From IMG/VR virus record IMGVR_UViG_3300036781_000418, positions 186,001 to 250,000 of that record: a stretch of DNA of 64,000 nucleotides. One strand, given 5' to 3'. The notes beneath the pieces were generated by a model, which saw nothing but the letters and a program-made list of their open reading frames with translations, was not told the DNA's origin and did no database searches. A program made the translations under genes and the position numbers. Below are positions 1 to 64,000 of the stretch, one piece after another. Positions within the stretch are counted from its first letter, which is position 1. Every line of letters starts with the position of its first letter.

Positions 1-601
1 GGCCTGCACATCCGGCCGCCGTCGCCGCCATCAAGCGCGTTTCCCGGTAAACACGGACTTCTCCTCCGTCGGCCCGAACCTGTGAAGGTCTCGGGCCGAC
101 TCGTCTCCAGATCTGGCCCGTTACACTCGAGTAAGTTTTACTACCTGCCGGCGGCCCCGAGTAAGACTTACTTAAATGTGTAACAAATAGGCGTTGAAGT
201 AGTAACTTTTACAGCGCTATGTTATAGTGGTTCCATCACTTCATAATATGGCGTGTAATAAGCCCGGACAATAAGAAAGCCGGGTAGAGGAGCTCTGTAG
301 TACCCCTTCCCGTTACAAAAGATCGTCATCACGATCCGGCGTAGCTGTACGCGGAAGCTCAGTTTTGACCGAGTAGGGTAGAAGTTTGCCCTTGCGAAGC
401 GTTTGTCGGTCCAGTTAGTTATTGCTTAAGTTTGAGTGGCAGAATATCGAGGCCATATTATGGTTTCGATAATGACGAATATTATCTAGATCTGAACCCA
501 AATTCAGAATCGAAATAAGTGCAGTTTCTATGTTTGTGCTTCGAAATATACGTTAAGATGCTACTCGCAATCACAAACCTTTTGCTCTAAGGCCCACTGC
601 A

Positions 602-1219
602 ATGTCTGATGTGAACACAGCCCGAGAAAATGGCAAGAAGATCCTTCTGGTCTCTTCGCCAGTTCAAGCAATTCTGATGAACAAAGTGCTGATCGATGAG
701 ATTCGATCCGGCTTTTGGGCGAATCACCGACCATCCGGCCATGGTGATCACTGGACTGAAGTCGAAGCGATCGTGTCGACGGACGGTCAACTCGGTCCGA
801 TCAACTGGTCGGCACCACGCACCTACAACGTACTCAACCTCGACTTCTTCAACCCCAACGCTGACAAGCTCGTCGCGCTGGCCAAGTCCGTGAAGCCGAA
901 CTCCAACGAGCGCTCCGTCAAGAAGGAGCTCATCGAACTTGGTCGCATCATCGGCGGCCGCCTGGCTTCGCGCACCTCCGAGCCGATCAAGCTCGAACGC
1001 GGCAACCACAAGCCTGGCACCTTGACCGCCTCGGTCCGCAAAGCCCGTGAAGCTGGTTGCACCTTGGCCGACGTGATCGCCCTCTCGAAAAGCGGTACGG
1101 CCGCCGCGAGCGTGAAGCCGAAGACGACCACCGTCAAGAAGCGCGTTGAAGACGCGGGTCTCGAACTTACCGGTGCGATCGCTGGTCCGATCACCCACGT
1201 CGCCGCCCTCGCCGAGTAA
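602..1219 (+). CDS. hypothetical phage protein
   Basis: 205 aa ORF with the genome's codon bias, following a ~600 bp non-coding region. Confidence 0.7.
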   Translation: MSDVNTARENGKKILLVSSPVQAILMNKVLIDEIRSGFWANHRPSGHGDHWTEVEAIVSTDGQLGPINWSAPRTYNVLNLDFFNPNADKLVALAKSVKPNSNERSVKKELIELGRIIGGRLASRTSEPIKLERGNHKPGTLTASVRKAREAGCTLADVIALSKSGTAAASVKPKTTTVKKRVEDAGLELTGAIAGPITHVAALAE

Positions 1220-1289
1220 ACCTCTGGCGCCTCACAACGGGCCGTAGACCATGTCGGTTCACGGCCTTTGTTTCATCTAGGAGCACACC

Positions 1290-3350
1290 ATGGACTTTGC
1301 CATTTTCAAGGCGGCGGTCTCGAAGCGATTCGAGTTTCTCGCCAGGCACTCGCTGTTTCGCGTCAACCTCGACGCTGACAACGGTCAAGGCACGATCATC
1401 TCGGGCCGCGACCGCATCTGGGCAACCTACCTGAGCGCCTTTCCGGCCGGCGCGGACCCCATCTTCCGTGAACGCACGGAACACGACTGCAACTGCTGCA
1501 AGTCGTTCATCCGCGCGGTCGGCAACTGCGTCGCCATCGTGGACGGCAAGTTGGAAACCCTCTGGGACCTGAAGGTCAGCGATCCAAACTACCAGATCGT
1601 CGCCGACGCGATGGCCGCCTTCGTGCGCAACGGCAAGGTGACCGACATCTTCCTGCACATGGAGTCCACGGCTGGCCGTGACAAGACGTTTGAGCAAGTC
1701 CTCGGCGGCGAGAACATCACGTGGAACCACCTCGCTGTCACGCTGCCGCGCGACACGGTGGTGGACAAGCATGACATCCCGTCGACGCTGAACGGTCCGC
1801 GCGACGACCACCAAGTCCTGCACCGCTCGCTCACCGAGTTCAGTGTGGAAGCCTTGGACATCGTGCGTGAGCTCATCGCGCAGAACTCCCTTTACCGCGG
1901 TGAAGAGGACAAGTACGCCACGACCGAGTTCCACAAGCTGAAGACGGTGTTCGACACCCTGCTCACGGACCAGGCCAAGGACCTCTTCGTCTGGACGAAG
2001 GTCAAGGGCATCTCGGGCGCGGTCTCCCGCATCCGCAACTCGACGATCGGCACCCTGCTCATCGACCTCTCCGCCGGCGTCGAGCTGGACGTTGCGGTGG
2101 CCAAGTACGAGGACAAGAAGTCGGGCACGAAGTACAAGCGCCCCACCGCCCTCGTCACCAAGGGCATGATCGACAAGGCCAAGGAAACCCTGCAGAAGCT
2201 CGGCCTGGTCTCTGCGCTGGAACGTCGCTTCGCCGGTATCAGTGACATCACGGTCGACAACATCCTGTTCGCGGACCGCAGCGCCAAGGCCCTGATGGCC
2301 GACTCCATCATGGACGAGCTGACGCCGACGTCGAACACGCGTCCCAAGAACCTCGACAAGGTCGAGGAGGTGACGATGAACGGCTTCATCACCAACATCC
2401 TGCCGCACGTCAAGACCATCGAGGTGCTGTTGGAAAACCAGCATCTGACCAACATGGTCTCGCTCATCGCGCCTGGTGATCCGACGTCGGGCTCGCTCTT
2501 CAAGTGGGACAACCGCTTCAGCTGGTCCTACAACTCCGGTGTGGCGGACTCGATCAAGGAACGTGTGAAGAACGCCGGTGGTTCGGTCAACGGTGTCCTG
2601 TGCTGCCGCTTGGCCTGGGAATACTCCGACGACCTCGACTTCCACATGTACGAACCGTCGGGCGGCACGCACATCTCCTTCTCCAACAAGCGCCAGAAGT
2701 CCATCTGTGGCGGCATGCTGGACGTTGACGCCAACGGCGGCGACGGTCAACGCCCTGATCCGTGCGAGAACATCTTCTACGAAGACAAGTCCCGCATGAA
2801 GGAAGGCGACTACCGCCTCACCGTGCACAACTGGAACCGTCGCTCGGCGGGTATCGGCTTTGAGGCTCAAGTCGAGTTCGACGGCAAGACGTTCAACTTC
2901 TCCTACCCGCGTGTCGTCGCGGACAAGGAAGAGGTCAACATCGCGGTCATCAACTACTCGAAGACCGCTGGCTTCACCATCAAGTCGGACCTCGGCCAGA
3001 TCAACCTGTCCAAGGAGTTCTGGAACTTGAAGACCCAGAACTTCCACAAGGTCAACGTGCTGATGATGTCGCCCAACTACTGGGACGGCCAAGTCGGCGT
3101 CGGCAACAAGCACTACTTCTTCATGCTCGAGGACTGCCTCAACGACGGTTCCGCGCGTGGCATCTTCAACGAGTTCCTCAAGGATGAACTCAACCCGCAC
3201 CGCAAGGTCTTCGAGATGGTTGGCTCGAAGATCAACCTTGCCAGCACCGAGGCGCAGCTCAGCGGCCTTGGTTTCTCCTCAACCCTCAAGTCCCATGTCG
3301 TGGTTCGCGTTACCGGCGCGTTCACCCGCCTCATCAAGATCGTCTTCTAA
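1290..3350 (+). CDS. large conserved phage protein with a C-terminal YfaP/DUF2135-like segment
   Basis: AGGAG RBS; HDCNCCKSF Cys motif; LAWEYSDDLDFHMYEP..GGMLDVDAN..ENIFY resembles the YfaP-type signature. Confidence 0.6.
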   Translation: MDFAIFKAAVSKRFEFLARHSLFRVNLDADNGQGTIISGRDRIWATYLSAFPAGADPIFRERTEHDCNCCKSFIRAVGNCVAIVDGKLETLWDLKVSDPNYQIVADAMAAFVRNGKVTDIFLHMESTAGRDKTFEQVLGGENITWNHLAVTLPRDTVVDKHDIPSTLNGPRDDHQVLHRSLTEFSVEALDIVRELIAQNSLYRGEEDKYATTEFHKLKTVFDTLLTDQAKDLFVWTKVKGISGAVSRIRNSTIGTLLIDLSAGVELDVAVAKYEDKKSGTKYKRPTALVTKGMIDKAKETLQKLGLVSALERRFAGISDITVDNILFADRSAKALMADSIMDELTPTSNTRPKNLDKVEEVTMNGFITNILPHVKTIEVLLENQHLTNMVSLIAPGDPTSGSLFKWDNRFSWSYNSGVADSIKERVKNAGGSVNGVLCCRLAWEYSDDLDFHMYEPSGGTHISFSNKRQKSICGGMLDVDANGGDGQRPDPCENIFYEDKSRMKEGDYRLTVHNWNRRSAGIGFEAQVEFDGKTFNFSYPRVVADKEEVNIAVINYSKTAGFTIKSDLGQINLSKEFWNLKTQNFHKVNVLMMSPNYWDGQVGVGNKHYFFMLEDCLNDGSARGIFNEFLKDELNPHRKVFEMVGSKINLASTEAQLSGLGFSSTLKSHVVVRVTGAFTRLIKIVF

Positions 3351-3362
3351 AGGAGCTACTCC

Positions 3363-3770
3363 ATGTCTCTCGAAACTCTGTTGATCACCGCCGCCAAGGA
3401 CCAGTGGCGCTTCGCCTCCCCCAAGGGCGACCTCGCCCTGGAAGACCTGTTCGGCCTGTCGCTGCAGTCCAACACGGGCAAGGCCAACCTGAACGACATC
3501 GCCATCGGCCTGCACACGGAAGCCAGCGCTTCGTCCCAAGCCATCTCGTTCGTCGAGCCCGCCATCAAGAACAGCGACTTGCCGGCTCAGAAGCTCGAGC
3601 TGGTCAAGATGGTGATCGCCATCAAGGTCGGTGAACGCGACGCCGCCCTCGCTGCCAAGTCCAAGGCCGAGCAGCGCCAGAAGATCATGCAGCTGATCGA
3701 GGCCAAGAAGAACGAGGCCATGGCCGGCCAGTCGCTCGACGAGCTGACCGCCATGCTCGCCGCGCTGTAA
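3363..3770 (+). CDS. hypothetical coiled-coil phage protein
   Basis: AAGGAG RBS; 135 aa; helical C-terminus. Confidence 0.75.
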   Translation: MSLETLLITAAKDQWRFASPKGDLALEDLFGLSLQSNTGKANLNDIAIGLHTEASASSQAISFVEPAIKNSDLPAQKLELVKMVIAIKVGERDAALAAKSKAEQRQKIMQLIEAKKNEAMAGQSLDELTAMLAAL

Positions 3771-3771
3771 T

Positions 3772-3796
3772 ACGGCGACACGAGGCGACGCCGGTT
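3772..3796 (+). repeat. dispersed intergenic repeat ACGGCGACACGAGGCGACGCCGGTT (copy 1)
   Basis: Same core at 11026-11052(-), 16591-16615, 48495-48511 (partial), 48562-48584(-) and 59838-59857. Confidence 0.85.
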
Positions 3797-3991
3797 GCAA
3801 CGACCGGCTGGTTGCTTAAGGCACCACACCAAAGGGCGACGGCCACCACCGTCGCCCTTTCTGGCACCTGGAGCTGATCCCAAACATGGTCCCAATCTTT
3901 GGGACGCCCCTCGGCCGGCCGCGTTAAATAATTCAGTTAAGCCAACGCGAATAGACGCCGCGGATAACAACCGACAACGAGGAGGTCTCGA

Positions 3992-5134
3992 ATGTCAATC
4001 AAAGGAAAAGCACTTGTCCTTATCGGACGGTGTGAACCACCCCACCTAGGGCACATGCACCTAGTTGCTGAAGCGGCCAAGAAGGCCGAGTTCGTTATCC
4101 TACTGCTGGGAAGCAGTGGTCGACCACGCAACAACAAGAACCCCTTTACCTTTGAAGAGCGCGCGGAGATTTTCTCCACATGGGCCGCCCTCCAAGGTGG
4201 TGGACTGAAGGATCGGTTGTACGTCCTGCCGTTGCGCGACTTCATGTACAACAACAACCACTGGATCCACCAAGTTCAGCAGAAGGTCAAGCACGCGCGC
4301 GACTTGGCTGAGCTGGAGCATGGCTGCACGATCAACGAGGTTCGGCTCACGGGCTCGGACCGCGACTCAACCACGTGGTACCTTCACGCGTTTCCGCAGT
4401 GGCACACCAACTTCCTGCCGCCGTTCACGATGCCTGGAAACTCGGACGTCAACGCCACGGCGATCCGGGCCGCGCTCTTCAACGACCAGTCCGTTGGGCT
4501 GGAGACGCTGCATGAAATCACGGTCGACTTCCTCGTGAACTTCCGTTCAACGGACGAGTTCAAGACGTTGAAGGCCGAGTACGACTTCATGCGTGAGTAC
4601 ATGCGGCCGTACGCCACCCTGCACCACCCACCGACCTTCCAGACCGTCGACGCCGTGATCGTTCAATCAGGTCACACGTTGATGGTGAAGCGCGCCAACC
4701 TACCTGGCTTCGGGCTGTGGGCCCTGCCTGGTGGCCACCTCAACGTCGACGAGTGGATTCGTGACGCGATCGTCCGTGAGTCGATTGAGGAGACTGGCAT
4801 CTGCTTCGGCACTGGCTCACGCGCCCGTGAGTACACCGAGGAGTTCATGAAGTCTCGGATTCGCGAGCTCAAGACGTTCGACCACCCTGAGCGGTCGCTG
4901 CGCAAGCGGTCCATCACGACGGCCGGGTACATTCGGCTGGACGACACGAAGGCCCTGCCACACGTCACTGGACAGAACATGCCGCTCTACGAAACGGGTG
5001 GTGTGATCATTCCTGAAACGTCGAAGGCCGCGTGGATTCCAAACGTGCTGCTTCCCTCCATGATGAATGAGATCTTCGAGGACCACCTCGACATCATCGA
5101 GGACCTGCAAGGTGCGATCTACGGAGTCGTGTGA
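3992..5134 (+). CDS. nadM: bifunctional NMN adenylyltransferase / ADP-ribose pyrophosphatase (NadM-Nudix)
   Basis: GRCEPPHLGH (HxGH), KNPFTFEER, NATAIR, TVDAVIVQSGH and Nudix box GGHLNVDEWIRDAIVRESIEETG. Confidence 0.9.
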   Translation: MSIKGKALVLIGRCEPPHLGHMHLVAEAAKKAEFVILLLGSSGRPRNNKNPFTFEERAEIFSTWAALQGGGLKDRLYVLPLRDFMYNNNHWIHQVQQKVKHARDLAELEHGCTINEVRLTGSDRDSTTWYLHAFPQWHTNFLPPFTMPGNSDVNATAIRAALFNDQSVGLETLHEITVDFLVNFRSTDEFKTLKAEYDFMREYMRPYATLHHPPTFQTVDAVIVQSGHTLMVKRANLPGFGLWALPGGHLNVDEWIRDAIVRESIEETGICFGTGSRAREYTEEFMKSRIRELKTFDHPERSLRKRSITTAGYIRLDDTKALPHVTGQNMPLYETGGVIIPETSKAAWIPNVLLPSMMNEIFEDHLDIIEDLQGAIYGVV

Positions 5135-5502
5135 TGCTCTACTACCTCGCCGCCCCCTACACCCGCGTGGACGATCGTGAAGCGCTGATGCGCGACGTGA
5201 TGCGGTTCAGCGGTGAGCTGATGGTCAAAAACCCGGGACACCATGTCGTCTCACCGTTGTTCAACCACTACTCACTCAACCACGTTCCCGCCCTTGGCGT
5301 GGACTACAACTTTTGGAAGAGCTACTCGCAAGATCTTCTGAAGCGCTGCGACGCCTTGATCGTGCTGACCTACGACGGTTGGCTTGATTCGACTGGCGTC
5401 ACGGATGAAATCAACTTCGCGAGAAGCCTTGGACTGGTGGTACGGTTTGCCGCCCCATCTGAACTTGACCACTGGAAACTTACCCTCTCAACAGGAGAAT
5501 GA
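5131..5502 (+). CDS. DUF1937 / nucleoside 2-deoxyribosyltransferase-like protein
   Basis: YYLAAPYT...CDALIVL..GWLDSTGVTDEINFA pattern. Confidence 0.65.
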   Translation: MMLYYLAAPYTRVDDREALMRDVMRFSGELMVKNPGHHVVSPLFNHYSLNHVPALGVDYNFWKSYSQDLLKRCDALIVLTYDGWLDSTGVTDEINFARSLGLVVRFAAPSELDHWKLTLSTGE

Positions 5503-6179
5503 TGATGACTGCACCTGCAATGAACTTCCCTGGCGCCGACAAACTGATGTCGCGCTTCTTCCGCCCGGCTGAGGGCATCGTCTGGGACTTGATGTCCGGC
5601 AAAGTCGGTGTCCAAACCTCTGAGGGCATCGTGACTCTGTCGGGTGAGGGCGACGACGCTCAAATCTCGATCAACTTGCTCGACGATTTCGGCATGCCGC
5701 TGCCCGCCTTCGCTCAGTCCACCCCCGTCGACGCCATCAAGGTCGGTGACATCATCTACCGCGGCAAGCGCGAGACGGTCTCTTTCGTCATCAAGGCTGA
5801 AGACGGCAAGTTCCGCGTGATGAACGTGGACGGCACCTCCTCCGCCTGGTCGCCGCCGAAGGTCAACGTCCTTGGCTTCGACTCCGGCGTGATGGTCCTC
5901 CGCTCGCTGATGACCATGCTGCCGAACGGCGACAAGGGCCTGGGCCAGATGCAGTCGATGCTGCTGCCCATGATGATGATGGGCGGTGACAACGCCGACC
6001 TCGAGAAGCTGATGCCCCTGATGCTGATGTCCCAGACCGGCAACTTGGGCGGTGGCGCTGACGCCGGCGGCATGGGCAACATGATGCAGATGATGATGCT
6101 CATGAAGATGATGGGCGGTGACAAGGGCGGTACCCCGCTGCTCGGTGGTAAGGGTGGCAACCCTTTCAACCGCGGCTAA
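5499..6179 (+). CDS. hypothetical protein with Met/Gly-rich low-complexity C-terminus
   Basis: AGGAG RBS; repeated LPMMMM/MMQMMML blocks. Confidence 0.75.
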   Translation: MMMTAPAMNFPGADKLMSRFFRPAEGIVWDLMSGKVGVQTSEGIVTLSGEGDDAQISINLLDDFGMPLPAFAQSTPVDAIKVGDIIYRGKRETVSFVIKAEDGKFRVMNVDGTSSAWSPPKVNVLGFDSGVMVLRSLMTMLPNGDKGLGQMQSMLLPMMMMGGDNADLEKLMPLMLMSQTGNLGGGADAGGMGNMMQMMMLMKMMGGDKGGTPLLGGKGGNPFNRG

Positions 6180-6190
6180 CCGCTAAGACG

Positions 6191-6622
6191 GTGTTGGAGG
6201 AGCTGGAGGACGCGTACACCTCCAGCTTGATTCCACTCACCGATGCGGAAAGCCGAATGTTTTCCAGAGTCCTCATCGTCGGTACGAAGTACTACGACGG
6301 ACTCGCAGAGTACGACATGTTTGCGGAAGAGGACAAGTTCCTGTTCCTCCTGCCTGATGTGAAGAACCGCTACGACATCAACGCTGTCATGCTTCACAAC
6401 GGTAAAACCAGGATTGGTCACGTATCTCGAGGGGCTGGACTTTCGAGCATGTGTGAGCAGTTCAAGAGTTGGGGTGTACACCCCAAGGAGCGGACGGCCA
6501 ATACGGTGTTGGTCTGTAAGCTGGTAGCGCGCCTCGGCGAGGATCTGATCATCGCCGCCACGCATCGTGTTAATGAACGGAAAGCGCGTAAGTACGCGCA
6601 GTTGAAACTCAAAGGAGCCTAA
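6191..6622 (+). CDS. HIRAN-domain-like protein
   Basis: IVGTKYY...PDVKNRYDINAVMLH...RIGHV matches the HIRAN pattern; start codon uncertain. Confidence 0.6.
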   Translation: MLEELEDAYTSSLIPLTDAESRMFSRVLIVGTKYYDGLAEYDMFAEEDKFLFLLPDVKNRYDINAVMLHNGKTRIGHVSRGAGLSSMCEQFKSWGVHPKERTANTVLVCKLVARLGEDLIIAATHRVNERKARKYAQLKLKGA

Positions 6623-6624
6623 TC

Positions 6625-7515
6625 ATGGGTGCAGGAAGTTGGTCACGTGATGACTATGAAACGTATGCGACGACGACGAACTACGTCAAGGCCCCGCGGG
6701 CCGAGGTGTTCCGCAACAACCGCATCGTCGATTCGCTGAATCCGGCGAAGGCGCTGCTGCGCGAAAGCTGCGACAGCGCGGACAACCCCAACGCGACGCC
6801 GGTGATCATCGCCCTCGACGTGACGGGATCGATGGGCGAATACGCCGAGCGCATCGCCAAGCAGGCGCTGCCGAAGATCATGACGAGCATCATCGAGGGC
6901 AAGCCCATCAGCGACCCCCACGTCATGTTCATGGCCTTCTCGGACATCAACACGTCGGCCTACATGGACTCCTTCCAGGTGTCGCAGTTCGAAGCCGACA
7001 TCCGCGTGCTCGAGCAGCTGCGTGAAATCTACCTGGCTGGTGGCGGTGGTGGCAACGCCTCCGAGTCGTACGACCTGCCGTGGTACTTCGCCGGCACCCG
7101 CACGAAGACCGACGCGTTCGAAAAGCGCGGCAAGAAGGGCTTCCTCTTCACGATGGGCGATGAACGTGCACCGTACCAGGCTGTCAGCGCCTCCGACTTG
7201 AACCAAGTCTTCGGCGGCCAGCATGAAACCTTCATGCCAATTGAAGCCCTGGCACGGGCCAAGGAGAAGTACAACGTCTTCCACATCGTCATCGAGCAGG
7301 GCAGCGGCTGGCGCAACGACGAGACCGCCATCAAGCAGACATGGAACGCGATGCTTGGCTCCAACGTCCTGTACCTCCGCGACTTCACCCTCCTGCCCGA
7401 GGTGATCACCGCCACGATGCGCATGACCGACGGCTCGGTCACGATCAACGACGTGCTGGCTGAGTCCACCGACCGCCAGGAACTGGCCCACTGCTTCCAG
7501 AACATCCTGGGTTAA
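6625..7515 (+). CDS. vWA (MIDAS) domain protein
   Basis: IIALDVTGSMG (DxTxS), GGGGNASESY, FLFTMGDE. Confidence 0.85.
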   Translation: MGAGSWSRDDYETYATTTNYVKAPRAEVFRNNRIVDSLNPAKALLRESCDSADNPNATPVIIALDVTGSMGEYAERIAKQALPKIMTSIIEGKPISDPHVMFMAFSDINTSAYMDSFQVSQFEADIRVLEQLREIYLAGGGGGNASESYDLPWYFAGTRTKTDAFEKRGKKGFLFTMGDERAPYQAVSASDLNQVFGGQHETFMPIEALARAKEKYNVFHIVIEQGSGWRNDETAIKQTWNAMLGSNVLYLRDFTLLPEVITATMRMTDGSVTINDVLAESTDRQELAHCFQNILG

Positions 7516-7535
7516 GCAACCAACAGCGAGCAACC

Positions 7536-8750
7536 ATGAAAACAGCTTACGTAGTGATCGGCGCCGGCTTCGGCGATGAAGGCAAGGGTTTGATCACCGA
7601 CTACCTCACACGGCGTAGTGGTGGACGAGCGGTTGCTCGCTTCAACGGTGGCGCACAAGCTGGACACACCGTCCAGCTGCCCAACGGGGTGCGCCACGTC
7701 TTTGGACACTACGCGTCTGGCACCTTGGCCAACGCTAACACGATCCTGTCGAACAAGTTCATCGTCAACCCGTTCCTCCTGAAGAAGGAGCACGACGCGC
7801 TGGCGAAGATCACGAAGGGCCGCACCCAAGTCGCCGCGATGGCTGGAGCTCGGGTGACGACCTTCTACGACATGGTCCTCAACCAGCTTAAGGAACGCGC
7901 CCGCGGTAACGACCGCCACGGTTCCTGTGGCTGTGGCATCAACGAGACGGTCACCCGCCACGAAGAGCTTCCGCTTCGCGTCGGTGACCAGGTGTCGGAG
8001 TTCTACGCCGTCCACAAGGCGATGGCCGTCAAGCTCCACAACTACGTTGAGGCGAACAACCTCGACTGGCAAGCACTTGTCCGTGAAAACGGCTCGTTGG
8101 AGCTGGATCCGATCACGCACGCCTGGTCTGCCTACTCGACCATCCAAGACCTGATCGTCAAGGTCTCCGATCGACCAGCCCACCACCTGGTGCCGTCGGT
8201 CTTTGAAGGTGCGCAGGGCCTGATGCTCGACGAACACCTTGGCGCCTTTCCACACGTGACCCGCTCGATGACGGGCCTGCCGCAGGCGGTCGCCGCCGCG
8301 ATGGACATGGGTGTGGATCACCTGATTCCGGTGTACGTCACCCGAGCCTACTCCACGCGCCACGGTGCCGGGTTGTTCAAGTACGAGGACCAGCCGATCT
8401 CCGACGGCTTCGTCTTCGTCGACCCCACCAACGTGGACAACGAGTGGCAAGGCTCGATCCGCAAGGCCCCACTCCGACTTGGTCAACTCCAGCACTTCAT
8501 CGGTTCCGACCTGGTGCGTGGTGAACGGATCGCCGAAGCGTGTGGCGTCACCCTTGGCAAAGCCCAGCTTGCCGTCACGTGCCTTGACCAGCTCGGTCCA
8601 AACGTGAACGTGATCGACATGTTTGGCGAAGTGCTGGACATCAAGACCGAAACCCTCCACAACGTCATCGCGACGGTCTGTGCGTTGGAACCCTTCTTGC
8701 TCAGCTACGGTCCCACCAACCAGGATGTTCGAGTGGCGCCTCGCGTTTAG
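7536..8750 (+). CDS. purA: adenylosuccinate synthetase-like protein (divergent PurA clade)
   Basis: GAGFGDEGKG, RFNGGAQAGHT, FEGAQG, PHVTRS, TRHGAG. Confidence 0.8.
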   Translation: MKTAYVVIGAGFGDEGKGLITDYLTRRSGGRAVARFNGGAQAGHTVQLPNGVRHVFGHYASGTLANANTILSNKFIVNPFLLKKEHDALAKITKGRTQVAAMAGARVTTFYDMVLNQLKERARGNDRHGSCGCGINETVTRHEELPLRVGDQVSEFYAVHKAMAVKLHNYVEANNLDWQALVRENGSLELDPITHAWSAYSTIQDLIVKVSDRPAHHLVPSVFEGAQGLMLDEHLGAFPHVTRSMTGLPQAVAAAMDMGVDHLIPVYVTRAYSTRHGAGLFKYEDQPISDGFVFVDPTNVDNEWQGSIRKAPLRLGQLQHFIGSDLVRGERIAEACGVTLGKAQLAVTCLDQLGPNVNVIDMFGEVLDIKTETLHNVIATVCALEPFLLSYGPTNQDVRVAPRV

Positions 8751-8844
8751 AATGAAGTATGAGGTAAGTTTGTCGTCCACCTCGTTAAGGACGACTTGAC
8801 CGACGCGACCGACGCTTAGGTCCTATGGATAGAGAGGTTCTACC

Positions 8845-10377
8845 ATGCAGACAATTATTCCCAAGAACGACGTCCTCGACGCCTCCAGAATGCGTCGTCG
8901 CGCCACCCCCGCCAAGCCACCGTTGCGCTTCAACATGGTGCTAGCCGCGGACTCCTACAAGTTCTCCCACCCGTTCTCGTACCCCAAGAACATCAGCGGC
9001 TTGTTCTCGTACATCGAGGCCCGGACACATGGTGCACACATCATGATTCCGGCCGGCTTCGAGGCCACGTTGCAGCGCTACCTGTCGGTGCCCATCACGA
9101 TGGAGGACATCGACGAGGCCGAGGCCTTCATGAAGCGCCACGGCGAACCGTTCGCCCGGAACGTCTGGGAGCACGTCCTCACCAAGTACCACGGCTACCT
9201 GCCCGTGATCATCCGTGCCGTGCCTGAGGGAACTCCCGTCAAGAGCAGCAACATCATGGTGTCGATCATGTGCGTCGACGAGCTGGTCGCCGAGAACATC
9301 TTCTGGCTGGCCTCCTTCCTTGAGACCTTCCTGCTCCGTGCCGTCTGGTACCCTACCACGCTGGCCACCAACGATTACGAGTCGAAGCTCGAGATCAAGC
9401 GCTTCTACAAGATTGCCGGTGAGGACCTTGCCGGCATCGACTTCGCCGTCCACTGCTTTGGCGCTCGAGGTACGACCTGTCACGAGCAAGCCGAGATCGC
9501 CGGTGTCCACGCCTTCATGTACAAGGGCTCGGACACGGTTGAGGGCATTCGCTACGTCAACCACTACTACGACTGCGAGATGGCCGCGTTCTCCGTGCCC
9601 GCCACCGAACACTCGGTCGCCACGTCGTTCGGGCTGACGAGTGAAGACGAAGTCCGCTACATCGACCATCAGCTGACGGCGTTCGCGAAGCAAGGTGCGA
9701 TCATCTCGCTGGTGGCCGACTCCAAGGACACGTCGCGCTTCGTGGATCACATCTGCACGACGTTCCATGACCGCATCGTCGACCTCCATGAACGGCTTGG
9801 TGTGAAGGTTGTCGTCCGTCCAGACAGCGGCGATCCGCTTGAGATCGTGCCGATGATCTTGGACAAGCTGGCCAAGGCCTTCCCGACCACTCGCACCGTG
9901 CACGGCTACATCAAACTGTACGGCGGCGTTGGTATCCTACAAGGTGACGGCGTCGACACCATGCTGATCAAGACGTTGCTCGGCAACATCATGGCCCGCA
10001 ACTACTCGCCTGCAAACATCATCTTCGGTTCGGGCGGTGCGCTCCTGCAGAAGGTTAACCGTGACACGCACAAGTGGGCGCAGAAGGGCAGCGCCATCTT
10101 GGTGAGGACTCCTGTCGCGGTCGGCGCGCACGGTGGCACCTTCACGTACGCGTGGCAAGGCATCGCCAAGGACCCCATCACCGACCCTGGCAAGAAGTCG
10201 AAGGAAGGTCTCCTGACCCTGATGCGGAACTCCTTCACCGGCCAGTACGCCACCATCCGCATCGACAAGGATCCGGTGAAAGACGAGTGGGTGGACGTGA
10301 TGGAGGACATCTACGACTGTGGACAGTTCTTCAACCTGTCCAACATGGACCAAATCCGCACACGCTGCGCCATCTGA
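8845..10377 (+). CDS. nadV: nicotinamide phosphoribosyltransferase (NAMPT)
   Basis: ADSYKFSH, SYIEAR, VWYPTT, FGARG, VPATEHS, VVRPDSGDP, LQGDG, FGSGGALLQKVNRDT, KDPITDPGKKSK. Confidence 0.93.
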   Translation: MQTIIPKNDVLDASRMRRRATPAKPPLRFNMVLAADSYKFSHPFSYPKNISGLFSYIEARTHGAHIMIPAGFEATLQRYLSVPITMEDIDEAEAFMKRHGEPFARNVWEHVLTKYHGYLPVIIRAVPEGTPVKSSNIMVSIMCVDELVAENIFWLASFLETFLLRAVWYPTTLATNDYESKLEIKRFYKIAGEDLAGIDFAVHCFGARGTTCHEQAEIAGVHAFMYKGSDTVEGIRYVNHYYDCEMAAFSVPATEHSVATSFGLTSEDEVRYIDHQLTAFAKQGAIISLVADSKDTSRFVDHICTTFHDRIVDLHERLGVKVVVRPDSGDPLEIVPMILDKLAKAFPTTRTVHGYIKLYGGVGILQGDGVDTMLIKTLLGNIMARNYSPANIIFGSGGALLQKVNRDTHKWAQKGSAILVRTPVAVGAHGGTFTYAWQGIAKDPITDPGKKSKEGLLTLMRNSFTGQYATIRIDKDPVKDEWVDVMEDIYDCGQFFNLSNMDQIRTRCAI

Positions 10378-10379
10378 TC

Positions 10380-10406
10380 AAGGGAGCTTCGGCTCCCTTC
10401 CTTCTT
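10380..10406 (+). terminator. putative intrinsic terminator
   Basis: AAGGGAGC-TTCG-GCTCCCTT hairpin right after nadV, followed by a pyrimidine run. Confidence 0.65.
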
Positions 10407-10416
10407 GGAGCTCACC

Positions 10417-10617
10417 ATGATCGTCCTTCTCATCGTCACCAAGCACGTCACCAAAGCCGGTGATGTGGCCGGCATGAACTGCCTTGTTCATGAGACGGAT
10501 CCGTACACCGCCAACATGATGAAGGCTGGCGCGCAAGAGCACAACCGCGGCAAGCCAGGCGTTGTCCGAAGCGAAATGACGACTGTGGAGATCATTGAGC
10601 TCGCCAACACCAACTAG
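10417..10617 (+). CDS. hypothetical protein
   Basis: GGAG RBS before ATG 10417. Confidence 0.55.
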   Translation: MIVLLIVTKHVTKAGDVAGMNCLVHETDPYTANMMKAGAQEHNRGKPGVVRSEMTTVEIIELANTN

Positions 10618-10743
10618 GAGTTGCTCCATGGACCAGAAGTTCGACGACTTGGACGCCGCGTTTCTCACGGCCTGCATCATGTACATCGTGCTGTTTGCGT
10701 TCTGGTGCATTGACACGGACAAGCTGAAAGATCGGATTAAGAG

Positions 10744-10989
10744 ATGGCTGAAAAGATGACCGCACAGCAGATCATTGCGGTGTTGCTGATGAACCAGGGC
10801 ATGGCCCTGCACAACGCCTCCAGCGTGATCGGTGCGAGCGAGATTTTCGAACTTGAGCGACGTGACCTGGCCTACCGTTCGGTCACGTCGCAGACCTGGC
10901 ACTACTCCAAGCTCACGCACTCCGGCGTTGAGCTCGCCCGGAAATTCCTGAACACCGAGCTGCCGAAACGCATCGGTGCACCCGAGTAG
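10744..10989 (+). CDS. hypothetical protein
   Basis: ORF in a co-directional gene run. Confidence 0.5.
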   Translation: MAEKMTAQQIIAVLLMNQGMALHNASSVIGASEIFELERRDLAYRSVTSQTWHYSKLTHSGVELARKFLNTELPKRIGAPE

Positions 10990-11071
10990 GCACCGTTGTA
11001 GGGCGCCTCACGTTATATGATCGAATGCAACCGACGACGCCTCGTGTCGCCGAAACTATGAGGTCGATGAG

Positions 11072-11344
11072 ATGAATACCGCGTTCACCAAGCTGTTCTT
11101 CCTTCACAACTCCGGCGTTCTGCCGGCCCCGACTCCTGAACAGACGGCCAGCGACTACTTCAAGTCGCTGATGAACGTGGAGATCATCCAGGCAACTGGC
11201 GAGAAGAAGGTGATTGGTGAAGCCTACGGCTACCATGAGCTCATGGACTTCTCGAAGCGGCTGATCCTCATCACGCGCATCGACACCGCGGACATGGACG
11301 AACTCCGCGGTATCCTCAAGGAAGTTATCAAGGAACTGACATGA
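11072..11344 (+). CDS. hypothetical protein
   Basis: ORF with ATGA coupling to the next gene. Confidence 0.6.
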   Translation: MNTAFTKLFFLHNSGVLPAPTPEQTASDYFKSLMNVEIIQATGEKKVIGEAYGYHELMDFSKRLILITRIDTADMDELRGILKEVIKELT

Positions 11345-12015
11345 TCTTCAAACCTCGTCCAACGTATGAACTGACCTACCACAAGCCCAACGTGGCCAGG
11401 CTGATCCGAGTCCGTAACTTTCTGGCACAGGTGCCGTTTGAACAGCTCAGCCTGTCAAACTGGGTCGTCGCTGACGGCATGTTAAACGTGGTGCCCAACA
11501 AGAAGCAGCAGATCGGCAACGTCATTGTCGAGGCCGAATGCGGCACGATCGCCTGCGCCGTCGGCTGGGCGTGCGCCGCACCGGAGAACATCGCCGAGGG
11601 GCTGTTCATGAACTACAAGACGGGAGATTATGCTGGCGCGCCAGCATACGTGGTGGATAAACAGATGTGGCTTGGTTGGGAGGCCATTGAGCAGTTCTTT
11701 GACCTTGATCCGATGCAAGCCCGCCTCTTGTTCTACAGTCGTCGCTACCATGGCTTCCTCATGACGACTGAGTCGGACGCTCGCTACGTCGACTTGGAAA
11801 CCCATGAGCTGTGGCATGACCCATTGCGGCGCGGCATCGCGCACACTGACAAGAACTTCATGCCGGCCGTCGTCTTTTTGCAGGACACGTTCAGTATACC
11901 AGCCTTGCATCAAGGCGTTATCAGCGACCATGAGCTGGTCATGAAGCGCCTTGATCGCTTCATCAGCCTGTTCGAGGAACCAAAGCGTGGCCTGATCATC
12001 TCCTCGGAGGACTGA
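11341..12015 (+). CDS. hypothetical phage protein
   Basis: CGTIACAVGWA Cys motif; coupled on both sides. Confidence 0.65.
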   Translation: MIFKPRPTYELTYHKPNVARLIRVRNFLAQVPFEQLSLSNWVVADGMLNVVPNKKQQIGNVIVEAECGTIACAVGWACAAPENIAEGLFMNYKTGDYAGAPAYVVDKQMWLGWEAIEQFFDLDPMQARLLFYSRRYHGFLMTTESDARYVDLETHELWHDPLRRGIAHTDKNFMPAVVFLQDTFSIPALHQGVISDHELVMKRLDRFISLFEEPKRGLIISSED

Positions 12016-12172
12016 TGAAGCGCGTCGTTCAAGTCTTGCTAATCTGCGGCTTGGCCACGGTGGGCACGCTCATCCACACCGTGTTGCTGTTGAATCCACT
12101 GTGGTTCAGGCGGGCGCTGCTGAACCGGTTCTACTGTTCCAACTGGAGCATGCTCACCGTCCTGCCACCGCT

Positions 12173-12574
12173 ATGACCTGGGCTCGACGTCACCACAACG
12201 GCTACGAGTGCTCGTCCAAGGGCGACCGCCGGTTCTCGGCCTTCTACGCGAAGCTGCCTGACGGCCGCTCGATCGAGGAAGCCTACCAGCTCGACGTCAA
12301 GGGTTACCGCGCCAAGGGCGACGACGCGAAGCTTGGCAAGGGTAAGCCGCCTTTGAACGGCAAGTCGCGTGAGGTGCTCTGGGAAGAGTACCTCGCCCTC
12401 TGGAAGGTGTGGGCTGAGCATCACCTGAACGACTTGGTCGACCTTTGCATGCTCCAGCGAGTTCACGTGCTGACTGATCAGTTCGCGACCTCGTCAATCA
12501 ACCAAGCTCGCGCCCTGGACTTCATCTGTGAAGAGGTCTGGGCCGCGGTGAACAATGAACCTTTTACCCTATGA
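12173..12574 (+). CDS. phage protein, possibly NADAR-like fold
   Basis: YECSSKGDRRFSAFYA..IEEAYQLDVKG..LTDQFA..INQARAL; ATG 12173 overlaps the stop of a 53 aa ORF at 12015-12176. Confidence 0.5.
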   Translation: MTWARRHHNGYECSSKGDRRFSAFYAKLPDGRSIEEAYQLDVKGYRAKGDDAKLGKGKPPLNGKSREVLWEEYLALWKVWAEHHLNDLVDLCMLQRVHVLTDQFATSSINQARALDFICEEVWAAVNNEPFTL

Positions 12575-12861
12575 ACACGCTCTCAACGTTGATCTTTGGC
12601 GACGCTCGACTTGAACTTGACGTCATTGAGTCGCTTGACAGTCGAGTTTTCTCAAGAATGTGCGACCACAGCGGCCGCACCGTGGTCACGTTATCCTGCA
12701 AAGGGCTGGGTGCCGGTCATTACTTTGTGGACGGTGACGTGCTGTCCACCAGCGTCACGCTACACAAGCTCCACAACGACAACTTGGTGTTTCCGTCAGG
12801 TAAGATTCTGACCTCGTACAGCCTCGAAGGCACGGTTAAAGAGGTCAAACTGCGTAAATAG
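12571..12861 (+). CDS. hypothetical protein
   Basis: ATGA-coupled ORF. Confidence 0.5.
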   Translation: MNTLSTLIFGDARLELDVIESLDSRVFSRMCDHSGRTVVTLSCKGLGAGHYFVDGDVLSTSVTLHKLHNDNLVFPSGKILTSYSLEGTVKEVKLRK

Positions 12862-12911
12862 ATCCTGACTAACTTGGTGTACGCGTAGCGTCGCCGAGTT
12901 AGAATGTACCT

Positions 12912-13205
12912 ACCATGTCGAAAGACACGGTGATTGTCGTAATTCGGCTTGAGTTGATGAGGGTAACACGGGGGTTCAACTCCCCCCAGCTCCACCAAAA
13001 GGGTTTACTGGAATCTTTCTGATGGGGCTGAACGGGTAATCGACTACGCTACTGAAATGATAGACGCGACATGCAAGGCGATCTGCACCGATGATGTTTG
13101 TCGGAAAGAAGCAAAATCTTTAAATGCTAACAACAGCGTTTACGCTCTCGCCGCTTAAAAACCGTGCGCAGCTGGGGCCGATCGCCTTATAATCCAAAGA
13201 TCACT
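12912..13205 (+). ncRNA. ssrA: circularly permuted (two-piece) tmRNA, tag ANNSVYALAA*
   Basis: T-arm plus CAGCTCCACCA (ends 12997) lies upstream of the GGGGCTG 5' end (13024); G3-U70 pair; resume codon GCT at 13126 after TAAAT; TAA at 13156-13158; outer ends approximate. Confidence 0.92.
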
Positions 13206-13229
13206 CAAGGGGCTTCGGCCCCTTGTTTT
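13206..13229 (+). terminator. intrinsic terminator of tmRNA
   Basis: CAAGGGGC-TTCG-GCCCCTTG-TTTT. Confidence 0.85.
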
Positions 13230-13303
13230 ATGCCCAGACCCAAACAATCTGTTGGCGTAAAACCGTAAATAGTCTATGATGCCTCCATTGGTCGAGGCAC
13301 CCC

Positions 13304-13732
13304 ATGTTTATCAAAGTCGCGCTAGCAGCTCTTACCTTCAGCTCCCTTGCGGTCGCGAGTCTCGTGACGCAACCTGAAGACAACTACCTTTCCGTCGCCA
13401 AGTCGCCGGACCTGGAGTTCACGATTGATAAACGAACGATGGTGGTCGACGTCGAGACCACCTCCTTCGAGTTCGACCTCCACACCAAGTTCGCTCATCC
13501 GATCGAGTACAAGGGTAAGGGTGCGACGGAGGTCGTTGAGCGGACGCTCGTAATGTGTCACGAGCAGGCCATGGTCACGTTGAAGCAGCGAGTCCTGGAC
13601 GAAGACGGCGGTCTGATCGACCAGCGTGACACCTCCAAAATTTACCCGTACGCCAAGCCCGGGTTTCACCGTCAACTCCTGCAGTTCTTCTGCGCCCCTG
13701 CGGAAAAGCGTAAGCCGGACACCACCGTCTGA
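13304..13732 (+). CDS. secreted/periplasmic hypothetical protein
   Basis: N-terminal signal peptide; TAAATA at 13266; GAGG RBS. Confidence 0.65.
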   Translation: MFIKVALAALTFSSLAVASLVTQPEDNYLSVAKSPDLEFTIDKRTMVVDVETTSFEFDLHTKFAHPIEYKGKGATEVVERTLVMCHEQAMVTLKQRVLDEDGGLIDQRDTSKIYPYAKPGFHRQLLQFFCAPAEKRKPDTTV

Positions 13733-13792
13733 ACCTGAACTTTACACTTACCGTTGTCACCGTTACATGACGATGTGTTAAGATGCCGATAC

Positions 13793-13869
13793 GACTCCAT
13801 AGCTCAGTTGGTTAGAGCAGCGGCCTTCAAAGCCGCCGGTCCTCGGTTCGAGCCCGAGTGGAGCCACCA
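13793..13869 (+). tRNA. tRNA with UCA anticodon (opal-reading), copy 1
   Basis: GACTCCA/TGGAGCC-ACCA acceptor; anticodon arm GCGGC-CTTCAAA-GCCGC; canonical D and T arms; short variable loop. Confidence 0.88.
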
Positions 13870-13928
13870 AATGTCGTCGTCCGTGGATGCGACGGATCAG
13901 GAGCTGTTGGCCTGAACTTTAGTCCATT

Positions 13929-14005
13929 GCGCCCATAGCTCAGCGGTCCAGAGCAACTTGCTTCAAACTTGTTGGTCCTCGGTTCGAATCCGAGTGGGCG
14001 CACCA
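13929..14005 (+). tRNA. tRNA with UCA anticodon (opal-reading), copy 2
   Basis: GCGCCCA/TGGGCGC-ACCA; anticodon arm ACTTG-CTTCAAA-CTTGT with two U-U mismatches. Confidence 0.78.
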
Positions 14006-14025
14006 TCAACCTAACGAGGCTTGCC

Positions 14026-14481
14026 ATGCTACCCGCCGTCTGCGTGCTTATCCAGCACCACCAAGACAAGGACTTCTACATCGCCGTCTCGCGTCGCGAC
14101 GACCCCTCCCACTGGGGGCTGCCTGGCGGCAAGGACGACGATGAACACGAGTCGAACATTGAAGCCGCCCAGCGTGAGTGCAACGAGGAGATCGGCATCC
14201 TCGCCGCCCTAACGTCCTTCGAGCCCATGTACGTGGGACTTTGTCCGGGTGACGTGAACTTCTGGGTGACCACCTACGCGTTCATGGACCCTGAGCCGAT
14301 CCACTTCGACGAGCTCGTGGCCGAGAAAGGCCTGGTCGTCGAGTGGAAGTCCGAGCAAGACCTCTGTGATCCGAAGTTGACGCCCTTCGCGGCCTACAAC
14401 GTCGAGGTCTTCAAGTCGCTCCGCAACCGTTGGCCAAGTGGCGTGATTCCAGTTCCTGGTGTCTCCTACTTCAAGGGCTGA
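14026..14481 (+). CDS. Nudix hydrolase
   Basis: WGLPGGK..ESNIEAAQRECNEEIG Nudix box; GAGG RBS before ATG 14026. Confidence 0.85.
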   Translation: MLPAVCVLIQHHQDKDFYIAVSRRDDPSHWGLPGGKDDDEHESNIEAAQRECNEEIGILAALTSFEPMYVGLCPGDVNFWVTTYAFMDPEPIHFDELVAEKGLVVEWKSEQDLCDPKLTPFAAYNVEVFKSLRNRWPSGVIPVPGVSYFKG

Positions 14482-14659
14482 CCATGCGCTGGGTCTACCT
14501 TATCCTGGTGGCGGCGGTGATCATCGCGATCGTCTCAATCACGGGACTCTGCTACTCCTTCGACGACCACAACTACCGCCTGGCCGGCGCGTCGTGCATT
14601 GGGTTGTTCGCGTCGTGGATGGCGATCATCGTCTTCTTTGTCAAGCTAAAGGACTAACC

Positions 14660-15028
14660 ATGCAACGCCTCAAGCTCTTTTTCAAGAAGTGGGGTCTTCG
14701 CGGCCAGCTGCAGACGATCGACGAGCAGGTTGAACGGCTCAAGGATAACTTGATCGAGCTTGAGCGGACGCTCACCTTGCTCCAGGCCGCCGAGACTGGA
14801 ATTGAGCCAGGCCCAGACGCCCCCGCCGCGCTCATGCGCGTGCAGTACCACATTGTTCAGGTGACCGACGCCATGAAGCGCAGCACGAGTCACCTCACTG
14901 AGTTCAAGCGGTTGCAGGCCATGCTTGAAGGGCTGCTGGCCGCCATGGACCTTGATCGCTTAGTCAACCAGAGCAACAGGTTGTCGGGGCCGACGATTGA
15001 TCGTATAATGGCCTCGTCAGATCGCTAA
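14660..15028 (+). CDS. hypothetical coiled-coil protein
   Basis: AAGGA RBS before ATG 14660. Confidence 0.6.
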   Translation: MQRLKLFFKKWGLRGQLQTIDEQVERLKDNLIELERTLTLLQAAETGIEPGPDAPAALMRVQYHIVQVTDAMKRSTSHLTEFKRLQAMLEGLLAAMDLDRLVNQSNRLSGPTIDRIMASSDR

Positions 15029-15057
15029 ATAGTTCCATCAACCCACTGGAGAATACC

Positions 15058-15411
15058 ATGGAATCGTGAGTCACTCAAAAGCACTACCTCTACACCATCT
15101 CCCGCCGCGACCTCCCACTCGCGCAACAGGCTGTCCAAGCTGCTCACGCGGCGATTGAACACGCCTACCAGTACGGCCGATCTCCCGATCACCACCCGTC
15201 GTACATTCACCTCACCGTTCGAAACCAGCACGAGCTGATCAAGCTCAAGGCGCGCCTGCACCTCAACGAGGTCGACACCGCCGAGTTCCACGAGCCCTAC
15301 CTTGATTGGGGACTCACGGCCATCTCTTGCCTCGTCACCGAACAACAACGTCACCTCACTAAAGGGCTCCAACTCTGGCGCCTTCCCACTCAGGAGAATC
15401 ACCATGAATGA
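15058..15411 (+). CDS. Pth2-like peptidyl-tRNA hydrolase with in-frame TGA at codon 4 (putative readthrough); absent from the ORF track
   Basis: GGAGA RBS; MES*VTQKHYLYTISRRDLPLAQQAVQAAHAAIEH...EFHEPYLDWGLTAIS..KGLQLW; RxDL..Q..HA and TA motifs of the PTH2 fold; stop overlaps the next start. Confidence 0.8.
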
Positions 15412-15901
15412 AGAACAGAAAGCCAAGCTTGAGCATCATCTTCCGATCCGCATGATCGTGCGCCTGCAAGATGGCAAGGTCCAAGGTCTGACGGAGGAAT
15501 CGTTCAGCATGAACTGGAGCGACAGCCGTGTGAACGTGTTCTGGTCGGGCAAGGCGTACAGCATGCTTGGTGAACATCAGCTGAATGGCGTGAAGTCTGC
15601 TGAACATAACAGTAAGCCTAACGATCCAAATGAGTTGATCATTGATCCTCTGGCTGAAGATTCACCGATTGAAGTAGACTGGGATAAGTGGCTCTCCGCT
15701 ACCAACAAGTACGACAAGCGAAACGCACCCTTCGTAGTGAAGTCACATGGCACTTGGCAGCTTCGCGCTATTTCAGCCGAAAGACAGGTTGCCAAACACA
15801 AGACCTTGGCGGAACAGTACCAGGCATACTACCAAGAAGAGGCTGACAAAGTCAACAAGATCAACGCAATACTAAACCCGCCAGAGGAGACCGAAGAATG
15901 A
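15404..15901 (+). CDS. hypothetical protein
   Basis: AGGAG RBS before ATG 15404 (MNEEQK). Confidence 0.7.
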   Translation: MNEEQKAKLEHHLPIRMIVRLQDGKVQGLTEESFSMNWSDSRVNVFWSGKAYSMLGEHQLNGVKSAEHNSKPNDPNELIIDPLAEDSPIEVDWDKWLSATNKYDKRNAPFVVKSHGTWQLRAISAERQVAKHKTLAEQYQAYYQEEADKVNKINAILNPPEETEE

Positions 15902-16509
15902 AGATCACCTACACCCCAAACCCGCTGAACACCGTCATCGAACTTGACGCCCATGAGCAGGAGCTGTTCAAGCTGAAGTTGAGGATCGAAGAGTACGAGA
16001 ACATGATGTTCAACGCCCACTGGAACTTGACTCGCTCGTCTGAGTACCTGGCCACCTTGCCGCGGATGAAGACGCTTGAGGACGCTCGTGCTGAAGCCAT
16101 CAAGAGGATCGACCCCGAGTACTGGTGCAGCGACGACCGCACCAAGCTGGACGACCGAATCGACGAGCTCTTTGACCACTACCTTGGTGAACTTAGCATG
16201 AACCACAGCGGTGACTGCACCTGCTTTCCGTGCTCCTGCGGTAAGTGTCACGCTGAGGGCATGCTCGGCCTCGACACGACCAAGGGCCTCAGCAAGTACA
16301 TGGCCTCCAAGATCGAACGTGCCTTCTCCTACAAGGACGGCGACGTGTGGAAGCAGCGTACCCTTGAGGAAGTCCTTGAGCGCATGCGCGGCTACGACCC
16401 GAAGATCACCGACGAAGGTGTTGACCCGGGCTGGCTCAAACGCGGTGAGGCTGAGTTCAACTCGTTCCCAAGTGGAAGGAGGAGAACACGCGTGCCCTCG
16501 CCTGGCTAG
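15898..16509 (+). CDS. hypothetical protein with Cys cluster
   Basis: HSGDCTCFPCSCGKCH putative metal-binding motif. Confidence 0.7.
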   Translation: MKITYTPNPLNTVIELDAHEQELFKLKLRIEEYENMMFNAHWNLTRSSEYLATLPRMKTLEDARAEAIKRIDPEYWCSDDRTKLDDRIDELFDHYLGELSMNHSGDCTCFPCSCGKCHAEGMLGLDTTKGLSKYMASKIERAFSYKDGDVWKQRTLEEVLERMRGYDPKITDEGVDPGWLKRGEAEFNSFPSGRRRTRVPSPG

Positions 16510-16540
16510 AGGCGTACGCCAACGAGCACTTCCCTTCACA

Positions 16541-16615
16541 CAGCGCTCACTCGTAGAGGCATTAGCTGACAGATAGTGCGGGTTCACGTTACGGCGACAC
16601 GAGGCGACGCCGGTT
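16541..16615 (+). repeat. ~75 bp intergenic element, inverted copy at 48562-48635
   Basis: CTCGTAGAGGCATTAGCTGACAGATAGTGCGGGTTCA...CGGCGACACGAGGCGACGCCGGT is nearly identical to the reverse complement of 48562-48635. Confidence 0.9.
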
Positions 16616-16702
16616 CAACCCGAAGAAGCAGTACACATAGTTCACCACAACGACCGAACAAATGCAACCGGTCACCAACCGTTAAGCCGAAAGGACCTTA
16701 CT

Positions 16703-17290
16703 ATGACATGGTCGTGAGTCACTCTACCGACCAGCTTTGAAGAGCTGAAGACCGCCATGCAGGCCGGATACCAGACCACGGGTCTGAGCTTCTGGGACCA
16801 TGGGGTGATGGTGAAGGGTTACTTCGAGGACCTGATGGGCCAGCGCACGCTGACCTGGCGGCTGCCTCAGTGGTACCTCACCCATGAGGATAAGATCAAG
16901 GACGCGCTCCGTCCAAGGATGGACCAGCTGACCACGTATCAGCTCTGGCATGACCTTGGCAAGCCGTACTGTCGCACCGTCGACGAGCAAGGTAAAGTAC
17001 ATTACCCTGACCACGCCGACGTCTCAAGTCACATCTGGCGCAAGCTTGGTGGAGATCCATTGATCGCCGACTTGATTGAACGGGACATGCTGTGTCACCA
17101 GCTTCGTCCAGCGGAGGCCCATGAGTTCGCCTCCAACCCCAACGCACTCGCACTGCTGATCACCGCCCTCTGCGAGCTGCACGCCAACGCCTCAATGTTT
17201 GGTGGCTTGGAATCCGAGTCCTTCAAGATCAAGTGGAAGCGACTCGACAAGTGCGGTAACATCATCCTCAACAGTATCTTCAAGGAGTAA
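16703..17290 (+). CDS. HD-domain phosphohydrolase with in-frame TGA at codon 5 (putative readthrough)
   Basis: AAGGA RBS; MTWS*VTLPTSFEELKTAMQAG.. is in frame with the 16757 ORF; DHG...LWHDLGKP..HYPDHA..DMLCH HD motifs. Confidence 0.75.
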
Positions 17291-17295
17291 TCCAA

Positions 17296-17550
17296 ATGAA
17301 CTTCAATTCCCGTGAAACCTACCTCGTCGCCGTAGCTCAGTGGAAGGCCGAATACGCCGCCCACAGCCTGGCTATCCGCCAGCTCAAGCATGACCGCAGC
17401 AACCTGCAACGCGAGGGGAAGGACGTCTACCGTACGTTGGTCGCCATCACCGTCGCGAAGAACCAAGCGACCGAGATGATCAACGAGCGCCTTGCCAGTA
17501 AGGAGGCGGCTCAAGCTCAGTACGAAGAAGCGCGAGTGAAGGCCGCTTAA
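17296..17550 (+). CDS. hypothetical protein
   Basis: AAGGAG RBS; 84 aa. Confidence 0.7.
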   Translation: MNFNSRETYLVAVAQWKAEYAAHSLAIRQLKHDRSNLQREGKDVYRTLVAITVAKNQATEMINERLASKEAAQAQYEEARVKAA

Positions 17551-18077
17551 CTTCGTTTATCGGCGCTGACCATGAAGCTCAGGATCGGTCGTTGGGCTGG
17601 CCCTGAGCTTCCAGCTGGTGCCACTTTTTCACGCCAACCATGCTCAAGCTGCTTGTCAAGCTCGGCCTTCGTGGCGGCGGCCATGTCAATCTTAAACAGA
17701 CCGCCAACCAGCTGGTGCGACCACTTGTTGAACAAGTTAGCTGGAGGTACGAACACGTAGCGCCCAGCGGCGACTAGTGATTCAAGGTACTCATTGATCG
17801 CCTTCTTAGCTCCCTTGAAGCGCAACTCAGCTGGAAGATAGTCTTGTGGGTTGTCATGCTCGTTACCCCAGCCTGCAATGCTGGTCAACTCACAGTCAAA
17901 CATGATGCACTCCCAGAACTCACCATCACCAAGTAGCGAACGTTCGCTCCCGTTGGTGGATGAGCGCTTCAGGTCATAGCGCTCAAGCAGGCGGTGGAGT
18001 GCGATTGATACTTCCTGCCTAACGTAAGGGAGCTGATCGGCTCCACGCTTCTGCATGTGAATTTCGCGTAGCTTCAT
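17547..18077 (-). CDS. hypothetical protein, last gene of the AAA/vWA operon
   Basis: TAATG-coupled to the vWA gene; ADQLPY motif resembles the paralog family at 22729-25806. Confidence 0.65.
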   Translation of the reverse strand: MKLREIHMQKRGADQLPYVRQEVSIALHRLLERYDLKRSSTNGSERSLLGDGEFWECIMFDCELTSIAGWGNEHDNPQDYLPAELRFKGAKKAINEYLESLVAAGRYVFVPPANLFNKWSHQLVGGLFKIDMAAATKAELDKQLEHGWREKVAPAGSSGPAQRPILSFMVSADKRS

Positions 18078-19867
18078 TAGAAGTGGCTGATGAGGGCGCC
18101 GCCCATACCGAGTTGACGAACGATAGAGTCGTAGGTGCCCACACCGTCGAAGATCGCGCCGAACTGCGATGGGTGCCCCTTGATCAGCTTCTTCAGCGTG
18201 GCGAAGTTTGCGCCTTCGGCCATGTCTGAGTCTGACATGACGATGACGTTGTACTTCTTACGGAGCAGAATTTCCAACTGGCCCGCCAAGTCATCGGTGA
18301 AGTTGGTCGCGCCACCTTGGTGCTCCTTGAACACGTGGTCCAAGCTGAACGAGGTACCGCCACCGCCTTCGTCGGCCTCAGAGGCCGACTTCAGCTTGAT
18401 GGCTGAGCCACCTGAGCCAGAGACTGTGCAGCGGTAGAACGTGTAATCGTCGGAGAACTCGCAGACGATGAACGTCTTGGCGACGCTCGACTGCTTTGAC
18501 GCCTCACGTGCGTTGGCCAACACCTTGTCGATGTGGGTGCCCATGGAACCAGACGAGTCGATGACGAGGCAGAGCTTGACCTTCTGGGCTGGCACGACGA
18601 CCTCACCTGGCTTGACGGCCGCGGCGCCAGTCTTCTGAACCATGTCGATCGAGGTGATGTTGCGACGGTGGACCTTCTGGTAGGTCGTCTCCGTCGTGTC
18701 GGACGAGCGCATCAGGCGGTCCAGCAGCGCGCGCCAGTTGTAGCGTGGCTTGACGGCCTGAACTTCACGGCGTGCGCCGGAGTTGTTACCTTGGCCACCC
18801 TTACTGGCGGTGTTCGTCTTTGGATCGGGCCCGTCTTGGGCACCGTCTTCGTGTTCACCCGCCGCCTTGCTGGTCTTCTTGGAGTGGTTCTCCATGTCGC
18901 TTTCAGACGGGGCTTCACCGGTGCGCGGATCCTCTTGGTTGTCCGAGTCGATGTGATCGTCCGTCAGGTCACCCAGCTGCTGCTCAACCTGCTTCTGTTG
19001 TGGCTTCGTCAGCTTGTCGAACTCAGACTTAACAAGCTCGTACATCTCACGGTAGGTGAGCTGGCGGTCGTAGTTGATCAGGTCGTTGAACAACCCCATC
19101 GGCAGCGGTTGGTGTCCAGCCTTCGTCAGGTCGTAGTTGGAGCGGAAGTCACCAGTCCAGTTGTGGATCAGTGGCGAGCCGCCCATCACCTTCATGTGGT
19201 GGAAGTCGCCGTGCGTGTAGTGGTAGAACTCGTGCAGAATCAGGAACTCAAGGGTCGAGTATTCGTTTGGAAACTCACCACCGTTGGCCTCGTACTTCTT
19301 GGACTTCGGCTTGATCTTTTGGGCGTGCGCGAAGTTCAGCAGGGTCTGCATGAACGGCACGTTGAAGATGAACTCGCCGTTGCCCGTCGCGGCCGCCGTG
19401 TCGACGTCCTTGAACTGCTTGTTGTCCTTCTCATCGTCGCCTGGAATCAAGATGATACGTGGCGAGATGATTGGCTTCTTGTTGTAGTAGTTCCGAAGCG
19501 GGAAGATCGAGCGGTTCTCGGCCTTCACACGACGGACGAGCTTGGAGAACAGCACTGGTGAGAACTGTGGACCGCTGTTGTCGGCGTGCTGGCCTTCTTT
19601 GCGAGCGTCCGAATAGCGCTTGAACAGCTCCTGCTCAATGATGTTCTTTTGGATTGAGTGGTACAGGATCGGCGCCTTCGTCGCGATCGAGCTGAACTTC
19701 GCCGCCTTCGCGTCGATCTCGTCCTTGATCACCGACTCCTTTTTGCCCTCAAGCTGGGCGAGGTACGAGAGCGCCGCCTTGATGCGCGCGTCGGCCCAGG
19801 TCGACTGCGGGGAGACCGTGTCGACCTTGGCCTTGATGTTGTTGATCATCTCGGCTTCATTGATCAC
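18077..19867 (-). CDS. metallopeptidase-vWA fusion (DUF2201-like), MoxR partner
   Basis: ILHEFYH (HExxH); acidic/Gly linker; LVIDSSGSM MIDAS; GGATNF; VMSDSD. Confidence 0.85.
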   Translation of the reverse strand: MINEAEMINNIKAKVDTVSPQSTWADARIKAALSYLAQLEGKKESVIKDEIDAKAAKFSSIATKAPILYHSIQKNIIEQELFKRYSDARKEGQHADNSGPQFSPVLFSKLVRRVKAENRSIFPLRNYYNKKPIISPRIILIPGDDEKDNKQFKDVDTAAATGNGEFIFNVPFMQTLLNFAHAQKIKPKSKKYEANGGEFPNEYSTLEFLILHEFYHYTHGDFHHMKVMGGSPLIHNWTGDFRSNYDLTKAGHQPLPMGLFNDLINYDRQLTYREMYELVKSEFDKLTKPQQKQVEQQLGDLTDDHIDSDNQEDPRTGEAPSESDMENHSKKTSKAAGEHEDGAQDGPDPKTNTASKGGQGNNSGARREVQAVKPRYNWRALLDRLMRSSDTTETTYQKVHRRNITSIDMVQKTGAAAVKPGEVVVPAQKVKLCLVIDSSGSMGTHIDKVLANAREASKQSSVAKTFIVCEFSDDYTFYRCTVSGSGGSAIKLKSASEADEGGGGTSFSLDHVFKEHQGGATNFTDDLAGQLEILLRKKYNVIVMSDSDMAEGANFATLKKLIKGHPSQFGAIFDGVGTYDSIVRQLGMGGALISHF

Positions 19868-22419
19868 TTGAACAGCTCCGTCACGTACTTGCGCATCTTG
19901 CCGTTGAAGTCAACGACGTCGGTGATGATGTCGGCGTCGGCTGACGCCAGGTGGATGACCACCTCACGGAGCGCGGCCTTCGCGGCGTCGACCATCTTGT
20001 TGGAGACGTCGTGCGCCTTCATCGCGTGCACGACTTCACGCATGATGTATTCTAGCTTAGCGATCTCTTCGTCTTGAACCTTGATGGCCAGGGTCTTCTT
20101 GTCCATGTTCTTCGTCTTACCGAAGGCTTGGAAGGCGTTCTTCGCGTCGTTCTTGACGGCGTCCATCAGGAACTCGCTGAGCTCTTCCTTGAACTGGACG
20201 GAGTCGACGGACGTGATGTAGTTCACGAACTCGAGGTCGTTCAGCAGGTGCTTGGAGTGGTCGTCAAACGGACGTTGGAGCAGGCTCTTGAGGTCCTTCA
20301 GCGAGTCGACCTTGCGCTTGAACAGCTCACCAAGGGTGAAGTCGTCCGTCGACATGATCCAGTCGTTGATGCTTTCGATCGACTCAGGGGAGTCGACGCC
20401 GTGCTTGTGCTTGATCACGTACTCAAGGGTGTGCTGCACGGCGCGGGAGATGGCGGTGCGGATAGCCGCTTCGCTCTCAGTCACGTCGTGTTCTGGGTCC
20501 TCAAGCTTCTTGGACTCACGCTTGTACGTGCGGTCGACCGACTTCGCCATGTTCGTCAGCATGTCCGTGTACTCACGAGCGGAGACGTATAGGCCGGTGT
20601 CGGCGATGTTCAAGACGAAGTGCGGGTCGGCGCCGTTGACCTTACCACTGCGGGTGCGGAAGCGGTCCACCAACGCGTAGAGGACGTTGTGCGAGATCTG
20701 TGAAGCCTCTGGTGAGACCTTCAGGTCGACTGTACTCAAGTGCTTCTTGAACTTGTCCCACGACACGCCGACTGGAATCACGTCCATGACGTCGCGCACG
20801 TGCTTGGTCAGCTCCTGCGTACCCTTACCAGTTGGGTTGACGGCGGCCACGACGACGGAGTCGTCCGGCAGCTTGTACTCAGGCGTGAACTCCTTCTCCA
20901 ACAGAACCTTACGGATCGCGTTGAAGACCTTCACGTTGGTGCGGTTCATTTCGTCGAAGAAGATCAGGTAGTGAACGTCTTGGCCCTTCCAAGCGGCGAA
21001 GCGGGCGTCGCCCTTCTCCTTGCCGAAGAACTTGACGAGACGTTCCTTGAGGTTTGCCTCACCGGTCTTCATCTGCTTCTGGATGTCGTCCCAGAGCGGC
21101 GGCTTGGAGAACGAAACCTGCAGGCCGTCCTTACCACGCTTGGAGAGCGGCACGCCGATGACTTCTTCCGCGGAGAGGTTCTGCACGTCGATGAAGACTG
21201 GAACGAGGTTCAAGTCGGTCGCGAGGTCGGTGATGTGCTTCGTCTTACCCGCACCTGGCAGGCCGCCGATGACTGGGATGTACTTGCGGGCGTTGCCCAG
21301 CTTCATCTTCGTCTCGATCTGGTGCTTCAGCGTCGAGCGCCAGTCGGCGTCGTCCACGTTGTCTGGGTTACCCTCGAAGCCGTGGTCTTCCTTGATCAGC
21401 TCGTTGACGGCCTTGATGACCGCTTCGGAGATCGCGGCCTTGTCGCCGGTCTTGTAGTTCTGGAAGTTGATCTGCACGTTCTTCAACAGTGCGTCCGCGT
21501 CTTCCTTGGACTTCAGTGGGAAGGCGGAGTTGATGTAGATCAGGAGCTGTTCCCAACGGCGTGGCGAGACGCGCACGTCCGCGTTGATGTCGTCGTGGGA
21601 GAGGATGCCCTTGTGCTCTTCCTTCGTCATCAAGTCGTAGAACTTCTGGAGCAGCTTCTCGTTCAGCTGAACCTTCTTGTTGTTCTTGTACTTGTTGATG
21701 ATGTAGGCGAACCACTCGTCCGTGCTTGGGGTGTCGAAGTTCAGCATGCGGAAGTCCTCGTTTTCGAGGATGTCGCCCACACCGGAGTCGACCAAGTTCG
21801 ACGCGAAGATCACGTAGAGGTCGTCTGGGAGTGGGTTGGAACCGATGCGACCGTTCAGGATCGAACGCAGCATGTTGCGGATCGAGCTGGACGTCTGACG
21901 GAAGTACTCGTCCAGGAACAGGATGGCGCGGTACTTCGAGCGGATGTCCTTGATCTCGTCTGGAATGGCCTTGTCGGAACCGCCAAGCTCTTCCCAAATT
22001 TGCTTCAAGTCACCACGGGCCATGACGGCCTTGATCACGCCGGAGTCGGTGGCCTTCGAGGCCTCCTTGACTTCGGAGTACAGGGCCGACTTAGCCAGCT
22101 CGATGTCGTACTCTGAGCCACCCTTCGTGTCGATGTGCAGGTGCTCGGTCTTTGAGGCGCCGCTCGGCTTGACCACGATGAACGGGATGTCGATGATGTG
22201 CTCTTCGACGATGTGCGGGGTTTCAATGATGATCAGCTCAAGGCCGAGCAGCGTGGCCATGTCCTTGACGAACGAGGTCTTACCAACCCCGGTGTCGCCA
22301 CCGAGCAGGTAGCCGGCCTGGCTTAGGCCGTCATGCTTGGCGTGCATGTTGTCAAAGATGTGCTCAAGGGTCTCGACTTTGCCGCTAATGTCGAGGTTTG
22401 CAACGTCTAGTTTCTTCAT
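19864..22419 (-). CDS. MoxR-like AAA+ ATPase with two tandem AAA modules
   Basis: Module 1 GDTGVGKT / LFLDEYFR / FASN; module 2 GLPGAGKT / IFFDEMNR / AAVNP. Confidence 0.88.
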   Translation of the reverse strand: MKKLDVANLDISGKVETLEHIFDNMHAKHDGLSQAGYLLGGDTGVGKTSFVKDMATLLGLELIIIETPHIVEEHIIDIPFIVVKPSGASKTEHLHIDTKGGSEYDIELAKSALYSEVKEASKATDSGVIKAVMARGDLKQIWEELGGSDKAIPDEIKDIRSKYRAILFLDEYFRQTSSSIRNMLRSILNGRIGSNPLPDDLYVIFASNLVDSGVGDILENEDFRMLNFDTPSTDEWFAYIINKYKNNKKVQLNEKLLQKFYDLMTKEEHKGILSHDDINADVRVSPRRWEQLLIYINSAFPLKSKEDADALLKNVQINFQNYKTGDKAAISEAVIKAVNELIKEDHGFEGNPDNVDDADWRSTLKHQIETKMKLGNARKYIPVIGGLPGAGKTKHITDLATDLNLVPVFIDVQNLSAEEVIGVPLSKRGKDGLQVSFSKPPLWDDIQKQMKTGEANLKERLVKFFGKEKGDARFAAWKGQDVHYLIFFDEMNRTNVKVFNAIRKVLLEKEFTPEYKLPDDSVVVAAVNPTGKGTQELTKHVRDVMDVIPVGVSWDKFKKHLSTVDLKVSPEASQISHNVLYALVDRFRTRSGKVNGADPHFVLNIADTGLYVSAREYTDMLTNMAKSVDRTYKRESKKLEDPEHDVTESEAAIRTAISRAVQHTLEYVIKHKHGVDSPESIESINDWIMSTDDFTLGELFKRKVDSLKDLKSLLQRPFDDHSKHLLNDLEFVNYITSVDSVQFKEELSEFLMDAVKNDAKNAFQAFGKTKNMDKKTLAIKVQDEEIAKLEYIMREVVHAMKAHDVSNKMVDAAKAALREVVIHLASADADIITDVVDFNGKMRKYVTELFK

Positions 22420-22422
22420 GGC

Positions 22423-22638
22423 TTAGTCGTAGTTGTGGTACTTCTTGTGGGCGACCGGGTGGGTCTTGGCGAGCTGCTGGTGGGCGAAGGCACGGAGCGC
22501 TTCGAGCTCCTCTTCCTCAGTCTTGAACTTCGGCAGCTTCTTGGCTTCTTCCAGCTTGGCGGCCTCGTCTACCTTGACGGTTGGGACGGAGAGCTCGACG
22601 GGCGGCTTGTTCTCTCCTTGGTAGCGAAATAGCTTCAT
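22423..22638 (-). CDS. small hypothetical protein
   Basis: AGGA RBS; first gene after the minus-strand TAAATA. Confidence 0.65.
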   Translation of the reverse strand: MKLFRYQGENKPPVELSVPTVKVDEAAKLEEAKKLPKFKTEEEELEALRAFAHQQLAKTHPVAHKKYHNYD

Positions 22639-22666
22639 TGTTGGGTTCCTGGTAAGGCGATAGGGC

Positions 22667-22702
22667 TATTTACGTCGACATGGCAACACAGCAGCCTAAA
22701 TA
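22667..22702. promoter_or_regulatory. divergent pair of TAAATA late-type promoters
   Basis: TATTTA at 22667-22672 (-) and TAAATA at 22697-22702 (+); the motif recurs upstream of many genes in this GC-rich genome. Confidence 0.65.
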
Positions 22703-22728
22703 TGAAATCTATTGAACTCGTCCTTAAA

Positions 22729-23202
22729 ATGATCCTTCAGCAGCTTTTCGAAGCCGACATGTACAGCGAGGTTGGACCACGGTCTACCGCGTACAAGGAG
22801 TTGGCCAACCGATTCGACCTGACCATGTCGTCCGGTAAGGGGCTCCCAGCAGTCGGCAAATCCAGCGTTCGGTTCGCCTACGGCCTGAAGCCAAAGGGCG
22901 GTGACACTGGCGAGACGAAAGCCGGCGAGGACCGCCTACCGTACAAGCTCCGGCTCAAAGGGTTCCTGAACGAGCTTGTCAAGCTCCTGAAGGACGAGCT
23001 GGCTGAAGGTCGAGGGGTTGACATCCTGTTCGGTGGTGCCGCCAAGGCTAAGCACCCAGTCGACGCTGACACGATCAAGGACATCGTCCACCAGGCCACG
23101 ATGAACGCGATAGTGCCAGGTGGTGCCTACTCGTCGTCCGCCCCACTCGCCTACGCCGACTGTATCGGTTGGGTCATCAACTTTCCAGAGGACGCTAAGT
23201 GA
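22729..23202 (+). CDS. paralog family member 1 (putative virion/internal protein)
   Basis: MILQQLFE start; EDRLPYKLRLKGFL and IGWVI motifs. Confidence 0.65.
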   Translation: MILQQLFEADMYSEVGPRSTAYKELANRFDLTMSSGKGLPAVGKSSVRFAYGLKPKGGDTGETKAGEDRLPYKLRLKGFLNELVKLLKDELAEGRGVDILFGGAAKAKHPVDADTIKDIVHQATMNAIVPGGAYSSSAPLAYADCIGWVINFPEDAK

Positions 23203-24080
23203 AGCTCGACCTACTCTTTGAATCCGCCGCTCAGGTTCGACCGTTCGCGAACGAGATGTACGCCAAGTTCCGAGCCATCGCCAAGAAGTACGACCTGGTC
23301 TTCGACATCCCGCTCGGCTGGCCGCAGATCAGCAGCAAGCAGGTCGGCTTCGGCGGCACCCTCAAGCTGATCAGGGGTAAAGCGGACGCTGAACAGCTGC
23401 CGTTGAACATCCTAGTTAAGGGCTGCCTTAAGGAGATCTCCAACGAGCTTGGTCGACTGATGGACGAAGGCCACACCATCCAGGTGTTGCCTGGCCTGCG
23501 CAGCCAAGACCACAACGTCGGTGGCTACAACGCCCCTAAGGGCACGCCCCGGCCGAACCTACGGGTCAGTGTTACGAACAAGGACGAGATCTTCCGTAAG
23601 CTGATGGACGGTGTCGAGTTCAAGCATGCTGGACACAGCATGGCGGCCGGCCCGACGGTCGGCTGGACGGTCTCCGTTCCAACGGACTACATCAAAGAGA
23701 AGGCCAAGCTCTACGTGCTGAGCGCCACGATCTACACTAGAAACGATCGTGCCAAGGCCTACAAGTTTACAGCGCACGCGTTCGTGCCACTGACTGACAA
23801 GTCAACGCTTGAAGAGATCGGCAAGTTCGGAAACATCGGTTACCACGCCACCACCGACAAGCAGTCACCCGAGCTGGTGCAAAAGCTGTTCACCTTCACC
23901 AAGCAACTTTACGGTGGGTCACCGAAGGTTGACAAGCTGACCTTGGCCGACATCAACTGGTTTGGCGTAAGCTACACCGGTAGCAAGAAGCAGTACCGAC
24001 GCGACTCCAACGAACTATCACTTGCCGAGTTCAAGAAGCTGGCAAAGTTTATCCATGACAACGCAGTGCAAGTACCATGA
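23199..24080 (+). CDS. paralog family member 2
   Basis: MKLDLLFE; AEQLPLNILVKGCL; VGWTV. Confidence 0.7.
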   Translation: MKLDLLFESAAQVRPFANEMYAKFRAIAKKYDLVFDIPLGWPQISSKQVGFGGTLKLIRGKADAEQLPLNILVKGCLKEISNELGRLMDEGHTIQVLPGLRSQDHNVGGYNAPKGTPRPNLRVSVTNKDEIFRKLMDGVEFKHAGHSMAAGPTVGWTVSVPTDYIKEKAKLYVLSATIYTRNDRAKAYKFTAHAFVPLTDKSTLEEIGKFGNIGYHATTDKQSPELVQKLFTFTKQLYGGSPKVDKLTLADINWFGVSYTGSKKQYRRDSNELSLAEFKKLAKFIHDNAVQVP

Positions 24081-24964
24081 AGATTGAACAACTACTCACC
24101 GAACAAGTCGACCACGCGTTGGCCAAGCAACTGACCGCCCAGGTGCGTGAAATGGCGGCCAAGATGGAGTTTGTCATCAGCACCGACAGCGGTTGGCCAG
24201 CGGTAAACCGAAACGAAGTGCTCATTGGCTTTTCCCTCTATGAAAAGGGCGGCCAGTCGGCTAACCTAGACGATCGCCTGCCGTACGCAATCAGAGTCAA
24301 GGGCTTTCTCAGGTTGATGGAGCCGTTGCTCGGTAAGCTGCTTGATGAAGGTCGATCGTTGTCCATCCTTGTTAGGTCTGAAAAGACGAAGCGCATTCCA
24401 GTGTCGAGTAAGGCGGACCTACGCAAGGCGCTTGAAGAAGGCGTCAAGTCGCCGTCCAGTGGCAGCTTTGCAAAGATTGGCTGGGCCGTTGGTGACACGC
24501 CTGAAGGCATTGCTGCGGCCGACGCGGGTGGCCGCACGAAGATCGCACGGGTTGACATCACAATCGGCGAGCTGTCAGGCAAAATCGAATTGATTGGTTC
24601 AGCCAAAACGCCGTCACCTGAACGTGTGTGGAACAGCGTGCAGTTCTTTACGGTGTTGCCTGAAAAAGATCCAATGGTGAAGGCGGTGCGCACCACGCCA
24701 GACACGTCTTCCGTCTACACCATCTTCTACGATCACCAAGGCAAGAAGCCAAACGAAACGATTGCCCGCAAGCTGAACGTGATAGCCAAGAAGTACGGTG
24801 GTCCAGACTTGATGGCTGACCCTGAAAAGCAGCACAAGATCTTTAACTTTGCAGTCAACACGAAGGTTTCACCAAAGGGCCCACGCACCGCGGTCGAGCT
24901 GACGCCTGAGCAGTTGAAGGCCCTGCTTGCCGACCTGTTGAAGCTGAAGAACGAGTACTTCTAA
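24077..24964 (+). CDS. paralog family member 3
   Basis: MKIEQLLTE; DDRLPYAIRVKGFL; IGWAV. Confidence 0.7.
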   Translation: MKIEQLLTEQVDHALAKQLTAQVREMAAKMEFVISTDSGWPAVNRNEVLIGFSLYEKGGQSANLDDRLPYAIRVKGFLRLMEPLLGKLLDEGRSLSILVRSEKTKRIPVSSKADLRKALEEGVKSPSSGSFAKIGWAVGDTPEGIAAADAGGRTKIARVDITIGELSGKIELIGSAKTPSPERVWNSVQFFTVLPEKDPMVKAVRTTPDTSSVYTIFYDHQGKKPNETIARKLNVIAKKYGGPDLMADPEKQHKIFNFAVNTKVSPKGPRTAVELTPEQLKALLADLLKLKNEYF

Positions 24965-25806
24965 TGAAACTAGAAACCCTGCTTGAGACAGCCGACGAAC
25001 GCGAGGCCATCGAGATCCACAAGAAGTTCAAAGAAGTCGCCAAGGGACTTGAAGTTAGGCAGGTCAACGGCCAGGCTGGCCCACACATGACGACCAAGGG
25101 CGCGTGGTACGGTGGCGGCTTCACGCCTGAAGGCGGCCAAACCGCCGAACGCAAGGCGGGTGACGATCGTATTCCGTTCGACCTGCGCGTGCGTGGGTAC
25201 TTGAAGCATGTTGCCAGCGTTCTTGAGCAGCACGTCAAGGCCGGTGACGTCGTCAAGATCGCCAAGGGGCCGAACCGCAACAACGTGACCGATGTCAAGG
25301 CGGGCGACGACGTCTTCAAGCTCCTTCAGCAGAACGTGATCAAGACGTCCTCGTCCATGTGGGACAATGCAATGGACTCCGTGATGTGGTTCATCGGTCA
25401 ACCGGACGACGGCACCCGGTTGGTTCACATGTACGTCTCCGTCTCGCTTCGATACGACACGGCCGCTGGAGCCGTCGGTGATCGTCACAAGGGCATGAAC
25501 TACAGTGCGTCGGTCGACAACGCGGAATACCTAGCACTGCAGCGGAAGTTCAACTCGCTTGCCAAGAAGGCGACGGGTAAGACCTACCTCTACGTCAGTC
25601 AACGAAACGAGTTGCAGGCCAAGCTCATCAAGGCACTGCCACAGCTGATCGACGATAAGGCCAAGCTGTCCTTTATAGCCAAGCACCATGATGACATCGA
25701 TCTGGTGTCCATGGAGCTCAAGCAACATCCATACGAGAAGATCACGAAGCTGTCATCGGAAAAGTTCATGGAGAAGCTCAAGCTTGTCGTTGACCTCCTG
25801 ACCTGA
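24964..25806 (+). CDS. paralog family member 4
   Basis: MKLETLLE; DDRIPFDLRVRGYL; VMWFI. Confidence 0.7.
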   Translation: MKLETLLETADEREAIEIHKKFKEVAKGLEVRQVNGQAGPHMTTKGAWYGGGFTPEGGQTAERKAGDDRIPFDLRVRGYLKHVASVLEQHVKAGDVVKIAKGPNRNNVTDVKAGDDVFKLLQQNVIKTSSSMWDNAMDSVMWFIGQPDDGTRLVHMYVSVSLRYDTAAGAVGDRHKGMNYSASVDNAEYLALQRKFNSLAKKATGKTYLYVSQRNELQAKLIKALPQLIDDKAKLSFIAKHHDDIDLVSMELKQHPYEKITKLSSEKFMEKLKLVVDLLT

Positions 25807-25873
25807 GAAACGTGTTAGAGGGCGCACGCTTCGCGATACAATGTGCACATGCCCTTAGATTAAAAGGGCACTA

Positions 25874-26170
25874 ATGTCTGAACGAATTTGGTACAAGGCT
25901 CGTCTGAAAGAGGCGGCCAGCAACATCTACACCGAGAGCTTCTACCCCGAGGCGAAGAAGCGGACTGGAACCCGATGGGTCTGGTTCACGCAGGAGGACG
26001 TCACCTCCCAAAACCAACGGGTCCTTGTCACTTCCGGCATGAGTCGCAACAAGTTCAGGATGATGACCCTTGAACTGGCGTTGGCCTTCCTTGAACCAGC
26101 GTGCAAGGCGACGAAGGCCGAGACGACCATGTTGAACGACCTGAGCTCACACCTCGAACGAAACATCTGA
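25874..26170 (+). CDS. hypothetical protein
   Basis: TACAAT -10-like box upstream; coupled to the next gene. Confidence 0.6.
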   Translation: MSERIWYKARLKEAASNIYTESFYPEAKKRTGTRWVWFTQEDVTSQNQRVLVTSGMSRNKFRMMTLELALAFLEPACKATKAETTMLNDLSSHLERNI

Positions 26171-26670
26171 TGCCGACCACCCACCTCTACATCGATTTGG
26201 AGGATACGATCATCGCCCCAGTCGCGGAGGGGTGGACGAACGTGCACCTGGTAAACTCAGAGAAGGTGAAGGCCTTCATTCAAGAGCTGAAGCCGGACCA
26301 CGTTCACATCTTCTCGTTCGCGATCCACTCAGACCATGACCGCATGCTGTTCAACATGTGGGTGCGTGAGCGGTTGGAGCGGGCACTTGGTGTCACGTTC
26401 GGCTTCGTTCCAACGACGGACGAGATCACGGAGATGACATGTCGAGGAAAGGGAATCAGCCCCCAGTACACGACCTTCAACGACCTGTGCGACTTCTTCG
26501 GCAAGGCTGAGGCGTTCCGTCAGGTGATGCGACACCAGTGGAAGGGCGTGGTCAACCATCCCAACACCTCGGTCAACGTCATCTTGCTGGACGACGACGT
26601 GATCAACGAGTCGTTCACCTGGCCTGATCTCAAAATTGAGGGACGTACGATCAACGTCAACAAACTATGA
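26170..26670 (+). CDS. HAD-superfamily-like protein
   Basis: LYIDLEDTII motif I; VILLDDD motif IV. Confidence 0.6.
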   Translation: MPTTHLYIDLEDTIIAPVAEGWTNVHLVNSEKVKAFIQELKPDHVHIFSFAIHSDHDRMLFNMWVRERLERALGVTFGFVPTTDEITEMTCRGKGISPQYTTFNDLCDFFGKAEAFRQVMRHQWKGVVNHPNTSVNVILLDDDVINESFTWPDLKIEGRTINVNKL

Positions 26671-26767
26671 TACGTACCTACGGTTCAATGCTCGTCTATC
26701 GTCGTCTGCGGCTGGTCTTGTCCGGAACCGCGAACGACCTTTCATCAGCCTCTCACTTCACACCGCC

Positions 26768-27073
26768 ATGGCCAATATCGCTCAATTTCAAACCTTTGCC
26801 ACCACGCCAACTCCTCAACCAACTCCAGTCCCAGCGAGCAAGCGAGACTTCGTTGTCGGGCAGCTGAAGTTGGGTATCCGTACCGTCACCTTCAAGAAGG
26901 CCGACGGCACGATCGCCATCCATGAAGCCACGTTGGCCGACTTCCTGATGCCGCACCACAAGCGGTCCAGCTTCGCCAACCGCGCTGAGAACGAACACGT
27001 CGTCTCGTTCTACAGCATCACCCGTCAAGACTGGCGCTCCTTCCGCGTCGACAGCCTGATTGCCTGCGTATGA
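26768..27073 (+). CDS. WYL-like/SH3-fold (DUF2693-type) protein
   Basis: VTFKKADGT..ATL...FYSITRQDWRSFRVDSLI. Confidence 0.7.
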   Translation: MANIAQFQTFATTPTPQPTPVPASKRDFVVGQLKLGIRTVTFKKADGTIAIHEATLADFLMPHHKRSSFANRAENEHVVSFYSITRQDWRSFRVDSLIACV

Positions 27074-27411
27074 CCACTGACCTCAACGTCATCATCTTTA
27101 CCGTCCTGGGTTTCAAGGACATCGTCGCCGAGAAGTTCATCAGGGACAGCGTGAGCAACACGACCATCAGCGTCAAGAACCCGCTGTTCGTCGAGCTGAC
27201 CGGTGACAGCACCGCGGCCGGCGTGGCCGTCTCGTTTGACCCAATCAGCCTGATGTACGAGGCCAACCAGGTCCTGGAGATTCCGCTGACCAGCATCCTC
27301 GTGATGCCGGTGTCAGTCGACGCCGAGCTGGAGAAGGCCTACGTCGCCGCCACGGCCGGAATTCGCGCTGGTTCAGGTGGCTCTGGTGCGCCGGCGATCC
27401 TCCACAGCTGA
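27070..27411 (+). CDS. hypothetical protein, possible Sm-like fold
   Basis: ATGA-coupled; beta-rich pattern DIVAE..ISVKNP. Confidence 0.5.
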   Translation: MTTDLNVIIFTVLGFKDIVAEKFIRDSVSNTTISVKNPLFVELTGDSTAAGVAVSFDPISLMYEANQVLEIPLTSILVMPVSVDAELEKAYVAATAGIRAGSGGSGAPAILHS

Positions 27412-27511
27412 TCGACACTGAACCACACAACGACCAGGGCCGGGAGGCCCTGGGGTCGTCTCGGTGAGCCCTAGTGGTGTAAATAGAACACACCAACTTA
27501 GGACGACCCTC

Positions 27512-28318
27512 ATGCAGACCCTACACGAGCTTCTCAACCTGATCAAGGAAGCGGACGACGACACTGACACTGAGACGGAGGCTCCGGAGAAGGACGAACC
27601 GACCGATGAACCGAAGAAGGAGAAGTCGATCGACGTCAACACGTACGCCTACGCCCTTGAGGACATGAAGGACGCGCTGCCGACCAAGCACGGTAAGGCG
27701 ATGGCCGCCCTGTGGTCGAAGCCAGGCAAGCTGCTCTGGCACGGCATGCCGCTGTTCACGACGGACGGCAAGCACCACGAGTACGCTATCCACGGTGAGG
27801 GCTTCGACAAGATCGAGGAAGCCTGCCTGGAAGAGGTGTCCAACTTGACGCTCGAGGAAGAGATTGACGTGGACGGCGTCGGCGAGTTTGAGGACGACAC
27901 CTTCAACATCCAGTGGGAGGTCACCTTCGACCCGAAGGACCACACGAAGATGGAGTGGGTCGGCTACCACAAGGAACAGGACGCCTTCATCATCGGCTAC
28001 GATCTTTGGGCGGACAGCTCAACGGAGGAGGCCTTCAACCAAGCCTTCGACAAGGAGTTCGAACATGTCACCGGTCAAGACCATGACCTCAAGGACGATG
28101 ACGAGGACGACCACAACAAGATCTACAACGCCGCCTGGAAGAAGTACCAGAGCGGTCAGTACGGCTTCTTCGGCGTTGTCTTCGGCGTGAAGTACAAGAA
28201 CGGTGGCCTGGTAGCCAAGGTGCTGACCCCGTTCACTCACTCAGGCGGCTTCCACCGTGGCTCATACCCACTCCTGAAGGAAGACGCGATGTGGCCAAAC
28301 CTCTTCGTGCCGGATTAA
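27512..28318 (+). CDS. acidic hypothetical protein (putative late/virion)
   Basis: TAAATA at 27480; AGGA RBS; MQTLHELLNLIKE. Confidence 0.7.
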   Translation: MQTLHELLNLIKEADDDTDTETEAPEKDEPTDEPKKEKSIDVNTYAYALEDMKDALPTKHGKAMAALWSKPGKLLWHGMPLFTTDGKHHEYAIHGEGFDKIEEACLEEVSNLTLEEEIDVDGVGEFEDDTFNIQWEVTFDPKDHTKMEWVGYHKEQDAFIIGYDLWADSSTEEAFNQAFDKEFEHVTGQDHDLKDDDEDDHNKIYNAAWKKYQSGQYGFFGVVFGVKYKNGGLVAKVLTPFTHSGGFHRGSYPLLKEDAMWPNLFVPD

Positions 28319-28319
28319 G

Positions 28320-28736
28320 ATGAAGCTCAACATCCTACTGGAAGACGACATGTCACATGAGGACATCATGGACGTGCTTGAACTCATCAAGAAGAAGTTT
28401 GAGCGGACGTACGAGGTTGAGATAGACAAGGAAGTCCCACGGCTGATCTTCTACATCGCCTCAACGAAGGACTTTCCGTTTGATGATGACGATCGCGTTG
28501 GTGAGGACTTTGCGGTCAAGGTTGGTCGCGTTGCCGGCAACTGGGCGATCATGTCAAAGGTTCCAAACGGTACGACCCCACAAAGCCGGGGTCGTACGAA
28601 CATCATTGAGGTTGATGAGGACGGCAAGATCATTCCACAGCTTGAACAGATTCTGCCGAAGTTGGTCAAGGACCTGAAGCGGCTGGAAGCCGACAACCAT
28701 TGGAAGATTGAATGGTGCGACAACCATGAAGCTTGA
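28320..28736 (+). CDS. hypothetical protein with MKLNILLE N-terminus
   Basis: Shared N-terminal motif. Confidence 0.65.
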   Translation: MKLNILLEDDMSHEDIMDVLELIKKKFERTYEVEIDKEVPRLIFYIASTKDFPFDDDDRVGEDFAVKVGRVAGNWAIMSKVPNGTTPQSRGRTNIIEVDEDGKIIPQLEQILPKLVKDLKRLEADNHWKIEWCDNHEA

Positions 28737-28763
28737 AAACCTAAATGAGGAACTGTTCGACGT

Positions 28764-29183
28764 ATGAAACTCAACCACCTACTTGAAACCGAGATGGACG
28801 CCGAAGAGTACGACCTTGCGTTGATGCTCATGAAGAAGCAGTTCGATAAAATTCCAGGCGTGAAGGTGATCACGTACCCAGCTAAAAACTCTGGAGTAAG
28901 TCATATTACGCTGAGGTTGGGCGAGGTTAGACGTGTTGGCACCGATGAAATTTCCGACTGTGACATCACAGTTTGGAACCGATTCAAGGATAAGGATAAT
29001 GGCTGGCAAGTCAAGGGTATCTTTTACACCAAAAAAGGTCAAGTGAACCCAGAGCTGATTCATCGAACCACACATGACGACAGCGCCGTTATCAAGGTAG
29101 TGCACTCGGTTATAGATCAGATCAAGGACAATCTTACTACTCTTGAAAATGCCGGTAAGATCGTATGGACGCGCGTCAAGTGA
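28764..29183 (+). CDS. hypothetical protein with MKLNHLLE N-terminus
   Basis: Shared N-terminal motif; more AT-rich than its neighbours. Confidence 0.65.
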   Translation: MKLNHLLETEMDAEEYDLALMLMKKQFDKIPGVKVITYPAKNSGVSHITLRLGEVRRVGTDEISDCDITVWNRFKDKDNGWQVKGIFYTKKGQVNPELIHRTTHDDSAVIKVVHSVIDQIKDNLTTLENAGKIVWTRVK

Positions 29184-29460
29184 AGACCCAGTCCCGAGAA
29201 AAGTGGGCGAACTTTTTGGCGCTTCGCTAAATAGGCGATACAATTACAACTTACGCTGCTTCATTGCAGCACGGGAAGAAACTTCAAATGTCGGTTCTAG
29301 GTTATTCAGTCACATCGTTGCCAGTCAGTGGACTCGGTTGCGGCGCGCCTGCATATGCCTCCCCGCTTACGAGGGCTCTCGGTTAGAAAGTTAGTTTACT
29401 AACATGATTACCGAGGGCCTAGACGAAAGTTTAGGCCCTCGATTGTTATGTGTGCTTTGT

Positions 29461-29534
29461 CAGAGTGTGGTGCCAAGTGGACGGCGACCTGCTTTGGAGA
29501 CAGGAACATGTCGGTTCGAGGCCGACCGCTCTGA
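29461..29534 (+). tRNA. tRNA-Pro(UGG), atypical, no encoded CCA
   Basis: CAGAGTG/CGCTCTG-A; TTTGGAG loop; weak D arm. Confidence 0.55.
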
Positions 29535-29732
29535 CAAAGCACATCTAGCGAGAACCCAAGTGCAAGGTTAGCCAAGCACAACGGTGCGATAGAATGCATT
29601 CATGCAAGTTGATGTTGAAGTTTGACATCGACAAAACAACTGAGGCCTTGCTTCAGTGACCTACCTCGGTAGGTACGCTCATTAAAAATTTGACGTGACA
29701 TCTAGTCCAAGGGCACCAACCCTTGGACATCT

Positions 29733-29806
29733 GCGCCCATAGCTCAATGGTAGAGTATCGCTTTGACATGGCGATTACGAAGGTTCGATTCCTTCTGGGC
29801 GCACCA
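29733..29806 (+). tRNA. tRNA-Val(GAC)
   Basis: TCGCT-TTGACAT-GGCGA; CCA encoded. Confidence 0.9.
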
Positions 29807-29809
29807 TTG

Positions 29810-29957
29810 TTCATAAACCCAAGAGTTACCGCTTGCAATCGGTTATCTACTTTAACTTGGTGTAAAAACCCGGAGTGCGGTTCGAGTCCGCACAACGCCC
29901 ATACTGGCTTCGGGGGCAATCTCCGAGAGCTACTTTTGTTGCTCTTGGGTTTATGAA
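29810..29957 (+). ncRNA. Y-RNA-like element A
   Basis: 16 bp outer stem TTCATAAACCCAAGAG/CTCTTGGGTTTATGAA; TACCG-N9-GGTTATC; internal T-arm GTGCGG-TTCGAGT-CCGCAC. Confidence 0.65.
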
Positions 29958-29966
29958 TTTTTCTGT

Positions 29967-30052
29967 GTGGACATGACTGAGAGGCTGAAGGTGACGGGCT
30001 GTAACCCCGTTCTGTAAAAAGCGCGTAGGTTCGAATCCTACTGGCCACACCA
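29967..30052 (+). tRNA. tRNA-Tyr(GUA)
   Basis: ACGGG-CTGTAAC-CCCGT; long variable arm; CCA. Confidence 0.9.
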
Positions 30053-30061
30053 AGTTTAGAT

Positions 30062-30135
30062 GCGGGATTCGTATAGTGGTATTACCTCAGCCTTCCAAGC
30101 TGATGATGAGGGTTCGATTCCCTTATCCCGCTCCA
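30062..30135 (+). tRNA. tRNA-Gly(UCC)
   Basis: TCAGC-CTTCCAA-GCTGA; U73-CCA. Confidence 0.93.
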
Positions 30136-30150
30136 CATTAAGAGGCTTGA

Positions 30151-30618
30151 ATGGCTAGAGGAAGAATTGAAGTCTCACGTGAGCAACTCCTCCAAGCAAT
30201 TGAATCGACAGATTCTGCCGTTCAAGCTTCTAAGCAGTTAGGATTGATGTACACCACGTTTATTCGCAGGTGTAAAGAGCATCAACTATATGCTCCAAAT
30301 CAAGGTGGTAAAGGAACTCAAAAACCTCGACCACAGATGAAAATCGCTCTTGAGGATATCTTCAACGGTAAACATTTGATGGATTCAAAAGCCATTAAAC
30401 GGAAACTGTTTGAAGCAGGTCTTAAGAAAGAAGAATGCGAGTGTTGTGGAATAGGTCCAGTGTGGAATGGCAAGAAGCTTACGCTTCAGCTTGACCACAT
30501 TGATGGAGATCGAACTCACAATGCTTTTGAGAATCTGAGAATTCTCTGCCCTAACTGTCACACTCAGACAGCCACATTTAGTAAGGGTAAAAATAGGACA
30601 CATGCGTCTGTGGCGTAA
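30151..30618 (+). CDS. HNH endonuclease (free-standing, homing-type)
   Basis: CECCG..LQLDHIDGDRTHNAFENLRILCPNCHTQT; AT-rich; stop lies inside the downstream tRNA-Leu. Confidence 0.9.
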   Translation: MARGRIEVSREQLLQAIESTDSAVQASKQLGLMYTTFIRRCKEHQLYAPNQGGKGTQKPRPQMKIALEDIFNGKHLMDSKAIKRKLFEAGLKKEECECCGIGPVWNGKKLTLQLDHIDGDRTHNAFENLRILCPNCHTQTATFSKGKNRTHASVA

Positions 30619-30689
30619 TTGGTAGCCGCGCTAGGTTGAGGGCCTAGTCCTATAATGGGGTGCAGGTTCGAGTCCTGTCAGACGCACCA
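30604..30689 (+). tRNA. tRNA-Leu(GAG)
   Basis: CTAGG-TTGAGGG-CCTAG; long variable arm; ACCA. Confidence 0.9.
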
Positions 30690-30696
30690 TGTTTTT

Positions 30697-30771
30697 GGGG
30701 GAGTACCTCAGTGTTAGAGGGCCCGCTTTTTAAGCGGAAAGTCGAAGGTTCAACTCCTTCCTCCCCCACCA
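30697..30771 (+). tRNA. tRNA-Lys(UUU)
   Basis: CCCGC-TTTTTAA-GCGGA; ACCA. Confidence 0.85.
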
Positions 30772-30775
30772 GTTT

Positions 30776-30891
30776 GAGAACCGTCGTTGATTGGTTATCG
30801 GAAAAGTCAGGGGTGCTTAAACCCCAGGATGAGCATGGTTCAAGCCCGTGCACCCTCGCAAGAGGTTTTACCGATCTGCATTTTTGTTCTC
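30776..30891 (+). ncRNA. Y-RNA-like element B
   Basis: GAGAAC/GTTCTC outer stem; AACCG-N9-GGTTATC; internal T-arm-like GCATGG-TTCAAGC-CCGTGC. Confidence 0.6.
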
Positions 30892-30901
30892 TCCGTTTTC
30901 C

Positions 30902-30996
30902 GACGAACCGTCGTCGAAGGGTTATCTAGTTCACGACTAAAGGGCGCGTATGTGTCCGGCTGCAGAAGCCATCACCCTTCACATCATTTGTTTGTC
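30902..30996 (+). ncRNA. Y-RNA-like element C
   Basis: GACGAAC/GTTTGTC and GAAGGGT/ACCCTTC stems enclosing three small hairpins; AACCG-N9-GGTTATC. Confidence 0.65.
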
Positions 30997-31000
30997 ACTT

Positions 31001-31075
31001 GGGCTTCTAGTATAGGGGGAATTACTACTGTCTTGCACGCAGTGAATCGGGGTTCGAGTCCCCGGAGGTCCACCA
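31001..31075 (+). tRNA. tRNA-Ala(UGC)
   Basis: ACTGT-CTTGCAC-GCAGT; G3-U70; ACCA. Confidence 0.9.
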
Positions 31076-31084
31076 AGTTTTAAT

Positions 31085-31161
31085 CGGAGTGTAGCGCAGT
31101 CTGGTAGCGCATCTGCTTTGGGAGCAGAGGGTCCCAGGTTCGAATCCTGGTACTCCGACCA
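31085..31161 (+). tRNA. tRNA-Pro(UGG)
   Basis: CGGAGTG; TCTGC-TTTGGGA-GCAGA; ACCA. Confidence 0.95.
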
Positions 31162-31221
31162 CGTTTTCGCACGGCACGGATGACCGTTATCATCCACACT
31201 ACTACGACTACAAGGAACTAA

Positions 31222-31509
31222 ATGGTACACGTAAAGATCATGTCCGGTGAGGACACGCACGATTCTTACCCAGGTAAGAACTACACGCTGATCACAGTCA
31301 ATGACCGAGATCGGATTCAGTTCGGCGAATGGGGTTCGCTCTTCGGTAACCCAGCCAACACAGCTGACGATCGCGGTGGAAACACCGAGGTGATGATCGT
31401 GATTCGCGAGAAGAGTTCAGAGCAGGAGACGTACCCGCTGTTGGGGAACGTCTACATCATGAACGATCAAGGTAAGACGATTGCGACTCGCCAGAAGAGC
31501 ATCAATTAA
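31222..31509 (+). CDS. hypothetical protein
   Basis: AAGGA RBS; 95 aa between tRNAs. Confidence 0.65.
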   Translation: MVHVKIMSGEDTHDSYPGKNYTLITVNDRDRIQFGEWGSLFGNPANTADDRGGNTEVMIVIREKSSEQETYPLLGNVYIMNDQGKTIATRQKSIN

Positions 31510-31516
31510 GAACAAC

Positions 31517-31624
31517 GCGGACGTAGCTCAGTTGGATTAGAGCTCGGCACACAAAACAAAGGCGGCCGGCTTGCCGATCAGTAGTGTGACGCGGTCAGAG
31601 GTTCGAGCCCTCTCGTACGCACCA
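31517..31624 (+). ncRNA. tRNA-like RNA with an expanded anticodon loop
   Basis: Normal acceptor, D and T arms with ACCA; CACAC/GTGTG stem closes a ~31 nt loop with no 7-nt anticodon loop. Confidence 0.7.
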
Positions 31625-31806
31625 AACGCGGACTCTCCCTGCTCACAGCGCTCGGAACGCCCATACAACCCATGGAAGAGCTCCTAGCTAGTACCTAGAG
31701 GCGGACTTTCGGCATCACTTAAAAACTGGTGCGGTTGGTGGTTAGCTTGTATGGTGCTCCCTGAGTAAAGAGGACCCGACCGGACAAGTCGCAAAACTGT
31801 TCCGAT

Positions 31807-31882
31807 GCAGGGGTAGCTCAGTTGGTAGAGTACTTGTTTGCCAAGCAAGACGTCGCGGGTTCGAACCCCGTTCCCTGCTCCA
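31807..31882 (+). tRNA. tRNA-Gly(GCC)
   Basis: CTTGT-TTGCCAA-GCAAG; TCCA. Confidence 0.93.
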
Positions 31883-31888
31883 AATTTT

Positions 31889-31978
31889 GGACACTTGGCC
31901 GAGAGGCTTAAGGCACCGGTCTTGAAAACCGACGGGCCCTTACGGGTCCCGTGAGTTCGAATCTCACAGTGTCCGCCA
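31889..31978 (+). tRNA. tRNA-Ser(UGA)
   Basis: CCGGT-CTTGAAA-ACCGA; long variable arm; GCCA. Confidence 0.92.
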
Positions 31979-31983
31979 GAACA

Positions 31984-32045
31984 TAGCAACCGCACGTGCA
32001 GGGTTATCATCCATTCGCTCTCCCTGTACAACCTCTTTGTTGCTA
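31984..32045 (+). ncRNA. minimal Y-RNA-like element D
   Basis: TAGCAAC/GTTGCTA and GTGCAGGG/CCCTGTAC stems; pyrimidine-rich loop; AACCG-N9-GGTTATC. Confidence 0.65.
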
Positions 32046-32056
32046 GTATTTCAGTT

Positions 32057-32180
32057 AGGGATGTCGTCCAGTGGTAGGACAGCCGCCTCAACGTCGTGAA
32101 TGACATCTTTAGTTGCGCAAGTAACCGCCGCTTCATGGTTATCCAAGCAGCTTACGTGGGTTCGATCCCCACCATCCCTA
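32057..32180 (+). ncRNA. tRNA (Gly-like) with the Y-type stem inserted in the anticodon loop
   Basis: AGGGATG/CATCCCT; D and T arms intact; ~53 nt insert AAC..CTTTAGTTGC-GCAA-GTAACCG-N9-GGTTAT. Confidence 0.7.
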
Positions 32181-32224
32181 ACCCCTTGACTTCAAGGGAA
32201 AGTATCCATTGGGTTCTTTCCTTT

Positions 32225-32354
32225 GGGGTCGTAGTGTAGTGGACAGCACGTTAACATCGATTGCTCCCTTTGTTGGACTTTGAATCCAACCGCTCGTGAT
32301 TGGTTATCTTTCTACAAAAAGACAGGATGGGTTCGAATCCCATCGACTCCACCA
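32225..32354 (+). ncRNA. tRNA-like RNA (G3-U70, ACCA) with the Y-type stem inserted 5' of the anticodon arm
   Basis: GGGGTCG/CGACTCC-ACCA; insert TAAC..CTTTGTTGGA-CTTTGAA-TCCAACCG-N9-GGTTA. Confidence 0.7.
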
Positions 32355-32367
32355 AAATTCTTTCCAT

Positions 32368-32496
32368 GCAGTCTTGGCGTAACGGTAGCGCGCGAACAGT
32401 CGTTCGCATCTTTAGTTGTCGCAAGGCAACCGTTCGTGAATGGTTATCTAAAGTACAAAGACGAGGTCCGTGGTTCAATTCCCGGGGACTGCACCA
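32368..32496 (+). ncRNA. tRNA-like RNA (ACCA) with the Y-type stem inserted in the anticodon stem
   Basis: GCAGTCT/GGACTGC-ACCA; insert AAC..CTTTAGTTGTC-GCAA-GGCAACCG-N9-GGTTA. Confidence 0.7.
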
Positions 32497-32564
32497 ACTA
32501 TTGGAGACGACAATGACAAACGAGAAAGGGCGATTGTGTTAGGTTAACTACACAAGGAGCCCAA

Positions 32565-32942
32565 ATGAGCCGAACCTTTCGGTGCAAGAACTACGAAGAC
32601 ACGCAGAACACGAGCTGGGACCGTCAAGGTCGCAAGATCGGTGGTTTCTACTGCGAGTACAGCTACGCGAACGAAGTCTACGACAGCAACCTTCACTGGG
32701 GCTGGCGGTACGTGCACATCTTTCGCCCTCCAACTCAGGAGGAGCTGATCAAGGCGTACTGGCGGAACCACGGCGAAAGCCGACACCGCTGCGCTCGCTC
32801 TCCCAGTCGGTACCACCGCGGCACGAGGATGGCGGAGAATCGTCGAATCAACAACCAGGAGCTGCATAAGTTCCTGAAGAACCCAGATCACGAGCCGATG
32901 CTCGAGGCCAACCCTCGAAACTGCTGGTGGGACTGGAGCTGA
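32565..32942 (+). CDS. hypothetical basic protein
   Basis: AAGGAG RBS; 125 aa. Confidence 0.7.
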   Translation: MSRTFRCKNYEDTQNTSWDRQGRKIGGFYCEYSYANEVYDSNLHWGWRYVHIFRPPTQEELIKAYWRNHGESRHRCARSPSRYHRGTRMAENRRINNQELHKFLKNPDHEPMLEANPRNCWWDWS

Positions 32943-33048
32943 TTTTCCGTTGTGAGCCTTGATCGGCCAAAGTCGCTGACTTATACGGAACCTGTGCAGC
33001 CTCATCAGCTGCACCGTGGTGACCATGGACAGTCACCGATCATTCAAC

Positions 33049-33135
33049 GCGGGTGTGGCGAAATTGGTGGCCGCGCTAGGTTTAGGTCCTAGTGGATTTA
33101 CATCCTTGCAGGTTCGAATCCTGTCACCCGTACCA
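33049..33135 (+). tRNA. tRNA-Leu(UAG)
   Basis: CTAGG-TTTAGGT-CCTAG; long variable arm; ACCA. Confidence 0.92.
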
Positions 33136-33299
33136 GTTTGGGGAGCATGGTTAGCGCCGTGTTCAGGCTAGCTTGGCCAAGCGGTTTAGTAGCGGACGGC
33201 CGTTCGCGAGCGACTTAGAGATGATGGTAGTGCTGTTCGACTCAGCGCCATCGAAAGCCACCCAAAACCCATAAATACTCCATACGTTTTGGAGTAGCC

Positions 33300-33629
33300 A
33301 TGAAGGTTGCACAGTTGTTCGAAGAGCTGAAAGCCTACACAGGTGGTCGGCTTTCAAAGACTCTCGAGAATGCAATGTTGGAGTTCTGCGATGCGTTTGA
33401 CATCGACAGCTTCTCGGTCTCAACTGAGAAGTTTCATCAGCCGCATCCAACTAAAGGTTGGAGCGATACGGTAAACGTGAAGAACTTCTTCATCAACATG
33501 GGGACTGAAAAGAACGCGACGCTGTTGAAACGGTACTTGAAGGACAAGGGCTTTGGAGTCGAAGATCGATACCGCCCTGAACATGTCGTCAATACTTGGA
33601 ACGTTCCAAAGAAGTTCAAGTCAAAGTAA
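33300..33629 (+). CDS. hypothetical protein with MKVAQLFEE N-terminus
   Basis: TAAATA at 33272; GGAG RBS. Confidence 0.7.
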   Translation: MKVAQLFEELKAYTGGRLSKTLENAMLEFCDAFDIDSFSVSTEKFHQPHPTKGWSDTVNVKNFFINMGTEKNATLLKRYLKDKGFGVEDRYRPEHVVNTWNVPKKFKSK

Positions 33630-33632
33630 CAC

Positions 33633-33720
33633 GCGTCGTGACCCTACATCGGTCTTCTAAGCCGATGACGAAAAAGAGTAGGATGGACGTCCACGGGTTC
33701 GATTCCTGCACGCCGCTCCA
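33633..33720 (+). ncRNA. D-arm-less tRNA-Arg(UCU)-like RNA
   Basis: GCGTCGT/ACGCCGC-TCCA; ATCGGT-CTTCTAA-GCCGAT nested in a CCTAC/GTAGG stem; T-loop TTCGATT. Confidence 0.55.
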
Positions 33721-33738
33721 TAACACAGAGGACCGATC

Positions 33739-34101
33739 ATGATTTTGCTTGAGTACCCCGACAACAAGAGCGCCCGCCAACACCTTACCTTGGGTAAGGA
33801 CTACGCGGTCGTTCGAGAGCTTGGCAACGGTCTCGTGATCGAGGCCGACAACTCAACTCCTGAGTCGCCCAACTTTCACACGCTGTTGGCTTCACGCTTC
33901 AAGGAAGTCGGTGTTGTGGTAAACCGTGACTGCACGAAAGCGAAGCCGATGCCGTTGGAGCTTGGACCGAGAGCGGTCGAGCTCAACATCATCTGGGACC
34001 ATGATGACATTGAAGACCTAGCTCCCGACCTTGACTCACGTTACGCCCACTTCAAGTGTGGTTCATGTGGGCACGATTGGTGGGCGGATTTAGGCGATTA
34101 A
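33739..34101 (+). CDS. hypothetical protein with C-terminal CxxC
   Basis: GAGGA RBS; KCGSCGHDW. Confidence 0.65.
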   Translation: MILLEYPDNKSARQHLTLGKDYAVVRELGNGLVIEADNSTPESPNFHTLLASRFKEVGVVVNRDCTKAKPMPLELGPRAVELNIIWDHDDIEDLAPDLDSRYAHFKCGSCGHDWWADLGD

Positions 34102-34104
34102 CTT

Positions 34105-34192
34105 GGAGATGTGGCAGAGTGGCCTATCGCACAACCTTGGAAAGGTTGAGGACTTTATCGTCCCATGGGTTCGAATCCCATCATCTCCTCCA
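34105..34192 (+). tRNA. tRNA-Ser(GGA)
   Basis: CAACC-TTGGAAA-GGTTG; long variable arm; CCA. Confidence 0.9.
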
Positions 34193-34198
34193 GACAGA

Positions 34199-34276
34199 AG
34201 CAGGGTAGCTCAGCCAGGTAGAGCGCTGGTCTCATAAGCCAGAGGTCGTGGGTTCAAATCCCTCCCGTTGCAACCA
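34199..34276 (+). tRNA. tRNA-Met/Ile2(CAU)
   Basis: CTGGT-CTCATAA-GCCAG; imperfect acceptor stem; ACCA. Confidence 0.75.
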
Positions 34277-34357
34277 ACACGTGGACCCTTGTTCACGGTA
34301 CAGCGACCGTAGCGTCGCAGTAGAATTGACTCATCAACAACGCATTGGACCGATGCT

Positions 34358-34669
34358 ATGCAACACAAGATGAACCAACTGATGCGTGTCAGCAAGACAC
34401 TTGGTTTCACTGAGTTCGCGTTTCCACTCGAACTCACGTACGGTCCAGCCTACGACGGCTACTGGATTGATCGAGTTGGACGTCTCTTTTCCACCAAGCG
34501 TGGTGAAGTTACGCCGCTGATCGCCAAGTGCACGGCCTTCGTCAAGGGCAACAGCTACGGCCTCATCATCCGTGGTAAGAACAAGTCGGTCTCTGGAACC
34601 GAACTGCTCCATGAACTGCGCAGCTCGCCCGAATGGCCGGTGCTGCTCGAACAATGGGGCAACATGTAA
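34358..34669 (+). CDS. hypothetical protein
   Basis: ORF between tRNAs; TAGAAT upstream. Confidence 0.55.
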   Translation: MQHKMNQLMRVSKTLGFTEFAFPLELTYGPAYDGYWIDRVGRLFSTKRGEVTPLIAKCTAFVKGNSYGLIIRGKNKSVSGTELLHELRSSPEWPVLLEQWGNM

Positions 34670-34675
34670 GATCAT

Positions 34676-34761
34676 GCGCATGTGGTGTAATTGGTAGCCA
34701 CACTTCTCTCAAAAGGAAGCGTCCGTAGGGCGTGTCGGTTCGAGTCCGACCATGCGCACCA
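34676..34761 (+). tRNA. tRNA-Leu(CAA)
   Basis: CTTCT-CTCAAAA-GGAAG; ACCA. Confidence 0.92.
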
Positions 34762-34893
34762 GGTGAGACCCCCGAAGTGACTAGGACGCGAGGCGGTCAT
34801 CGAGTAGAGGCGGCCACGGAATCGTGGCGGTAAGTAGTGAACACAACCTCCTCTACCGACCAGTGAGGTGACTGGATGAGAAAGCAGGGTTAA

Positions 34894-34993
34894 ACGCACT
34901 GATGAGCTGGTGAGAGTCCAGCGAAACGGGAAGGTGAACAGCCGATCGAGCGCTAGGTCGCGGCTCTCGACGCAGTATCCTTTCCGTATGCGT
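34894..34993 (+). ncRNA. type I hammerhead ribozyme
   Basis: Stem I ACGCA/TGCGT; core CTGATGA; stem II GCTGG/CCAGC; GAAA; stem III CGGGAAGG/CCTTTCCG; GTA cleavage triplet ending at 34988. Confidence 0.85.
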
Positions 34994-35007
34994 AAATAGA
35001 AACATAT

Positions 35008-35093
35008 GCTGGAGTAGCCAAGTGGTTGACGGCAACTGCCTTGTAAGCAGTCGGAGTTATCCCGCGCAGGTTCGAATCCTGTCTCCAGCTCCA
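35008..35093 (+). tRNA. tRNA-Thr(UGU) with an unusually long variable arm
   Basis: ACTGC-CTTGTAA-GCAGT; extra arm CGGAGTTATCCCGC; TCCA. Confidence 0.8.
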
Positions 35094-35336
35094 AGAAGTT
35101 CCAGGTGACTACGTGTAGGGGGTCTGGCCCAGTGCACACAGAAAATGCGTAGGATATTGGCCGTGAGAACCATGGTTTATGAGGCATGAGAAAAAGATTT
35201 GTCGGGACTGTGCCTCCGGAAACGACATGACCTGCACGAGAATAAGAGCAATGGTAAGCTTTGCAGGGTGCCACAAATATTTGTCAACGCGGAAGCAGTT
35301 GACCGGGGCTCTGTGTTTCATCCCCAACCTATCAAT

Positions 35337-35415
35337 GTCGAAGTGGGAGAGTGGATTACTTCCGACAGGCTGCAACCCTGTAGACGCATCGGTTCGATTC
35401 CGGCCTTCGACTCCA
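35337..35415 (+). tRNA. tRNA-Cys(GCA)
   Basis: ACAGG-CTGCAAC-CCTGT; U73-CCA. Confidence 0.85.
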
Positions 35416-35528
35416 AACGGGACCCTACGTAAGGGTAAAACGTCTGACCTGACGGGGAAACGCTTGAAGGGGCGCCTGACGGTGGGAGAAACAGACGACG
35501 AAACTGTAGGTCCTTCGGTTTCAACAAT

Positions 35529-35614
35529 GCGACTGTGGCGTAATTGGTAGCCGCGCAACGCTCAGAACGTTGTGGTCCTAGACCGTGGAGGTTCGAGTCC
35601 TCTCAGTCGCACCA
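35529..35614 (+). tRNA. tRNA-Leu(CAG)
   Basis: CAACG-CTCAGAA-CGTTG; ACCA. Confidence 0.92.
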
Positions 35615-35623
35615 TTGATCAAT

Positions 35624-35711
35624 AGCGGGGTAGAGCGTAGTTTGGTAGCGTGTTGGGCTCATAACCCAGCGTCGTAAGACCCCGGAGGTTCGAGTCCTCC
35701 TCCCGCAACCA
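35624..35711 (+). tRNA. initiator-like tRNA-fMet(CAU) with an extra arm
   Basis: 1:72 mismatch; GGG/CCC anticodon stem; CTCATAA loop; variable hairpin GTC-GTAA-GAC. Confidence 0.75.
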
Positions 35712-35718
35712 CAACAAT

Positions 35719-35844
35719 GGTCCAATAGTGTAGTAGCACGATCAACAAAAGCACATCATCATGGCGGTAGCCAAGCCTAGGAGAGCGCATCTCCCACTGA
35801 TGAAGGAGCAGGTGGAGAATCGGGACTCCTGCGTTGGATCACCA
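35719..35844 (+). ncRNA. tRNA-like RNA with a large structured central insertion
   Basis: GGTCCAA/TTGGATC-ACCA; short D arm; TCATCA/TGATGA stem; GCAGG/CCTGC T-stem with an oversized loop. Confidence 0.55.
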
Positions 35845-35849
35845 GAATT

Positions 35850-36014
35850 AAGCAACCGATAGATAACGGTTATCAGAAAGTAGCGTCGAAAGACTTGTGG
35901 GTTCGAGTCCCACCTGAGAGTCACCTAAGACGTGATGGTTTGTACTCAGTGGCGGAATTGGTAAACGCACAACTCCGGCCGCAAGGCCATCTCCGTGTCG
36001 CTCCTTTGTTGCTT
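35850..36014 (+). ncRNA. YrlA-like Y RNA (circularly permuted tRNA-Leu-like module)
   Basis: AAGCAAC/GTTGCTT outer stem; AACCG-N9-GGTTATC; then T-arm, loop-closed acceptor stem CTGAG/CTCAG, D-arm TGGCGGAATTGGTAAACGC. Confidence 0.75.
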
Positions 36015-36038
36015 TTCATAAACTAGAGGAACTTTCCC

Positions 36039-36485
36039 ATGTCAACCAAGTATGAACTCCACGTCACCACGTGGGAGTGTGATGCTGATCATCACTTGAC
36101 CAAGATTCTCGAGAATCTTAGCCGTGACGACGTTACCGCGTTCGTTGAACTGGCCAAGAAGTTCGCCTCAACACACGCCACACCACCGGGCGTCGGCAAC
36201 CACAGTGTGGCCGACGACGTGCTCGTTGAGGCGGTCCAGTCGGTGCTGACAAAGTACCCAGACGCTTACTATCTTCAGCTGCTCTTTGAACAAGACGCAC
36301 CTAAAGATTACCAAGGTGACATCAGCCTTGCTGACTTTTACTGGCAGGCCCTATGCGAGTCGCTGTTGGACTATCCAGTGATCGAGCCGTACCAAGACGA
36401 GTACCACTTTTGCCGCGTCTACTGCGTCCACAAGGTCTATGAAGTCCCAGTCGCGAAGGTCGACGTCACGGAGTGTTTCCAATGA
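36039..36485 (+). CDS. hypothetical protein
   Basis: GAGGA RBS. Confidence 0.7.
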   Translation: MSTKYELHVTTWECDADHHLTKILENLSRDDVTAFVELAKKFASTHATPPGVGNHSVADDVLVEAVQSVLTKYPDAYYLQLLFEQDAPKDYQGDISLADFYWQALCESLLDYPVIEPYQDEYHFCRVYCVHKVYEVPVAKVDVTECFQ

Positions 36486-36754
36486 GACCGCTGAACGCAC
36501 GCCAGATCGGCGAGCTTGAAGCCCGTGAGTTTCTCGGCGACGAAACGTGGAAGCGTTGGAAGATCGCGTATGACGAAGCCATGGGCTACCGCAAGACGCT
36601 GAAAGGCAAACCGACGGAGGAGCAGCTGCTGACCCTCCAGAACAACGCAATGGACATCGAGTTCTACGGCTCCGTGCTGTTCCACTCGGCGACCCTTGCA
36701 AACCGAAACATGTGCGGCTGCACTCGATGCGGCCAAGCACGACAGAACAAGTAA
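36473..36754 (+). CDS. hypothetical protein
   Basis: Likely start ATG 36482, coupled to the upstream stop. Confidence 0.55.
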   Translation: MFPMRPLNARQIGELEAREFLGDETWKRWKIAYDEAMGYRKTLKGKPTEEQLLTLQNNAMDIEFYGSVLFHSATLANRNMCGCTRCGQARQNK

Positions 36755-36881
36755 ACCGCTCGTTGTTGATTATCCCTTCCACCCTTAGGGACCTTAGTGT
36801 AACTGGTAGCATTCCGGATTGATACTCCGGGGGATGGGTTCGAATCCCTGGTCAAACTCGACGACACTTCTTTGTTTACTT
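36749..36881 (+). ncRNA. Y-type stem enclosing a near-complete tRNA-Ile(GAU)
   Basis: AAGTAAAC/GTTTACTT and GTTGTTGA/TCGACGAC stems; inner D-arm, CCGGA-TTGATAC-TCCGG, T-arm; no CCA. Confidence 0.65.
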
Positions 36882-37010
36882 CTCAAAAACGCCGGCCTTC
36901 ACGGGTCGGACCTTCGCCGAACGTGGTAGGCGTATCGCTGGCTAAATCGATTATGCGGGCGTAGCTAAGTAAAGACAACTCTTTCTAGTTATCGGACTAA
37001 ACTGGACCAT

Positions 37011-37100
37011 GGAGATATGGCTGAGAGGCTTAAGGCGACGGTTTGCTAAATCGTAGGCCCTTCACCGGGCCCGTGGGTTCGAATCCCACTATCTCCTCCA
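37011..37100 (+). tRNA. tRNA-Ser(GCU)
   Basis: ACGGT-TTGCTAA-ATCGT; long variable arm; CCA. Confidence 0.9.
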
Positions 37101-37280
37101 AACACGATGTCACGTCAGATTTTGAGAACTCCGAGGGCCGCACCTCGATAACTTGCGGTCGGTGGTCACGCCATCGTGAATAACGCGTGACGGGTTCGGC
37201 TCTACCCCAGTTAGCAAATGAGCAGGCACGGCAGGAGTCTTTAACGCATCGTTGGACGGAGGTCCATCATGTCCGCTTAT

Positions 37281-37367
37281 GGGGAGTTGGTAGCGTGGCG
37301 CTTAACCGGTTTCGAAAGCCGGCCGCCCTCTTACGGGGGCAGGGTTCGATTCCCTAACTCCCCTCCA
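37281..37367 (+). tRNA. tRNA-Ser(CGA), 8/4-type fold
   Basis: GGGGAGTT/AACTCCCC 8 bp acceptor; AGGG/CCCT 4 bp T stem; tiny D loop; CCGGT-TTCGAAA-GCCGG. Confidence 0.7.
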
Positions 37368-37380
37368 ACTTTACACCATC

Positions 37381-37680
37381 ATGAAACTTCGCTACGTTCT
37401 TCAGGCACTCAGGGACCAGCTCCCTATTCGCCGCTTCCTACGCAACTTTCTCGTGACGAGAAACGCGTGGGGCCTGTTCCACATCAACTCACACGTCGCA
37501 CAGCGCTCAGGTAAGCCTAAGGTCGGCTACCCAACGAAGGCGTCGGCGATTCGAGCTGGTGAGAATATGGGGAAGAAGACGGGCTACCACTACAGCCCGT
37601 ACAAGTGCTGCCACTGCGCCGACTTTCACATCGGTCGGAACCGCGACTCCATCGCAGCCCGACCTGAACAACGACCTTAG
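37381..37680 (+). CDS. hypothetical protein with C-terminal zinc knuckle
   Basis: YKCCHCADFHIG. Confidence 0.65.
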   Translation: MKLRYVLQALRDQLPIRRFLRNFLVTRNAWGLFHINSHVAQRSGKPKVGYPTKASAIRAGENMGKKTGYHYSPYKCCHCADFHIGRNRDSIAARPEQRP

Positions 37681-38798
37681 ACGGCCGTTGGTGTGCTTGG
37701 CGCGGCCAAGGTGGTCATAGCCGCCGAGATCTGCGTCGAACCGACGAAGCCGGTGTTGATGTACTGGAACGTCGCGCCAGCCACACCCTTAACGGCGAAG
37801 CCAGTGCTGCCGTTCGAGTAGATCGTCGAAGCCAGCGACGCGAAGGTGCCGCCGTTGGCGACCACCGCAACGTCCGCGTTCAGCGAATCGTTCGTCACGT
37901 ACATGCCTTCCACGACCAACGTGCCACCCAGCACCGAGACGGCACCAGTTGCGTTGTTGGCTTCAAGGCCGCCGTTCGACAGGTAGATCTTGCCAGACCG
38001 CATGATGATGGCGGGTGAAGCACCGCACTCGGACACGAAGTTGCGAGCGTAGCCCGACACGTTCAGCAGGTCGACGGCCGCGGTGGAACCGCTGGCGACC
38101 TTGATGTCGACATTGACCCAGTGCATTGGCGAGGCCGTGACCGAGGTGCCGTTCACGAGGATGGCGCGCTGGCCGGCGTTCTGCATGGCGATCTTGACGT
38201 TGCGCAGTTCGAGCAGTCCAGCATTGACGCCGGTCATGGTGATAGCATCACCAGCACTTGGGTTGACCATCACGTCGCACAAGCCAAGGATCGTGTTGAA
38301 CTCGTTGCCGTTCAGCGTGGTCGACGGGTTGTAGGTGACGGAGCCGTTGATCGTGGTGCCAGCACCGGTGGAACCACCGAAGCCGACGATCACGGTGCGA
38401 GGGCGTGACACGCTCACGGCACCTGAGTAGACGCCTGGAAATACGAGGATGGTTGCCAAGGCACCGTCGGCCACGACCGTCAGCGCGTTGTCATGTGCCT
38501 TCTGGATAGTCAGGAACGGCTTGGAGATCGAACCGTCACCAGTCGTGTCGTTGCCGGTCTTGGAGACGAAGATGGCGGGCGTGAACGGTGCGATCGTCGT
38601 TGGCGCGCTGCCGCCACCTTCTTCGAACTCGATCCAGGCGGTGCCGTCCCAGGTGTAGTAGGTACCAGGCGCAACGCCTTCATCCGTAATGAGGATGATG
38701 TTGCCAGGCTTGATGTCGTTTGGGTAGGTCGCGGCGAAGGAGTCGGCGCGAGCACGGGTCATCGTCTGTGGACCCTTACCAATAGCACGATAGGTCAT
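37677..38798 (-). CDS. beta-helix (pectin-lyase-like/DUF1565-type) protein, possibly structural
   Basis: IFVSKTGNDTTGDGSISKPFLTIQKA..VFPGVY; AAGGA RBS; TAAATA at 38827-38832(-). Confidence 0.7.
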   Translation of the reverse strand: MTYRAIGKGPQTMTRARADSFAATYPNDIKPGNIILITDEGVAPGTYYTWDGTAWIEFEEGGGSAPTTIAPFTPAIFVSKTGNDTTGDGSISKPFLTIQKAHDNALTVVADGALATILVFPGVYSGAVSVSRPRTVIVGFGGSTGAGTTINGSVTYNPSTTLNGNEFNTILGLCDVMVNPSAGDAITMTGVNAGLLELRNVKIAMQNAGQRAILVNGTSVTASPMHWVNVDIKVASGSTAAVDLLNVSGYARNFVSECGASPAIIMRSGKIYLSNGGLEANNATGAVSVLGGTLVVEGMYVTNDSLNADVAVVANGGTFASLASTIYSNGSTGFAVKGVAGATFQYINTGFVGSTQISAAMTTLAAPSTPTAV

Positions 38799-38906
38799 AG
38801 TGTTCCTTGTCAGGTAGTCATCCTGGTATTTAGCAAACCAACACACCAGGTTGTTCAACGTGAACCCACCCACGTACAATAGAGCAACCACCACCCAAGG
38901 AACGCT

Positions 38907-39584
38907 ATGCTGCTCGCGGCCCTAGCCCTCTCAACCACGATCTCGACCTGTTCCTGGAACAACCCAGGTGCCGATCCGTACATGGGTCGTTTTGAGGACG
39001 CGATCGACCGCTACGAGTTCATCGACGAAGACGTGCGGGCCAGGCTGAAGGCCAAGGTTGCGGCACATGAGTACGACGACATGGTGGAGATCAAGCGTGA
39101 CGAGATCCACGGACGGCAGGAGTACTCCAACGAGCTCTCCAACATGAACTTCGGCAAGGGTCGGGTCTGCGTGACGGTGGACCGGTCTGGTTGGAAGCCG
39201 GAGCACGTTGAACGTGGCCTGGTGTTCTGTGTCGACGGCACCTGCATCTTGATTCCCACGGTTTGCCGTAACGTGACCGTAATAACTCGGCTTCAACGGC
39301 TGACGGGTGGCGCCTCAGCTGGGCCGCTTGAAGGCCAGACGTTCGGTCTCGGTCCAGCTCCAGTGTCGCCACCCACCTCGCTACCGGTCGATGACGTCAC
39401 GTACGGCCTCTCGGCGACACCGGTGGGGCCGAGTACGTTTAGTTCGCCACCGATGTTGTACCAACCAATCGTCGTTCCACCGTTGCCGCCACTCACCGCG
39501 ATCCCCGTCGTGCCCGAGCCGTCCAGCCTGTGGCTGATGCTCGTCGGGCTGGCCATGATCGCGGTTCGAAAGCTCCGTCGGTAA
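38907..39584 (+). CDS. PEP-CTERM protein (MHFG-family-like)
   Basis: Signal peptide; CSWNNPGADPYMG..MNFGKGRVC..CRNV; C-terminal VPEPSSLWLMLVGLAMIAVRKLRR. Confidence 0.85.
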   Translation: MLLAALALSTTISTCSWNNPGADPYMGRFEDAIDRYEFIDEDVRARLKAKVAAHEYDDMVEIKRDEIHGRQEYSNELSNMNFGKGRVCVTVDRSGWKPEHVERGLVFCVDGTCILIPTVCRNVTVITRLQRLTGGASAGPLEGQTFGLGPAPVSPPTSLPVDDVTYGLSATPVGPSTFSSPPMLYQPIVVPPLPPLTAIPVVPEPSSLWLMLVGLAMIAVRKLRR

Positions 39585-39886
39585 TGGCCACCTACGACTC
39601 CAAGGCTGAGTGCCCGCTCTGTCGTCGTCCGCTCGGTGACGACAAGATTGAGTGGCACCACCTGACACCAAAGTCCAAGGGTGGTGAGACCACCTACCCA
39701 CTCCACGCGATCTGTCACCGCAAGATCCACGCCACCTTCAACAACGACGAGCTTGCCGCGACGTACAACACGTTCGGTGCGCTGCGGTCCCATTCAGCAA
39801 TAGACTCGTTCGTGAAGTGGGTTCGCAAGAAGGACGGCACGTTCTATGATCGGTCAGCTCCAGCCAAACGAAAGAAACGAAAATGA
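39584..39886 (+). CDS. small HNH endonuclease-like protein
   Basis: CPLCRR..EWHHLTPKSKGG..LHAICHRKIH. Confidence 0.8.
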   Translation: MATYDSKAECPLCRRPLGDDKIEWHHLTPKSKGGETTYPLHAICHRKIHATFNNDELAATYNTFGALRSHSAIDSFVKWVRKKDGTFYDRSAPAKRKKRK

Positions 39887-40185
39887 GCGACAAAAACCAG
39901 CTTGAGCCAGACGACCTTGCGATCGTGATCAAGAGCCTTACTGGCAAGTCCATCGGCAAGATAGTCACCTGCCTCCACAAGAACCCCATGGGGCCTGACC
40001 CCGTGTTCGGTGACGTGTGGCTGGTCCAGTCCTCACACGCCGACCTCATGGTCTTCGTGGACGGCACGACCTCGAACCAAGCCCACATGCCGCAGGACTG
40101 GCTGAAGAAGATTCCCAAAGACCCCATCCCGGACGATGAAGACGTCCTTGAACTTAACCCTACTAAGGAACTGGAGAACGTATGA
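39883..40185 (+). CDS. hypothetical protein
   Basis: ATGA-coupled ORF. Confidence 0.6.
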   Translation: MSDKNQLEPDDLAIVIKSLTGKSIGKIVTCLHKNPMGPDPVFGDVWLVQSSHADLMVFVDGTTSNQAHMPQDWLKKIPKDPIPDDEDVLELNPTKELENV

Positions 40186-40487
40186 TCGACCAAACAGTGA
40201 TCACGTACTACGCTATCGTCATGACGCTCAACGTCCTCAACATTGTGTTTTGGATTTGGTACGATCGTACCACGGGTGGACTGACCGACGGCGAGTTCAC
40301 AATCGGCACGTTGCTGTTGTGTATCGCGTTCTTTGCACTTGGTTGGGTGCCTATCTTGGGCTTGATCATCGTGATCATGACAACCTTTGCGGCCATCGGA
40401 ACGGCGTATGACGAAAACCTCTTGCGCTTCAAGGACTTTATCCACATGCCCATCGTGCGTAAGCGAGAACCGAAGAACCCAGATTGA
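40182..40487 (+). CDS. membrane protein
   Basis: Two to three hydrophobic segments; GGAG RBS. Confidence 0.6.
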   Translation: MIDQTVITYYAIVMTLNVLNIVFWIWYDRTTGGLTDGEFTIGTLLLCIAFFALGWVPILGLIIVIMTTFAAIGTAYDENLLRFKDFIHMPIVRKREPKNPD

Positions 40488-40598
40488 GGTTCATGAGTAG
40501 AACCCAAGGGCTTACTATGGTCAGGCGTCGACGCTAAATAGGCAGTCGATCAAGAAGATCGACGCTTTGATCTAACTTTACCTTTTTGGAGATATTTT

Positions 40599-41678
40599 AT
40601 GAAGATGCATCTGATTTTCTTGAACGACCACTCTGGCTCAATGCAGGGTATCACGCGCTACGCGATGGCTGACTACAACTCAGTCACCAAGGCCGCTGCC
40701 GACGCCGCAGCCGCCCACAACATCCCCTCGACCTTCACGACAATTTCCTTCGGCAAGTACAACGGTGGCCGCTTTGCAGGGCGTGGCTACGCACCGATGC
40801 TGGAATCCCAGTTCGTGCCGTCTGACATCGCCAAGGCCATGACGAGCTGGCCAGCCGACGGCGGCACCCCGCTGTGGGAGGCCTTGATCCTTGCGATCAA
40901 CACCGCCATGTCGGCGCCGGACTACGCCGACCCTGAAACCACCTTCAACGTCGTGCTGACGACCGACGGCCAAGCGACCGACGATTACGAGTACGGCGGC
41001 GCAGCCCAGAAGCTGATGAAGGAGTGCATCGCCACCGACCGCTGGACCTTCGTGTTCCGCGTTCCGCGTGGTGGTGCTCGTTCGATCATCCAGAAGGGTG
41101 TGGACGAAGGCAACGTGATCGAGTGGGAACAGTCCGCAAAGGGTGTCGCCGATTCGACGGCCGCCACGTCGCGTGGTATGCAGGACATGTACCTTGGTCG
41201 CACGCAAGGTGTCCGTTCGACGAAGACCTTCTACTCGAGCCTGAAGGACGTCACCTCCGCCGACGTCAAGGCCGTGCTGACGGACATCTCAAAGGAAGTC
41301 CAACTCTGGCCGGTGTCAGCACCGGAAGCTGGCACGCAGATCCGCACGTTCGTCGAGTCCCGTCTTAACGATGGCAAAGGTGGCAAGCTGCTCAAGGGTG
41401 GTGCGTTCTACCAGCTGGTGAAGACCGAGACGAAGATCCAGGACTACAAGCTCATCGCCATCCGCGACAAGACGTCCGCCTCGATCTACTGCGGTGCCGC
41501 AGCCCGTGACATGCTCGGCCTGCCGAAGTACGGTGACGTTCGCGTTGCGCCGCAGGACCACGGCAACTTCGACGTGTTCATCCAGTCAACCAGCGTGAAC
41601 CGCAAGGTCGATGCTGGCACCCAGATCATGTACTGGCCTGGTGTCGGTGTTGCGTACAAGGAGGGCGCCTCAGCCTAA
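40599..41678 (+). CDS. vWA domain protein
   Basis: FLNDHSGSM, GGTPLWEA, VLTTDG; TAAATA at 40535. Confidence 0.85.
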   Translation: MKMHLIFLNDHSGSMQGITRYAMADYNSVTKAAADAAAAHNIPSTFTTISFGKYNGGRFAGRGYAPMLESQFVPSDIAKAMTSWPADGGTPLWEALILAINTAMSAPDYADPETTFNVVLTTDGQATDDYEYGGAAQKLMKECIATDRWTFVFRVPRGGARSIIQKGVDEGNVIEWEQSAKGVADSTAATSRGMQDMYLGRTQGVRSTKTFYSSLKDVTSADVKAVLTDISKEVQLWPVSAPEAGTQIRTFVESRLNDGKGGKLLKGGAFYQLVKTETKIQDYKLIAIRDKTSASIYCGAAARDMLGLPKYGDVRVAPQDHGNFDVFIQSTSVNRKVDAGTQIMYWPGVGVAYKEGASA

Positions 41679-41740
41679 ACTGCTGGGTTACCCCAACCAA
41701 ACAAAGGGGCCTTGTGCCCCTTCTTTCATTTGAGGACAAG

Positions 41741-42241
41741 ATGGCTGGATATCACGTTACCAACATTCCGCGCGGCGAGTACGGCGAGCTCTCAAAGATC
41801 CAAGAGGAGCTGCTTGAGGCGATCGACTCCGAACACCAGGGCGTCAAGCTCATGGTGGCTCAAGAGTTGTCGGACATCATCGGCGCGATTCAAGGCTACC
41901 TGGCCAAGCACATGCCCGACACCACGCTCACCGACCTGGTGCAGATGAGTGAGGTCACCCAGCGCGCCTTCAAGGCCGGGGGTCGCACACCGAAGCCTGA
42001 GACCGATGGCACGGGCAAGTATTCAGTGTCAGACTTGATGAGTCTTACACCAGGTGCTCGAACCAAGACGCCGTTCATCGACGGCCAAGTGATCAAGTCA
42101 TCTTGGGTGCGGGCAAATCGTGAAGGCCACATTGAACTAGTCGTGTTGGAGTTGATGTCGGGCCTGCAGCTGGAACTGCTGGCGGCTGAACGCAACGACC
42201 TGCAAACCATCGGCGTGATCTTTGGAAAGGACACCGTATGA
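41741..42241 (+). CDS. MazG-like nucleotide pyrophosphohydrolase
   Basis: KIQEELLEAID..AQELSDIIGA (EExxE..ExxD). Confidence 0.65.
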   Translation: MAGYHVTNIPRGEYGELSKIQEELLEAIDSEHQGVKLMVAQELSDIIGAIQGYLAKHMPDTTLTDLVQMSEVTQRAFKAGGRTPKPETDGTGKYSVSDLMSLTPGARTKTPFIDGQVIKSSWVRANREGHIELVVLELMSGLQLELLAAERNDLQTIGVIFGKDTV

Positions 42242-42458
42242 GTCACATCAGTCGGGATATTAAGGACTTCAACGACGCGCTCGATGACGAACTGATAAAC
42301 GCCCTTGACCGCGCCATTTTTGATGAACTCATGAATGAGCAGGATTTTCCTGACCGTGAGCTTGTCATGCGAGTGTGGGACGCAACCCTGGCCAACGGCG
42401 TGCGCAACGTCTTTGACGGTCCACTGCTGTACAAAATTATCAAGTGCAAGGACGAAAA

Positions 42459-43193
42459 ATGAACACCATCGACTACTCCCTCCTGGCTGACGCCACCAAG
42501 CACTACCGTGACATGGGCTACGCGGCGATTGAGGTGCCGTGGCGCGTCTCTGTCGAGGTCTTGAACATCACCAAGCCAGCGTACGTCACCAACACGGACT
42601 ACAAGATCGAGGGTACCAACAAGGCCCTGATCGCGTCGGGTGAACAGGGCTTCATGTACCTGATGAACAAGGGCCACCTTCCACCAGGCGGCTACCAGAC
42701 CATCACGCCCTGCTTCCGCAACGAGCAGTACGACGCGACACACTCCAAGCAGTTCATGAAGTTGGAGTTGATCGAAGTGGTGGCGGAGTGCCAGGCGATC
42801 GGCCAGCACCACGTGCGAGCGCTGTTGGACGTCGTACTGAACGCCATGAAGAAGCTGGCGCCGTCGGACTACCACCGTGAACGACTGATGGTCGTGCAGC
42901 AGTCGGAGTGGGACCCGTTGGCGGTGCCCGGCACGGTGCAGCTGGACATCGAGGCTGAGTTCAACGACAAGCGCGTCGAACTTGGTTCCTTCGGTGCACG
43001 TCGCGCCCACTTCGGTGCGTGGGTCTACGGCACCGGCCTCGCTGAACCTCGGTTCTCCAAGACCATGCAGGCCCTGAGCCAACAGCAGTACCTTGAGGCC
43101 ACCGTAAATAGGAGCGATGAAACGAACGACACCCATGTACAAGCTGCTCCTCACCCTATTCTTGAGCGTCTCACTCGACGCGCAGGCACTTGA
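42459..43193 (+). CDS. stand-alone class II aminoacyl-tRNA-synthetase-like catalytic domain
   Basis: Motif 1 GYAAIEVP; LIASGEQ; motif 2 TPCFRNE..FMKLE; motif 3 ELGSFG..GTGLAEPR; no anticodon-binding domain. Confidence 0.7.
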   Translation: MNTIDYSLLADATKHYRDMGYAAIEVPWRVSVEVLNITKPAYVTNTDYKIEGTNKALIASGEQGFMYLMNKGHLPPGGYQTITPCFRNEQYDATHSKQFMKLELIEVVAECQAIGQHHVRALLDVVLNAMKKLAPSDYHRERLMVVQQSEWDPLAVPGTVQLDIEAEFNDKRVELGSFGARRAHFGAWVYGTGLAEPRFSKTMQALSQQQYLEATVNRSDETNDTHVQAAPHPILERLTRRAGT

Positions 43194-43932
43194 CGCTCCA
43201 CTGCCGCTGACGGCCTGCGTGGCGCTGACACCGTACGGTCTGCCCGTCACACAGAAGCAACGCACCACGAAGATCTGTCGCACGGGCTACGTGCTTGAGC
43301 ACGACGACGTCCACCACGTTCCAGTGTGGGTGGCGTACTCGCTCACGCCCGACCAGGCAACGGGCTGCTACCCACGTGTGAGCCACTTCGTGCCTGAGCC
43401 TGGCCTGCCACCTGGTGCGTCCGCTCAGTTAAAGGATTACGCCAAGCACGGCTACGACATCGGCCACCAGGCCAACGACTCCGACATGCGCTGGTCAAAG
43501 CTGACCGAGGAAGAGTCCAACATCTTCGCCAACGCCGCGCCACAGTTGCCCGAGTTCAACCGCGGCATCTGGAAGAAGCTTGAGGACACTACCCGTGGTT
43601 GGGCCATCAGCCGTGGCCACAAGCTTAAGGTCTACATCGCGCCCGTCGTGAACGCCCAAGACAAGGCGATCGGCGTCGACCAAGTTATTGTGCCACACGC
43701 CTTCGTGAAGGTGTTGGTTGACACCCAGACGAACGAGGTGCTGGCGTTCCTGTTCAAGCACGAGGGCTCGAAGGCCGACCTAAGCACGTTCGTGACGAGC
43801 TTGGCTGAAGCGCAGCGTCAGAGCGGCGTCATCTTCCCAGTGCCGCCGAACGCGGTCCTATCCACCACCATTTGGCCGGTGACGTTGAAGTCGAACCGCG
43901 CGGCCAAGTCCAACGTGTGCCTGTTGAAATGA
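43135..43932 (+). CDS. secreted DNA/RNA non-specific endonuclease (NucA/EndoG family)
   Basis: Signal peptide; PVWVAY, GYDIGHQA, NAAPQLPEFNRGIWKKLE, VPHAFVK. Confidence 0.88.
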   Translation: MYKLLLTLFLSVSLDAQALDAPLPLTACVALTPYGLPVTQKQRTTKICRTGYVLEHDDVHHVPVWVAYSLTPDQATGCYPRVSHFVPEPGLPPGASAQLKDYAKHGYDIGHQANDSDMRWSKLTEEESNIFANAAPQLPEFNRGIWKKLEDTTRGWAISRGHKLKVYIAPVVNAQDKAIGVDQVIVPHAFVKVLVDTQTNEVLAFLFKHEGSKADLSTFVTSLAEAQRQSGVIFPVPPNAVLSTTIWPVTLKSNRAAKSNVCLLK

Positions 43933-44119
43933 GCGGCTCTGTCTACGTCGTCATGGACCCTGGCAAGGATGGCATGCACTACCCTGACAAGATCGTCTCC
44001 ATCCATGCCGACTTCACCAAGGCCTACGAGGAACGCAAGCTCCTTCAAGACCGTCGTGAGTATGAGGACACCTTCATGGAGTACGAGCCCTACTACGTTC
44101 GTCACTGGCACCTATCATC

Positions 44120-44386
44120 ATGATCAACATTCCGCCAATCTACCTTCCACTCATCAAGAACCTCGACCCTAAGACGTTAGCGGCTGAGCTCTGCTCGGTG
44201 CAGCCCATGACGCAGGAGACTGGTGACGCCCTCAAGTGCATCATCAAGACAGCGGCGGAAGTTGAAGCCGAGGAACCAGCACAAGGCGCCGAGCGCCACG
44301 TCTTCTGCAAAGGTTGGGAGATCTACTACGGCACTGAGTGGATCGACTACGATGTGTGGGCGAAGATCAAGCGGGCTGGGCTGTGA
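44120..44386 (+). CDS. short protein with a gp23-capsid-like VQPM segment
   Basis: LPLIKNLDPKTLAAELCSVQPMT. Confidence 0.45.
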   Translation: MINIPPIYLPLIKNLDPKTLAAELCSVQPMTQETGDALKCIIKTAAEVEAEEPAQGAERHVFCKGWEIYYGTEWIDYDVWAKIKRAGL

Positions 44387-44578
44387 AGGAGGTCTTCGTC
44401 GATCCACCTAATCGCACGGTGGCAGGCGCCGACTACACTGAGACCAGCCTGGTCTACCGCCTGAGGAAGCGGGCCGAAATTCGTCGGCAAATTCCTACAC
44501 GTAAGTCGGTGCAAGAAGGCACGCCCGACCGACTTGCGGATCTACTTGAAGAGGCCGCCACCGAACTAGAGAGGCTCT

Positions 44579-44857
44579 ATGCTGACCTTCTATCCAAAAG
44601 ACCTGCCGATCTGGGGTGATCGATTCTGCTTCACCAACGACATCACGCTCGTGACGAAGGAGAAGTATGACCACACCAGCTTTGATACTTACCGTGCATT
44701 CTTGACTTTCCTTGAAGAATGCGGTGTGACGTTCACTGACCCAAACAACAAGGTCGAACTCCGTTCGACACCTTACCCATATGAACGGTGGGGCGTTGAT
44801 CCACATACGGTGGTTCAAGGCGACGTCATCTACGGTACAATTACTACTCGATCGTAA
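44579..44857 (+). CDS. hypothetical protein
   Basis: GAGG RBS. Confidence 0.5.
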   Translation: MLTFYPKDLPIWGDRFCFTNDITLVTKEKYDHTSFDTYRAFLTFLEECGVTFTDPNNKVELRSTPYPYERWGVDPHTVVQGDVIYGTITTRS

Positions 44858-44941
44858 GGAGGAAGCTATGTCACAGCTAAACGCGGTTCCAACGGAATCC
44901 CACGACACTCTGTAAACGGAGTCTCACCCAAGTTCCGACGC

Positions 44942-45256
44942 ATGTCGGAACTCTACCGCTTCTTCGCAAGCGGCAAGTCGAGTAAGCTCGACTTCAGCGA
45001 CGAGGCGCTCTTGTCGCTCTACAACCACGAGTCCTACGGCACCCCACTCAGCGAGCAGAACGGCTTCGCGGTGGGTAAGCAGTACCTGAACCTTCAGGTC
45101 ACGATGTGGCGGGAGGACCTTCGCCGCGGTTGGCTCTTCAAGTCCGAGCTGTACGAAGACCCGAACCTGCCGCACTGGTGGTTGGACTCAGTTCTTCAAC
45201 ACACGTACACTGGTGCTACCTGGGCGCAGCTTCAGGCCGAGTGTCGCCGTATTTGA
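44942..45256 (+). CDS. hypothetical protein
   Basis: ORF with the genome's codon bias. Confidence 0.6.
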   Translation: MSELYRFFASGKSSKLDFSDEALLSLYNHESYGTPLSEQNGFAVGKQYLNLQVTMWREDLRRGWLFKSELYEDPNLPHWWLDSVLQHTYTGATWAQLQAECRRI

Positions 45257-45295
45257 GCGCGTAGCGTACAATGCGCTCATACACGAAGGACACAT

Positions 45296-45523
45296 ATGAG
45301 CGCACGCAACGACCTGGGACTTATCGCTGGACTCTTGACGGTTGAACTGGACGTCAAGACACGGCAGTTCACTGAAATCACGGCGATGGAAACGATCAAC
45401 GTCGAGGAGGCGAAGATCAAGGAGTCCATCCTTATGTTCATCCAAGCTGATCTCGTCCGACTGCACAAGATCCACACGGAGGCGGTCATGGCCGTCGCTC
45501 GCTGTGAGAAGGAACCGGCGTGA
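45296..45523 (+). CDS. hypothetical protein
   Basis: TACAAT box; AAGGA RBS. Confidence 0.6.
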   Translation: MSARNDLGLIAGLLTVELDVKTRQFTEITAMETINVEEAKIKESILMFIQADLVRLHKIHTEAVMAVARCEKEPA

Positions 45524-46047
45524 CCCACCTACCACTGCATCCTGACGATCTGACACCGCTCTGGGAGATGGTGCGGCCATGGGCCCAACGTCGCTTCGCT
45601 AAAAGTCAGATTACGCCGGACGAAGGCGTGATTCGCATGGACGTCAACGACTTCGACATCACCGTCAAGAACCGACGCACCTGGTCGTTCTACATGCAAC
45701 TCACCGGTTTTGGTACGGCCAACGGTGAGGTGACCTACGGCTCGGCCAACATCGACGTGATTTTCTCCCCGCCCGACCACTACGACGTCATCGAGTTCCG
45801 GGCCTCAATTCACCAAGGACAGTTCACGGGCGTGCGGCTCGGTCCAAACTTCTTGGGCCTCGGCAACAAGCACCCGGTCACCAGCATCCGCAACGAAACC
45901 ATCTTGCAGGAAGTCGCCGCCATGTTGAAGGGACACTCTACCATCACCCGCACCCGCTTGGCTGACTTCAAGCCGATCGCGCCGCCTCCAATCGCCCCGC
46001 CGCCAGCTACACCGCTCTTGCGCCGTCTGTTTTGGTGGTGGCGCTGA
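45520..46047 (+). CDS. hypothetical protein
   Basis: GTGA-coupled ORF. Confidence 0.6.
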   Translation: MTHLPLHPDDLTPLWEMVRPWAQRRFAKSQITPDEGVIRMDVNDFDITVKNRRTWSFYMQLTGFGTANGEVTYGSANIDVIFSPPDHYDVIEFRASIHQGQFTGVRLGPNFLGLGNKHPVTSIRNETILQEVAAMLKGHSTITRTRLADFKPIAPPPIAPPPATPLLRRLFWWWR

Positions 46048-46466
46048 TGGGCATGATCCGAATTTACCAGGGCAAGAGCAAGCCGAAGCCGAAGAAACCC
46101 GGCTGGGAGCAGGAGAAGCAGCAACACGACGAGTGGCTGGCCAAGGTAAACTCCATGACCCTTGGCGTGACGAAGCCGAAGAAATGGACCAAGGAGAAGA
46201 TCGACCCGGTCGTGAAGAAGCCCGTCGTGAACAAGACAAGGTTAACGAAGGCCGGAAAAAGTGTGATGACGCCTGGCGACACGAGCACGAAACCCGTGCT
46301 GCGGCCGGAAATTCTCTACAGAGACGATCCGGAAATGTTGGCTCGAGAACTCAAAGCCCGGGAACGCCAGTTCAACGTCGCGCCCGCGTACAACAAGGGC
46401 GGTGATCAGTACGTGTCTGAGGAGGAGCTGGTGAAGCTCTTATCCGGCAACAAACGCCGGTCATAA
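46047..46466 (+). CDS. basic phage protein
   Basis: C-terminal VAPAYNKGGDQYV motif. Confidence 0.6.
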   Translation: MGMIRIYQGKSKPKPKKPGWEQEKQQHDEWLAKVNSMTLGVTKPKKWTKEKIDPVVKKPVVNKTRLTKAGKSVMTPGDTSTKPVLRPEILYRDDPEMLARELKARERQFNVAPAYNKGGDQYVSEEELVKLLSGNKRRS

Positions 46467-46605
46467 CGTGTAACGGCCGGCAGACCTGACATTAAAGTGT
46501 AACGCGGGGGAACTTTTGGCCAGAGTGTTAAAAAGTGTTTAGAATGACCATGTTCGCACCAAGCGAACGATCGATCGCTCAACTTGTGTCATAAGGACTT
46601 TCAAC

Positions 46606-47439
46606 ATGAAAAAACTCCTGCTTTCTGTACTGGTGGTCGCGGCGTCGTTCGCCGTCCACGCAGATCCGGTCCCGGATCCTGGCATGCTCACCTTGACCGG
46701 CTATCAGAACGGCTCCGCGCCGATCGGTACCGTGACGGTGAATCCGCCCGGCTTGTTCAACAACCAAAGCGAACTGGTCGCGGTCAGCGGCCTCAAGGGT
46801 TCGTTCGACGATGGCTTTGGTGCTGTCAGTCTCAACGCGCTGTTCTGCGTCGAGCTGTTCGCTCCCACGGGCAACATCGGTCAATCCCTGGCCTACACGC
46901 AGAACACGCCGGGTCTCGGCGCCTACAGCATGGGTTTCACGGCGCTGCAGTCCTCGCGCCTGAACAACCTGTTCGCCAAGGAATTCGCGACCTACGGCGT
47001 CGTTGGTGGAACTACGGCCACGCAGTCGGCCGCCACGCAGCTCTCCATCTGGGAGATCCTGTACGGCGGTGATGCTGGCTTCGGTGATCTGACGGGCAAC
47101 CTGCTGGAAACCCTGGGTGTGGCCGACACGAACGGCTTCTGGTCGACCGACCTGGCCGGTGCACGCACCACGGCTGAAGGCCTGCTGGCTGGCATCGACT
47201 CGTACGACTCCTCGGGCTTCAACGTCTCGCTGACGTCGTACAACAACGGCCTGTCGAAGCCCGGCTACCAGGACTTCATCTCGGTGGACGTCAGTCTCGG
47301 TTCGCAATGCGGTCTGAACCCGCTGGGTTGCGATCCGACCACGGTGCCGGAACCTGACTCGCTCGCTCTCACCGGTGTCGGTCTGATGGGTCTCGGCTTC
47401 GTCGCTCGCCGTCGCAAGGCCAAGCAGCTGCAAAGCTGA
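46606..47439 (+). CDS. PEP-CTERM sorting-domain protein
   Basis: Signal peptide; FCVEL..AATQLSIWEILY; C-terminal VPEPDSLALTGVGLMGLGFVARRRK. Confidence 0.9.
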   Translation: MKKLLLSVLVVAASFAVHADPVPDPGMLTLTGYQNGSAPIGTVTVNPPGLFNNQSELVAVSGLKGSFDDGFGAVSLNALFCVELFAPTGNIGQSLAYTQNTPGLGAYSMGFTALQSSRLNNLFAKEFATYGVVGGTTATQSAATQLSIWEILYGGDAGFGDLTGNLLETLGVADTNGFWSTDLAGARTTAEGLLAGIDSYDSSGFNVSLTSYNNGLSKPGYQDFISVDVSLGSQCGLNPLGCDPTTVPEPDSLALTGVGLMGLGFVARRRKAKQLQS

Positions 47440-47463
47440 TCAGCCACAAGCTGATTCCTGAGC

Positions 47464-47492
47464 AAAGCCCCTGGTAACCCCAGGGGCTTTTT
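47464..47492 (+). terminator. intrinsic terminator
   Basis: AAAGCCCCTGG-TAAC-CCAGGGGCTTT-TT. Confidence 0.85.
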
Positions 47493-47587
47493 GACGTTCG
47501 TAACTCTGTAAAGTTCCAGCAGTCCGGTCAGGGCTGCCACGCGGACCCTCTAAATAATGCATCGCAACCGCATTACTAGGAGAAACC

Positions 47588-48475
47588 ATGTCCGCAATTC
47601 TCACCAAGCTCGTCGCATGGCTGAAGTCCATCTTCGCGTCCGCCGAAGTTCAAGTCAAGCAGGAAGTCACGACCATCGAGGCCGTGGCCAAGCAGAAGAT
47701 TCAGGCCGCTGAACAGACCGTCGTGACCACCTTCGAGCAGAAGCTCCAAGGCTGGATTCCAGACGCGATCGACACGCGCGACCAGGTGTTCACGCTGTCC
47801 GCCCCACTGCCACCGTCCGTCGACCTGCGCTCCCAACTCAAGCCAGTCGACAACCAAGGTGCGCTCAACTCGTGCGTCTCCCACGCCGTCACGTCCGCAC
47901 TTGAAACCGTGCTGAAGGTCTCCGACCTCTCGCGTCTCTTCACGTACTACAACGCACGTTCGCTTGAAGGCCGCACGGGCATGGACGCTGGCTGCGCGAT
48001 TCGAAACGCCGTCAAGGGCGCCGTCACCTACGGCATCGCACCTGAAACCGACTGGCCGTACGTCACCACGCAGGTTCTGGTCGCCCCACCAACGAAGTCT
48101 TACACCGACGGTACCCCGTTGAAGGCACGCATCGGCTACGCCCAAGTCACGACCTTGACCGCGCTGAAGACCGCCCTCGCCACGGGTCTGCCAGTCGTCT
48201 TCGGCTTCACGGTCCCTGACGTCTTCGCCAGCGCCGTTCAGTCCGTCGGCACCGCCTACACGGGCGTCCTGCCGTACCCAACTGCCGCAAACAAGTTCAT
48301 CGGTGCGCACGCGGTCCTGGCCGTCGGCTACGATGACCCGTCGGGCATGGTGATCGTGCGTAACTCGTTCGGTCCTGCATGGGGCAAGTCCGGTTACTTC
48401 ATGATGCCGTATGCATGGTTCGCCAACATGACCGGCCTGGTGTCAGACGCATGGGTGCTGAGCCCTAAGGCCTAA
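47588..48475 (+). CDS. papain-like C1 cysteine peptidase
   Basis: SVDLR..NQGALNSC, HAVLAVGYDD, VRNSFGPAWGKSGYF. Confidence 0.92.
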   Translation: MSAILTKLVAWLKSIFASAEVQVKQEVTTIEAVAKQKIQAAEQTVVTTFEQKLQGWIPDAIDTRDQVFTLSAPLPPSVDLRSQLKPVDNQGALNSCVSHAVTSALETVLKVSDLSRLFTYYNARSLEGRTGMDAGCAIRNAVKGAVTYGIAPETDWPYVTTQVLVAPPTKSYTDGTPLKARIGYAQVTTLTALKTALATGLPVVFGFTVPDVFASAVQSVGTAYTGVLPYPTAANKFIGAHAVLAVGYDDPSGMVIVRNSFGPAWGKSGYFMMPYAWFANMTGLVSDAWVLSPKA

Positions 48476-48561
48476 CACACGTCCGTACGACTCTACGAGG
48501 CGACGCCGGTTCACTCCGGTCGTCGCCTTTGTTGTACCTACTGTCGAACTACGGCGTGTGC

Positions 48562-48635
48562 ACCGGCGTCGCCTCGTGTCGCCGCCAACTGAACCCGCAC
48601 TATCTGTCAGCTAATGCCTCTACGAGCGAGTGCTG
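48562..48635 (-). repeat. ~75 bp intergenic element, second copy
   Basis: Reverse complement of 16541-16614 with few substitutions. Confidence 0.9.
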
Positions 48636-48820
48636 AAGGTAAATACGCCGAACTCTGGAGCACCTCATGAACATCGTCCTTCGTCTGAACGACCTTTACC
48701 TCTCACTCGTCATGACGAACACGTTGGAGCAGTTCACGAACTGCCTGATGCTCGTCGTGTTCTGCACCCTGACCTGATACGAAGGTTGTTCACGGCCGGT
48801 GAGGCCGTTAGAATGGTGGC

Positions 48821-49348
48821 ATGAGCTCGAAACGTCCACCACCAAAGAACCCGTTCCCGATCCAAACCAACACGTTTGGAAAGGCGCCCGCGGCCATCTA
48901 CCTCTGTCACCTGCTGAACGAGGCGAAGGACGTGAACATGCTGCGTCGAATCTCCGCCTTGTTCCAAGCGCAGCGCACCCTCCTCAAAGAGGTCGTGGCC
49001 GCCCACAAGGACTACGACGTGCTGTCAACCAAGTCCTTAGGCGCCCTGCTCACGATGATGGCCAACAACATCCGAGATCAGGTGGGCCAAGGCATCCGTA
49101 AGGACGCACCCTTCTTCGCCGACCTCGTCGTCAACATCCTCGACGGTGACATCAAGACGTGGCGCAACCGCCAAGCTGAAGCCAAGAAGCGCTTCGTCAA
49201 GCTCCAGCGGACCGCCGCCCCAGGCACGGTCTTCGAGCAAAACTGGTGTCCAGCCGACGAGGTGGAGGGCGAGAAGACCGTCGAGCTGCTCAGGGAGCGG
49301 TCGAAGAAGTACCTCGAGCGCAAGGGCAAGAAGGACACGTTGTACTGA
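48821..49348 (+). CDS. hypothetical protein
   Basis: TAGAAT a few nt before ATG (possibly leaderless). Confidence 0.6.
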   Translation: MSSKRPPPKNPFPIQTNTFGKAPAAIYLCHLLNEAKDVNMLRRISALFQAQRTLLKEVVAAHKDYDVLSTKSLGALLTMMANNIRDQVGQGIRKDAPFFADLVVNILDGDIKTWRNRQAEAKKRFVKLQRTAAPGTVFEQNWCPADEVEGEKTVELLRERSKKYLERKGKKDTLY

Positions 49349-49554
49349 CATGACGATCTTCAAACTTATCGGTACATGGGTCTTGGCTGCCAAGGACGCT
49401 CGTGTTGAGCGTGTTAGGTTTAAGTTGTTCCTGGCACAAGCCAGACTCCGTAGCATGCAGCAAAATTCCCGCAGCTTCACGTCCTCAGAGTTCGTCGAGC
49501 AAGACGTTCGCGTGGCCAGACTGCAGTACAGCCTACAACGATTGGAGCGGCGCC

Positions 49555-50046
49555 ATGAAGCCAGTTAAGTTCTTCGCCGTGCTGGCCATGTGCTGTTGGC
49601 TCAACGCCTGGTTTCTCGAGCCTGGCGTCTACAACTTCTACGCGATGGTCACGTTGCCTGGCACGTTCCTCCATGAGTCCGCCCACTACCTGATGGCAGC
49701 CATGTTGGACGGTCACCCTGGCAACTTCAACCTCATTCCATCTGGTGACATTCTTGGCTCGGTAACCTTCTACCCAAACTGGTACAACCCAGCGCCGGTC
49801 AGCTGGGCGCCGCTCCTGCTGATGCCGTTCACCGCCTTCTTCGCGGCCATGGCGGCCCGCGCCCAGCTGCTGATGCTGCCAGTCTGGGGCTACGTCTCAG
49901 CGTGCTCATGGGCGGCCAGCACGCCGTCACCACAAGACTACCACAACGCGCTGGTGATGCCGACCAGCTTTCCGTTTGGCGTCATCATCTTGGCGGCCGT
50001 CACGTGGGCCGTCTACAAGATCACTCGCCGTATGGTGTTCACATGA
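49555..50046 (+). CDS. membrane metallopeptidase (M50B-like)
   Basis: PGTFLHESAH (HExxH) in a TM context; PSPQD. Confidence 0.65.
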   Translation: MKPVKFFAVLAMCCWLNAWFLEPGVYNFYAMVTLPGTFLHESAHYLMAAMLDGHPGNFNLIPSGDILGSVTFYPNWYNPAPVSWAPLLLMPFTAFFAAMAARAQLLMLPVWGYVSACSWAASTPSPQDYHNALVMPTSFPFGVIILAAVTWAVYKITRRMVFT

Positions 50047-50375
50047 GCGTAAATACGGACGAGCCGAAGCTCTGGGAGATCCTAGTTCCGACGGTGCGAC
50101 GTGCTGACGGCAAACCCATCCGCACTCGCTTCCACCGGGTCTGGGACAATAAGGTTCGTGAAATCAGCGGTGGTCTCACGATTCTTACCCCAGCGAAAGG
50201 CCAGTGGGTAGCTCCTGATGGGGAGCTGTTTGTTGAACGCATGATCCCAGTAAGGATACTTGCAACACGGTCCCAGATTGAGGAGATCGTTGATCACACG
50301 CTAGGTTACTATGACCAACTCGCGGTACTCTGTTACTGCGTCAGCAGTGAGGTGATCTTAAAGCACAGGAGTTGA
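50043..50375 (+). CDS. hypothetical protein
   Basis: ATGA-coupled ORF. Confidence 0.6.
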   Translation: MSVNTDEPKLWEILVPTVRRADGKPIRTRFHRVWDNKVREISGGLTILTPAKGQWVAPDGELFVERMIPVRILATRSQIEEIVDHTLGYYDQLAVLCYCVSSEVILKHRS

Positions 50376-50379
50376 AACT

Positions 50380-50766
50380 ATGACGACCATTCTTCGATGG
50401 CCGCCGACCTCGGTAACGCACCATGAAGTCTACAAGGACCAGTTCACCTGGGTCAGCGAAGACGAACGCGACAAGCTGATCGCCGAAGTTCAACGGATCG
50501 CGGCCGACTACATCGTCTTGGCTCCTCGTTCGGCTAACTTGATCCACAGCTTCGCCACCATGGCGGAGACTGCTGGCTACCACTTGTCCATGGGCATGGA
50601 CATTCGCAACCACTACTTGCTCTACCACACGAGCCCGCTGACGAAGCGGTGGCGCGATAACCCCTACTCGCACGACATCCGCTTCGGTATCGACTTTTCA
50701 CCTGACCACCCAGACGCGATCTCAACTCTGATCTTGAAGGAAGTATGGATTCAACTTCATCCGTAA
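50380..50766 (+). CDS. hypothetical protein
   Basis: AGGAG RBS. Confidence 0.6.
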   Translation: MTTILRWPPTSVTHHEVYKDQFTWVSEDERDKLIAEVQRIAADYIVLAPRSANLIHSFATMAETAGYHLSMGMDIRNHYLLYHTSPLTKRWRDNPYSHDIRFGIDFSPDHPDAISTLILKEVWIQLHP

Positions 50767-51365
50767 AGGTGCTGTTCCTCGACGTGGACGGCGTGCTGAA
50801 CACATCGACCAGCTGCCTGCTGAAGTGCGGCATGTACCTGTCGACGTGCGCCCAGCGTGACGCGTGGTGGGAGCTGTTTCACCTGGTCGGTCATGATGAC
50901 CAGGTGCCGTACGGTCCGACCTACAGTGTCAACTCGATCGACCCAATGGCCGTCGGGCTGGTGAACCGCTTGTTGGACAAGGAACCGACCCTGCGGATCG
51001 TATTCTCCAGCTCGCACCGTTCGTTCTTTGCGGCCTCAACCTACGAGTACCCGTGCGAGTTCGCCTCGCCGATTCACTTGGAGCGGCTGACGACGTACCT
51101 CACGTCGCTTGGTATCAAGATTCAGGGTCGGTTGATCGGCATCACACCGCGCCTGCACACTCGCCGTGGTCTGGAGATCAACACCTGGCTGCAGGCCTAC
51201 GACGGTCCGGAGATCACGCACCACGCGGCGGTCGACGACGAGGCGGCTATCTACCCGTACGAGACGACGCTGATCCGAACCGACGCGAAGTTCGGCCTGA
51301 CGGCGGACAAGTACTTCGAGCTCTGCAACGCGCTGGGCATCCACGAATCACCGATCATCTACTGA
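50745..51365 (+). CDS. HAD domain protein (Swiss-army-knife RNA-repair type)
   Basis: VLFLDVDGVLN, IVFSSSHR, RGLEINTWL, AAVDD, GLT. Confidence 0.8.
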   Translation: MDSTSSVKVLFLDVDGVLNTSTSCLLKCGMYLSTCAQRDAWWELFHLVGHDDQVPYGPTYSVNSIDPMAVGLVNRLLDKEPTLRIVFSSSHRSFFAASTYEYPCEFASPIHLERLTTYLTSLGIKIQGRLIGITPRLHTRRGLEINTWLQAYDGPEITHHAAVDDEAAIYPYETTLIRTDAKFGLTADKYFELCNALGIHESPIIY

Positions 51366-51517
51366 CCATGGCTGGAACAAACGACGTCACGGGCGACAAG
51401 CTCATCAACAAGCGAAACTCAGACGCGTACCGCGACAACTGGGACGCGATCTTCGGCAAGAAGGAAGTTCCACCGCCGAAAGAAGAAGAGCCGACTGATG
51501 AGCCGGCTCCTGAATAA

Positions 51518-51593
51518 CTGTCCGTAGCTCAATTGGATAGAGCCACGCCCTCCTAAGGCGTAGATCCCAGTTCGAATCTGGGCGGATGGACCA
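51518..51593 (+). tRNA. tRNA-Arg(CCU)
   Basis: ACGCC-CTCCTAA-GGCGT; A20; ACCA. Confidence 0.9.
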
Positions 51594-52667
51594 TCAGTCC
51601 TCGAACTGATCCATGTAATCCAACCAACGACGACGTGAACGATCCAAGTAGCGGAGCAGCGTTTGACGCGTGTTCTGCACGAAGAACGTTGGGTTGGCAC
51701 GCACCATCGACAGAACCTTCGTGATGTCATGGACGTCAGTAGGGTCAGCGTAGATTGGGTACGACCAGTCGATCTCAGCCGAGGTGACGAGTGGCCGACC
51801 GACGAAGGTCGCGTCCGCGGCCACGATGTTGAACGTCTCGCTGAACGAGACCTGCATCAGAATGTCGATGCCCGCCATCGTCGTCAGGAAGTCCTCGTGG
51901 CTCTGCCACTCGTGAGTCACCAACGTGAACTGGTCCGACGGCAGGACCGCGAACAGGTCATGGATGTTCTTGAACGGCGGTGCGCCACCCTGGTCGATCC
52001 GCGTGTTGACGTGGAAGCGCAGCTTTTGTCCAGTCTGCTTCACCAGCCTGATCGCGGCCATGGCCTGCTGCAGGTGGTTCTTCATTGGGCGCATGGCGCC
52101 GAAGCAGGCGATGTCAAGCGTGTCCTGCTGTGTGTAGTTGTGCGGGTGGCTTGGCAGCGGTTCAAAGTTCGTTGGGTAGTAGTTCATGAGCAGCGGAAGC
52201 AGCTCGTCGAGCTCATCGTCCGTGTAGCCCATCAACGACGCGCACAGCTTGATGTCCTCACGGATGCGTTCGGAGTTGCACGCAACCGTAACACCAGCCG
52301 CGAGGTACCCGAAGATGCGCTCCATCGCTGGACCTTCGGTCGCGATGAACGGCACGTCACTGTGAACCCGCACAACCCACTTACGACCAGCGTGGCGTGG
52401 AAGCGCCATCAGCTCGGTGAACTTCGATGGGAGCACCCAGATGCCTTCAATGAAGACAACCTTCGGGTTGTACGCTACGACCGTCGCGTCAATGGTGTTA
52501 CCGTCGATCGTGATGACCACGTCGCTGGTGACCTCTTCCGCGTTTAGCATGTCACTCACGAACTTAGCGGAGTTGTACATCCCGGTTGCGATTTGATTTG
52601 AACCCGAGTATGAGGGATCAGAAAGATAATCTGCTCGGCGCTTAAGGAGGAAGAGTGCGGTGGTCAT
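51594..52667 (-). CDS. GT-B glycosyltransferase (family 4-like)
   Basis: CFGAMRPMKNH..VSFSETFNIVAADA; TAAATA at 52692-52697(-). Confidence 0.75.
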   Translation of the reverse strand: MTTALFLLKRRADYLSDPSYSGSNQIATGMYNSAKFVSDMLNAEEVTSDVVITIDGNTIDATVVAYNPKVVFIEGIWVLPSKFTELMALPRHAGRKWVVRVHSDVPFIATEGPAMERIFGYLAAGVTVACNSERIREDIKLCASLMGYTDDELDELLPLLMNYYPTNFEPLPSHPHNYTQQDTLDIACFGAMRPMKNHLQQAMAAIRLVKQTGQKLRFHVNTRIDQGGAPPFKNIHDLFAVLPSDQFTLVTHEWQSHEDFLTTMAGIDILMQVSFSETFNIVAADATFVGRPLVTSAEIDWSYPIYADPTDVHDITKVLSMVRANPTFFVQNTRQTLLRYLDRSRRRWLDYMDQFED

Positions 52668-52760
52668 GAACTTTGCTGCTGTTGGTCCTTCTATTTATCG
52701 AAGTGCGCCGTAAAACGGTGCTACAATGACCTTCCCTTCTCAACTTTACGGAGCACCATC

Positions 52761-53684
52761 GTGGAGCTTTTCGGAATCATGTTTAACGGCTTGGCCATGC
52801 TGTGCTTGGTGGTCATCAGCCTCTTCATCTTCGCGGGGATCTGGCTTGATCGTCGCGGAACATGGTGGGCATGGAAATGGGCGGGTACGGCCGCACTGTT
52901 CGCCTACGTCTACTACATCAGCAACCTCCCGTACAACTTCGACGCCGTCCTTGGTGTGTTGACCTCCGCCGCCTTCTGGAAACCAGTCGGTACGTTCATC
53001 GGCGTCGGGCTGCTGTACACCGTCGTTGAGTTCCTCGCTGGCAACTACCGCATGGCCCGCAAGATCGCCGCGCTGTGGCAGTCCTTCCTCTCGAGCCGTC
53101 TGTCGTTGCGGTTGCCTGGTCAGCAACACTCGTCCACTGACCTGTCGTTCCTGCAGTTCGCCGACCCGTCGTACGCCGCCAAGGCCGCCGCGGTCGACGC
53201 TGACCTTGCCACGACCAAGTCGCTGATCGCGAAGTTGGGCAAGCAAGTCTACGTACCGCTCGCCGAACTGGGTGGTGAGAACGCGCAAGCCAGCGAAGAG
53301 TTGGCCGGCCTCATCACCAAGTACGGTTGGAACTACAGCTACGTGGGCCGCCTTGATGAGGGTCACTACGTTGGTGACTACAACGACCAGCTCAAGGAAC
53401 GCCTGGGCGACTTCGTCGGCAGCGTGCGCTTCTACGCGGACTACATCGACTTGAACATCGTGACGTCCTCCGCGCCACCGACCCTCGAACCGTCCGTGAA
53501 CAAGCTGCGCCTCGGCAAGTCCATCTGCGCCTGGGCCCTGCTGTGGCCGTTCTACGCGATCCACCTGCTGCTGGGTGACCTGCTGCAACACGTCGCCGAC
53601 GCCCTCGCCTCCCTGTTCGCCAAGTTCGGCAGCCGCTTCGTGAAGCTCGCCTTCGCCGGCGTCTTCGACATGAAGACCAGCTGA
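52761..53684 (+). CDS. multi-pass membrane protein
   Basis: Several TM segments; GGAG RBS; GTG start. Confidence 0.65.
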   Translation: MELFGIMFNGLAMLCLVVISLFIFAGIWLDRRGTWWAWKWAGTAALFAYVYYISNLPYNFDAVLGVLTSAAFWKPVGTFIGVGLLYTVVEFLAGNYRMARKIAALWQSFLSSRLSLRLPGQQHSSTDLSFLQFADPSYAAKAAAVDADLATTKSLIAKLGKQVYVPLAELGGENAQASEELAGLITKYGWNYSYVGRLDEGHYVGDYNDQLKERLGDFVGSVRFYADYIDLNIVTSSAPPTLEPSVNKLRLGKSICAWALLWPFYAIHLLLGDLLQHVADALASLFAKFGSRFVKLAFAGVFDMKTS

Positions 53685-53734
53685 TCACCAACGCTGTAAC
53701 CTAAATAGGGAGGCGTTGCCTCCCTATTTCCATT

Positions 53735-54802
53735 ATGACCGCTCTCAAAACCTTCGAGCCAAACACCCTTGGTCGTGACATTGTCCTTGGTGACATGCAC
53801 GGCAAGCTTGGGCTCGTGCAGAAGGTGCTGACCCACCTGAACTACGATCCACAAGTTGACCGTCTCTTCTCGGTTGGTGACCTTGTTGACCGTGGCGAGG
53901 ACAACCTCGGCTGCCTACGACTCCTGCGTCAGGGCCTGAACGCCGTACAGTCCAACCATGGCGAGTTCATGTCCCACGCCTACTTCGGTCCGAACGACTC
54001 GACGTTGGCGATGAACTGGCCCAGCAACGGCGGCATGTGGGCGATCGACCAATGGGTTGAGTGGCACGACTTTCTGCACACCAACAAGCACATGAGTCAA
54101 GAGGCGGCCGAGTTGGCCGAACTTGCTGAGCTCCAACGTGAGCTGCCCGTGCTGATCACCATCAACCACCGCAACGGCAAGAAGTACCACATCGTCCACG
54201 CGGAGTTGCCGTACCTTCGGATGTACGAGCCGATCACGGACCGTCAGCTGTCTGACCCTGCCAAGGTACAGTTCATGTCGGATCGAAAGTATGACCGGTA
54301 CAACCTTGAGCGCTGCTTCCTTTGGCTGCGTGACATGTTCGGCTCGTTCCATGAGGCGGACATGTCGAACGAAGCCGTCTTTAAGCGGCGAGTTGCGGGA
54401 ATGGCCCACCACTCGCACATCAACATGCGTGAAATCTTCACGGACCAGCTGAGCCACGTAATCTCAGGCCACACGCCAGTACACCGCCCGTTCACCATGG
54501 TGGGCCAGACGAACATCGACACGGGCTCCTATAAGGAGTTTAAGTACAAGTGGGCCGGTGTCACCGCGTTGGTCCTAGACGACTGGACCTTCTGGAAGGC
54601 TCGATCCGAAGGTGTCGAGCAGGTTCAGCCGATGACTATGACCTTTGAGGACTTTGAAAGCTATGGACAGAACAATGACGTTCAAGTGCTCCCCGGAACA
54701 GGAGGAGTACATCATGGATCACCTACAACGGGGGACGAAGGACGTCCTGATCCATCACTCGGAACGGACGTGGATTGCGAACCACGTACACAAGAAGGTT
54801 GA
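53735..54802 (+). CDS. metallophosphoesterase (NinI/PphA-like Ser/Thr phosphatase)
   Basis: GDMHG, GDLVDRG, SNHG, VHA, GHTP, IDTG. Confidence 0.9.
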   Translation: MTALKTFEPNTLGRDIVLGDMHGKLGLVQKVLTHLNYDPQVDRLFSVGDLVDRGEDNLGCLRLLRQGLNAVQSNHGEFMSHAYFGPNDSTLAMNWPSNGGMWAIDQWVEWHDFLHTNKHMSQEAAELAELAELQRELPVLITINHRNGKKYHIVHAELPYLRMYEPITDRQLSDPAKVQFMSDRKYDRYNLERCFLWLRDMFGSFHEADMSNEAVFKRRVAGMAHHSHINMREIFTDQLSHVISGHTPVHRPFTMVGQTNIDTGSYKEFKYKWAGVTALVLDDWTFWKARSEGVEQVQPMTMTFEDFESYGQNNDVQVLPGTGGVHHGSPTTGDEGRPDPSLGTDVDCEPRTQEG

Positions 54803-55054
54803 AGGTGCCTGTTCCATCAAGGGCGCTGACCTTGACATCACCACGGGAGCATGGACCGTAACCGTTCATACACCCGATAATACTCGCGCCGAACTGTAGG
54901 CCGTCGACTTAAAATGGTGACATGAAACTTGTAGTCAAACAACCGAAGCAGCGCAATAAGCGGCTTCACGAGGTGTTGGGACGATGCAAGAGCGGTAAGA
55001 TGAAGGATCGTCGACGGCTCGCTAAGAACCAGGACGATCGCAACTGGAAGAAGT

Positions 55055-55537
55055 ATGACTGCGAATGACCTAGACGATTTGGACGTGCTGATCACACGGG
55101 CATTGCTCAACGAGCGCATCAACGTCTTCGGTGAAGATGCCGGTGGTCGCAACTACTACCAACCCTTCTTCTCGACGGTGGCCTTGGTTGACACCATCTT
55201 TGGCGCAAAACGGTTTGAGCGCTCTTTTCAAGTGTCCACCATCGTCACCTACGCCATTGAGTTCCTGCTGGTGACGTCAACGATCGGTGAACTCTACGAT
55301 TCATTGGGCATGCGTCGTGAAGAGCAAGGCATGGACGAGCCAGTCGTCGACACCGTGAACAAGCTGAACAACGCCAAGTTGATCGGCGACCGCAACCTCG
55401 AGCTTGGCCTGCGCGCCGCCTTCCAAGGTGTCGGTATTCCGGACGTTGCCTGGACGCTGCCGAACAAAACCATCAAGGGTGCTGACGGCAACGAACGCAC
55501 CCAGATCATCTTCTTCCTCGACAAAATTCCGATGTAG
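55055..55537 (+). CDS. hypothetical protein
   Basis: 160 aa ORF. Confidence 0.6.
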   Translation: MTANDLDDLDVLITRALLNERINVFGEDAGGRNYYQPFFSTVALVDTIFGAKRFERSFQVSTIVTYAIEFLLVTSTIGELYDSLGMRREEQGMDEPVVDTVNKLNNAKLIGDRNLELGLRAAFQGVGIPDVAWTLPNKTIKGADGNERTQIIFFLDKIPM

Positions 55538-55731
55538 GTGACCCTATGCGCTGGCGCTGGTTTATTCGACTCCTTGAATATCTGCACCTTCGGTGCCGTC
55601 ATGAAGACGTGTTCATCGAGACGATCCATGAACAGAGCCTGCGCGGTGGCTACGCCCATTGGTCCAACGTCTTCAAGTGCCAGAAGTGCGGCCGATTCAG
55701 CACTCACGAACTCGACCTTTAGGAGAACCAC

Positions 55732-56835
55732 ATGGAACGATACCTGGTCGGCGGTGCAGTCCGCGACGCGCTGATGAACGTGACACCAAAAGACCGTGAC
55801 TGGGTCCTTGTCGGCGCTACGCAGCAGGACATTGACGACATGGTCAAGGAAGGGTACCAGTGGGTTGGTGCCGACTTCCCCGTGCTGATCCACCCAAAAA
55901 CGAAAGAGGAGCACGCCCTCGCCCGAGTCGAACGTAAAGTCGGCCATGGCTACAACGGCTTTGAGGTGGACACGGAGGGCGTCACCCTCGAGCAGGACCT
56001 GGCACGTCGCGACCTGACCATCAACGCGATGGCTTGGGACACGAGCCCATCGATGGTGTACGAAGACGACATCATCGACCCGTACGGCGGTCGCAATGAC
56101 ATCAAGCACAAGATCATCCGTCACACGACGATGGCCTTCGTTGAAGATCCGCTCCGAGCCCTGCGTGTCGCGCGCTTCGCCGCCCGCCTCAGCTTCAGCG
56201 TCCACCCCACCACACACGACCTCATCAAGCACATGGGAACGTCCGGTGAACTGGAACACCTGACCGACGAACGTGTCTGGGCCGAGGTGAAGAAGGGCCT
56301 AAGCGGTCCGCACCCCACCGTCTTCATGTACCAGCTCTACAACCTCGGCATCATCAAGCACTGCGCAGTACTGCGTGAGGTCTTTCCATGGACCTACGAG
56401 TTCGTCGCCTACGGCGTGACGAAGTACCTGCGCATGGTCAAGGAGGAAGATCGCTTCGAACTGGGCCTGGCCTGCATGATGGCGTGTGGTGACGTTGAAA
56501 AGATCAAGGCCATTCCGTCCAGGACGAAGAAGGTCTACAACAACATCGGCTACCTGAACGAGATCCATGACTGGTCAAACGTGGCGGCCGACAAGTTGGT
56601 GACGGTCATCACGAAGATCGGCGGCCTACGTGAAGGCACGATGTTTGACGACATCGTCACCTGCCTCCAGCTGACGAAGCCAACGCAGATCGAGATCATC
56701 GACATCTTGACGGCCAGCCGCATGGTGATGCAGCAAGTTCGAGCCGACCAGTTCCCAGACCTTGAAGGCCAAGCGCTCGGGGCCGCGATGATCCAAGAAC
56801 GTGCGAAGCGCGTTGCTGAGCTGTTGTTACAATAA
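55732..56835 (+). CDS. cca: tRNA nucleotidyltransferase (CCA-adding enzyme)
   Basis: [53 protein letters not shown]. Confidence 0.93.
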
Positions 56836-56862
56836 CAACATCGACCACCTACAAGGAAAGCA

Positions 56863-57111
56863 ATGTCCCGCAACAGCAAAGGTTACCGCACCGTCGCTCG
56901 CCGCAAGGCCAACACACTGGCCCGTAAGAACGGCAACCCAGGACCGGCAAAGACGATGCCGCAGCACGGCAAGCGCTGGACCTACCGCCACAACCCCGAA
57001 GTCGCGAAGCGCGTCGCGGAAATGATCAAGGCGACGGCGGTCGCCGATCGCCAAGCCAAGACCTCCGGCAAGGCGCTCCTCGCCAAGGCCGGTGGCGCAT
57101 CGAAGGAGTAA
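56863..57111 (+). CDS. small basic protein
   Basis: AAGGA RBS; K/R-rich. Confidence 0.65.
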   Translation: MSRNSKGYRTVARRKANTLARKNGNPGPAKTMPQHGKRWTYRHNPEVAKRVAEMIKATAVADRQAKTSGKALLAKAGGASKE

Positions 57112-57114
57112 TCC

Positions 57115-57615
57115 ATGGAAGCCAAGGTCATCGACTCGAAGACGCTTCGACGTCTTGTGTACTACTACGGGCCATGGCACGAGTACCGTGACACGGTGTG
57201 GAGCGACGAAGAGCACACGTGGGTCGCAACGGGCACCAAGTACACTCGTGACACCGACATCTGCGACCTCTTCGGCGCGATCTGCAAGGCCTTGCTGAAC
57301 ATCAGCATGTTGATGCTCATGCTTTCCGTCGCGGCCTTCGTACTCGGTGACCTTGGTGCTTGGGTTCTGGCTGCCGTTCAAGCACACCACTGGATCGAAG
57401 TAGGTCCAGGCTTCGTGGTGGTCTCTGTCATGTTGGCGATGATCGCGTTTCTTGCCGTCATCATGGGCATCTACTACGGCGGCAACTGGCTGATTAAGAA
57501 GATTGACGAACGTCGTGGCCGTAAGGCCGTGGCGTCAGGTGTCAACTACATGACGATCGGCGACGCCTGGAAAGCATGGCGCGAGAAGTACTGCTTCAAG
57601 TTGGAGATCCGCTGA
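57115..57615 (+). CDS. membrane protein
   Basis: Two TM segments. Confidence 0.6.
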   Translation: MEAKVIDSKTLRRLVYYYGPWHEYRDTVWSDEEHTWVATGTKYTRDTDICDLFGAICKALLNISMLMLMLSVAAFVLGDLGAWVLAAVQAHHWIEVGPGFVVVSVMLAMIAFLAVIMGIYYGGNWLIKKIDERRGRKAVASGVNYMTIGDAWKAWREKYCFKLEIR

Positions 57616-58004
57616 TGTTCGCCGTCCTCACCCTGTTGACGCTGCTGCAGCTCAAGCACTTCATCATCGACTTTCCAATGCAGGGTCCGTTCCAGTACTT
57701 GAACAAGGGAACGTACGGTCACCCAGGCGGCCTGCTCCACGCGCTCAACCACGGCATCGGCACCCTGTTGGCGCTGTGCGGTCTCAGTCTCTTCGGAGTT
57801 CACGTCGCGCTGGTGACGGTGGTGTGGTTGTTCCTGTTCGACATGGTGATTCACTACCACATCGACTGGGCCAAGATGAGCCTCAACAAGAAGCTTGGCT
57901 GGGGACCGACGACGCATGAAGAGTTCTGGTGGCTCCTTGGTCTTGACCAGCTCCTCCACCAACTGACCTACCTCCTGATCGTTTACCTGGCACTTGCACC
58001 ATGA
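57615..58004 (+). CDS. DUF3307 family membrane protein
   Basis: KHFIIDFPMQ..HYHIDWAK..LGLDQLLHQL. Confidence 0.85.
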   Translation: MFAVLTLLTLLQLKHFIIDFPMQGPFQYLNKGTYGHPGGLLHALNHGIGTLLALCGLSLFGVHVALVTVVWLFLFDMVIHYHIDWAKMSLNKKLGWGPTTHEEFWWLLGLDQLLHQLTYLLIVYLALAP

Positions 58005-58504
58005 GCATTCCAAAGAAGTGTGACTTGAACTTCTTCATCGACTCGGACGGCGTCGTCGCTGACTTCGTCACGACGAAGCTGAAGTTGGGCATGACGTCTG
58101 AACAGTTCAAGCACGAGCCCGGCGCCTACACGTACCTTGGCTTCATGCCCGGCGCTGAAGACGCACTGACACGGTTGAAGATGTACGACGACGCGAACAT
58201 CGCCCGTGTTTGGATCGCCACCAAGACACCGGCTGGCGCACCGTACGCATACTCCGAGAAGGCGCTCTGGTACCGTTGGAACGCGCCATGGCTTGAGGAC
58301 CGCGTGATTCTCATCCATGACAAGTCGCTGCTTGGTACGGAGAACGACGTGCTCGTCGACGACCGCGCCCACAAGGGCGGTTGTGAGCACTTCCGCGGCA
58401 CGTTCATCAACTTCGGTTCGGATCAGTACCCCAACTGGTCAGTGGTTCTCCAGAAGCTGGAGGACATCATCATTCAACGTCAACAGGCAAAGGATCAACC
58501 ATGA
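58001..58504 (+). CDS. 5'(3')-deoxyribonucleotidase (NT5C, HAD)
   Basis: FIDSDGVVADF, MPGA, EKALW, LVDDR. Confidence 0.8.
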   Translation: MSIPKKCDLNFFIDSDGVVADFVTTKLKLGMTSEQFKHEPGAYTYLGFMPGAEDALTRLKMYDDANIARVWIATKTPAGAPYAYSEKALWYRWNAPWLEDRVILIHDKSLLGTENDVLVDDRAHKGGCEHFRGTFINFGSDQYPNWSVVLQKLEDIIIQRQQAKDQP

Positions 58505-58773
58505 GTGCTGAACATGAACGTGTCGTCGCGATCAACGAAGCGGTCGACAACCTCGTCAACTACCTGCAATCGTTGCCCAAGGAACAGTACGCCAAGGCGA
58601 TGGTGCTCCAGAACCGCATCTGGGCGGCCATGAACGAAGCCGGTGACGATCCGCAACAGCGCCTCGTCCACTTCATGAAGGTCTTCGCTCAGGTGACCGC
58701 CGAGCAGGCCAACCTGATGGTCGCGGCCGTCTGCAAGTACGTGGGCGACGAAGTTCCGAAAGCGCCGACTTGA
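58501..58773 (+). CDS. hypothetical protein
   Basis: ATGA-coupled ORF. Confidence 0.6.
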   Translation: MSAEHERVVAINEAVDNLVNYLQSLPKEQYAKAMVLQNRIWAAMNEAGDDPQQRLVHFMKVFAQVTAEQANLMVAAVCKYVGDEVPKAPT

Positions 58774-58979
58774 CGTCCATTCTCCGCAAGATCGCGGTCG
58801 ACCTCCTACACGGTCGACTTCCGCCTTCAGCTTCGGTGGAGTTGAAGGAGGAGCGTCTCAAGCTCTGTGAGGGCTGCGACAACTTCAAACCACTGGCTCG
58901 TCAGTGTGGTCTTTGCGGATGTTTCATGGACATCAAGGCCAAGCTCCTCGAAGCCACCTGTCCAATTGACCTATGGTGA
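58770..58979 (+). CDS. small Cys-rich protein (DUF6171-like)
   Basis: RLKLCEGC..QCGLCGCFMDIK..CPIDLW. Confidence 0.65.
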   Translation: MTSILRKIAVDLLHGRLPPSASVELKEERLKLCEGCDNFKPLARQCGLCGCFMDIKAKLLEATCPIDLW

Positions 58980-58983
58980 CCCT

Positions 58984-59784
58984 ATGCACGTAAACATGAA
59001 CACCCCTACCGCCGTGGAAACTCGTTCCGGCCTCTTCATCGACTTGGCTGATCCAGACCCAGCCACCATCCTGACGACCGATATCTTCTGGGCCCTGTCG
59101 CGCCAGCCACGCTTCGGTGGCGCCTCTACCTGCGAGGAGATCTACACGGTCGCCCAGCACTCCGTGCTTGCGGCCCACCTGGTCTACAACCTGCTCTTCA
59201 GCGGCTCCATCTTGGAGGACGCTCCGGTTTACCCCAGTGGTGGTAATACCGTGACCGGCGAGCTGTGGATGCGCTTCCGTCAGTTCGTAATGTACAAGGT
59301 TGGCGAAGGTCGGGCCGATCACGTTGAGACCATCAAGACGATGGAGCTGTTCACGGCCCTGACTCAGGGCGCCCATGAACCCAAGCTGCGCGTCGTCTTG
59401 GAAGGCCTCCGCCACGACTGGGCCGAAGGTTACCTGATCGACTTGCCCACGCCGGTCAAGCGCTACCAAGGAGTTCGTGCCGCCTACGAGGAGCTCGAGC
59501 AGAAGGTCATGGGCGCGATCAACGCGCGCTACGACCTTGATGTCATCACCCCACACCTGCCGATCATGGACATCATGGTCAAGTGGGCCGACGACCAGGC
59601 CTTGGCGATCGAGGCCGCGCAGTTCATTCCATCAGGTGGCATCGGCTGGATGGTGTGGTCGAAGCCCCTGCCGCCTGACTTGACCGTGGAGATGGAGGTC
59701 TGGGACGGAGTATGGGACCAGGTTGAAGCTCGCCGCCAGCTGACCGAGCTCAACGGACACCTGATGCGTCAGTACCACGCGTAA
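58984..59784 (+). CDS. HD-domain 5'-deoxynucleotidase-like (YfbR/YfdR family)
   Basis: ALSRQPRFGG, YTVAQHSV, RHDWAEGYLIDLPTPVK, VKWAD. Confidence 0.8.
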   Translation: MHVNMNTPTAVETRSGLFIDLADPDPATILTTDIFWALSRQPRFGGASTCEEIYTVAQHSVLAAHLVYNLLFSGSILEDAPVYPSGGNTVTGELWMRFRQFVMYKVGEGRADHVETIKTMELFTALTQGAHEPKLRVVLEGLRHDWAEGYLIDLPTPVKRYQGVRAAYEELEQKVMGAINARYDLDVITPHLPIMDIMVKWADDQALAIEAAQFIPSGGIGWMVWSKPLPPDLTVEMEVWDGVWDQVEARRQLTELNGHLMRQYHA

Positions 59785-59942
59785 CCTGACCGACCTCAAC
59801 TGACGGCCTCCTCGTGAGGCCGTCATCGTCTGCACCGTACGGCGACACGAGGCGACGACAGGGCCTTCCGAAGCACGGCGACGTAGAGACATACACGGCA
59901 CGTGCCTGTAAATAGCTGATCACCACCGGTACCTTTGAGCAC

Positions 59943-60698
59943 ATGTACAAGAACCTATCCGATCTTCTCAAGGAAGACTTCGACGACACCGTCCACAAGG
60001 CCTTCGGGACCGTCAACTCCGCCTTCTCTGACGTCTACGGCCGGTTCAAGCGTAAGCAGGACGAAGCTGAGGCCATGGACGCCAAGTCAAAGGCCGCCGC
60101 GGACGCTGAGCAGAAGAAGAACGACAAGGTCAACGCGACCATCTCCGCGGCCGAAGGCGACCAGCACCTGAAGGCCATCATGTACGGTGACCTGTTCGGT
60201 GCACAGACAATGTACGACGAGCATGGTGACTTTGAAGACCCGGCCTGGCACAGCCTGTCGGCCGAGAAGGTGCAGGACCTGCAGAAACTGGCGAAGAACT
60301 TCAAGGCTGACATGACGACCCTCAAGAAACAACTGACCCAGCGCATGGCTAAATCAGACCAGATTAAGGCGTACGAGCGCAGTGAAGTCGCTGGTTGGAT
60401 GAACGACCGCACGGTCAACCGAGGCATCCTTAGCCTCCTACAAAACCCAGTCATCAGCGGCATCTTCGCCAACCTCCTTACAAGTCGAAACGTTGAGACG
60501 GCCGTTGATAAAATCTACAACAACTTCGTCGCTGGCATCGTCAAACAAAACAAGCGTGTTAGCTCAAAGATGTCCTCACCGCTATCTGACGAACGACTGG
60601 TGCGTTTTCAAGGCGCGTTGGTGAATCAAGTTGAGAGCCGTGCCAACCTGTTTGTGGATGCGCTTGAGAAACTTGAGCACGAAACCATCCGTGAGTAA
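59943..60698 (+). CDS. hypothetical late protein
   Basis: TAAATA at 59909; MYKNLSDLLKE. Confidence 0.65.
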   Translation: MYKNLSDLLKEDFDDTVHKAFGTVNSAFSDVYGRFKRKQDEAEAMDAKSKAAADAEQKKNDKVNATISAAEGDQHLKAIMYGDLFGAQTMYDEHGDFEDPAWHSLSAEKVQDLQKLAKNFKADMTTLKKQLTQRMAKSDQIKAYERSEVAGWMNDRTVNRGILSLLQNPVISGIFANLLTSRNVETAVDKIYNNFVAGIVKQNKRVSSKMSSPLSDERLVRFQGALVNQVESRANLFVDALEKLEHETIRE

Positions 60699-60727
60699 AT
60701 AAGAGTACACCACTTGGAGTCCATCCG

Positions 60728-61048
60728 ATGAAATATGAGAACCTACAGACCCTAGCCGCACTGTTCAAGCCACGCTTGGAAGAGTCCGGGGCTGGCAAGT
60801 CGAACGTTGAGCGATCACTAGGTTCCGTAAATGACGCCCTGGCCATGCTGCATCGACTGCTGAAGCCAGGCGGTCAACTCCAAGACGACCTGAAGCGTGG
60901 TCAGTTCATGCACCTTGACAAGGCCGAAGACGAGCACGGTGAGAACGTCACGCAGCGCCTGGCCTCGATTACCAGCACCTACATCAAGGAAGTTGAACGC
61001 CTGACGACGGAGCTGGAGCTCATGGTTCACTCCAAACCTGACACCTGA
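60728..61048 (+). CDS. hypothetical late protein
   Basis: TAAATA at 60696; GGAG RBS. Confidence 0.65.
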   Translation: MKYENLQTLAALFKPRLEESGAGKSNVERSLGSVNDALAMLHRLLKPGGQLQDDLKRGQFMHLDKAEDEHGENVTQRLASITSTYIKEVERLTTELELMVHSKPDT

Positions 61049-61102
61049 TCCTCAGTTTCATTGTCTTCGATCTGCCTCATCAGGTACGTCTCAACGTAGA
61101 AT

Positions 61103-61723
61103 GTGCCTAATGAGGCAGCATCGTTTGGAGAACCTGTGACTAAGATTCTGTACGTGTACGAACATGAGTTGGAGCTTGACGTTGGATTTGAGCTCCTGAA
61201 GCTGGAGCGGTTGGAACGCTACGCGTTCGTCGGTCAGCGCTGTGGATCCCCATCTGGCCGCGCCCTGTTCGCCAGCCTGCGAGACGAGCCGGCGATCCGC
61301 TGTTTCAACTGCGGCCTGAAGGCCAGCGTTTGGATCGTGGACCGCTCCGCGAACGAGCAGTACCCTAACCGACAGCAGGGCGTCATAAATCGTCGGATGA
61401 ACCTCTTCGGCCGGAACGCTGAAGGCGAGCTGGTGATGATGACCCAGGACCACATCATCCCAGTATCCAAGGGTGGTTTCACGGTCCTCGAGAACTTGCG
61501 TCCCGCGTGTGAGCGCTGTAACTCACGACGTGGGAACACGATGAACGCGAACGATCTAAAATTCATGAAGCAGCACCCACACCTGCACCTTCATGGTAAG
61601 GTCAAGAAAGGCAAGAAGCGGCATGCGCCAAGACATGAACAAGCTCCTGACGGAACGGGAGCGCCAACACTCGCACGCGAAGTACCGTGCAATCCGTCAC
61701 ACGAAGTACAACTCGCTGCTTAA
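61103..61723 (+). CDS. HNH endonuclease
   Basis: CFNCG..MTQDHIIPVSKGG..ENLRPACERCNSRRG; start uncertain. Confidence 0.8.
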   Translation: MPNEAASFGEPVTKILYVYEHELELDVGFELLKLERLERYAFVGQRCGSPSGRALFASLRDEPAIRCFNCGLKASVWIVDRSANEQYPNRQQGVINRRMNLFGRNAEGELVMMTQDHIIPVSKGGFTVLENLRPACERCNSRRGNTMNANDLKFMKQHPHLHLHGKVKKGKKRHAPRHEQAPDGTGAPTLAREVPCNPSHEVQLAA

Positions 61724-62618
61724 CGACGGCGAAGTTGGCGGGAAGCAGGGCGTCACCAAGCCCCACAAGCAGCGCTACGACCAGAAGTCCTTCAACGAGA
61801 ACCTCAACCCACTGTTGGGGTACCTCCACCGCAGCGTGGGTCGGCCTTGGGACAAGGTCTACTCCGAGATCTGCGAGGCCTTTGACACACGCAAGGTCAT
61901 CAACCGCCACATCCTCGTGCACCTCGCCGACTTCGTCATCCTTGACGCGGTGATGAGGGACGGGGTCGTGTCCAAGCTTGACACGGGCTACACTGGCAAG
62001 CGTGAGAAGGACTACGAAGCGCGGTGGCGGCCGCTGTCTGAATGGACCGAGTCGCAGTCCTACCCGCTCTACTACAAGCACCCCATCGACGGCCTGTTGA
62101 AGATCCAAAAGGGTCCGTCGTACCGTCAAGTTCGGAAGCAGCGCGATCAAGCCCGTGAAGCTGAACATGCCAAGGTCTACCGTCGCATCGCGCCGTTGGT
62201 TGAGGCGATCAACCACAACGGCATTTGGTACCGCTGCGAGTGGGAGCCCTACCCAGAACCAACCGTCATCTACGTCTGCCCGCCGCTGAGAACTCCTGAG
62301 ATGTACGGCGTCGCCTCTTGGAGCGACCTCTCTGACGAAACCAAGCGCAAGCACGGCCAAGCGGTGAACCGCTACGACTACAAGCCTGGCCACATCCCTG
62401 GTTACGAGCTGTGCAAGGTGATCGAGAACATCAGCCGAGTCGAACGTTTCTCAAAGGAAGTGCTTGGTTCAACCGTGCGGCGCGGCGCCGACGGTAACAA
62501 GCCCAAGCTGGCAAAGTTCTACCTGCGTGACGTCACCCAGTGTTCACACAACCAGCTGCGTGACTACGGCCTGGTGAACACCCACGTCGCCAAACAGCGC
62601 TCGCGCCGCGGTCGCTAA
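61623..62618 (+). CDS. conserved-looking basic hypothetical protein
   Basis: MRQDMNKLLTERER..NENLNPL..VGRPWDKVYSEIC. Confidence 0.65.
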   Translation: MRQDMNKLLTERERQHSHAKYRAIRHTKYNSLLNDGEVGGKQGVTKPHKQRYDQKSFNENLNPLLGYLHRSVGRPWDKVYSEICEAFDTRKVINRHILVHLADFVILDAVMRDGVVSKLDTGYTGKREKDYEARWRPLSEWTESQSYPLYYKHPIDGLLKIQKGPSYRQVRKQRDQAREAEHAKVYRRIAPLVEAINHNGIWYRCEWEPYPEPTVIYVCPPLRTPEMYGVASWSDLSDETKRKHGQAVNRYDYKPGHIPGYELCKVIENISRVERFSKEVLGSTVRRGADGNKPKLAKFYLRDVTQCSHNQLRDYGLVNTHVAKQRSRRGR

Positions 62619-62699
62619 ATACACCGTGCCACCCTGGCACGTCTAAACGGAGTCTTAATTTGGGCTCTTACTCCGTGAGCCGTTTCAATAGGAGATACC

Positions 62700-63527
62700 A
62701 TGATGTATCAACAAAAGCTTGTCGTTTCCGTGAAGGCGAATGGCAAGGTCCTGCGGGAGCAGGGCGACAACGTCTTCGTGCCGTTCGGTTCGGAGTACAG
62801 CCTCTTCATCAAGAACTTGAACACCGTGCGCGCGTCGGTTAGCATCAGCATCGACGGCGAAGACGCCACCAGCGGCTACTCACTGATCGTCGGTCCCAAC
62901 GAGTCGTTGGAGGTTGAGCGCTTCATCAAGGACGGCAACCTTCAGGCTGGCCAGCGCTTCAAGTTCATCGAGCGCACGAACAAGGTTGAGCAGCACCGCG
63001 GTGTCGGCTCCGAGGATGGTCTGATCCGTGTGGAGTACCAGTTCGAAAAGCCGTACGTTCCGCCAGCCTACACGATCACCAGCACCTACTTCAACAACCC
63101 ACCACCAACGTACTACACGTGCGCTCGTGGGCGAATCGGCAGTGTGCAACCTAGTGCACAGGACTATGTAAAGGACTATTCAAAGGGTCTCGACAACGTC
63201 TTCCTGAACAGCACGTTCTGCAGCACTACCGGCGCCGCGACGTTCGACAGCGGTGAGGTCGCTCAAGCGCAGAATGTGGCCTTGAACGACGTGGGTATCA
63301 CGGTCGGCGGCTCGGTCTCGCAGCAGCTGTTTCACCAGGTGCTCGACTTCCAGAAGGAGGCGGCGAAGCACGTGATCGTCATGCACATGCGTGGTCAGGT
63401 TGGTGAGACGGTGATCAAGACTCCAGTCACCGTGAAGCACAAGGTTGAATGCCCAACCTGCGGAACTAAGAACAAGTCGTTCACGAAGTTCTGCGGCGAG
63501 TGCGGCACAGGTTTGTCAATGGTGTGA
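62700..63527 (+). CDS. hypothetical protein with C-terminal double zinc ribbon
   Basis: CPTCG..KFCGECG; AGGAG RBS. Confidence 0.75.
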   Translation: MMYQQKLVVSVKANGKVLREQGDNVFVPFGSEYSLFIKNLNTVRASVSISIDGEDATSGYSLIVGPNESLEVERFIKDGNLQAGQRFKFIERTNKVEQHRGVGSEDGLIRVEYQFEKPYVPPAYTITSTYFNNPPPTYYTCARGRIGSVQPSAQDYVKDYSKGLDNVFLNSTFCSTTGAATFDSGEVAQAQNVALNDVGITVGGSVSQQLFHQVLDFQKEAAKHVIVMHMRGQVGETVIKTPVTVKHKVECPTCGTKNKSFTKFCGECGTGLSMV

Positions 63528-63575
63528 CCCAACTCTAGTTGATCCCCTCGCTCGTGGTGTCGTTAAAATGGCACC

Positions 63576-63989
63576 ATGAAGATCTACCTCAACCGCAAGT
63601 TCACTGAGAACCTCAACACGTTCGGCAACGGTATCCTCATGGGGATCGTCGAGTCGCCGACGATCCTGTGGGCCATCGTTCGATGGCCCTTTCGGCTTGT
63701 CAAGAACATCTGCCTTACCATCTTCGAGTACGGTGGCGCTGAGGTTGGGTTGACGGTGCTCTTGATTGGAACAATTGTTGGGATTATAACCATCCTCATT
63801 GGTGTCCTCACCATGGCAACAAACGGGGCTGACGCCACGCCATCAGAGATCCGCGAGGCTCGAGCGGTCAGCGCCTGCACCGACCAGGCTATCAAGGACG
63901 CTGGCGTCAAGAACGGTGACGTTCCACTGATCCACCTGCAGGTTAAGAACATCGTCAAGGTCTGCGCGACGAAGGAGGCCCTCAAGTGA
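63576..63989 (+). CDS. membrane protein
   Basis: TM segment; TAAAAT box immediately upstream. Confidence 0.55.
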   Translation: MKIYLNRKFTENLNTFGNGILMGIVESPTILWAIVRWPFRLVKNICLTIFEYGGAEVGLTVLLIGTIVGIITILIGVLTMATNGADATPSEIREARAVSACTDQAIKDAGVKNGDVPLIHLQVKNIVKVCATKEALK

Positions 63990-64000
63990 GCTTTAACCCA

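What the first reader, a model, noticed from the sequence alone, without database searches (positions are those of the whole stretch)
29810..36881. Family of nine structured RNAs sharing an AACCG-N9-GGTTATC / YTTT(N)GTT module (Y-RNA/YrlA-like) in the tRNA array
Seen: the motif, with an invariant 9-nt spacer, occurs in elements starting at 29810, 30776, 30902, 31984, 32057, 32225, 32368, 35850 and 36749 (two copies have one substitution). Flanking helices differ in sequence but keep pairing (GAGAAC/GTTCTC, TAGCAAC/GTTGCTA, AGTAAAC/GTTTACT, GTTGGA/TCCAAC) around a conserved pyrimidine-rich internal loop. Known: bacterial Y RNAs join a Ro60/Rsr-binding stem to a tRNA-like module. Inference: a modular protein-binding handle attached to varied tRNA mimics, for example decoys for anticodon nucleases or tethers for RNA repair or decay. 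The Y RNA assignment rests on architecture and recalled motif similarity. No Ro60/TROVE gene lies in this window.
Basis: partly seen in the sequence, partly recalled or inferred. Interest (0 to 1): 0.9.

Follow-up and report, generated by a model that had tools for sequence, protein, structure and literature searches.

The report
Phage Y RNAs fused to tRNAs
The nine repeated elements are real structured RNAs of the Y RNA kind (handles for the ring-shaped RNA-binding protein Ro60, which this giant phage encodes about 44 kb beyond the window), and three of them are unusual because the handle is inserted into the anticodon stem of an otherwise normal-looking tRNA.

Summary
AACCG-N9-GGTTATC occurs nine times on the + strand between 29827 and 36774, against 0.12 expected.

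The motif belongs to a two-helix rod:
- P1 is GUUxxx/xxxAAC.
- An internal loop follows: CG+3 nt on one strand, NNYUUU on the other.
- P2 is about 9 bp, with flanks UAAAC and UAUC.

P1 and P2 covary (92% paired against 77% shuffled, 0/500) and contain conserved G·U pairs, so the rod works as RNA.

The same layout and the CCG-N9/10-GGUUAYC signature recur in about 150 Y RNA modules directly upstream of Ro60 genes in other phage contigs, including mycobacteriophage Bxz1.

The window is positions 186001-250000 of a 342.6-kb contig. That contig encodes a Ro60 homolog (TROVE + vWA_Ro60) at about 293.7-295.3 kb. Nine of 13 module-bearing contigs carry a Ro60 of the same clade, and this AAC-CG/YUUU-GUU subtype sits next to that clade's Ro60 genes.

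What is new:
- The modules are scattered in a tRNA array, far from Ro60.
- The bulge lacks the canonical CGAA.
- Three copies are inserted into the anticodon region of tRNA-like bodies with free acceptor ends.

Binding to Ro60 and the downstream function are inferred, not shown.

The parts
29811..29955 (+). E1, wrap type (ends in P1). Degenerate copy (UACCG). Its insert holds a T-arm-like hairpin (GUGCGG UUCGAGU CCGCAC) and a second hairpin.
   Evidence: P1 is 14 bp, 29811-29824 with 29942-29955, plus 2 bp after a mismatch. P2 is 6/9, 29922-29930 with 29835-29843.
30776..30891 (+). E2, wrap type. Its insert has a hairpin, a T arm (GCAUGG UUCAAGC CCGUGC) and a GNRA-capped acceptor-like hairpin (CCUC GCAA GAGG). 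There is no D arm.
   Evidence: P1 is 6 bp, 30776-30781 with 30886-30891. P2 is 8/9, 30870-30878 with 30787-30795. The MFE fold recovers both helices.
30902..30996 (+). E3, wrap type with no tRNA-like arm (YrlB-like).
   Evidence: P1 is 7 bp, 30902-30908 with 30990-30996. P2 ACCCUUC/GAAGGGU is 7 bp, in which C-G replaces the usual U·G and G·U pairs.
31984..32045 (+). E4, a minimal stand-alone module of 62 nt.
   Evidence: P1 is 7 bp, 31984-31990 with 32039-32045. P2 CCCUGUAC/GUGCAGGG is 8 bp. The MFE fold recovers both helices.
32057..32180 (+). E5, embedded type. A tRNA-like body (acceptor, D arm, T arm) carries the rod (32093-32143) in place of the anticodon loop, inside the stem GCCGC/GCAGC. 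P1 is capped by GCAA. CCA is not encoded.
   Evidence: Rfam tRNA 47 bits with a 57-nt insert in the anticodon loop. CM R1 47.3 bits. P2 8/9.
32225..32354 (+). E6, embedded type. A tRNA-like body ends in an encoded CCA. The rod (32256-32308) is inserted in the 5' strand of the anticodon stem and is followed by a short hairpin with loop CUACAA(A).
   Evidence: CM R1 61.8 bits. P2 9/9, P1 GUUGGA/UCCAAC. Rfam sees only the tRNA-like ends (tmRNA model, 26.6 bits). It is an orthologue of L006, whose loop reads CUCAUAA.
32368..32495 (+). E7, embedded type. A tRNA-like body ends in an encoded CCA, with the rod at 32399-32448. P1 is capped by GCAA. The anticodon-position loop has 9 nt and the T stem is imperfect.
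   Evidence: CM R1 60.5 bits. P2 9/9. It is an orthologue of L005:9537-9592.
35850..36014 (+). E8, wrap type with the full YrlA arrangement: T arm, acceptor stem closed by a roughly 22-26-nt loop, then D arm. P2 is weak (about 4 bp).
   Evidence: Its best Rfam match when searched alone is YrlA: 18 bits, E 0.16, model positions 29-81 covering T arm, acceptor stem and D arm. P1 is 7 bp, 35850-35856 with 36008-36014.
36749..36881 (+). E9, wrap type. The rod is formed by the leader and trailer of a whole tRNA-like gene (anticodon loop UUGAUAC, GAU). It carries the GAUUAUC variant.
   Evidence: Rfam tRNA hit at 36790-36854, 31.5 bits. P1 is 8 bp, 36749-36756 with 36874-36881. P2 is 8/9, and the variant A pairs with U.

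Best explanation
The nine elements are non-coding RNAs of the Y RNA family (YrlA/YrlB-like), transcribed with the phage's tRNA array. Each carries a stem-bulge-stem rod: P1, a pyrimidine-rich internal loop (CG+3 nt opposite NNYUUU), then P2. The rod is the binding handle for the phage's own Ro60 (TROVE) protein, encoded about 44 kb beyond the window on the same 342.6-kb genome. The other end of the rod joins a variable 'effector' module. That module is absent in E3 and E4, a partial or permuted tRNA-like domain in E1, E2 and E8, a whole tRNA held between leader and trailer in E9, or a tRNA-like body with free acceptor end in E5-E7. In the last group the rod is inserted in the 5' strand of the anticodon stem (E6, E7) or in the anticodon loop (E5). 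By analogy with known Ro60-Y RNA particles, the RNAs would tether or gate Ro60. The tRNA part would recruit the particle to tRNA-recognising factors, and the RNAs would be matured by RNase P and CCA addition (the phage encodes a CCA-adding enzyme at 55732-56835). Shown here: the structure, its action at the RNA level, family resemblance to Ro60-linked Y RNAs, co-occurrence with a Ro60 clade, and the same subtype next to that clade's Ro60 genes. Inferred: physical binding to Ro60, processing, and the downstream role.
For: - The motif is non-random.
- P1 and P2 are supported on 15 embedded rods from 13 contigs. 92.4% of cells pair against 77.3% in shuffles (0/500). The covariation score is 0.469 against 0.185. 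Slid controls give 21-58%.
- RNAalifold predicts the same helices independently.
- Across 35 array modules of both topologies, the six variable P2 positions pair in 90% of cells, against 57% with shuffled partners (maximum 67%).
- Conserved G·U pairs (U·G 13/15, G·U 14/15) and single-strand orientation point to RNA, not DNA.
- The layout equals the Rfam YrlA consensus.
- Bxz1's Ro60 gene is preceded by a YrlA reading GGCCGAGAGUUUGUCGGUUACC ... GCUUAAACGCCGGUGG.
- 148 parsed modules upstream of Ro60 in 80 viral contigs share the lower stem, CG-bulge, N9/N10 spacing, GGUUAYC and P2.
- The window equals contig 186001-250000. The same contig carries Ro60 with TROVE 5.8e-27 and vWA_Ro60 2e-48.
- Nine of 13 module-bearing contigs carry a same-clade Ro60.
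- The AAC-CG subtype makes up 21/54 modules near this clade's Ro60 against 3/181 near other Ro60 genes. Examples include GGAAC-cggat-...-agacuUUUU-GUUCC directly upstream of Ro60.
- tRNA-embedded rods also lie directly upstream of Ro60 in other contigs: L349, L342, L355.
- E8's best Rfam match is YrlA.
- Precedent for opened acceptor ends: M. smegmatis YrlA is cut by RNase P and receives CCA (PMC4201824).
Against: - The Ro60-contact motif is absent. GNCGAAN0-1G is described in PMC4201824. For CGAA, each nucleotide is worth 3-4-fold in Kd for phiLo Ro60 (PMC12135203). All nine window copies read CG-Y-Y or CGAU instead.
- No window element reaches Rfam's YrlA threshold. The bona fide Bxz1 YrlA also fails it, at 32.5 against 69 bits.
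- Ro60 is 57-78 kb from the elements, not within the 4 kb typical of known Y RNAs.
- No module lies within 3 kb of the window genome's Ro60.
- No RNA-seq run was listed, so transcripts, ends and binding are unobserved.
- Two module-bearing contigs of 101-175 kb (L019/L038, L032) showed no Ro60.
Confidence: 0.75

Rival explanations
1. The embedded rods (E5-E7) are tRNA introns. They are cut out and the exons joined to give ordinary decoding tRNAs; the resemblance to Y RNAs is secondary.
For: In relatives, removing the rod restores a 5-bp anticodon stem and a canonical 7-nt loop. Examples are L005 CUGUUAA (Asn GUU), L018 CUGUCAA (Asp GUC), L024 CUCUUAA (Lys CUU) and L006 CUCAUAA (Met CAU). The window's canonical tRNA set lacks Asn, Asp, His and Ile. 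'Enigmatic' tRNA introns have been reported in megaphages (PMC6784885).
Against: - The same rod occurs outside tRNAs (E3, E4) and around tRNA-like domains with its ends in P1 (E1, E2, E8, E9).
- No group I intron or ribozyme family is detected.
- The insertion point varies: 27/28 to 29/30 in the stem, or in the loop.
- Orthologous copies carry non-decoding or odd loops (AUC, ACU, a 9-nt loop, or none).
- The window's E5-E7 have no canonical anticodon loop.
- The module is homologous to Ro60-linked Y RNAs.
Confidence: 0.07
2. The rod derives from Y RNA modules but here binds another factor, or acts as a processing signal for the tRNA array (for example an RNase III/RNase E site or a leader-trailer stalk), independently of Ro60.
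For: The Ro60-contact nucleotides differ: CG-Y-Y instead of CG-R-A, and AAC instead of GGC. The elements lie 57-78 kb from Ro60. E9's rod is a leader-trailer stem around a tRNA. P1 can reach 23 bp in relatives.
Against: The same subtype lies directly upstream of same-clade Ro60 genes. All six genomes of 340 kb or more that carry the modules carry this Ro60 clade. Conserved genes inside the arrays are only GIY-YIG/HNH homing endonucleases, so no alternative partner is visible. A pure processing stalk would not need conserved bulge and flank sequences.
Confidence: 0.12
3. The motif acts at the DNA level, as a promoter, operator, homing-endonuclease site or small mobile repeat.
For: HNH and GIY-YIG homing endonuclease genes sit in these arrays. 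The repeat is dispersed.
Against: All copies are on one strand. Helices are kept through compensatory changes while the sequence drifts. Two near-invariant G·U pairs would be C·A mismatches on the other strand. The two halves of the module can lie up to about 155 nt apart (wrap type) or adjacent (embedded type) while preserving pairing.
Confidence: 0.02
4. The module is a small self-cleaving ribozyme in circularly permuted forms.
For: This was my first idea. The motif occurs in two circular permutations within tRNA contexts, as hammerhead and twister ribozymes do.
Against: No Rfam ribozyme family matches even at E<=10. The structure is a simple nested rod without a junction or pseudoknot. What first looked like a pseudoknot is the nested helix P2. 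The module has a clear relative in protein-binding Y RNAs.
Confidence: 0.02

Closest known systems
Bacterial and phage YrlA/YrlB Y RNAs (Rfam RF02553; Chen et al. 2014, PMC4201824), e.g. the Bxz1 RNAs upstream of gp220 (Ro60)
   Same: Both have a stem-bulge-stem handle with CG at the start of the 5' bulge strand, 9-10 nt to GGUUAYC (the YUAY element), a second helix, and a UAAAC-type flank on the return strand. Both have a tRNA-like effector module in the order T arm, acceptor stem, D arm (E8). Both occur as several copies per genome, co-occur with Ro60, and are often found in or beside phage tRNA arrays.
   Different: The window copies lack GNCGAA/CGAA (they read CG-Y-Y), end P1 in AAC/GUU rather than GGC/GCC, and have a YUUU bulge strand. 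They lie 57-78 kb from Ro60. Three copies are circularly permuted relative to YrlA: P1 is capped and the acceptor stem is open, some with encoded CCA, so the handle is an insertion in a tRNA. They score below Rfam's threshold.
Thermus phage phiLo Yrl1/Yrl2 with phiRo60 (PMC12135203)
   Same: These are phage-encoded Y RNA-like RNAs with a 5'-3' stem flanking a bulge. They bind a phage Ro60, and the particle engages host PNPase.
   Different: The phiLo RNAs sit directly upstream of Ro60, depend on CGAA, and have no tRNA body. No binding data exist for the window's RNAs.
[quoted passage not shown]
   Same: The end product is a Ro60-bound RNA with an open, CCA-tailed acceptor stem on a tRNA-like domain joined to the handle.
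   Different: There the open acceptor arises by cleaving a closed loop, giving two pieces. In E5-E7 it is encoded as such in one piece, with the handle closed by a hairpin loop.
Intron-containing tRNAs of megaphages (Lak phage 'enigmatic introns', PMC6784885)
   Same: Both are oversized phage tRNA genes with an insert in the anticodon region, undetected by bacterial tRNA finders.
   Different: No sequence or structural relation was tested or is apparent. The window's inserts have a defined Y RNA-like structure and also occur outside tRNAs.

Membership tests
Y RNA (Ro60-associated ncRNA; YrlA/YrlB type) | Stem-bulge-stem handle: a lower stem formed by distal sequences, an asymmetric internal loop and a second helix. 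| tested here: met
   P1, a 5 x 7-8-nt loop and P2, with covariation. Same layout as the Rfam YrlA consensus and as 148 Ro60-adjacent modules.
Y RNA (Ro60-associated ncRNA; YrlA/YrlB type) | GNCGAAN0-1G / CGAA motif on the 5' strand of the bulge (Ro60 contact). | tested here: not met
   None of the nine window copies has CGAA or CGGA. They read CGCUU, CGUCG (twice), CGCAC, CGCCG, CGCUC (twice), CGUUC and CGAUA. Only C-CG is kept. Of Ro60-adjacent modules, 74% read CG-GA or CG-AA.
Y RNA (Ro60-associated ncRNA; YrlA/YrlB type) | Conserved YUAY after the second helix, at the entry to the tRNA-like domain. | tested here: met
   UUAUC is invariant in all nine copies. GGUUAYC is present in Bxz1 YrlA/YrlB and in the Ro60-adjacent modules. 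The feature is described in PMC4201824.
Y RNA (Ro60-associated ncRNA; YrlA/YrlB type) | A Ro60/TROVE gene in the same genome, typically within 4 kb on the same strand. | tested here: inconclusive
   Ro60 is present on the same contig but 57-78 kb away. Nine of 13 module-bearing contigs carry one, in some only 4-8 kb from the array (L004, L006, L017, L024). The same module subtype lies 0.3-0.6 kb upstream of same-clade Ro60 genes elsewhere.
Y RNA (Ro60-associated ncRNA; YrlA/YrlB type) | Physical binding to Ro60/Rsr. | not testable with these tools
   No RNA-seq or RIP data; no run was listed.
YrlA (Rfam RF02553) | A tRNA-like domain with T arm, closed acceptor stem and D arm, scoring above the gathering threshold (69 bits). 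| tested here: not met
   E8 scores 18 bits (E 0.16) over T arm, acceptor stem and D arm only. E2 gives no hit, and the 8-kb scan gives none. The bona fide Bxz1 YrlA scores only 32.5 bits, so the threshold is a poor test for phage members.
tRNA (RF00005) | Cloverleaf with acceptor, D, anticodon and T arms and a 7-nt anticodon loop. | tested here: inconclusive
   E5 scores 47 bits but has a 57-nt insert and no anticodon loop. E6 and E7 are found only through their ends or through CM R1. The E9 core scores 31.5 bits. Relatives have canonical loops once the rod is set aside.
Bacterial tRNA introns (group I) or small self-cleaving ribozymes | A match to a group I intron or ribozyme covariance model, or a conserved catalytic core. 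| tested here: not met
   No such Rfam hit on any element at E<=5-10.

The most novel reading that the evidence does not exclude
The tRNA-embedded copies are matured like tRNAs (RNase P, CCA) and perhaps aminoacylated. The phage would then make bona fide tRNA bodies that carry a Ro60 handle on the anticodon stem. Such chimeras could bring Ro60, and any nuclease or repair enzyme it recruits, to factors that recognise specific tRNAs, for example host anticodon nucleases or synthetases. Alternatively they could mark a subset of phage tRNAs for Ro60-dependent protection or quality control. Two observations fit an arms race with tRNA-targeting defences but do not show it: anticodon loops turn over rapidly among orthologues, and GUN loops (Asn, Asp) with their A34 variants (AUU, AUC, AUG) are over-represented.
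Probability: 0.2. Interest if true: 0.85.

Novelty: new variant of a known kind. Interest (0 to 1): 0.66.

Why it matters
What the tRNA-like domain of bacterial Y RNAs binds, and why Ro60 systems are tied to tRNA biology, is still open. This phage clade offers natural constructs in which the Ro60-type handle is attached to different cargo: nothing, tRNA fragments, whole tRNAs, or the anticodon stem of tRNA bodies with open, CCA-bearing acceptor ends. That makes the question testable: which proteins co-purify with which chimera, and are the chimeras charged.

The finding also has three practical consequences:
- Y RNAs can lie far from Ro60 and lack the CGAA motif, so searches based on adjacency, CGAA or RF02553 undercount them.
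- It gives a structural explanation for a class of oversized, 'intron-like' phage tRNA genes.
- The variant bulge co-varies with a Ro60 clade, which gives a handle on Ro60 specificity.

Tried and rejected
- **Ribozyme idea.** The two circular permutations and an apparent pseudoknot suggested a ribozyme. I rejected it because the 'pseudoknot' is the nested helix P2 and no ribozyme family matches.
- **Other motifs, considered from memory only.** I rejected a K-turn (no tandem G·A), a CRISPR-repeat mimic (only a chance AAACCG resemblance) and an archaeal BHB intron.
- **Intron reading.** I tested it by in-silico removal of the rod followed by ARAGORN. It works for some relatives but not for the window's copies, and it does not explain the non-tRNA copies.
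- **RNA-seq.** Only one soil-metagenome DNA run holds the region and no RNA run was listed.
- **Known phages.** blastn of the elements found nothing. The nearest isolate is Ralstonia phage RsoM2USA, at 41% amino-acid identity on one protein. It is absent from the tblastn Ro60 hit summary, and no module lies in the 40 kb examined.
- **Partner gene inside the arrays.** Only HNH and GIY-YIG homing endonucleases are shared.
- **Ro60 search.** It failed four times before it worked:
  - There is no TROVE among 30 large window ORFs and none by tblastn in the array loci.
  - Two profile scans returned only the 80 best hits.
  - A TDNETW DNA pattern then hit the L005 contig.
  - A clade-specific profile (A5) finally found Ro60 on the window's own contig.
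- **Unavailable papers.** Two review papers (PMC10870794, PMC6047535) are not held.

Full report
**Observation**

The motif AACCG-N9-GGTTATC, with one mismatch allowed, occurs 10 times in the window against 0.12 expected; 0 of 100 shuffles reached 10. Nine hits lie on the + strand inside the tRNA array, at 29827, 30779, 30906, 31988, 32123, 32288, 32428, 35854 and 36754. The tenth, at 2835, lies in a long ORF. A relaxed scan adds only a hit inside another ORF at 56868. ARAGORN and Rfam place the nine among 21 canonical tRNAs between 29.4 and 37.4 kb.

**Anatomy**

- **P1** is GUU+variable paired with variable+AAC, 5-14 bp.
- **P2** is formed by (A/G)YCG+N5 pairing with the last 5-6 nt of the 'spacer' plus GGU. 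It scores 8-9/9 pairs in most copies, 6/9 in E1 and about 4/9 in E8.
- **Internal loop.** Between the helices lies an asymmetric, pyrimidine-rich loop: CG+3 nt on one strand and about 7 nt ending in YUUU(N) on the other.
- **Flanks.** Outside P2 lie the flanks UAAAC and UAUC. UAAAC is conserved mainly in the embedded copies.

The covariation evidence is as follows.

- On an alignment of 15 rods from 13 contigs, 92.4% of cells pair against 77.3% in shuffles (0/500). The covariation score is 0.469 against 0.185. Sliding the partner gives 21-58%.
- RNAalifold predicts the same two helices unaided.
- Over 35 modules of both topologies, the six freely varying P2 positions pair in 90% of cells. Shuffled partners give 57% (maximum 67%).
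- Two near-invariant G·U pairs in P2, the single orientation, and preserved pairing whether the two halves are adjacent or about 150 nt apart all show that the element works as RNA.
- Unconstrained MFE folds recover P1+P2 in E2, E3, E4, E6 and E9.

**Two topologies**

In the 'wrap' type (E1-E4, E8, E9) the RNA's ends are in P1, and P2 is closed by a variable insert.

- E3 and E4 have no tRNA-like arm in the insert.
- E1 and E2 have a T arm plus hairpins.
- E8 has a T arm, a closed acceptor stem and a D arm.
- E9 has a whole tRNA-like gene (Rfam tRNA, 31.5 bits, at 36790-36854).

In the 'embedded' type (E5-E7) P1 is capped by a loop, twice GCAA. The rod sits inside a tRNA-like body with acceptor, D and T arms and free ends. 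E6 and E7 encode CCA.

- Rfam's tRNA model aligns E5 with a 57-nt insert in the anticodon loop.
- In E6, E7 and most relatives the rod is inserted in the 5' strand of the anticodon stem (between about nt 27/28 and 29/30) and is followed by the rest of the stem and a loop.

The two types are circular permutations of one architecture.

**Relatives**

A pattern scan of IMG/VR found the embedded form in other phage contigs, six of them 340-370 kb. A covariance model built from the rods found 25 copies. All lie in such tRNA-array loci, and none lies in 80 unrelated Ro60 loci; the only Ro60-locus match there (L083) is marginal at E 0.45.

In relatives, setting the rod aside gives canonical anticodon arms in some copies: GUU, GUC, GCU, CUU and CAU. 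Orthologues of the same tRNA body carry other loops: AUC, AUU, AUG, ACU, ACA, AGA, a 9-nt loop, or none. Decoding therefore does not seem to be conserved.

**What it is**

My first ideas led nowhere; they are listed below under what was rejected. The link to Y RNAs came from three comparisons.

1. **Rfam YrlA consensus.** It has a lower stem, an internal loop of 5 x 8 nt, a 7-bp helix, then CUA (the YUAY element) opposite uAuG, then the tRNA-like domain. This is the same layout and nearly the same dimensions as the rod. Searched alone, E8 has YrlA as its best Rfam match: 18 bits, E 0.16, covering T arm, acceptor stem and D arm.
2. **Mycobacteriophage Bxz1.** It encodes Ro60 (gp220; TROVE + vWA_Ro60) with a YrlA just upstream. 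The flanks read GGCCGAGAGUUUGUCGGUUACC ... GAGCGCUUAAACGCCGGUGG, and the neighbouring YrlB reads GGCCGAAGGCUCGUCGGUUAUC. So CCG-N10-GGUUAYC and UUAAAC sit in the same places as in the window. A fourth copy sits in Bxz1's tRNA array.
3. **Other Ro60 loci.** In 80 other viral contigs encoding Ro60, one to seven copies of CCG-N8-11-GGUUAYC lie just upstream of the gene on the same strand. 148 of them parse into the same layout of lower stem, bulge and P2. Spacing is N9 in 59% and N10 in 31%.

Known literature matches this picture. YrlA RNAs carry a GNCGAAN0-1G motif, a YUAY and a tRNA-like domain, and lie within 4 kb of Ro60 (PMC4201824). The tRNA-like domain is a close tRNA mimic with a closed acceptor stem (bioRxiv 10.1101/312249). 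A phage Ro60 binds such RNAs through the CGAA bulge (PMC12135203).

**The partner gene**

No TROVE gene lies in the window. L031, an exact substring of the window, fixes the window as positions 186001-250000 of IMGVR_UViG_3300036781_000418, a contig of 342,591 bp.

A profile of the Ro60 clade found in other module-bearing contigs then detected a Ro60 homolog on that same contig at about 293.7-295.3 kb. This is L431:3001-4605, with TROVE 5.8e-27 and vWA_Ro60 2e-48. It lies about 44 kb past the window's end and 57-78 kb from the elements.

- Nine of 13 module-bearing contigs carry a Ro60 of this clade on the same contig: the window genome, L004, L005, L006, L008, L017, L021, L024 and L036.
- In four of them the gene lies only 4-8 kb from the array.
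- Two short fragments (L002, L018) have a Ro60 contig in the same sample.
- L019/L038 and L032 showed none.

**Subtype**

The window's modules differ systematically from most Ro60-adjacent ones.

| Feature | Window/array subtype | Most Ro60-adjacent modules |
|---|---|---|
| End of P1 | AAC/GUU | GGC/GCC |
| 5' bulge strand | CG-Y-Y | CG-R-A (74%) |
| 3' bulge strand ending | YUUU | C-[A/U]-[U/C] |

The canonical CGAA contact motif is therefore not met.

The subtype tracks the Ro60 clade, however. AAC-CG modules make up 21/54 near clade Ro60 genes against 3/181 near other Ro60 genes. In many clade contigs two modules sit 0.3-0.6 kb upstream of Ro60 with exactly these features, for example GGAAC-cggau-...-agacuUUUU-GUUCC and GUUCGAAC-cguag-...-ugcucaUUU-GUUCGAGC. 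Embedded tRNA-rod chimeras also occur directly upstream of Ro60 in other contigs: L349, L342 (loop CUUCUAA) and L355.

I read this as co-variation of handle and protein. That reading is an inference from counts, not a phylogenetic test.

**How it most likely works**

Shown:
- A conserved RNA rod.
- Its family resemblance to Ro60-binding modules.
- A cognate-clade Ro60 in the same genome.

Inferred:
- The array is transcribed, and the elements are released by the tRNA-processing machinery.
- Embedded copies and E9 have RNase P-type acceptor stems.
- E5 needs CCA addition. The phage encodes a CCA-adding enzyme at 55732-56835.
- E8, with a 5-bp acceptor stem and a long loop, could be opened as M. 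smegmatis YrlA is.
- Ro60 binds the rod, and the tRNA or tRNA-like end acts as the effector module.

What the particle then does is unknown: tethering an exonuclease as in RYPER, engaging tRNA-recognising enzymes or host anticodon nucleases, or tRNA surveillance and repair. I put about 0.75 on 'Y RNA-type handle for the phage Ro60' and no more than 0.2 on any specific downstream role.

**Rivals**

- **tRNA introns.** This explains only the embedded copies, and only those relatives with canonical loops.
- **Ro60-independent handle or processing stalk.** The altered contact nucleotides and the distance from Ro60 keep this alive.
- **DNA-level motif.** The evidence that the element works as RNA contradicts it.
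- **Ribozyme.** It has no support.

**Novelty**

Phage Y RNAs next to Ro60 are known (PMC4201824; PMC12135203). I did not find the following in the literature I could search:

- Families of up to nine or more Y-like modules dispersed through a jumbo-phage tRNA array far from Ro60.
- A CGAA-less subtype tied to a Ro60 clade.
- The handle inserted into the anticodon stem of tRNA bodies with open acceptor ends, a permutation of YrlA.

I rate the finding a new variant of a known kind.

**What was tried and rejected**

- The ribozyme, K-turn, CRISPR-repeat and BHB-intron ideas.
- RNA-seq look-ups: no RNA run was listed.
- blastn against isolates: no match.
- The search for a partner gene inside arrays: only homing endonucleases are shared.
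- Several Ro60 scans that were cut at 80 rows before a clade-specific profile succeeded.

Noticed in passing
L431:951-1616 (window genome, outside the window) and about 35 other loci such as L391, L395, L404 and L427: An HNH_5-domain protein of about 190-220 aa is conserved 1-2 kb upstream of Ro60 on the same strand. This holds across nearly the whole Ro60 clade linked to these modules (37-52% identity) and is rare near other Ro60 clades. It looks more like a functional partner than a stray homing endonuclease.
   Followed up: partly
L431:2263-2703: A YqeY-like ORF (Pfam 4e-14) lies directly upstream of Ro60 in the window's genome only. An HD-domain ORF downstream (L431:4991-5797) recurs in six other clade loci.
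   Followed up: partly
window 31517-31621: An oversized tRNA-like gene (Rfam tRNA, 38 bits) has a roughly 22-nt loop on the anticodon stem CGGCA/UGCCG and a roughly 20-nt variable region. It does not carry the Y-like module.
   Followed up: no
window 34885-34930: A weak Hammerhead_3 match (18.8 bits, E 4.5) with CUGAUGA...GAAAC around a GCUGG/CCAGC stem, between tRNA-Leu and tRNA-Thr. I could not see stems I and III, so it is probably chance.
   Followed up: partly
window 12886-13228; 13793-14005; 55732-56835; 3992-5134; 8845-10377: The phage encodes a two-piece (permuted) tmRNA and two tRNAs with a UCA anticodon called tRNA-SeC. It also encodes a CCA-adding enzyme (PolyA_pol head domain) and NAD-salvage genes (NMNAT/NUDIX, NAMPT).
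   Followed up: no
window 33632-33717: A tRNA-like sequence with a T arm and a long extra arm is detected only weakly (tRNA-Sec model, 26 bits, E about 0.1).
   Followed up: no
L041:5744-5890 (Mycobacterium phage Bxz1, record about 95.7 kb): Bxz1 has a fourth Y-like module (GCCAAGG-CCGACGAGUAGUUCGGUUAUC ... CAUCAUGU-CUUGGC) with a T-arm-like hairpin. It sits inside the tRNA array between tRNA-Met and tRNA-Cys, 34 kb from the Ro60 gene.
   Followed up: partly
L004, L017, L018, L024, L036 and L019 (embedded copies): Orthologous tRNA bodies (e.g. acceptor GCCGAUG) carry different anticodon loops: GUC, AUC, CUU, ACU and UAU. GUN anticodons (Asn, Asp) and their A34 variants (AUU, AUC, AUG) are frequent among embedded copies. 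The window's canonical tRNA set lacks Asn, Asp and His.
   Followed up: partly
window 30151-30618; L002, L005, L018, L021, L024: Free-standing HNH and GIY-YIG/NUMOD3 (Seg-like) homing endonuclease genes are interspersed in these tRNA arrays. They are the only protein families shared between arrays.
   Followed up: yes

Follow-up and report, generated by a model that had tools for sequence, protein, structure and literature searches.

A conserved ~55-nt RNA element, putatively a small tRNA intron, interrupts phage tRNA genes and flanks circularly permuted tRNA genes

Apart from group I introns, bacteria and their phages are thought to lack tRNA introns, and permuted tRNA genes are known only from a red alga, a few green algae and some archaea. 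The closest described systems are the bulge-helix-bulge (BHB) tRNA introns of Archaea and the circularly permuted or split tRNA genes reported from Cyanidioschyzon merolae, some Thermoproteales and Nanoarchaeum (Soma et al. 2007 Science; Randau et al. 2005). There, a small intron is defined by its own structure (two 3-nt bulges on opposite strands, separated by a 4-bp helix, each holding one splice site) rather than by its place in the tRNA, with insertions in the anticodon stem, anticodon loop and acceptor stem. The permuted genes consist of a 3' half, CCA, a spacer and a 5' half, flanked by sequences that pair to rebuild the intron structure, after which the cargo is circularized and then opened at the acceptor end by RNase P and 3' processing. 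Group I introns of bacterial and phage tRNA genes (e.g., in the anticodon loop of tRNA-Leu(UAA), in tRNA-fMet and others) exceed 200 nt, fold into P1-P9 with a guanosine-binding site and end in G. “Enigmatic” tRNA introns, with an unknown splicing mechanism, were predicted by tRNAscan in the 26%-GC Prevotella-infecting Lak megaphages, huge phages with large tRNA sets and recoded stop codons (Devoto et al. 2019, PMC6784885); no shared structured module or permuted genes were reported for them. Finally, two bacterial RNAs combine a tRNA-like domain with another element: YrlA, a bacterial Y RNA in which a stem formed by the RNA ends, with a conserved Ro60 (Rsr) binding helix, carries a tRNA-like T-arm/D-arm domain, which has a neighboring TROVE protein and which is also known from phages with tRNA arrays (Chen et al. 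2014, PMC4201824), and two-piece (permuted) tmRNA, with a tRNA-like domain plus a tag reading frame and pseudoknots.

Here, we describe a tRNA array of the uncultivated soil phage contig IMGVR_UViG_3300036781_000418 (342,591 bp), analyzed in a 64,000-nt window (positions 186,001 to 250,000 of the record; coordinates below are those of the window). Among sequencing runs, one soil-metagenome DNA run, probably the source sample, contains the sequence and no RNA run was listed; transcription and processing are therefore inferred throughout. The window encodes phage-type auxiliary functions, including NAMPT, an NMNAT-Nudix fusion, a PurA-like enzyme, a MoxR AAA protein, an HNH endonuclease (30151-30618), a CCA-adding enzyme (55732-56835), a HAD_SAK_2 RNA-repair-type phosphatase domain (50745-51365) and a metallophosphoesterase (53735-54802). 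It also holds a permuted tmRNA (12886-13249), two tRNA(UCA) genes and a + strand array of about 20 canonical tRNAs between 29.4 and 37.4 kb, in which a hammerhead core is also found.

A first-pass annotation had noticed three tandem tRNA bodies, each with an inserted module, and this observation is confirmed. The bodies A (32057-32183), B (32225-32354) and C (32368-32496) lie on the + strand, and each has an acceptor stem, a D arm and a T arm with a 53-60 nt insert between the D and T arms. The insert sits at different tRNA positions, in the anticodon loop at 34/35 in A and in the 5' strand of the anticodon stem in B. ARAGORN in standard mode misses all three. The Rfam tRNA model (RF00005) scores A at 47 bits with a 57-nt insertion, whereas B is picked up at 26.6 bits, against a gathering score of 47, by the tmRNA model through its two ends only (G3·U70/A73/CCA and the T arm). 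B is not a tmRNA, as it is 130 nt long, has no mRNA-like domain or pseudoknots, and 328 model positions are replaced by 92 nt. A ends in AACC, and B and C end in ACCA. Each body carries the motif AACCG-N9-GGTTATC, which has 7 exact copies in the window, all on the + strand and all inside the tRNA array, against 0.04 expected; relaxed searches add three variants.

Pattern scans of viral and metagenome contigs, together with a covariance model built from the hits (model R1), gave 47 closed copies of the module, 35 of them distinct, all inside tRNA arrays of large uncultivated phages. The retrieved loci are designated L plus a number; L016 is identical to window 29725-33434. Read 5' to 3', the consensus is (U)AAAAC; P2a, AUCGWYYGC; a 4-6 nt linker, then UUU; P1a, GUUGnn; a variable loop, often GCAA and once a 23-nt hairpin; P1b, nnCAAC; CG plus 3 nt; P2b, GYGRWUGGU; and UAUC. 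The module is thus a two-helix hairpin in which the 9-bp P2 is followed by an asymmetric internal loop (UUU/CG) and then P1. On the 35 distinct sequences, 91% of cells are paired, 10 of 15 pairs show changes on both sides, no shuffle in 500 reached the observed covariation, and sliding the partner drops pairing to 14-56%. This alignment was fitted to the model, but an earlier MAFFT alignment gives the same picture. The AACC/GGUU hairpin assumed at first sight is rejected: GGU pairs with an upstream AUC in P2 and AAC with an upstream GUU in P1, copies with GAUU or AGUU break the supposed hairpin but are compensated in P2, and the alternative pairing shows no covariation. The invariance of UUUGUUG, AACCG and GGUUAUC is partly imposed by the search patterns, although copies found only by the model still keep ACCG and UUAUC and vary P1 in a compensated way (GUUC/GAAC, GUCA/UGAC). 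Resemblances to 16S rRNA helix 45, a CRISPR repeat and the tracrRNA nexus are inconsistent with the covariation-supported fold.

The module has no match in Rfam 15. A covariance-model scan at E up to 10 over 31975-32510 and 35830-36030 gave no hit over the module to a known small self-cleaving ribozyme (hammerhead, hairpin, twister, twister-sister, pistol, hatchet, HDV), and no riboswitch or intron match was found. It is not a group I intron, being 53-60 nt with two helices and ending in UAU, and it is not a BHB, since the inferred boundaries lie at the same end of P2, flanked by a 3-8 nt strand and a 3-nt strand. Two patterns gave no hit in 185,579 bacterial and archaeal species genomes, and blastn in distant mode against 50,697 deposited phage records found only tRNA-arm matches; phage RsoM2USA shares only one tRNA. 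Full-text literature searches returned no description of the element, the Lak tRNA introns being the nearest report.

To ask whether the flanks are tRNA exons, we excised the module in silico at all combinations of boundaries. A consistent rule emerged, in which the 3' boundary lies 3 nt after P2b (UAU|C) and the 5' boundary 3-8 nt before P2a, so that the insert starts UAAAAC, UAC, AAAUC and so on. Under this rule, four genes with the body GGAGUUGUAGGGAAUUGGAAAACCC become class-II tRNA-Tyr(GUA), with the variable arm expected of bacterial tRNA-Tyr and with perfectly paired anticodon stems that covary across the junction (CG|CCA/UGGCG, UCG|CC/GGCGA, CCG|CC/GGCGG and CCG|GC/GCCGG). Three genes become tRNA-Lys(CUU), with stems including CC|CCA/UGGGG and CC|CGC/GCGGG, one becomes Asn(GUU) and one Pro(UGG), and A-type genes (window A, L004/L023 and L027:9938) become Gly(CCC) with loop CUCCCAA. 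A first offset statistic, which allowed G·U pairs and loop junctions, did not discriminate. A stricter test, requiring a junction inside a perfect 5-bp Watson-Crick stem with U33, R37 and a T loop at the right distance, succeeds for 11 of 35 members at offset +3 and for 0-3 members at each other offset from -4 to +9. The products align in length and architecture with intron-less tRNAs of the same phages, but no intron-less allele that would pin the boundaries was found in the retrieved loci or by a junction pattern in the viral contigs.

In A, the 5' exon (32057-32089) and 3' exon (32143-32183) are separated by the module at 32090-32142 (P2 32093-32100/32132-32139; P1 32112-32116/32121-32125 with a GCAA loop; 3' flank UAU; R1 44.7 bits, E=5e-9). 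The in silico product is called Gly(ccc), 75 nt, by ARAGORN, both with introns allowed and on the spliced sequence, and has loop CUCCCAA, stem GCCGC/GCAGC with one C·A mismatch, and 3' end AACC. In B, the 5' exon (32225-32251) and 3' exon (32309-32354) flank the module at 32252-32308 (P2 32256-32264/32296-32304; P1 32272-32277/32285-32290; R1 63 bits). Joining 32251|32309 gives a 73-nt cloverleaf with stem GUUUU/AAGAC, loop CUACAAA (anticodon ACA), G3·U70, A73 and CCA, although B-type genes need the 3' cut one nucleotide earlier or later. C is tRNA-like, with acceptor GCAGUCU/GGACUGC, A73, CCA and a module (P2 32399-32407/32436-32444; P1 32415-32420/32425-32430 with a GCAA loop; R1 58.8 bits), but none of 1120 boundary combinations gave a canonical tRNA, and under the UA|U cut its best arm has a 9-nt loop. 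The first-pass annotation had offered two readings, a chimeric RNA that could be charged without an anticodon and a novel small intron, and its interpretation is partly supported: the comparative data favor the intron. Its Gly anticodon for A holds; its claim that the other two bodies give no clean 7-nt loop holds for C but is wrong for B.

The alanine identity set in B is also real. Its acceptor GGGGUCG/CGACUCC-A-CCA satisfies G3·U70 with A73 and G1-C72/G2-C71, and the orthologue L047:154-226 (GGGCACU/AGUGUCC-A-CCA) keeps the first three pairs while four other acceptor pairs differ; alanine charging is inferred from these identity elements alone. Other B-type bodies have U3-A70 or C3-G70 and mostly carry CAU. 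After excision, however, B does have an anticodon. Many members would carry unusual anticodon loops, with A34 anticodons (ACA, AUG, ACC, AUC, ACU) or C37 (AUCAUCC), and one acceptor/D/T chassis (GCCGAUGUAGCUCAGUGG…G73) carries Lys, Asn, AUC, ACU or GCU anticodons in different phages.

In the window and in relatives, the module halves also occur in the opposite order (P1b-CG-P2b-UAU|cargo|J5-P2a-UUU-P1a), such that P1 is formed by the ends of the element and covaries (CAAC/GUUG, GAAC/GUUC, AAAC/GUUU). The first-pass annotation had described the element at 35850 as the inverse permutation of the closed form; this is right, as the element has the module halves at its ends and a closed acceptor, and goes further, as open copies include circularly permuted tRNA genes at the sequence level, with the circular intermediate itself inferred. 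In E7 (36750-36880, +; cargo 36774-36853), joining 36853 to 36774 gives …GGUC|CCU-U-CCA-CCCUU-AGGGACC…, a tRNA-Ile(GAU) in which the acceptor 3' strand, U73 and CCA are restored, followed by the spacer CCCUU and A1. The orthologue L022:4030-4161 gives …CGU|CCUU-A-CCA-UACUU-AAGGACG…, the same tRNA with a covarying acceptor stem (AGGGACC vs AAGGACG). E6 (35850-36014, +; cargo 35874-35976) is ordered as 3' part of the anticodon loop, variable arm, T arm, acceptor, spacer, acceptor, D arm and 5' part of the anticodon arm; its circularized cargo is called tRNA-Leu(cag), 83 nt, spanning the junction, a class-II tRNA-Leu(CAG)-like molecule split in the anticodon loop (CC|CAGAA).

Other copies do not fit neatly. 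E1 (29821-29946, +) is an open module whose cargo is an acceptor-less tRNA-like core consisting of an AU-rich anticodon-like hairpin, a T arm and a further, D-like hairpin; with E2 (30775-30892, +), a T-arm-bearing copy whose P1 is GAGAAC/GUUCUC, a compensatory variant of CAAC/GUUG, and 8 relatives, it forms a conserved “T family” in which P1 covaries. E3 (30902-30996, +) is an open module whose cargo has no tRNA features. E5 (31984-32045, +) is a minimal free-standing module with P1 formed by its two ends (UAGCAAC/GUUGCUA), P2 at 31996-32003/32022-32029 and only an 18-nt apical loop, starting UUAUC, as cargo; homologous ~62-nt elements occur in L065, L021 (two), L027, L035 and L071. The T family and the minimal forms are conserved, yet have no exons that would join into a tRNA, which suggests that the module has some role of its own.

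These copies speak for the main rival, which is possible but less likely than splicing and corresponds to the chimeric-RNA reading. Here, the RNAs would not be spliced, and the module would be the functional part (for example, a binding site or decoy for a host or phage protein, or a ligand pocket) displayed on tRNA or tRNA-like scaffolds that supply RNase P/Z processing and stability, with the closed, open (Y-RNA-like) and minimal forms as three presentations of it. Consistent with this, about 29 of its roughly 60 nucleotides are conserved in sequence and not only in pairing, there are about ten copies per genome, as with sponge RNAs, C has no tRNA product, and E6 and the T-family copies share the T-arm/D-arm topology of YrlA. 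Covariation across the junction is equally expected if the module stays in place as a third arm of a three-way junction. A mere scaffold, however, would not need a canonical 5-bp/7-nt anticodon arm with U33 and R37, class-specific variable arms, or a stem that covaries across the insertion point; in A-type genes the anticodon is split in two; and the permuted genes encode N73-CCA plus a spacer exactly where maturation of a real tRNA needs them. A Ro60/Y-RNA identity is rejected, as the stem of the open copies has no Ro60-binding consensus, the Rfam YrlA model matches only the T/acceptor/D part of E6 (model positions 29-81; 18 bits against a gathering score of 69), and no TROVE domain is found among the window ORFs.

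It is also very unlikely that the three bodies are tRNA pseudogenes inactivated by a repeated, MITE-like DNA element. The element is repeated about ten times in 8 kb and lies next to homing-endonuclease genes (HNH here and GIY-YIG in 12 related loci), but the exons stay canonical and covary across the junction in divergent phages, purifying selection on them is already seen, the element is strand-specific with covarying helices, which points to selection at the RNA level, and orthologous insertions are kept across contigs.

We therefore favor, with only moderate confidence, the interpretation that the module is a previously undescribed, position-independent small tRNA intron of about 53-60 nt, analogous to BHB introns and their permuted genes but structurally different and with a conserved primary sequence. 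Its fold, its fixed geometric relation to the exon ends, the canonical nature of the joined products and the permuted gene order rest on sequence comparison, whereas transcription, cutting at both boundaries, ligation and circularization of the cargo are inferred. The insertion point within the tRNA is free, ranging from 27/28 to 29/30 in the anticodon stem, 33/34 to 34/35 in the loop, and 68/69 to 69/70 in the acceptor stem, and the module interrupts at least six different tRNA body types, which is how position-independent introns behave. In A-type genes and E6 it splits the anticodon loop itself, so decoding would require its removal. In this view, the pre-tRNA would be cut at both boundaries and the exons ligated, A becoming Gly-CCC and B an ACA tRNA with an alanine-type acceptor stem; in permuted genes, pairing of the halves would rebuild the same structure, the cargo would be circularized, and RNase P plus 3' trimming at the encoded CCA-spacer would release the tRNA, as in C. 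merolae.

The enzymology would most likely involve a structure-specific endonuclease, or self-cleavage by the module, followed by a host or phage RNA ligase. The two boundaries lie opposite each other at the base of P2, next to the exon helix, and after excision the exons of stem-inserted genes would form a nicked helix, a good substrate for nick-sealing or RtcB-type ligases. No splicing endonuclease is known from bacteriophages, and no endonuclease or ligase was recognized in the window, although it does encode the CCA-adding enzyme and the RNA-repair-type phosphatases noted above. A 99-aa CxxC…H protein (37381-37680) is the most frequent non-homing-endonuclease gene in these arrays, present in 10 loci, but it remains only a lead: among its 21 homologues (20 close, one marginal) none of the close ones has a Pfam domain, and its AlphaFold2 model (pLDDT 78) has no PDB fold match. 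Of other neighbors, the 359-aa protein at 40599-41678 is vWA-like and that at 52761-53684 was uninformative. A mechanistic variant within the intron model, itself doubtful, is that the module is a self-cleaving, possibly self-ligating, ribozyme cassette that defines RNA ends in the long tRNA-array transcript, with any exon joining by RtcB-type ligation of 2',3'-cyclic phosphate and 5'-OH ends. The small, strongly conserved core with conserved unpaired nucleotides at both junctions, the placement of both boundaries at the base of one helix, the hammerhead core in the same array, and the free-standing copies between tRNAs, where end-processing is needed, are in its favor; the lack of similarity to any Rfam ribozyme and the need for one 55-nt fold to cut at two sites speak against it. 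More speculative still, and improbable on present evidence though not excluded, the module could be the smallest known autonomous splicing element, cutting at both of its boundaries and perhaps rejoining the exons, that spread to many tRNA species and positions and generated permuted tRNA genes in bacteriophages; some of its host tRNAs would then be deliberate recoders gated by splicing, as B and L047:154 combine an AlaRS-type acceptor with Cys- or His-reading A34 anticodons, and one chassis carries several anticodons.

A compact, sequence-conserved, position-independent intervening element in phage tRNA genes, with permuted genes of a kind not known from bacteria or phages, would imply either that an unknown RNA endonuclease/ligase pathway operates in infected bacteria or that there is a new small ribozyme. 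It would also explain tRNA genes that standard annotation misses in huge phages, as ARAGORN found none of A, B, C, E6 or E7 here, and it would give a handle on how such phages time or protect their own tRNA supply.

The tRNA array also harbors a probable type I hammerhead ribozyme at window 34892-34993 (+). Stem I is ACGCA/UGCGU, followed by CUGAUGAG, stem II CUGG…CCAG, CGAAAC, and stem III GGGAAGG/CCUUUCC with a ~43-nt insertion. Predicted cleavage would fall after GUA at about 34988, some 20 nt upstream of tRNA-Thr (35008). Rfam gives only a partial Hammerhead_3 hit (18.8 bits). Another tRNA missed by ARAGORN is located at 31517-31621 (+; Rfam 38 bits). It does not contain the conserved module that interrupts other tRNA genes of this array, but features a different insert in which the stem CGGCA/UGCCG encloses a 22-nt loop. 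A weak tRNA-like signal with a T arm, GGTTCGATTCC, lies between two small ORFs at 33632-33717 (+; Rfam tRNA-Sec 26 bits, E=0.1). Finally, two tandem tRNAs with anticodon UCA, labeled SeC by ARAGORN, are encoded at 13793-13869 and 13929-14005 (+), next to a permuted tmRNA at 12886-13249. These tRNAs would suppress UGA; together with a note about stops that accompanied the sequence, this suggests UGA recoding in this phage.

Among the module-bearing tRNAs, one tRNA chassis (GCCGAUGUAGCUCAGUGG…, G73), found in the type II bodies of related loci L002, L033, L047, L066, L069, L071, and L020, carries different anticodons in different phages: CUU, GUU, AUC, ACU, and GCU. Several module-bearing tRNAs have A34 anticodons that read NNU codons. 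Window tRNA B and its orthologue at L047:154-226 combine an AlaRS-type acceptor with the anticodons ACA and AUG. In the conserved “T family” (window 29821-29946 and 30775-30892; related loci L063, L027, L021, L039, L067, L061, L020, and L059), the module stem carries an AU-rich anticodon-like hairpin, CCGAG, a T arm, and a D-like hairpin, but no acceptor stem. If processed like the permuted genes, a step that is inferred rather than observed, it would give a circular acceptor-less tRNA core.

A 99-aa protein with invariant RNFxxTRNAWGLFHxNSH and YKCxxCxxxHxG motifs is encoded at window 37381-37680 (+), with homologues in L022, L023, L027, L061, L063-L065, L067, and L068, and is often directly adjacent to a module-bearing tRNA gene. 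It has 21 homologues, of which 20 are close and one is marginal (the latter alone carries a Pfam domain). All derive from similar metagenomic contigs, and no PDB fold match was found.

Beyond the array, window 7536-8750 (+) encodes an adenylosuccinate-synthetase-like gene (Pfam E=4e-40) which, judged from this similarity alone, could be a PurZ-type enzyme for 2-aminoadenine DNA. Two phage ORFs, at 38907-39584 and 46606-47439 (+), end in PEP-CTERM sorting motifs, which is unusual for phage proteins and hints at a host with an exosortase system. Finally, a HAD_SAK_2 (“Swiss Army Knife” RNA-repair) domain protein (50745-51365), a calcineurin-like phosphoesterase (53735-54802), and a CCA-adding enzyme (55732-56835), each on the + strand, cluster around tRNA-Arg(CCU) at 51518 and may be part of an RNA healing pathway.

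What the first reader, a model, noticed from the sequence alone, without database searches (positions are those of the whole stretch)
34894..34993. Hammerhead ribozyme just upstream of tRNA-Thr
Seen: complete core CUGAUGA/GAAA/GUA with three paired stems and a ~44-nt structured insert in loop III. Predicted cleavage after A34988 is 19 nt before the tRNA at 35008. Inference: self-processing of the polycistronic tRNA transcript, releasing an upstream structured RNA (about 34765-34988) with a 2',3'-cyclic phosphate end.
Basis: partly seen in the sequence, partly recalled or inferred. Interest (0 to 1): 0.65.

Follow-up and report, generated by a model that had tools for sequence, protein, structure and literature searches.

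The report
Hammerhead ribozyme in jumbo-phage tRNA array
A genuine, evolutionarily conserved self-cleaving hammerhead ribozyme with an unusual extra domain sits just upstream of a tRNA gene in the tRNA array of a 343-kb soil phage and its relatives, where it most likely cuts the long tRNA precursor transcript.

Summary
Window 34894-34993 (+) holds a complete type I hammerhead: stem I ACGCA/UGCGU, core CUGAUGA, stem II 5 bp, GAAA, stem III 8 bp with a 44-nt insert, and cleavage triplet GUA. The predicted cut after A34988 lies 19 nt before tRNA-Thr(UGU).

It is the only such motif in the 342.6-kb phage genome. Random genomes gave 0.025 loose and 0/200 strict matches.

Four further homologues were found, in three ~310-343-kb phage contigs and one 22-kb fragment. 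All lie in tRNA arrays on the tRNA strand, 3-19 nt upstream of a tRNA or tRNA-like gene. The core is invariant. 95% of stem cells pair, and 11 of 18 pairs show compensatory changes (0/500 shuffles). RNAalifold finds the same three-way junction unaided.

The family also keeps three extras: a UAA 5' of stem I, a GAAC/AGUA internal loop in stem III (loop E / sarcin-ricin-like by sequence), and an apical GAG/CUC hairpin.

Cleavage and its role in processing the tRNA-array transcript are inferred. No RNA data exist for this phage. I rate it a new variant of a known ribozyme class in a context not described in the papers I could search.

The parts
34676..34761 (+). tRNA-Leu(CAA), upstream neighbour in the array
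   Evidence: ARAGORN; Rfam tRNA 53.1 bits
34762..34890 (+). Structured but poorly conserved spacer upstream of the ribozyme. Only its first hairpin (GAGGCGGUCAUCGA) and its last bases (CAGGGUU, 34884-34890; with the next part CAGGGUUAA) recur in L091.
   Evidence: Fold (z -0.6); contexts printed
34891..34893 (+). UAA immediately 5' of stem I, invariant in all five family members. Candidate partner of loop II for the stem I/II tertiary contact (inference).
   Evidence: Alignment A2 invariant columns T6 A7 A8
34894..34898 (+). Stem I, 5' strand (ACGCA)
   Evidence: covariation A-U to C-G or U-A, and C-G to U-A
34899..34905 (+). Catalytic core C3-A9 (CUGAUGA), invariant in the family
34906..34922 (+). 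Stem II (GCUGG/CCAGC) with 7-nt loop UGAGAGU
   Evidence: two pairs with compensatory changes
34923..34926 (+). Core G12 A13 A14 A15.1 (GAAA), invariant
   Evidence: the A15.1-U16.1 pair is predicted by RNAalifold
34927..34934 (+). Stem III proximal helix, 5' strand (CGGGAAGG)
   Evidence: 7 of 8 pairs show compensatory change across the family
34935..34978 (+). Stem III extension. It has an internal loop U-GAAC (34935-34939) opposite AGUA-U (34974-34978), then a distal irregular helix and an apical hairpin with conserved GAG/CUC. About 90% identical to L084 although all three core stems differ.
34979..34986 (+). Stem III proximal helix, 3' strand (CCUUUCCG)
34987..34988 (+). U16.1 and A17. 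The predicted scissile bond is between A34988 and U34989 (triplet GUA, invariant in the family).
   Evidence: hammerhead numbering from established knowledge
34989..34993 (+). Stem I, 3' strand (UGCGU)
34989..35007 (+). 19-nt leader that would stay on tRNA-Thr with a 5'-OH after cleavage (inferred)
   Evidence: Coordinates
35008..35093 (+). tRNA-Thr(UGU) with a long variable arm and encoded CCA; the downstream beneficiary
   Evidence: ARAGORN; Rfam tRNA 60.3 bits

Best explanation
Window 34894-34993 encodes an active-type (all core residues intact) type I hammerhead ribozyme. It belongs to a small family conserved in the tRNA arrays of a clade of ~310-343-kb jumbo phages.

Proposed mechanism:
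1. The array is transcribed as a long precursor on the + strand.
2. Once the 3' strand of stem I emerges, and before the downstream tRNA is made, the ribozyme folds and cuts after A34988.
3. The whole ribozyme stays on the upstream fragment, which ends in a 2',3'-cyclic phosphate.
4. tRNA-Thr(UGU) is released carrying only a 19-nt leader with a 5'-OH. RNase P must still remove that leader.

The ribozyme therefore acts as a host-independent separator. It uncouples a tRNA from a long structured spacer that has no tRNA-type processing site of its own. The conserved stem III extension (GAAC/AGUA internal loop plus hairpin) is an accessory domain, probably a folding or tertiary-contact module or a protein-binding module.

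Shown: the motif, its uniqueness in the genome, its conservation, its covariation and its fixed position before a tRNA. Inferred: transcription, cleavage, the order of processing steps and the role of the extra domain.
For: - Complete motif, and the hammerhead fold is the MFE structure.
- Unique in the genome, and absent from 200 random genomes at the observed quality.
- A generic scan of viral contigs (hammerhead core plus a tRNA T-loop at a set distance, with no stem information) returned homologues L057/L066 and L064 with all stems paired.
- A metagenome scan added L084 and L091.
- On the five-sequence alignment, 95.4% of cells pair and 11 of 18 pairs have both-side changes. 0 of 500 shuffles reach this, and slid controls pair at 29-40%.
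- RNAalifold predicts the same junction unaided, with 17 of 29 pairs compensatory.
- CUGAUGA, GAAA and GUA are invariant.
- There is one copy per complete genome in G000 and G007.
- All copies lie in tRNA arrays on the tRNA strand. The cut site is 3-19 nt before a tRNA or tRNA-like gene, although the tRNA's identity and the array order differ.
- The carriers are related phages: flanking proteins are 30-70% identical and syntenic with the window.
- No promoter-like or terminator-like site lies between tRNA-Leu and tRNA-Thr.
- Precedents: hammerheads flank genes in phage transcripts (PMC3088659), and HDV-like theta ribozymes process phage tRNA 3' trailers (PMC10879173).
Against: - There is no RNA or cleavage evidence. 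The only public run with this DNA is the source metagenome.
- Stem I is only 5 bp, with no loop or bulge, so the stem I/II tertiary contact needed for fast cleavage at cellular Mg2+ is not evident.
- When the downstream tRNA is included, the global MFE structure drops stem I, and sometimes stem II. Enforcing them costs 0.2-6.9 kcal/mol.
- Thermodynamic z-scores are unremarkable (-0.96 and -0.6).
- Rfam models do not reach threshold.
- The ribozyme cannot make a mature 5' end, because a leader of 3-19 nt remains. Its benefit over host nucleases is therefore unproven.
- Only five distinct sequences support the family.
- The closest relatives found by the AAA protein (G001, G002) are fragments that lack the tRNA array, so they say nothing.
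Confidence: 0.62

Rival explanations
1. The ribozyme is real, but its purpose is to mature the upstream RNA. It would define the 3' end (with a protective 2',3'-cyclic phosphate) of a stable non-coding RNA made of the spacer plus the ribozyme, including its conserved stem III domain.
For: - A type I architecture leaves the whole ribozyme and its conserved extension on the upstream product.
- The distal stem III insert is conserved in sequence (~90% between the window and L084) while the catalytic stems drift. This suggests the retained RNA has a job of its own.
Against: - The spacer upstream of the ribozyme is not conserved in length or sequence across the family (~129 nt, 71 nt, ~20 nt, or a different tRNA-like element).
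- It folds no better than shuffles.
- The only constant neighbour is the downstream tRNA.
Confidence: 0.15
2. The ribozyme is a regulated (conditional) switch. The conserved GAAC/AGUA loop and hairpin in stem III would bind a phage or host protein or RNA. Release of the downstream tRNAs would then be timed during infection rather than constitutive.
For: - Sequence-level conservation of the stem III extension goes beyond what pairing requires.
- AGUA/GAA matches the loop E / sarcin-ricin consensus, a common protein and tertiary-contact platform (established knowledge, recalled).
- A weak stem I and competing long-range pairings would make activity easy to modulate.
Against: - No ligand or partner is identified.
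- No gene is consistently adjacent.
- The phage encodes no RtcB.
- The extension could simply stabilise the fold.
Confidence: 0.13
3. It is a selfish or relic element: a hammerhead carried along with a mobile insertion in the array, for example with the intervening spacer or homing-endonuclease traffic. It would give the phage no benefit.
For: - Hammerheads are common in selfish elements and prophage regions (PMC3088659).
- An HNH endonuclease ORF lies in the array.
- Array order around the ribozyme is shuffled among relatives.
Against: - It is single-copy in each genome.
- It is retained with an intact core and compensatory changes across phages whose proteins are only 30-70% identical.
- It is always placed just before a tRNA.
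Confidence: 0.08
4. It is a chance match to the hammerhead consensus in a GC-rich structured spacer.
For:
- Folding z-scores are not significant.
- Rfam gives no hit at gathering score.
Against: - 0 of 200 random genomes contain a motif of this quality.
- Four independent homologues show covariation in all three stems and an invariant core.
Confidence: 0.01

Closest known systems
Type I hammerhead ribozymes of bacteriophages and prophages (Perreault et al. 2011, PMC3088659; Rfam clan CL00010)
   Same: - The same 3-way junction, the same 13 core nucleotides and an NUH (GUA) cleavage triplet.
- Open stem I.
- Intergenic position in a phage polycistronic unit, presumed to cut long transcripts into pieces.
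   Different: - Here the target is a tRNA array, not mRNA.
- The ribozyme abuts a tRNA 5' end.
- Stem III carries a conserved ~40-55-nt domain with a GAAC/AGUA internal loop.
- Stem I is a bare 5-7 bp helix with a conserved 5' UAA instead of a loop, bulge or pseudoknot.
- Rfam models do not score it above threshold.
HDV-like theta ribozymes next to tRNAs in gut Caudoviricetes (Kienbeck et al. 2024, PMC10879173)
   Same: A small self-cleaving ribozyme physically coupled to phage-encoded tRNA genes and proposed to process the tRNA precursor without host nucleases.
   Different: - It is a different ribozyme class and fold.
- Theta ribozymes sit 3' of the tRNA and remove the trailer. This hammerhead sits 5' and shortens the leader.
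- The phage groups and habitats differ (gut versus soil and other environmental jumbo phages).
Engineered 5' hammerhead cassettes (ribozyme-flanked guide RNA or tRNA constructs)
   Same: A type I hammerhead is placed so that stem I's 3' strand is the start of the wanted RNA, releasing it with a 5'-OH. In L084, stem I overlaps the first two bases of the tRNA-like gene.
   Different: - This is natural, not designed.
- In four of the five members a leader of 6-19 nt remains, so RNase P is still needed.
Loop E / sarcin-ricin (bulged-G, S-turn) motif, consensus AGUA/GAA
   Same: The internal loop in stem III has 5'-GAA-3' opposite 5'-AGUA-3' in all five members, in the orientation the motif needs.
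   Different: This is a match to a recalled consensus only. No structure or probing data exist, and the flanking non-canonical pairs vary.

Membership tests
Hammerhead ribozyme (class) | Three helices (I, II, III) radiating from one junction | tested here: met
   MFE and centroid fold. RNAalifold consensus on five homologues. 95.4% of stem cells paired.
Hammerhead ribozyme (class) | Conserved core: C3 U4 G5 A6 N7 G8 A9, G12 A13 A14, and the A15.1-U16.1 pair | tested here: met
   CUGAUGA 34899-34905, GAAA 34923-34926 and U34987 are invariant in all five sequences. G10.1-C11.1 and C15.2-G16.2 are also present.
Hammerhead ribozyme (class) | Cleavage triplet NUH (H not G) 5' of stem I | tested here: met
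   GUA at 34986-34988, invariant in the family.
Hammerhead ribozyme (class) | Helices supported by covariation rather than by one sequence | tested here: met
   11 of 18 pairs have changes on both sides. 0 of 500 shuffles reach this, and slid controls give 0-6 such pairs.
Hammerhead ribozyme (class) | Tertiary contact between stem I and stem II (loop-loop, loop-bulge or pseudoknot) for fast cleavage | tested here: inconclusive
   Stem I has no loop or bulge, and I saw no loop II complement in the flanks. The one candidate is an invariant UAA 5' of stem I, 5 bp from the core, facing a 4-7-nt loop II.
Hammerhead ribozyme (class) | Mg2+-dependent self-cleavage giving 2',3'-cyclic phosphate and 5'-OH ends | not testable with these tools
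   No RNA run holds this phage. A bench assay is needed.
Rfam Hammerhead_1 (RF00163) / Hammerhead_3 (RF00008) | Score at or above the family's gathering threshold | tested here: not met
   No hit at gathering score. Hammerhead_3 gives 18.8 bits against 48.5 on the core only. RF00163 does not list the site at E<=10 in the genome. The same models also miss plain phage type I hammerheads such as L056, L058 and L070 at E<=0.01. This reflects model coverage and the 44-nt insert, not the fold.
tRNA-linked phage ribozymes (theta-type association) | Ribozyme directly adjacent to a phage tRNA gene on the same strand, recurrently | tested here: met
   All five members lie 3-19 nt upstream of a tRNA or tRNA-like gene. 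Unrelated type I hammerheads L056, L058/L059 and L068 lie roughly 35-65 nt upstream of tRNAs.
tRNA-linked phage ribozymes (theta-type association) | HDV-like double-pseudoknot fold | tested here: not met
   The fold is a hammerhead. There is no HDV-family Rfam hit in 29000-38000 at E<=1.

The most novel reading that the evidence does not exclude
This is a previously undescribed subclass of hammerhead, specific to jumbo-phage tRNA arrays. Its conserved stem III S-turn domain would be a docking site for a protein or for the nascent tRNA. Self-cleavage, and therefore release of phage tRNAs, would be gated during infection. That would make it a natural hammerhead counterpart, on the 5' side, of the theta ribozymes on the 3' side.
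Probability: 0.2. Interest if true: 0.78.

Novelty: new variant of a known kind. Interest (0 to 1): 0.6.

Why it matters
The biological role of most bacterial and phage hammerheads is still unknown. Here the context is unusually explicit:
- one copy per genome;
- always a few bases upstream of a tRNA;
- inside the tRNA arrays that jumbo phages carry to support or escape host translation.

If cleavage is confirmed, phage tRNA maturation would be partly ribozyme-driven on the 5' side as well as the 3' side (theta ribozymes). It would also offer a compact natural "ribozyme-tRNA" cassette.

The conserved GAAC/AGUA domain grafted on stem III is a testable candidate for an accessory or regulatory module in a natural hammerhead. 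The covariance model built here (R1) could be used to annotate such elements, which Rfam models currently miss.

Tried and rejected
- DNA similarity to GenBank phages matched only the tRNAs.
- The small neighbouring ORFs P0001 and P0002 have no relatives in viral contigs. P0001 is an orphan among 5.8 billion proteins. P0002 has only distant phage hits.
- Relatives found through the 851-aa AAA protein (G001-G006) were fragments. Either they lacked the tRNA array, or they were AT-rich distant phages with no convincing hammerhead of any topology.
- Pattern CGCACTGATGAGC...GCGAAAC returned other phage type I hammerheads that lie upstream of protein-coding genes. They are not family members.
- A second viral scan with the GAACA pattern gave no new members. 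L141 is the same 310,728-bp contig as L084.
It yielded one unrelated type I hammerhead and no family member, so absence from bacterial genomes is not established.
- Hammerhead_1 in the phage's own genome gave only sub-threshold noise elsewhere.
- No RtcB gene is present in the phage.
- The minus-strand ORFs over the region (34672-35274 and 34853-35035) have no Pfam match and overlap tRNA genes, so I judged them spurious.
- I considered a loop II / stem III-insert pseudoknot (GAGAG with CUCUC). I dropped it because the CUCUC lies inside a conserved helix and the pairing is not conserved in the homologues.
- Public reads: only the source DNA run exists.

Full report
**Source and setting.** The window is bases 186001-250000 of a 342,591-bp IMG/VR virus record with direct terminal repeats and 57% GC, that is, a complete jumbo-phage genome. 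The only public sequencing run holding the locus is a soil metagenome, probably the source sample, and no RNA run exists. The + strand between about 29.4 and 37.4 kb is a tRNA array interspersed with small ORFs. ARAGORN tRNA/tmRNA genes in the window, and Rfam adds several tRNA-like hits.

**The observation.**
- stem I: ACGCA 34894-34898 with UGCGU 34989-34993;
- core: CUGAUGA 34899-34905;
- stem II: GCUGG/CCAGC with loop UGAGAGU;
- GAAA 34923-34926;
- stem III: CGGGAAGG 34927-34934 with CCUUUCCG 34979-34986, enclosing 44 nt;
- U34987 and A34988, which makes GUA the cleavage triplet.

The site after A34988 is 19 nt before tRNA-Thr(UGU) at 35008-35093. The open helix is stem I, so this is a type I hammerhead. 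The 100-nt RNA folds into exactly this junction as its MFE and centroid structure, and it does so within the full 246-nt spacer.

The folding z-scores are unremarkable (-0.96 and -0.6). Rfam gives no hammerhead at gathering score, only an 18.8-bit core match to Hammerhead_3, and RF00163 does not list the site. Rfam also failed at E<=0.01 on plain-looking phage type I hammerheads recovered later, so this negative says little.

**Chance.** A descriptor scan for all three hammerhead topologies on both strands of the whole genome finds only this site. In 200 Markov-1 random genomes of the same size, a loose type I descriptor hit 0.025 times per genome. One requiring stems of at least 5, 5 and 6 bp (the site has 5, 5 and 8) never hit.

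**Relatives.** Ordinary routes failed. DNA similarity matched only tRNAs. The neighbouring small ORFs are orphans. Relatives found through an 851-aa AAA protein were fragments without the array, or distant AT-rich phages without a hammerhead.

I then scanned IMG/VR with a pattern that carries no stem information: CTGATGAG, 8-30 nt, CGAAA, 115-145 nt, then a tRNA T-loop. Eight of the 13 stretches returned have a full type I hammerhead. L057 (identical to L066) and L064 are plainly homologous to the window's element. They share stem I and the core, differ in stem II by a G-C to C-G swap, and have a wholly different but fully paired stem III.

A metagenome scan (core, then GAACA 7-9 nt after GAAAC) added L084 and L091. 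L084 lies on a 310,728-bp contig that also appears as IMG/VR locus L141; L091 lies on a 315,690-bp contig. L064 lies in a complete 343,229-bp phage with terminal repeats (G007). The model built from the family finds exactly one copy in G000 and one in G007.

Flanking ORFs of L084/L141 and of G007 match syntenic window genes at 30-70% amino-acid identity. The carriers are therefore diverged members of one jumbo-phage group, although G007 lacks the AAA gene.

**Covariation.** On the MAFFT alignment of the five distinct sequences (A2):
- CUGAUGA, GAAA and GUA are invariant.
- For the 18 core-stem pairs, 95.4% of cells are standard pairs and 11 pairs carry changes on both sides. No shuffle out of 500 reaches either value.
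- Sliding the 3' partners by 1-3 columns drops pairing to 29-40%.
- RNAalifold, given no structure, predicts the same three-way junction including the A15.1-U16.1 pair, plus helices in the stem III extension. 17 of its 29 pairs are compensatory.

With five sequences this is not a formal statistic, but the signal is unambiguous. Stem III alone is CGGGAAGG/CCUUUCCG, CAAUUUGAU/AUCAAGUUG, CAAUUUAGA/UCUAAGUUG, and two further versions that carry a bulge.

**Family-specific features.**
1. A UAA immediately 5' of stem I is invariant. Stem I is a bare 5-7-bp helix, so this overhang, at the distance from the core where natural hammerheads make their stem I/II contact, is my candidate partner for loop II. 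This is inference.
2. Stem III is interrupted by an internal loop with 5'-GAAC-3' opposite 5'-AGUA-3' in all five. That matches the loop E / sarcin-ricin consensus AGUA/GAA. The consensus is recalled from established knowledge, not tested.
3. A distal helix and hairpin with conserved GAG/CUC follow. Between the window and L084 this distal part is about 90% identical although stems I, II and proximal III all differ. This points to constraint on sequence and not only on pairing.

**Context.** All five copies lie in tRNA arrays on the tRNA strand. The predicted cut lies at these distances from the next tRNA:
- 19 nt before tRNA-Thr(UGU) in the window;
- 6 nt before tRNA-Leu(UAG) in L091;
- about 18 nt before tRNA-Pro(UGG) in L064;
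- 7 nt before a tRNA-like gene in L057;
- 3 nt before a tRNA-Cys-like gene in L084, whose first two bases are part of stem I.

The identity of the downstream tRNA and the order of the array vary. The upstream spacer varies even more: ~129 nt here, 71 nt in L091, ~20 nt in L084, and a different closed tRNA-like element of ~130 nt in L064 and L057. No promoter-like or terminator-like site separates tRNA-Leu(CAA), the ribozyme and tRNA-Thr.

Unrelated type I hammerheads upstream of tRNAs turned up in other viral contigs (L056, L058/L059, L068). The scan required a tRNA T-loop, however, so it cannot measure enrichment.

**Mechanism (inferred).**
- Co-transcriptional folding and cleavage after A34988 would leave the ribozyme on the upstream fragment, with a 2',3'-cyclic phosphate end.
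- The tRNA would be freed with a short 5'-OH leader.
- A leader remains, and a 5' phosphate is needed on mature tRNA, so RNase P must still act.
- The ribozyme thus works as a nuclease-independent separator between a long structured spacer and the next tRNA. It does not replace RNase P.

Caveats:
- There are no RNA data.
- Stem I is short.
- With the tRNA included, the global MFE structure replaces stem I, and sometimes stem II, with long-range pairings. The cost of enforcing them is 0.2-6.9 kcal/mol. This matters less if cleavage precedes tRNA synthesis.
- The phage encodes no RtcB, so no ligation partner for the ends is evident.

**Comparison with what is known.** Hammerheads of all three topologies are common in phages and prophages, where they are thought to cut polycistronic transcripts (PMC3088659). 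HDV-like theta ribozymes sit beside phage tRNAs and are proposed to process 3' trailers (PMC10879173). Five full-text searches found no paper linking natural hammerheads to phage tRNA arrays or jumbo phages. The library does not hold most subscription journals, so prior description cannot be excluded.

I therefore file this as a member of the hammerhead class: four defining features were tested and met, the tertiary contact is inconclusive, and catalysis is untestable here. It is a new variant by its accessory stem III domain and its tRNA-array context.

**Limits of the searches.**
- Only pattern scans, not covariance-model scans, could be run on the large collections.

Noticed in passing
window 29827, 30779, 30906, 31988, 32123, 32288, 32428, 35854, 36754 (+ strand): Repeated motif AACCG-N9-GGTTATC. 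The 342.6-kb genome has 16 hits with at most one mismatch, and 9 of them lie inside the tRNA array, all on the + strand; a reversed control pattern hits once. The same motif stands next to tRNAs in relatives L064 and L091. It could be an array-specific promoter, operator or processing signal.
   Followed up: partly
window 35008-35093; also G007 (L114 9896-9983) and L057 304-389: The tRNA with the Thr anticodon UGU has a class II shape (long variable arm, 86-88 nt), which is unusual for tRNA-Thr. Near-copies occur in Synechococcus phage BUCT-ZZ01 (88.5% identity) and in T5-like phages (~77%), where they are annotated tRNA-Thr.
   Followed up: no
window 12886-13249, 13793-13869 and 13929-14005: A two-piece (permuted) tmRNA with tag ANNSVYALAA is followed by two tandem tRNAs with anticodon UCA. 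ARAGORN labels them SeC, but Rfam scores them as ordinary tRNA, so they look like opal-suppressor or UGA-reading tRNAs. The relative L084 carries a tRNA(CUA).
   Followed up: no
window 31517-31621, 32057-32180, 32225-32354, 33632-33717, 36790-36854: tRNA-like Rfam hits that ARAGORN does not call. Several carry 30-50-nt inserts (one contains the AACCG...GGTTATC motif), and one scores as a tmRNA-like tRNA domain. They could be intron-containing, degenerate or non-canonical tRNAs.
   Followed up: no
window 30151-30618 (+): An HNH homing-endonuclease ORF (phrog_10822, E 5e-31) is embedded in the tRNA array.
   Followed up: no
L064 (G007), just downstream of its hammerhead; L064 and L057, upstream of theirs: In G007 the tRNA-Pro after the ribozyme is enclosed by a 12-bp leader/trailer helix (AAGAGCACUUUG / CAAAGUGCUCUU). 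Upstream of the ribozyme, L064 and L057 share a conserved closed ~130-nt tRNA-like element with a T-arm that no tool names.
   Followed up: no
L070 1649-1699 and 2665-2734: An unrelated phage contig carries a Twister-P5 ribozyme (48.4 bits, above gathering score) about 1 kb upstream of a type I hammerhead. This fits the known co-occurrence of the two classes.
   Followed up: no
window 34906-34922 versus 35008-35014 and 35084-35090: Stem II of the ribozyme (GCUGG/CCAGC) repeats the acceptor stem of the downstream tRNA-Thr (GCUGGAG/CUCCAGC). This lets the tRNA 3' end pair with the ribozyme in global MFE folds. L091 has the same stem II but a different tRNA, so the match is probably coincidental.
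   Followed up: partly
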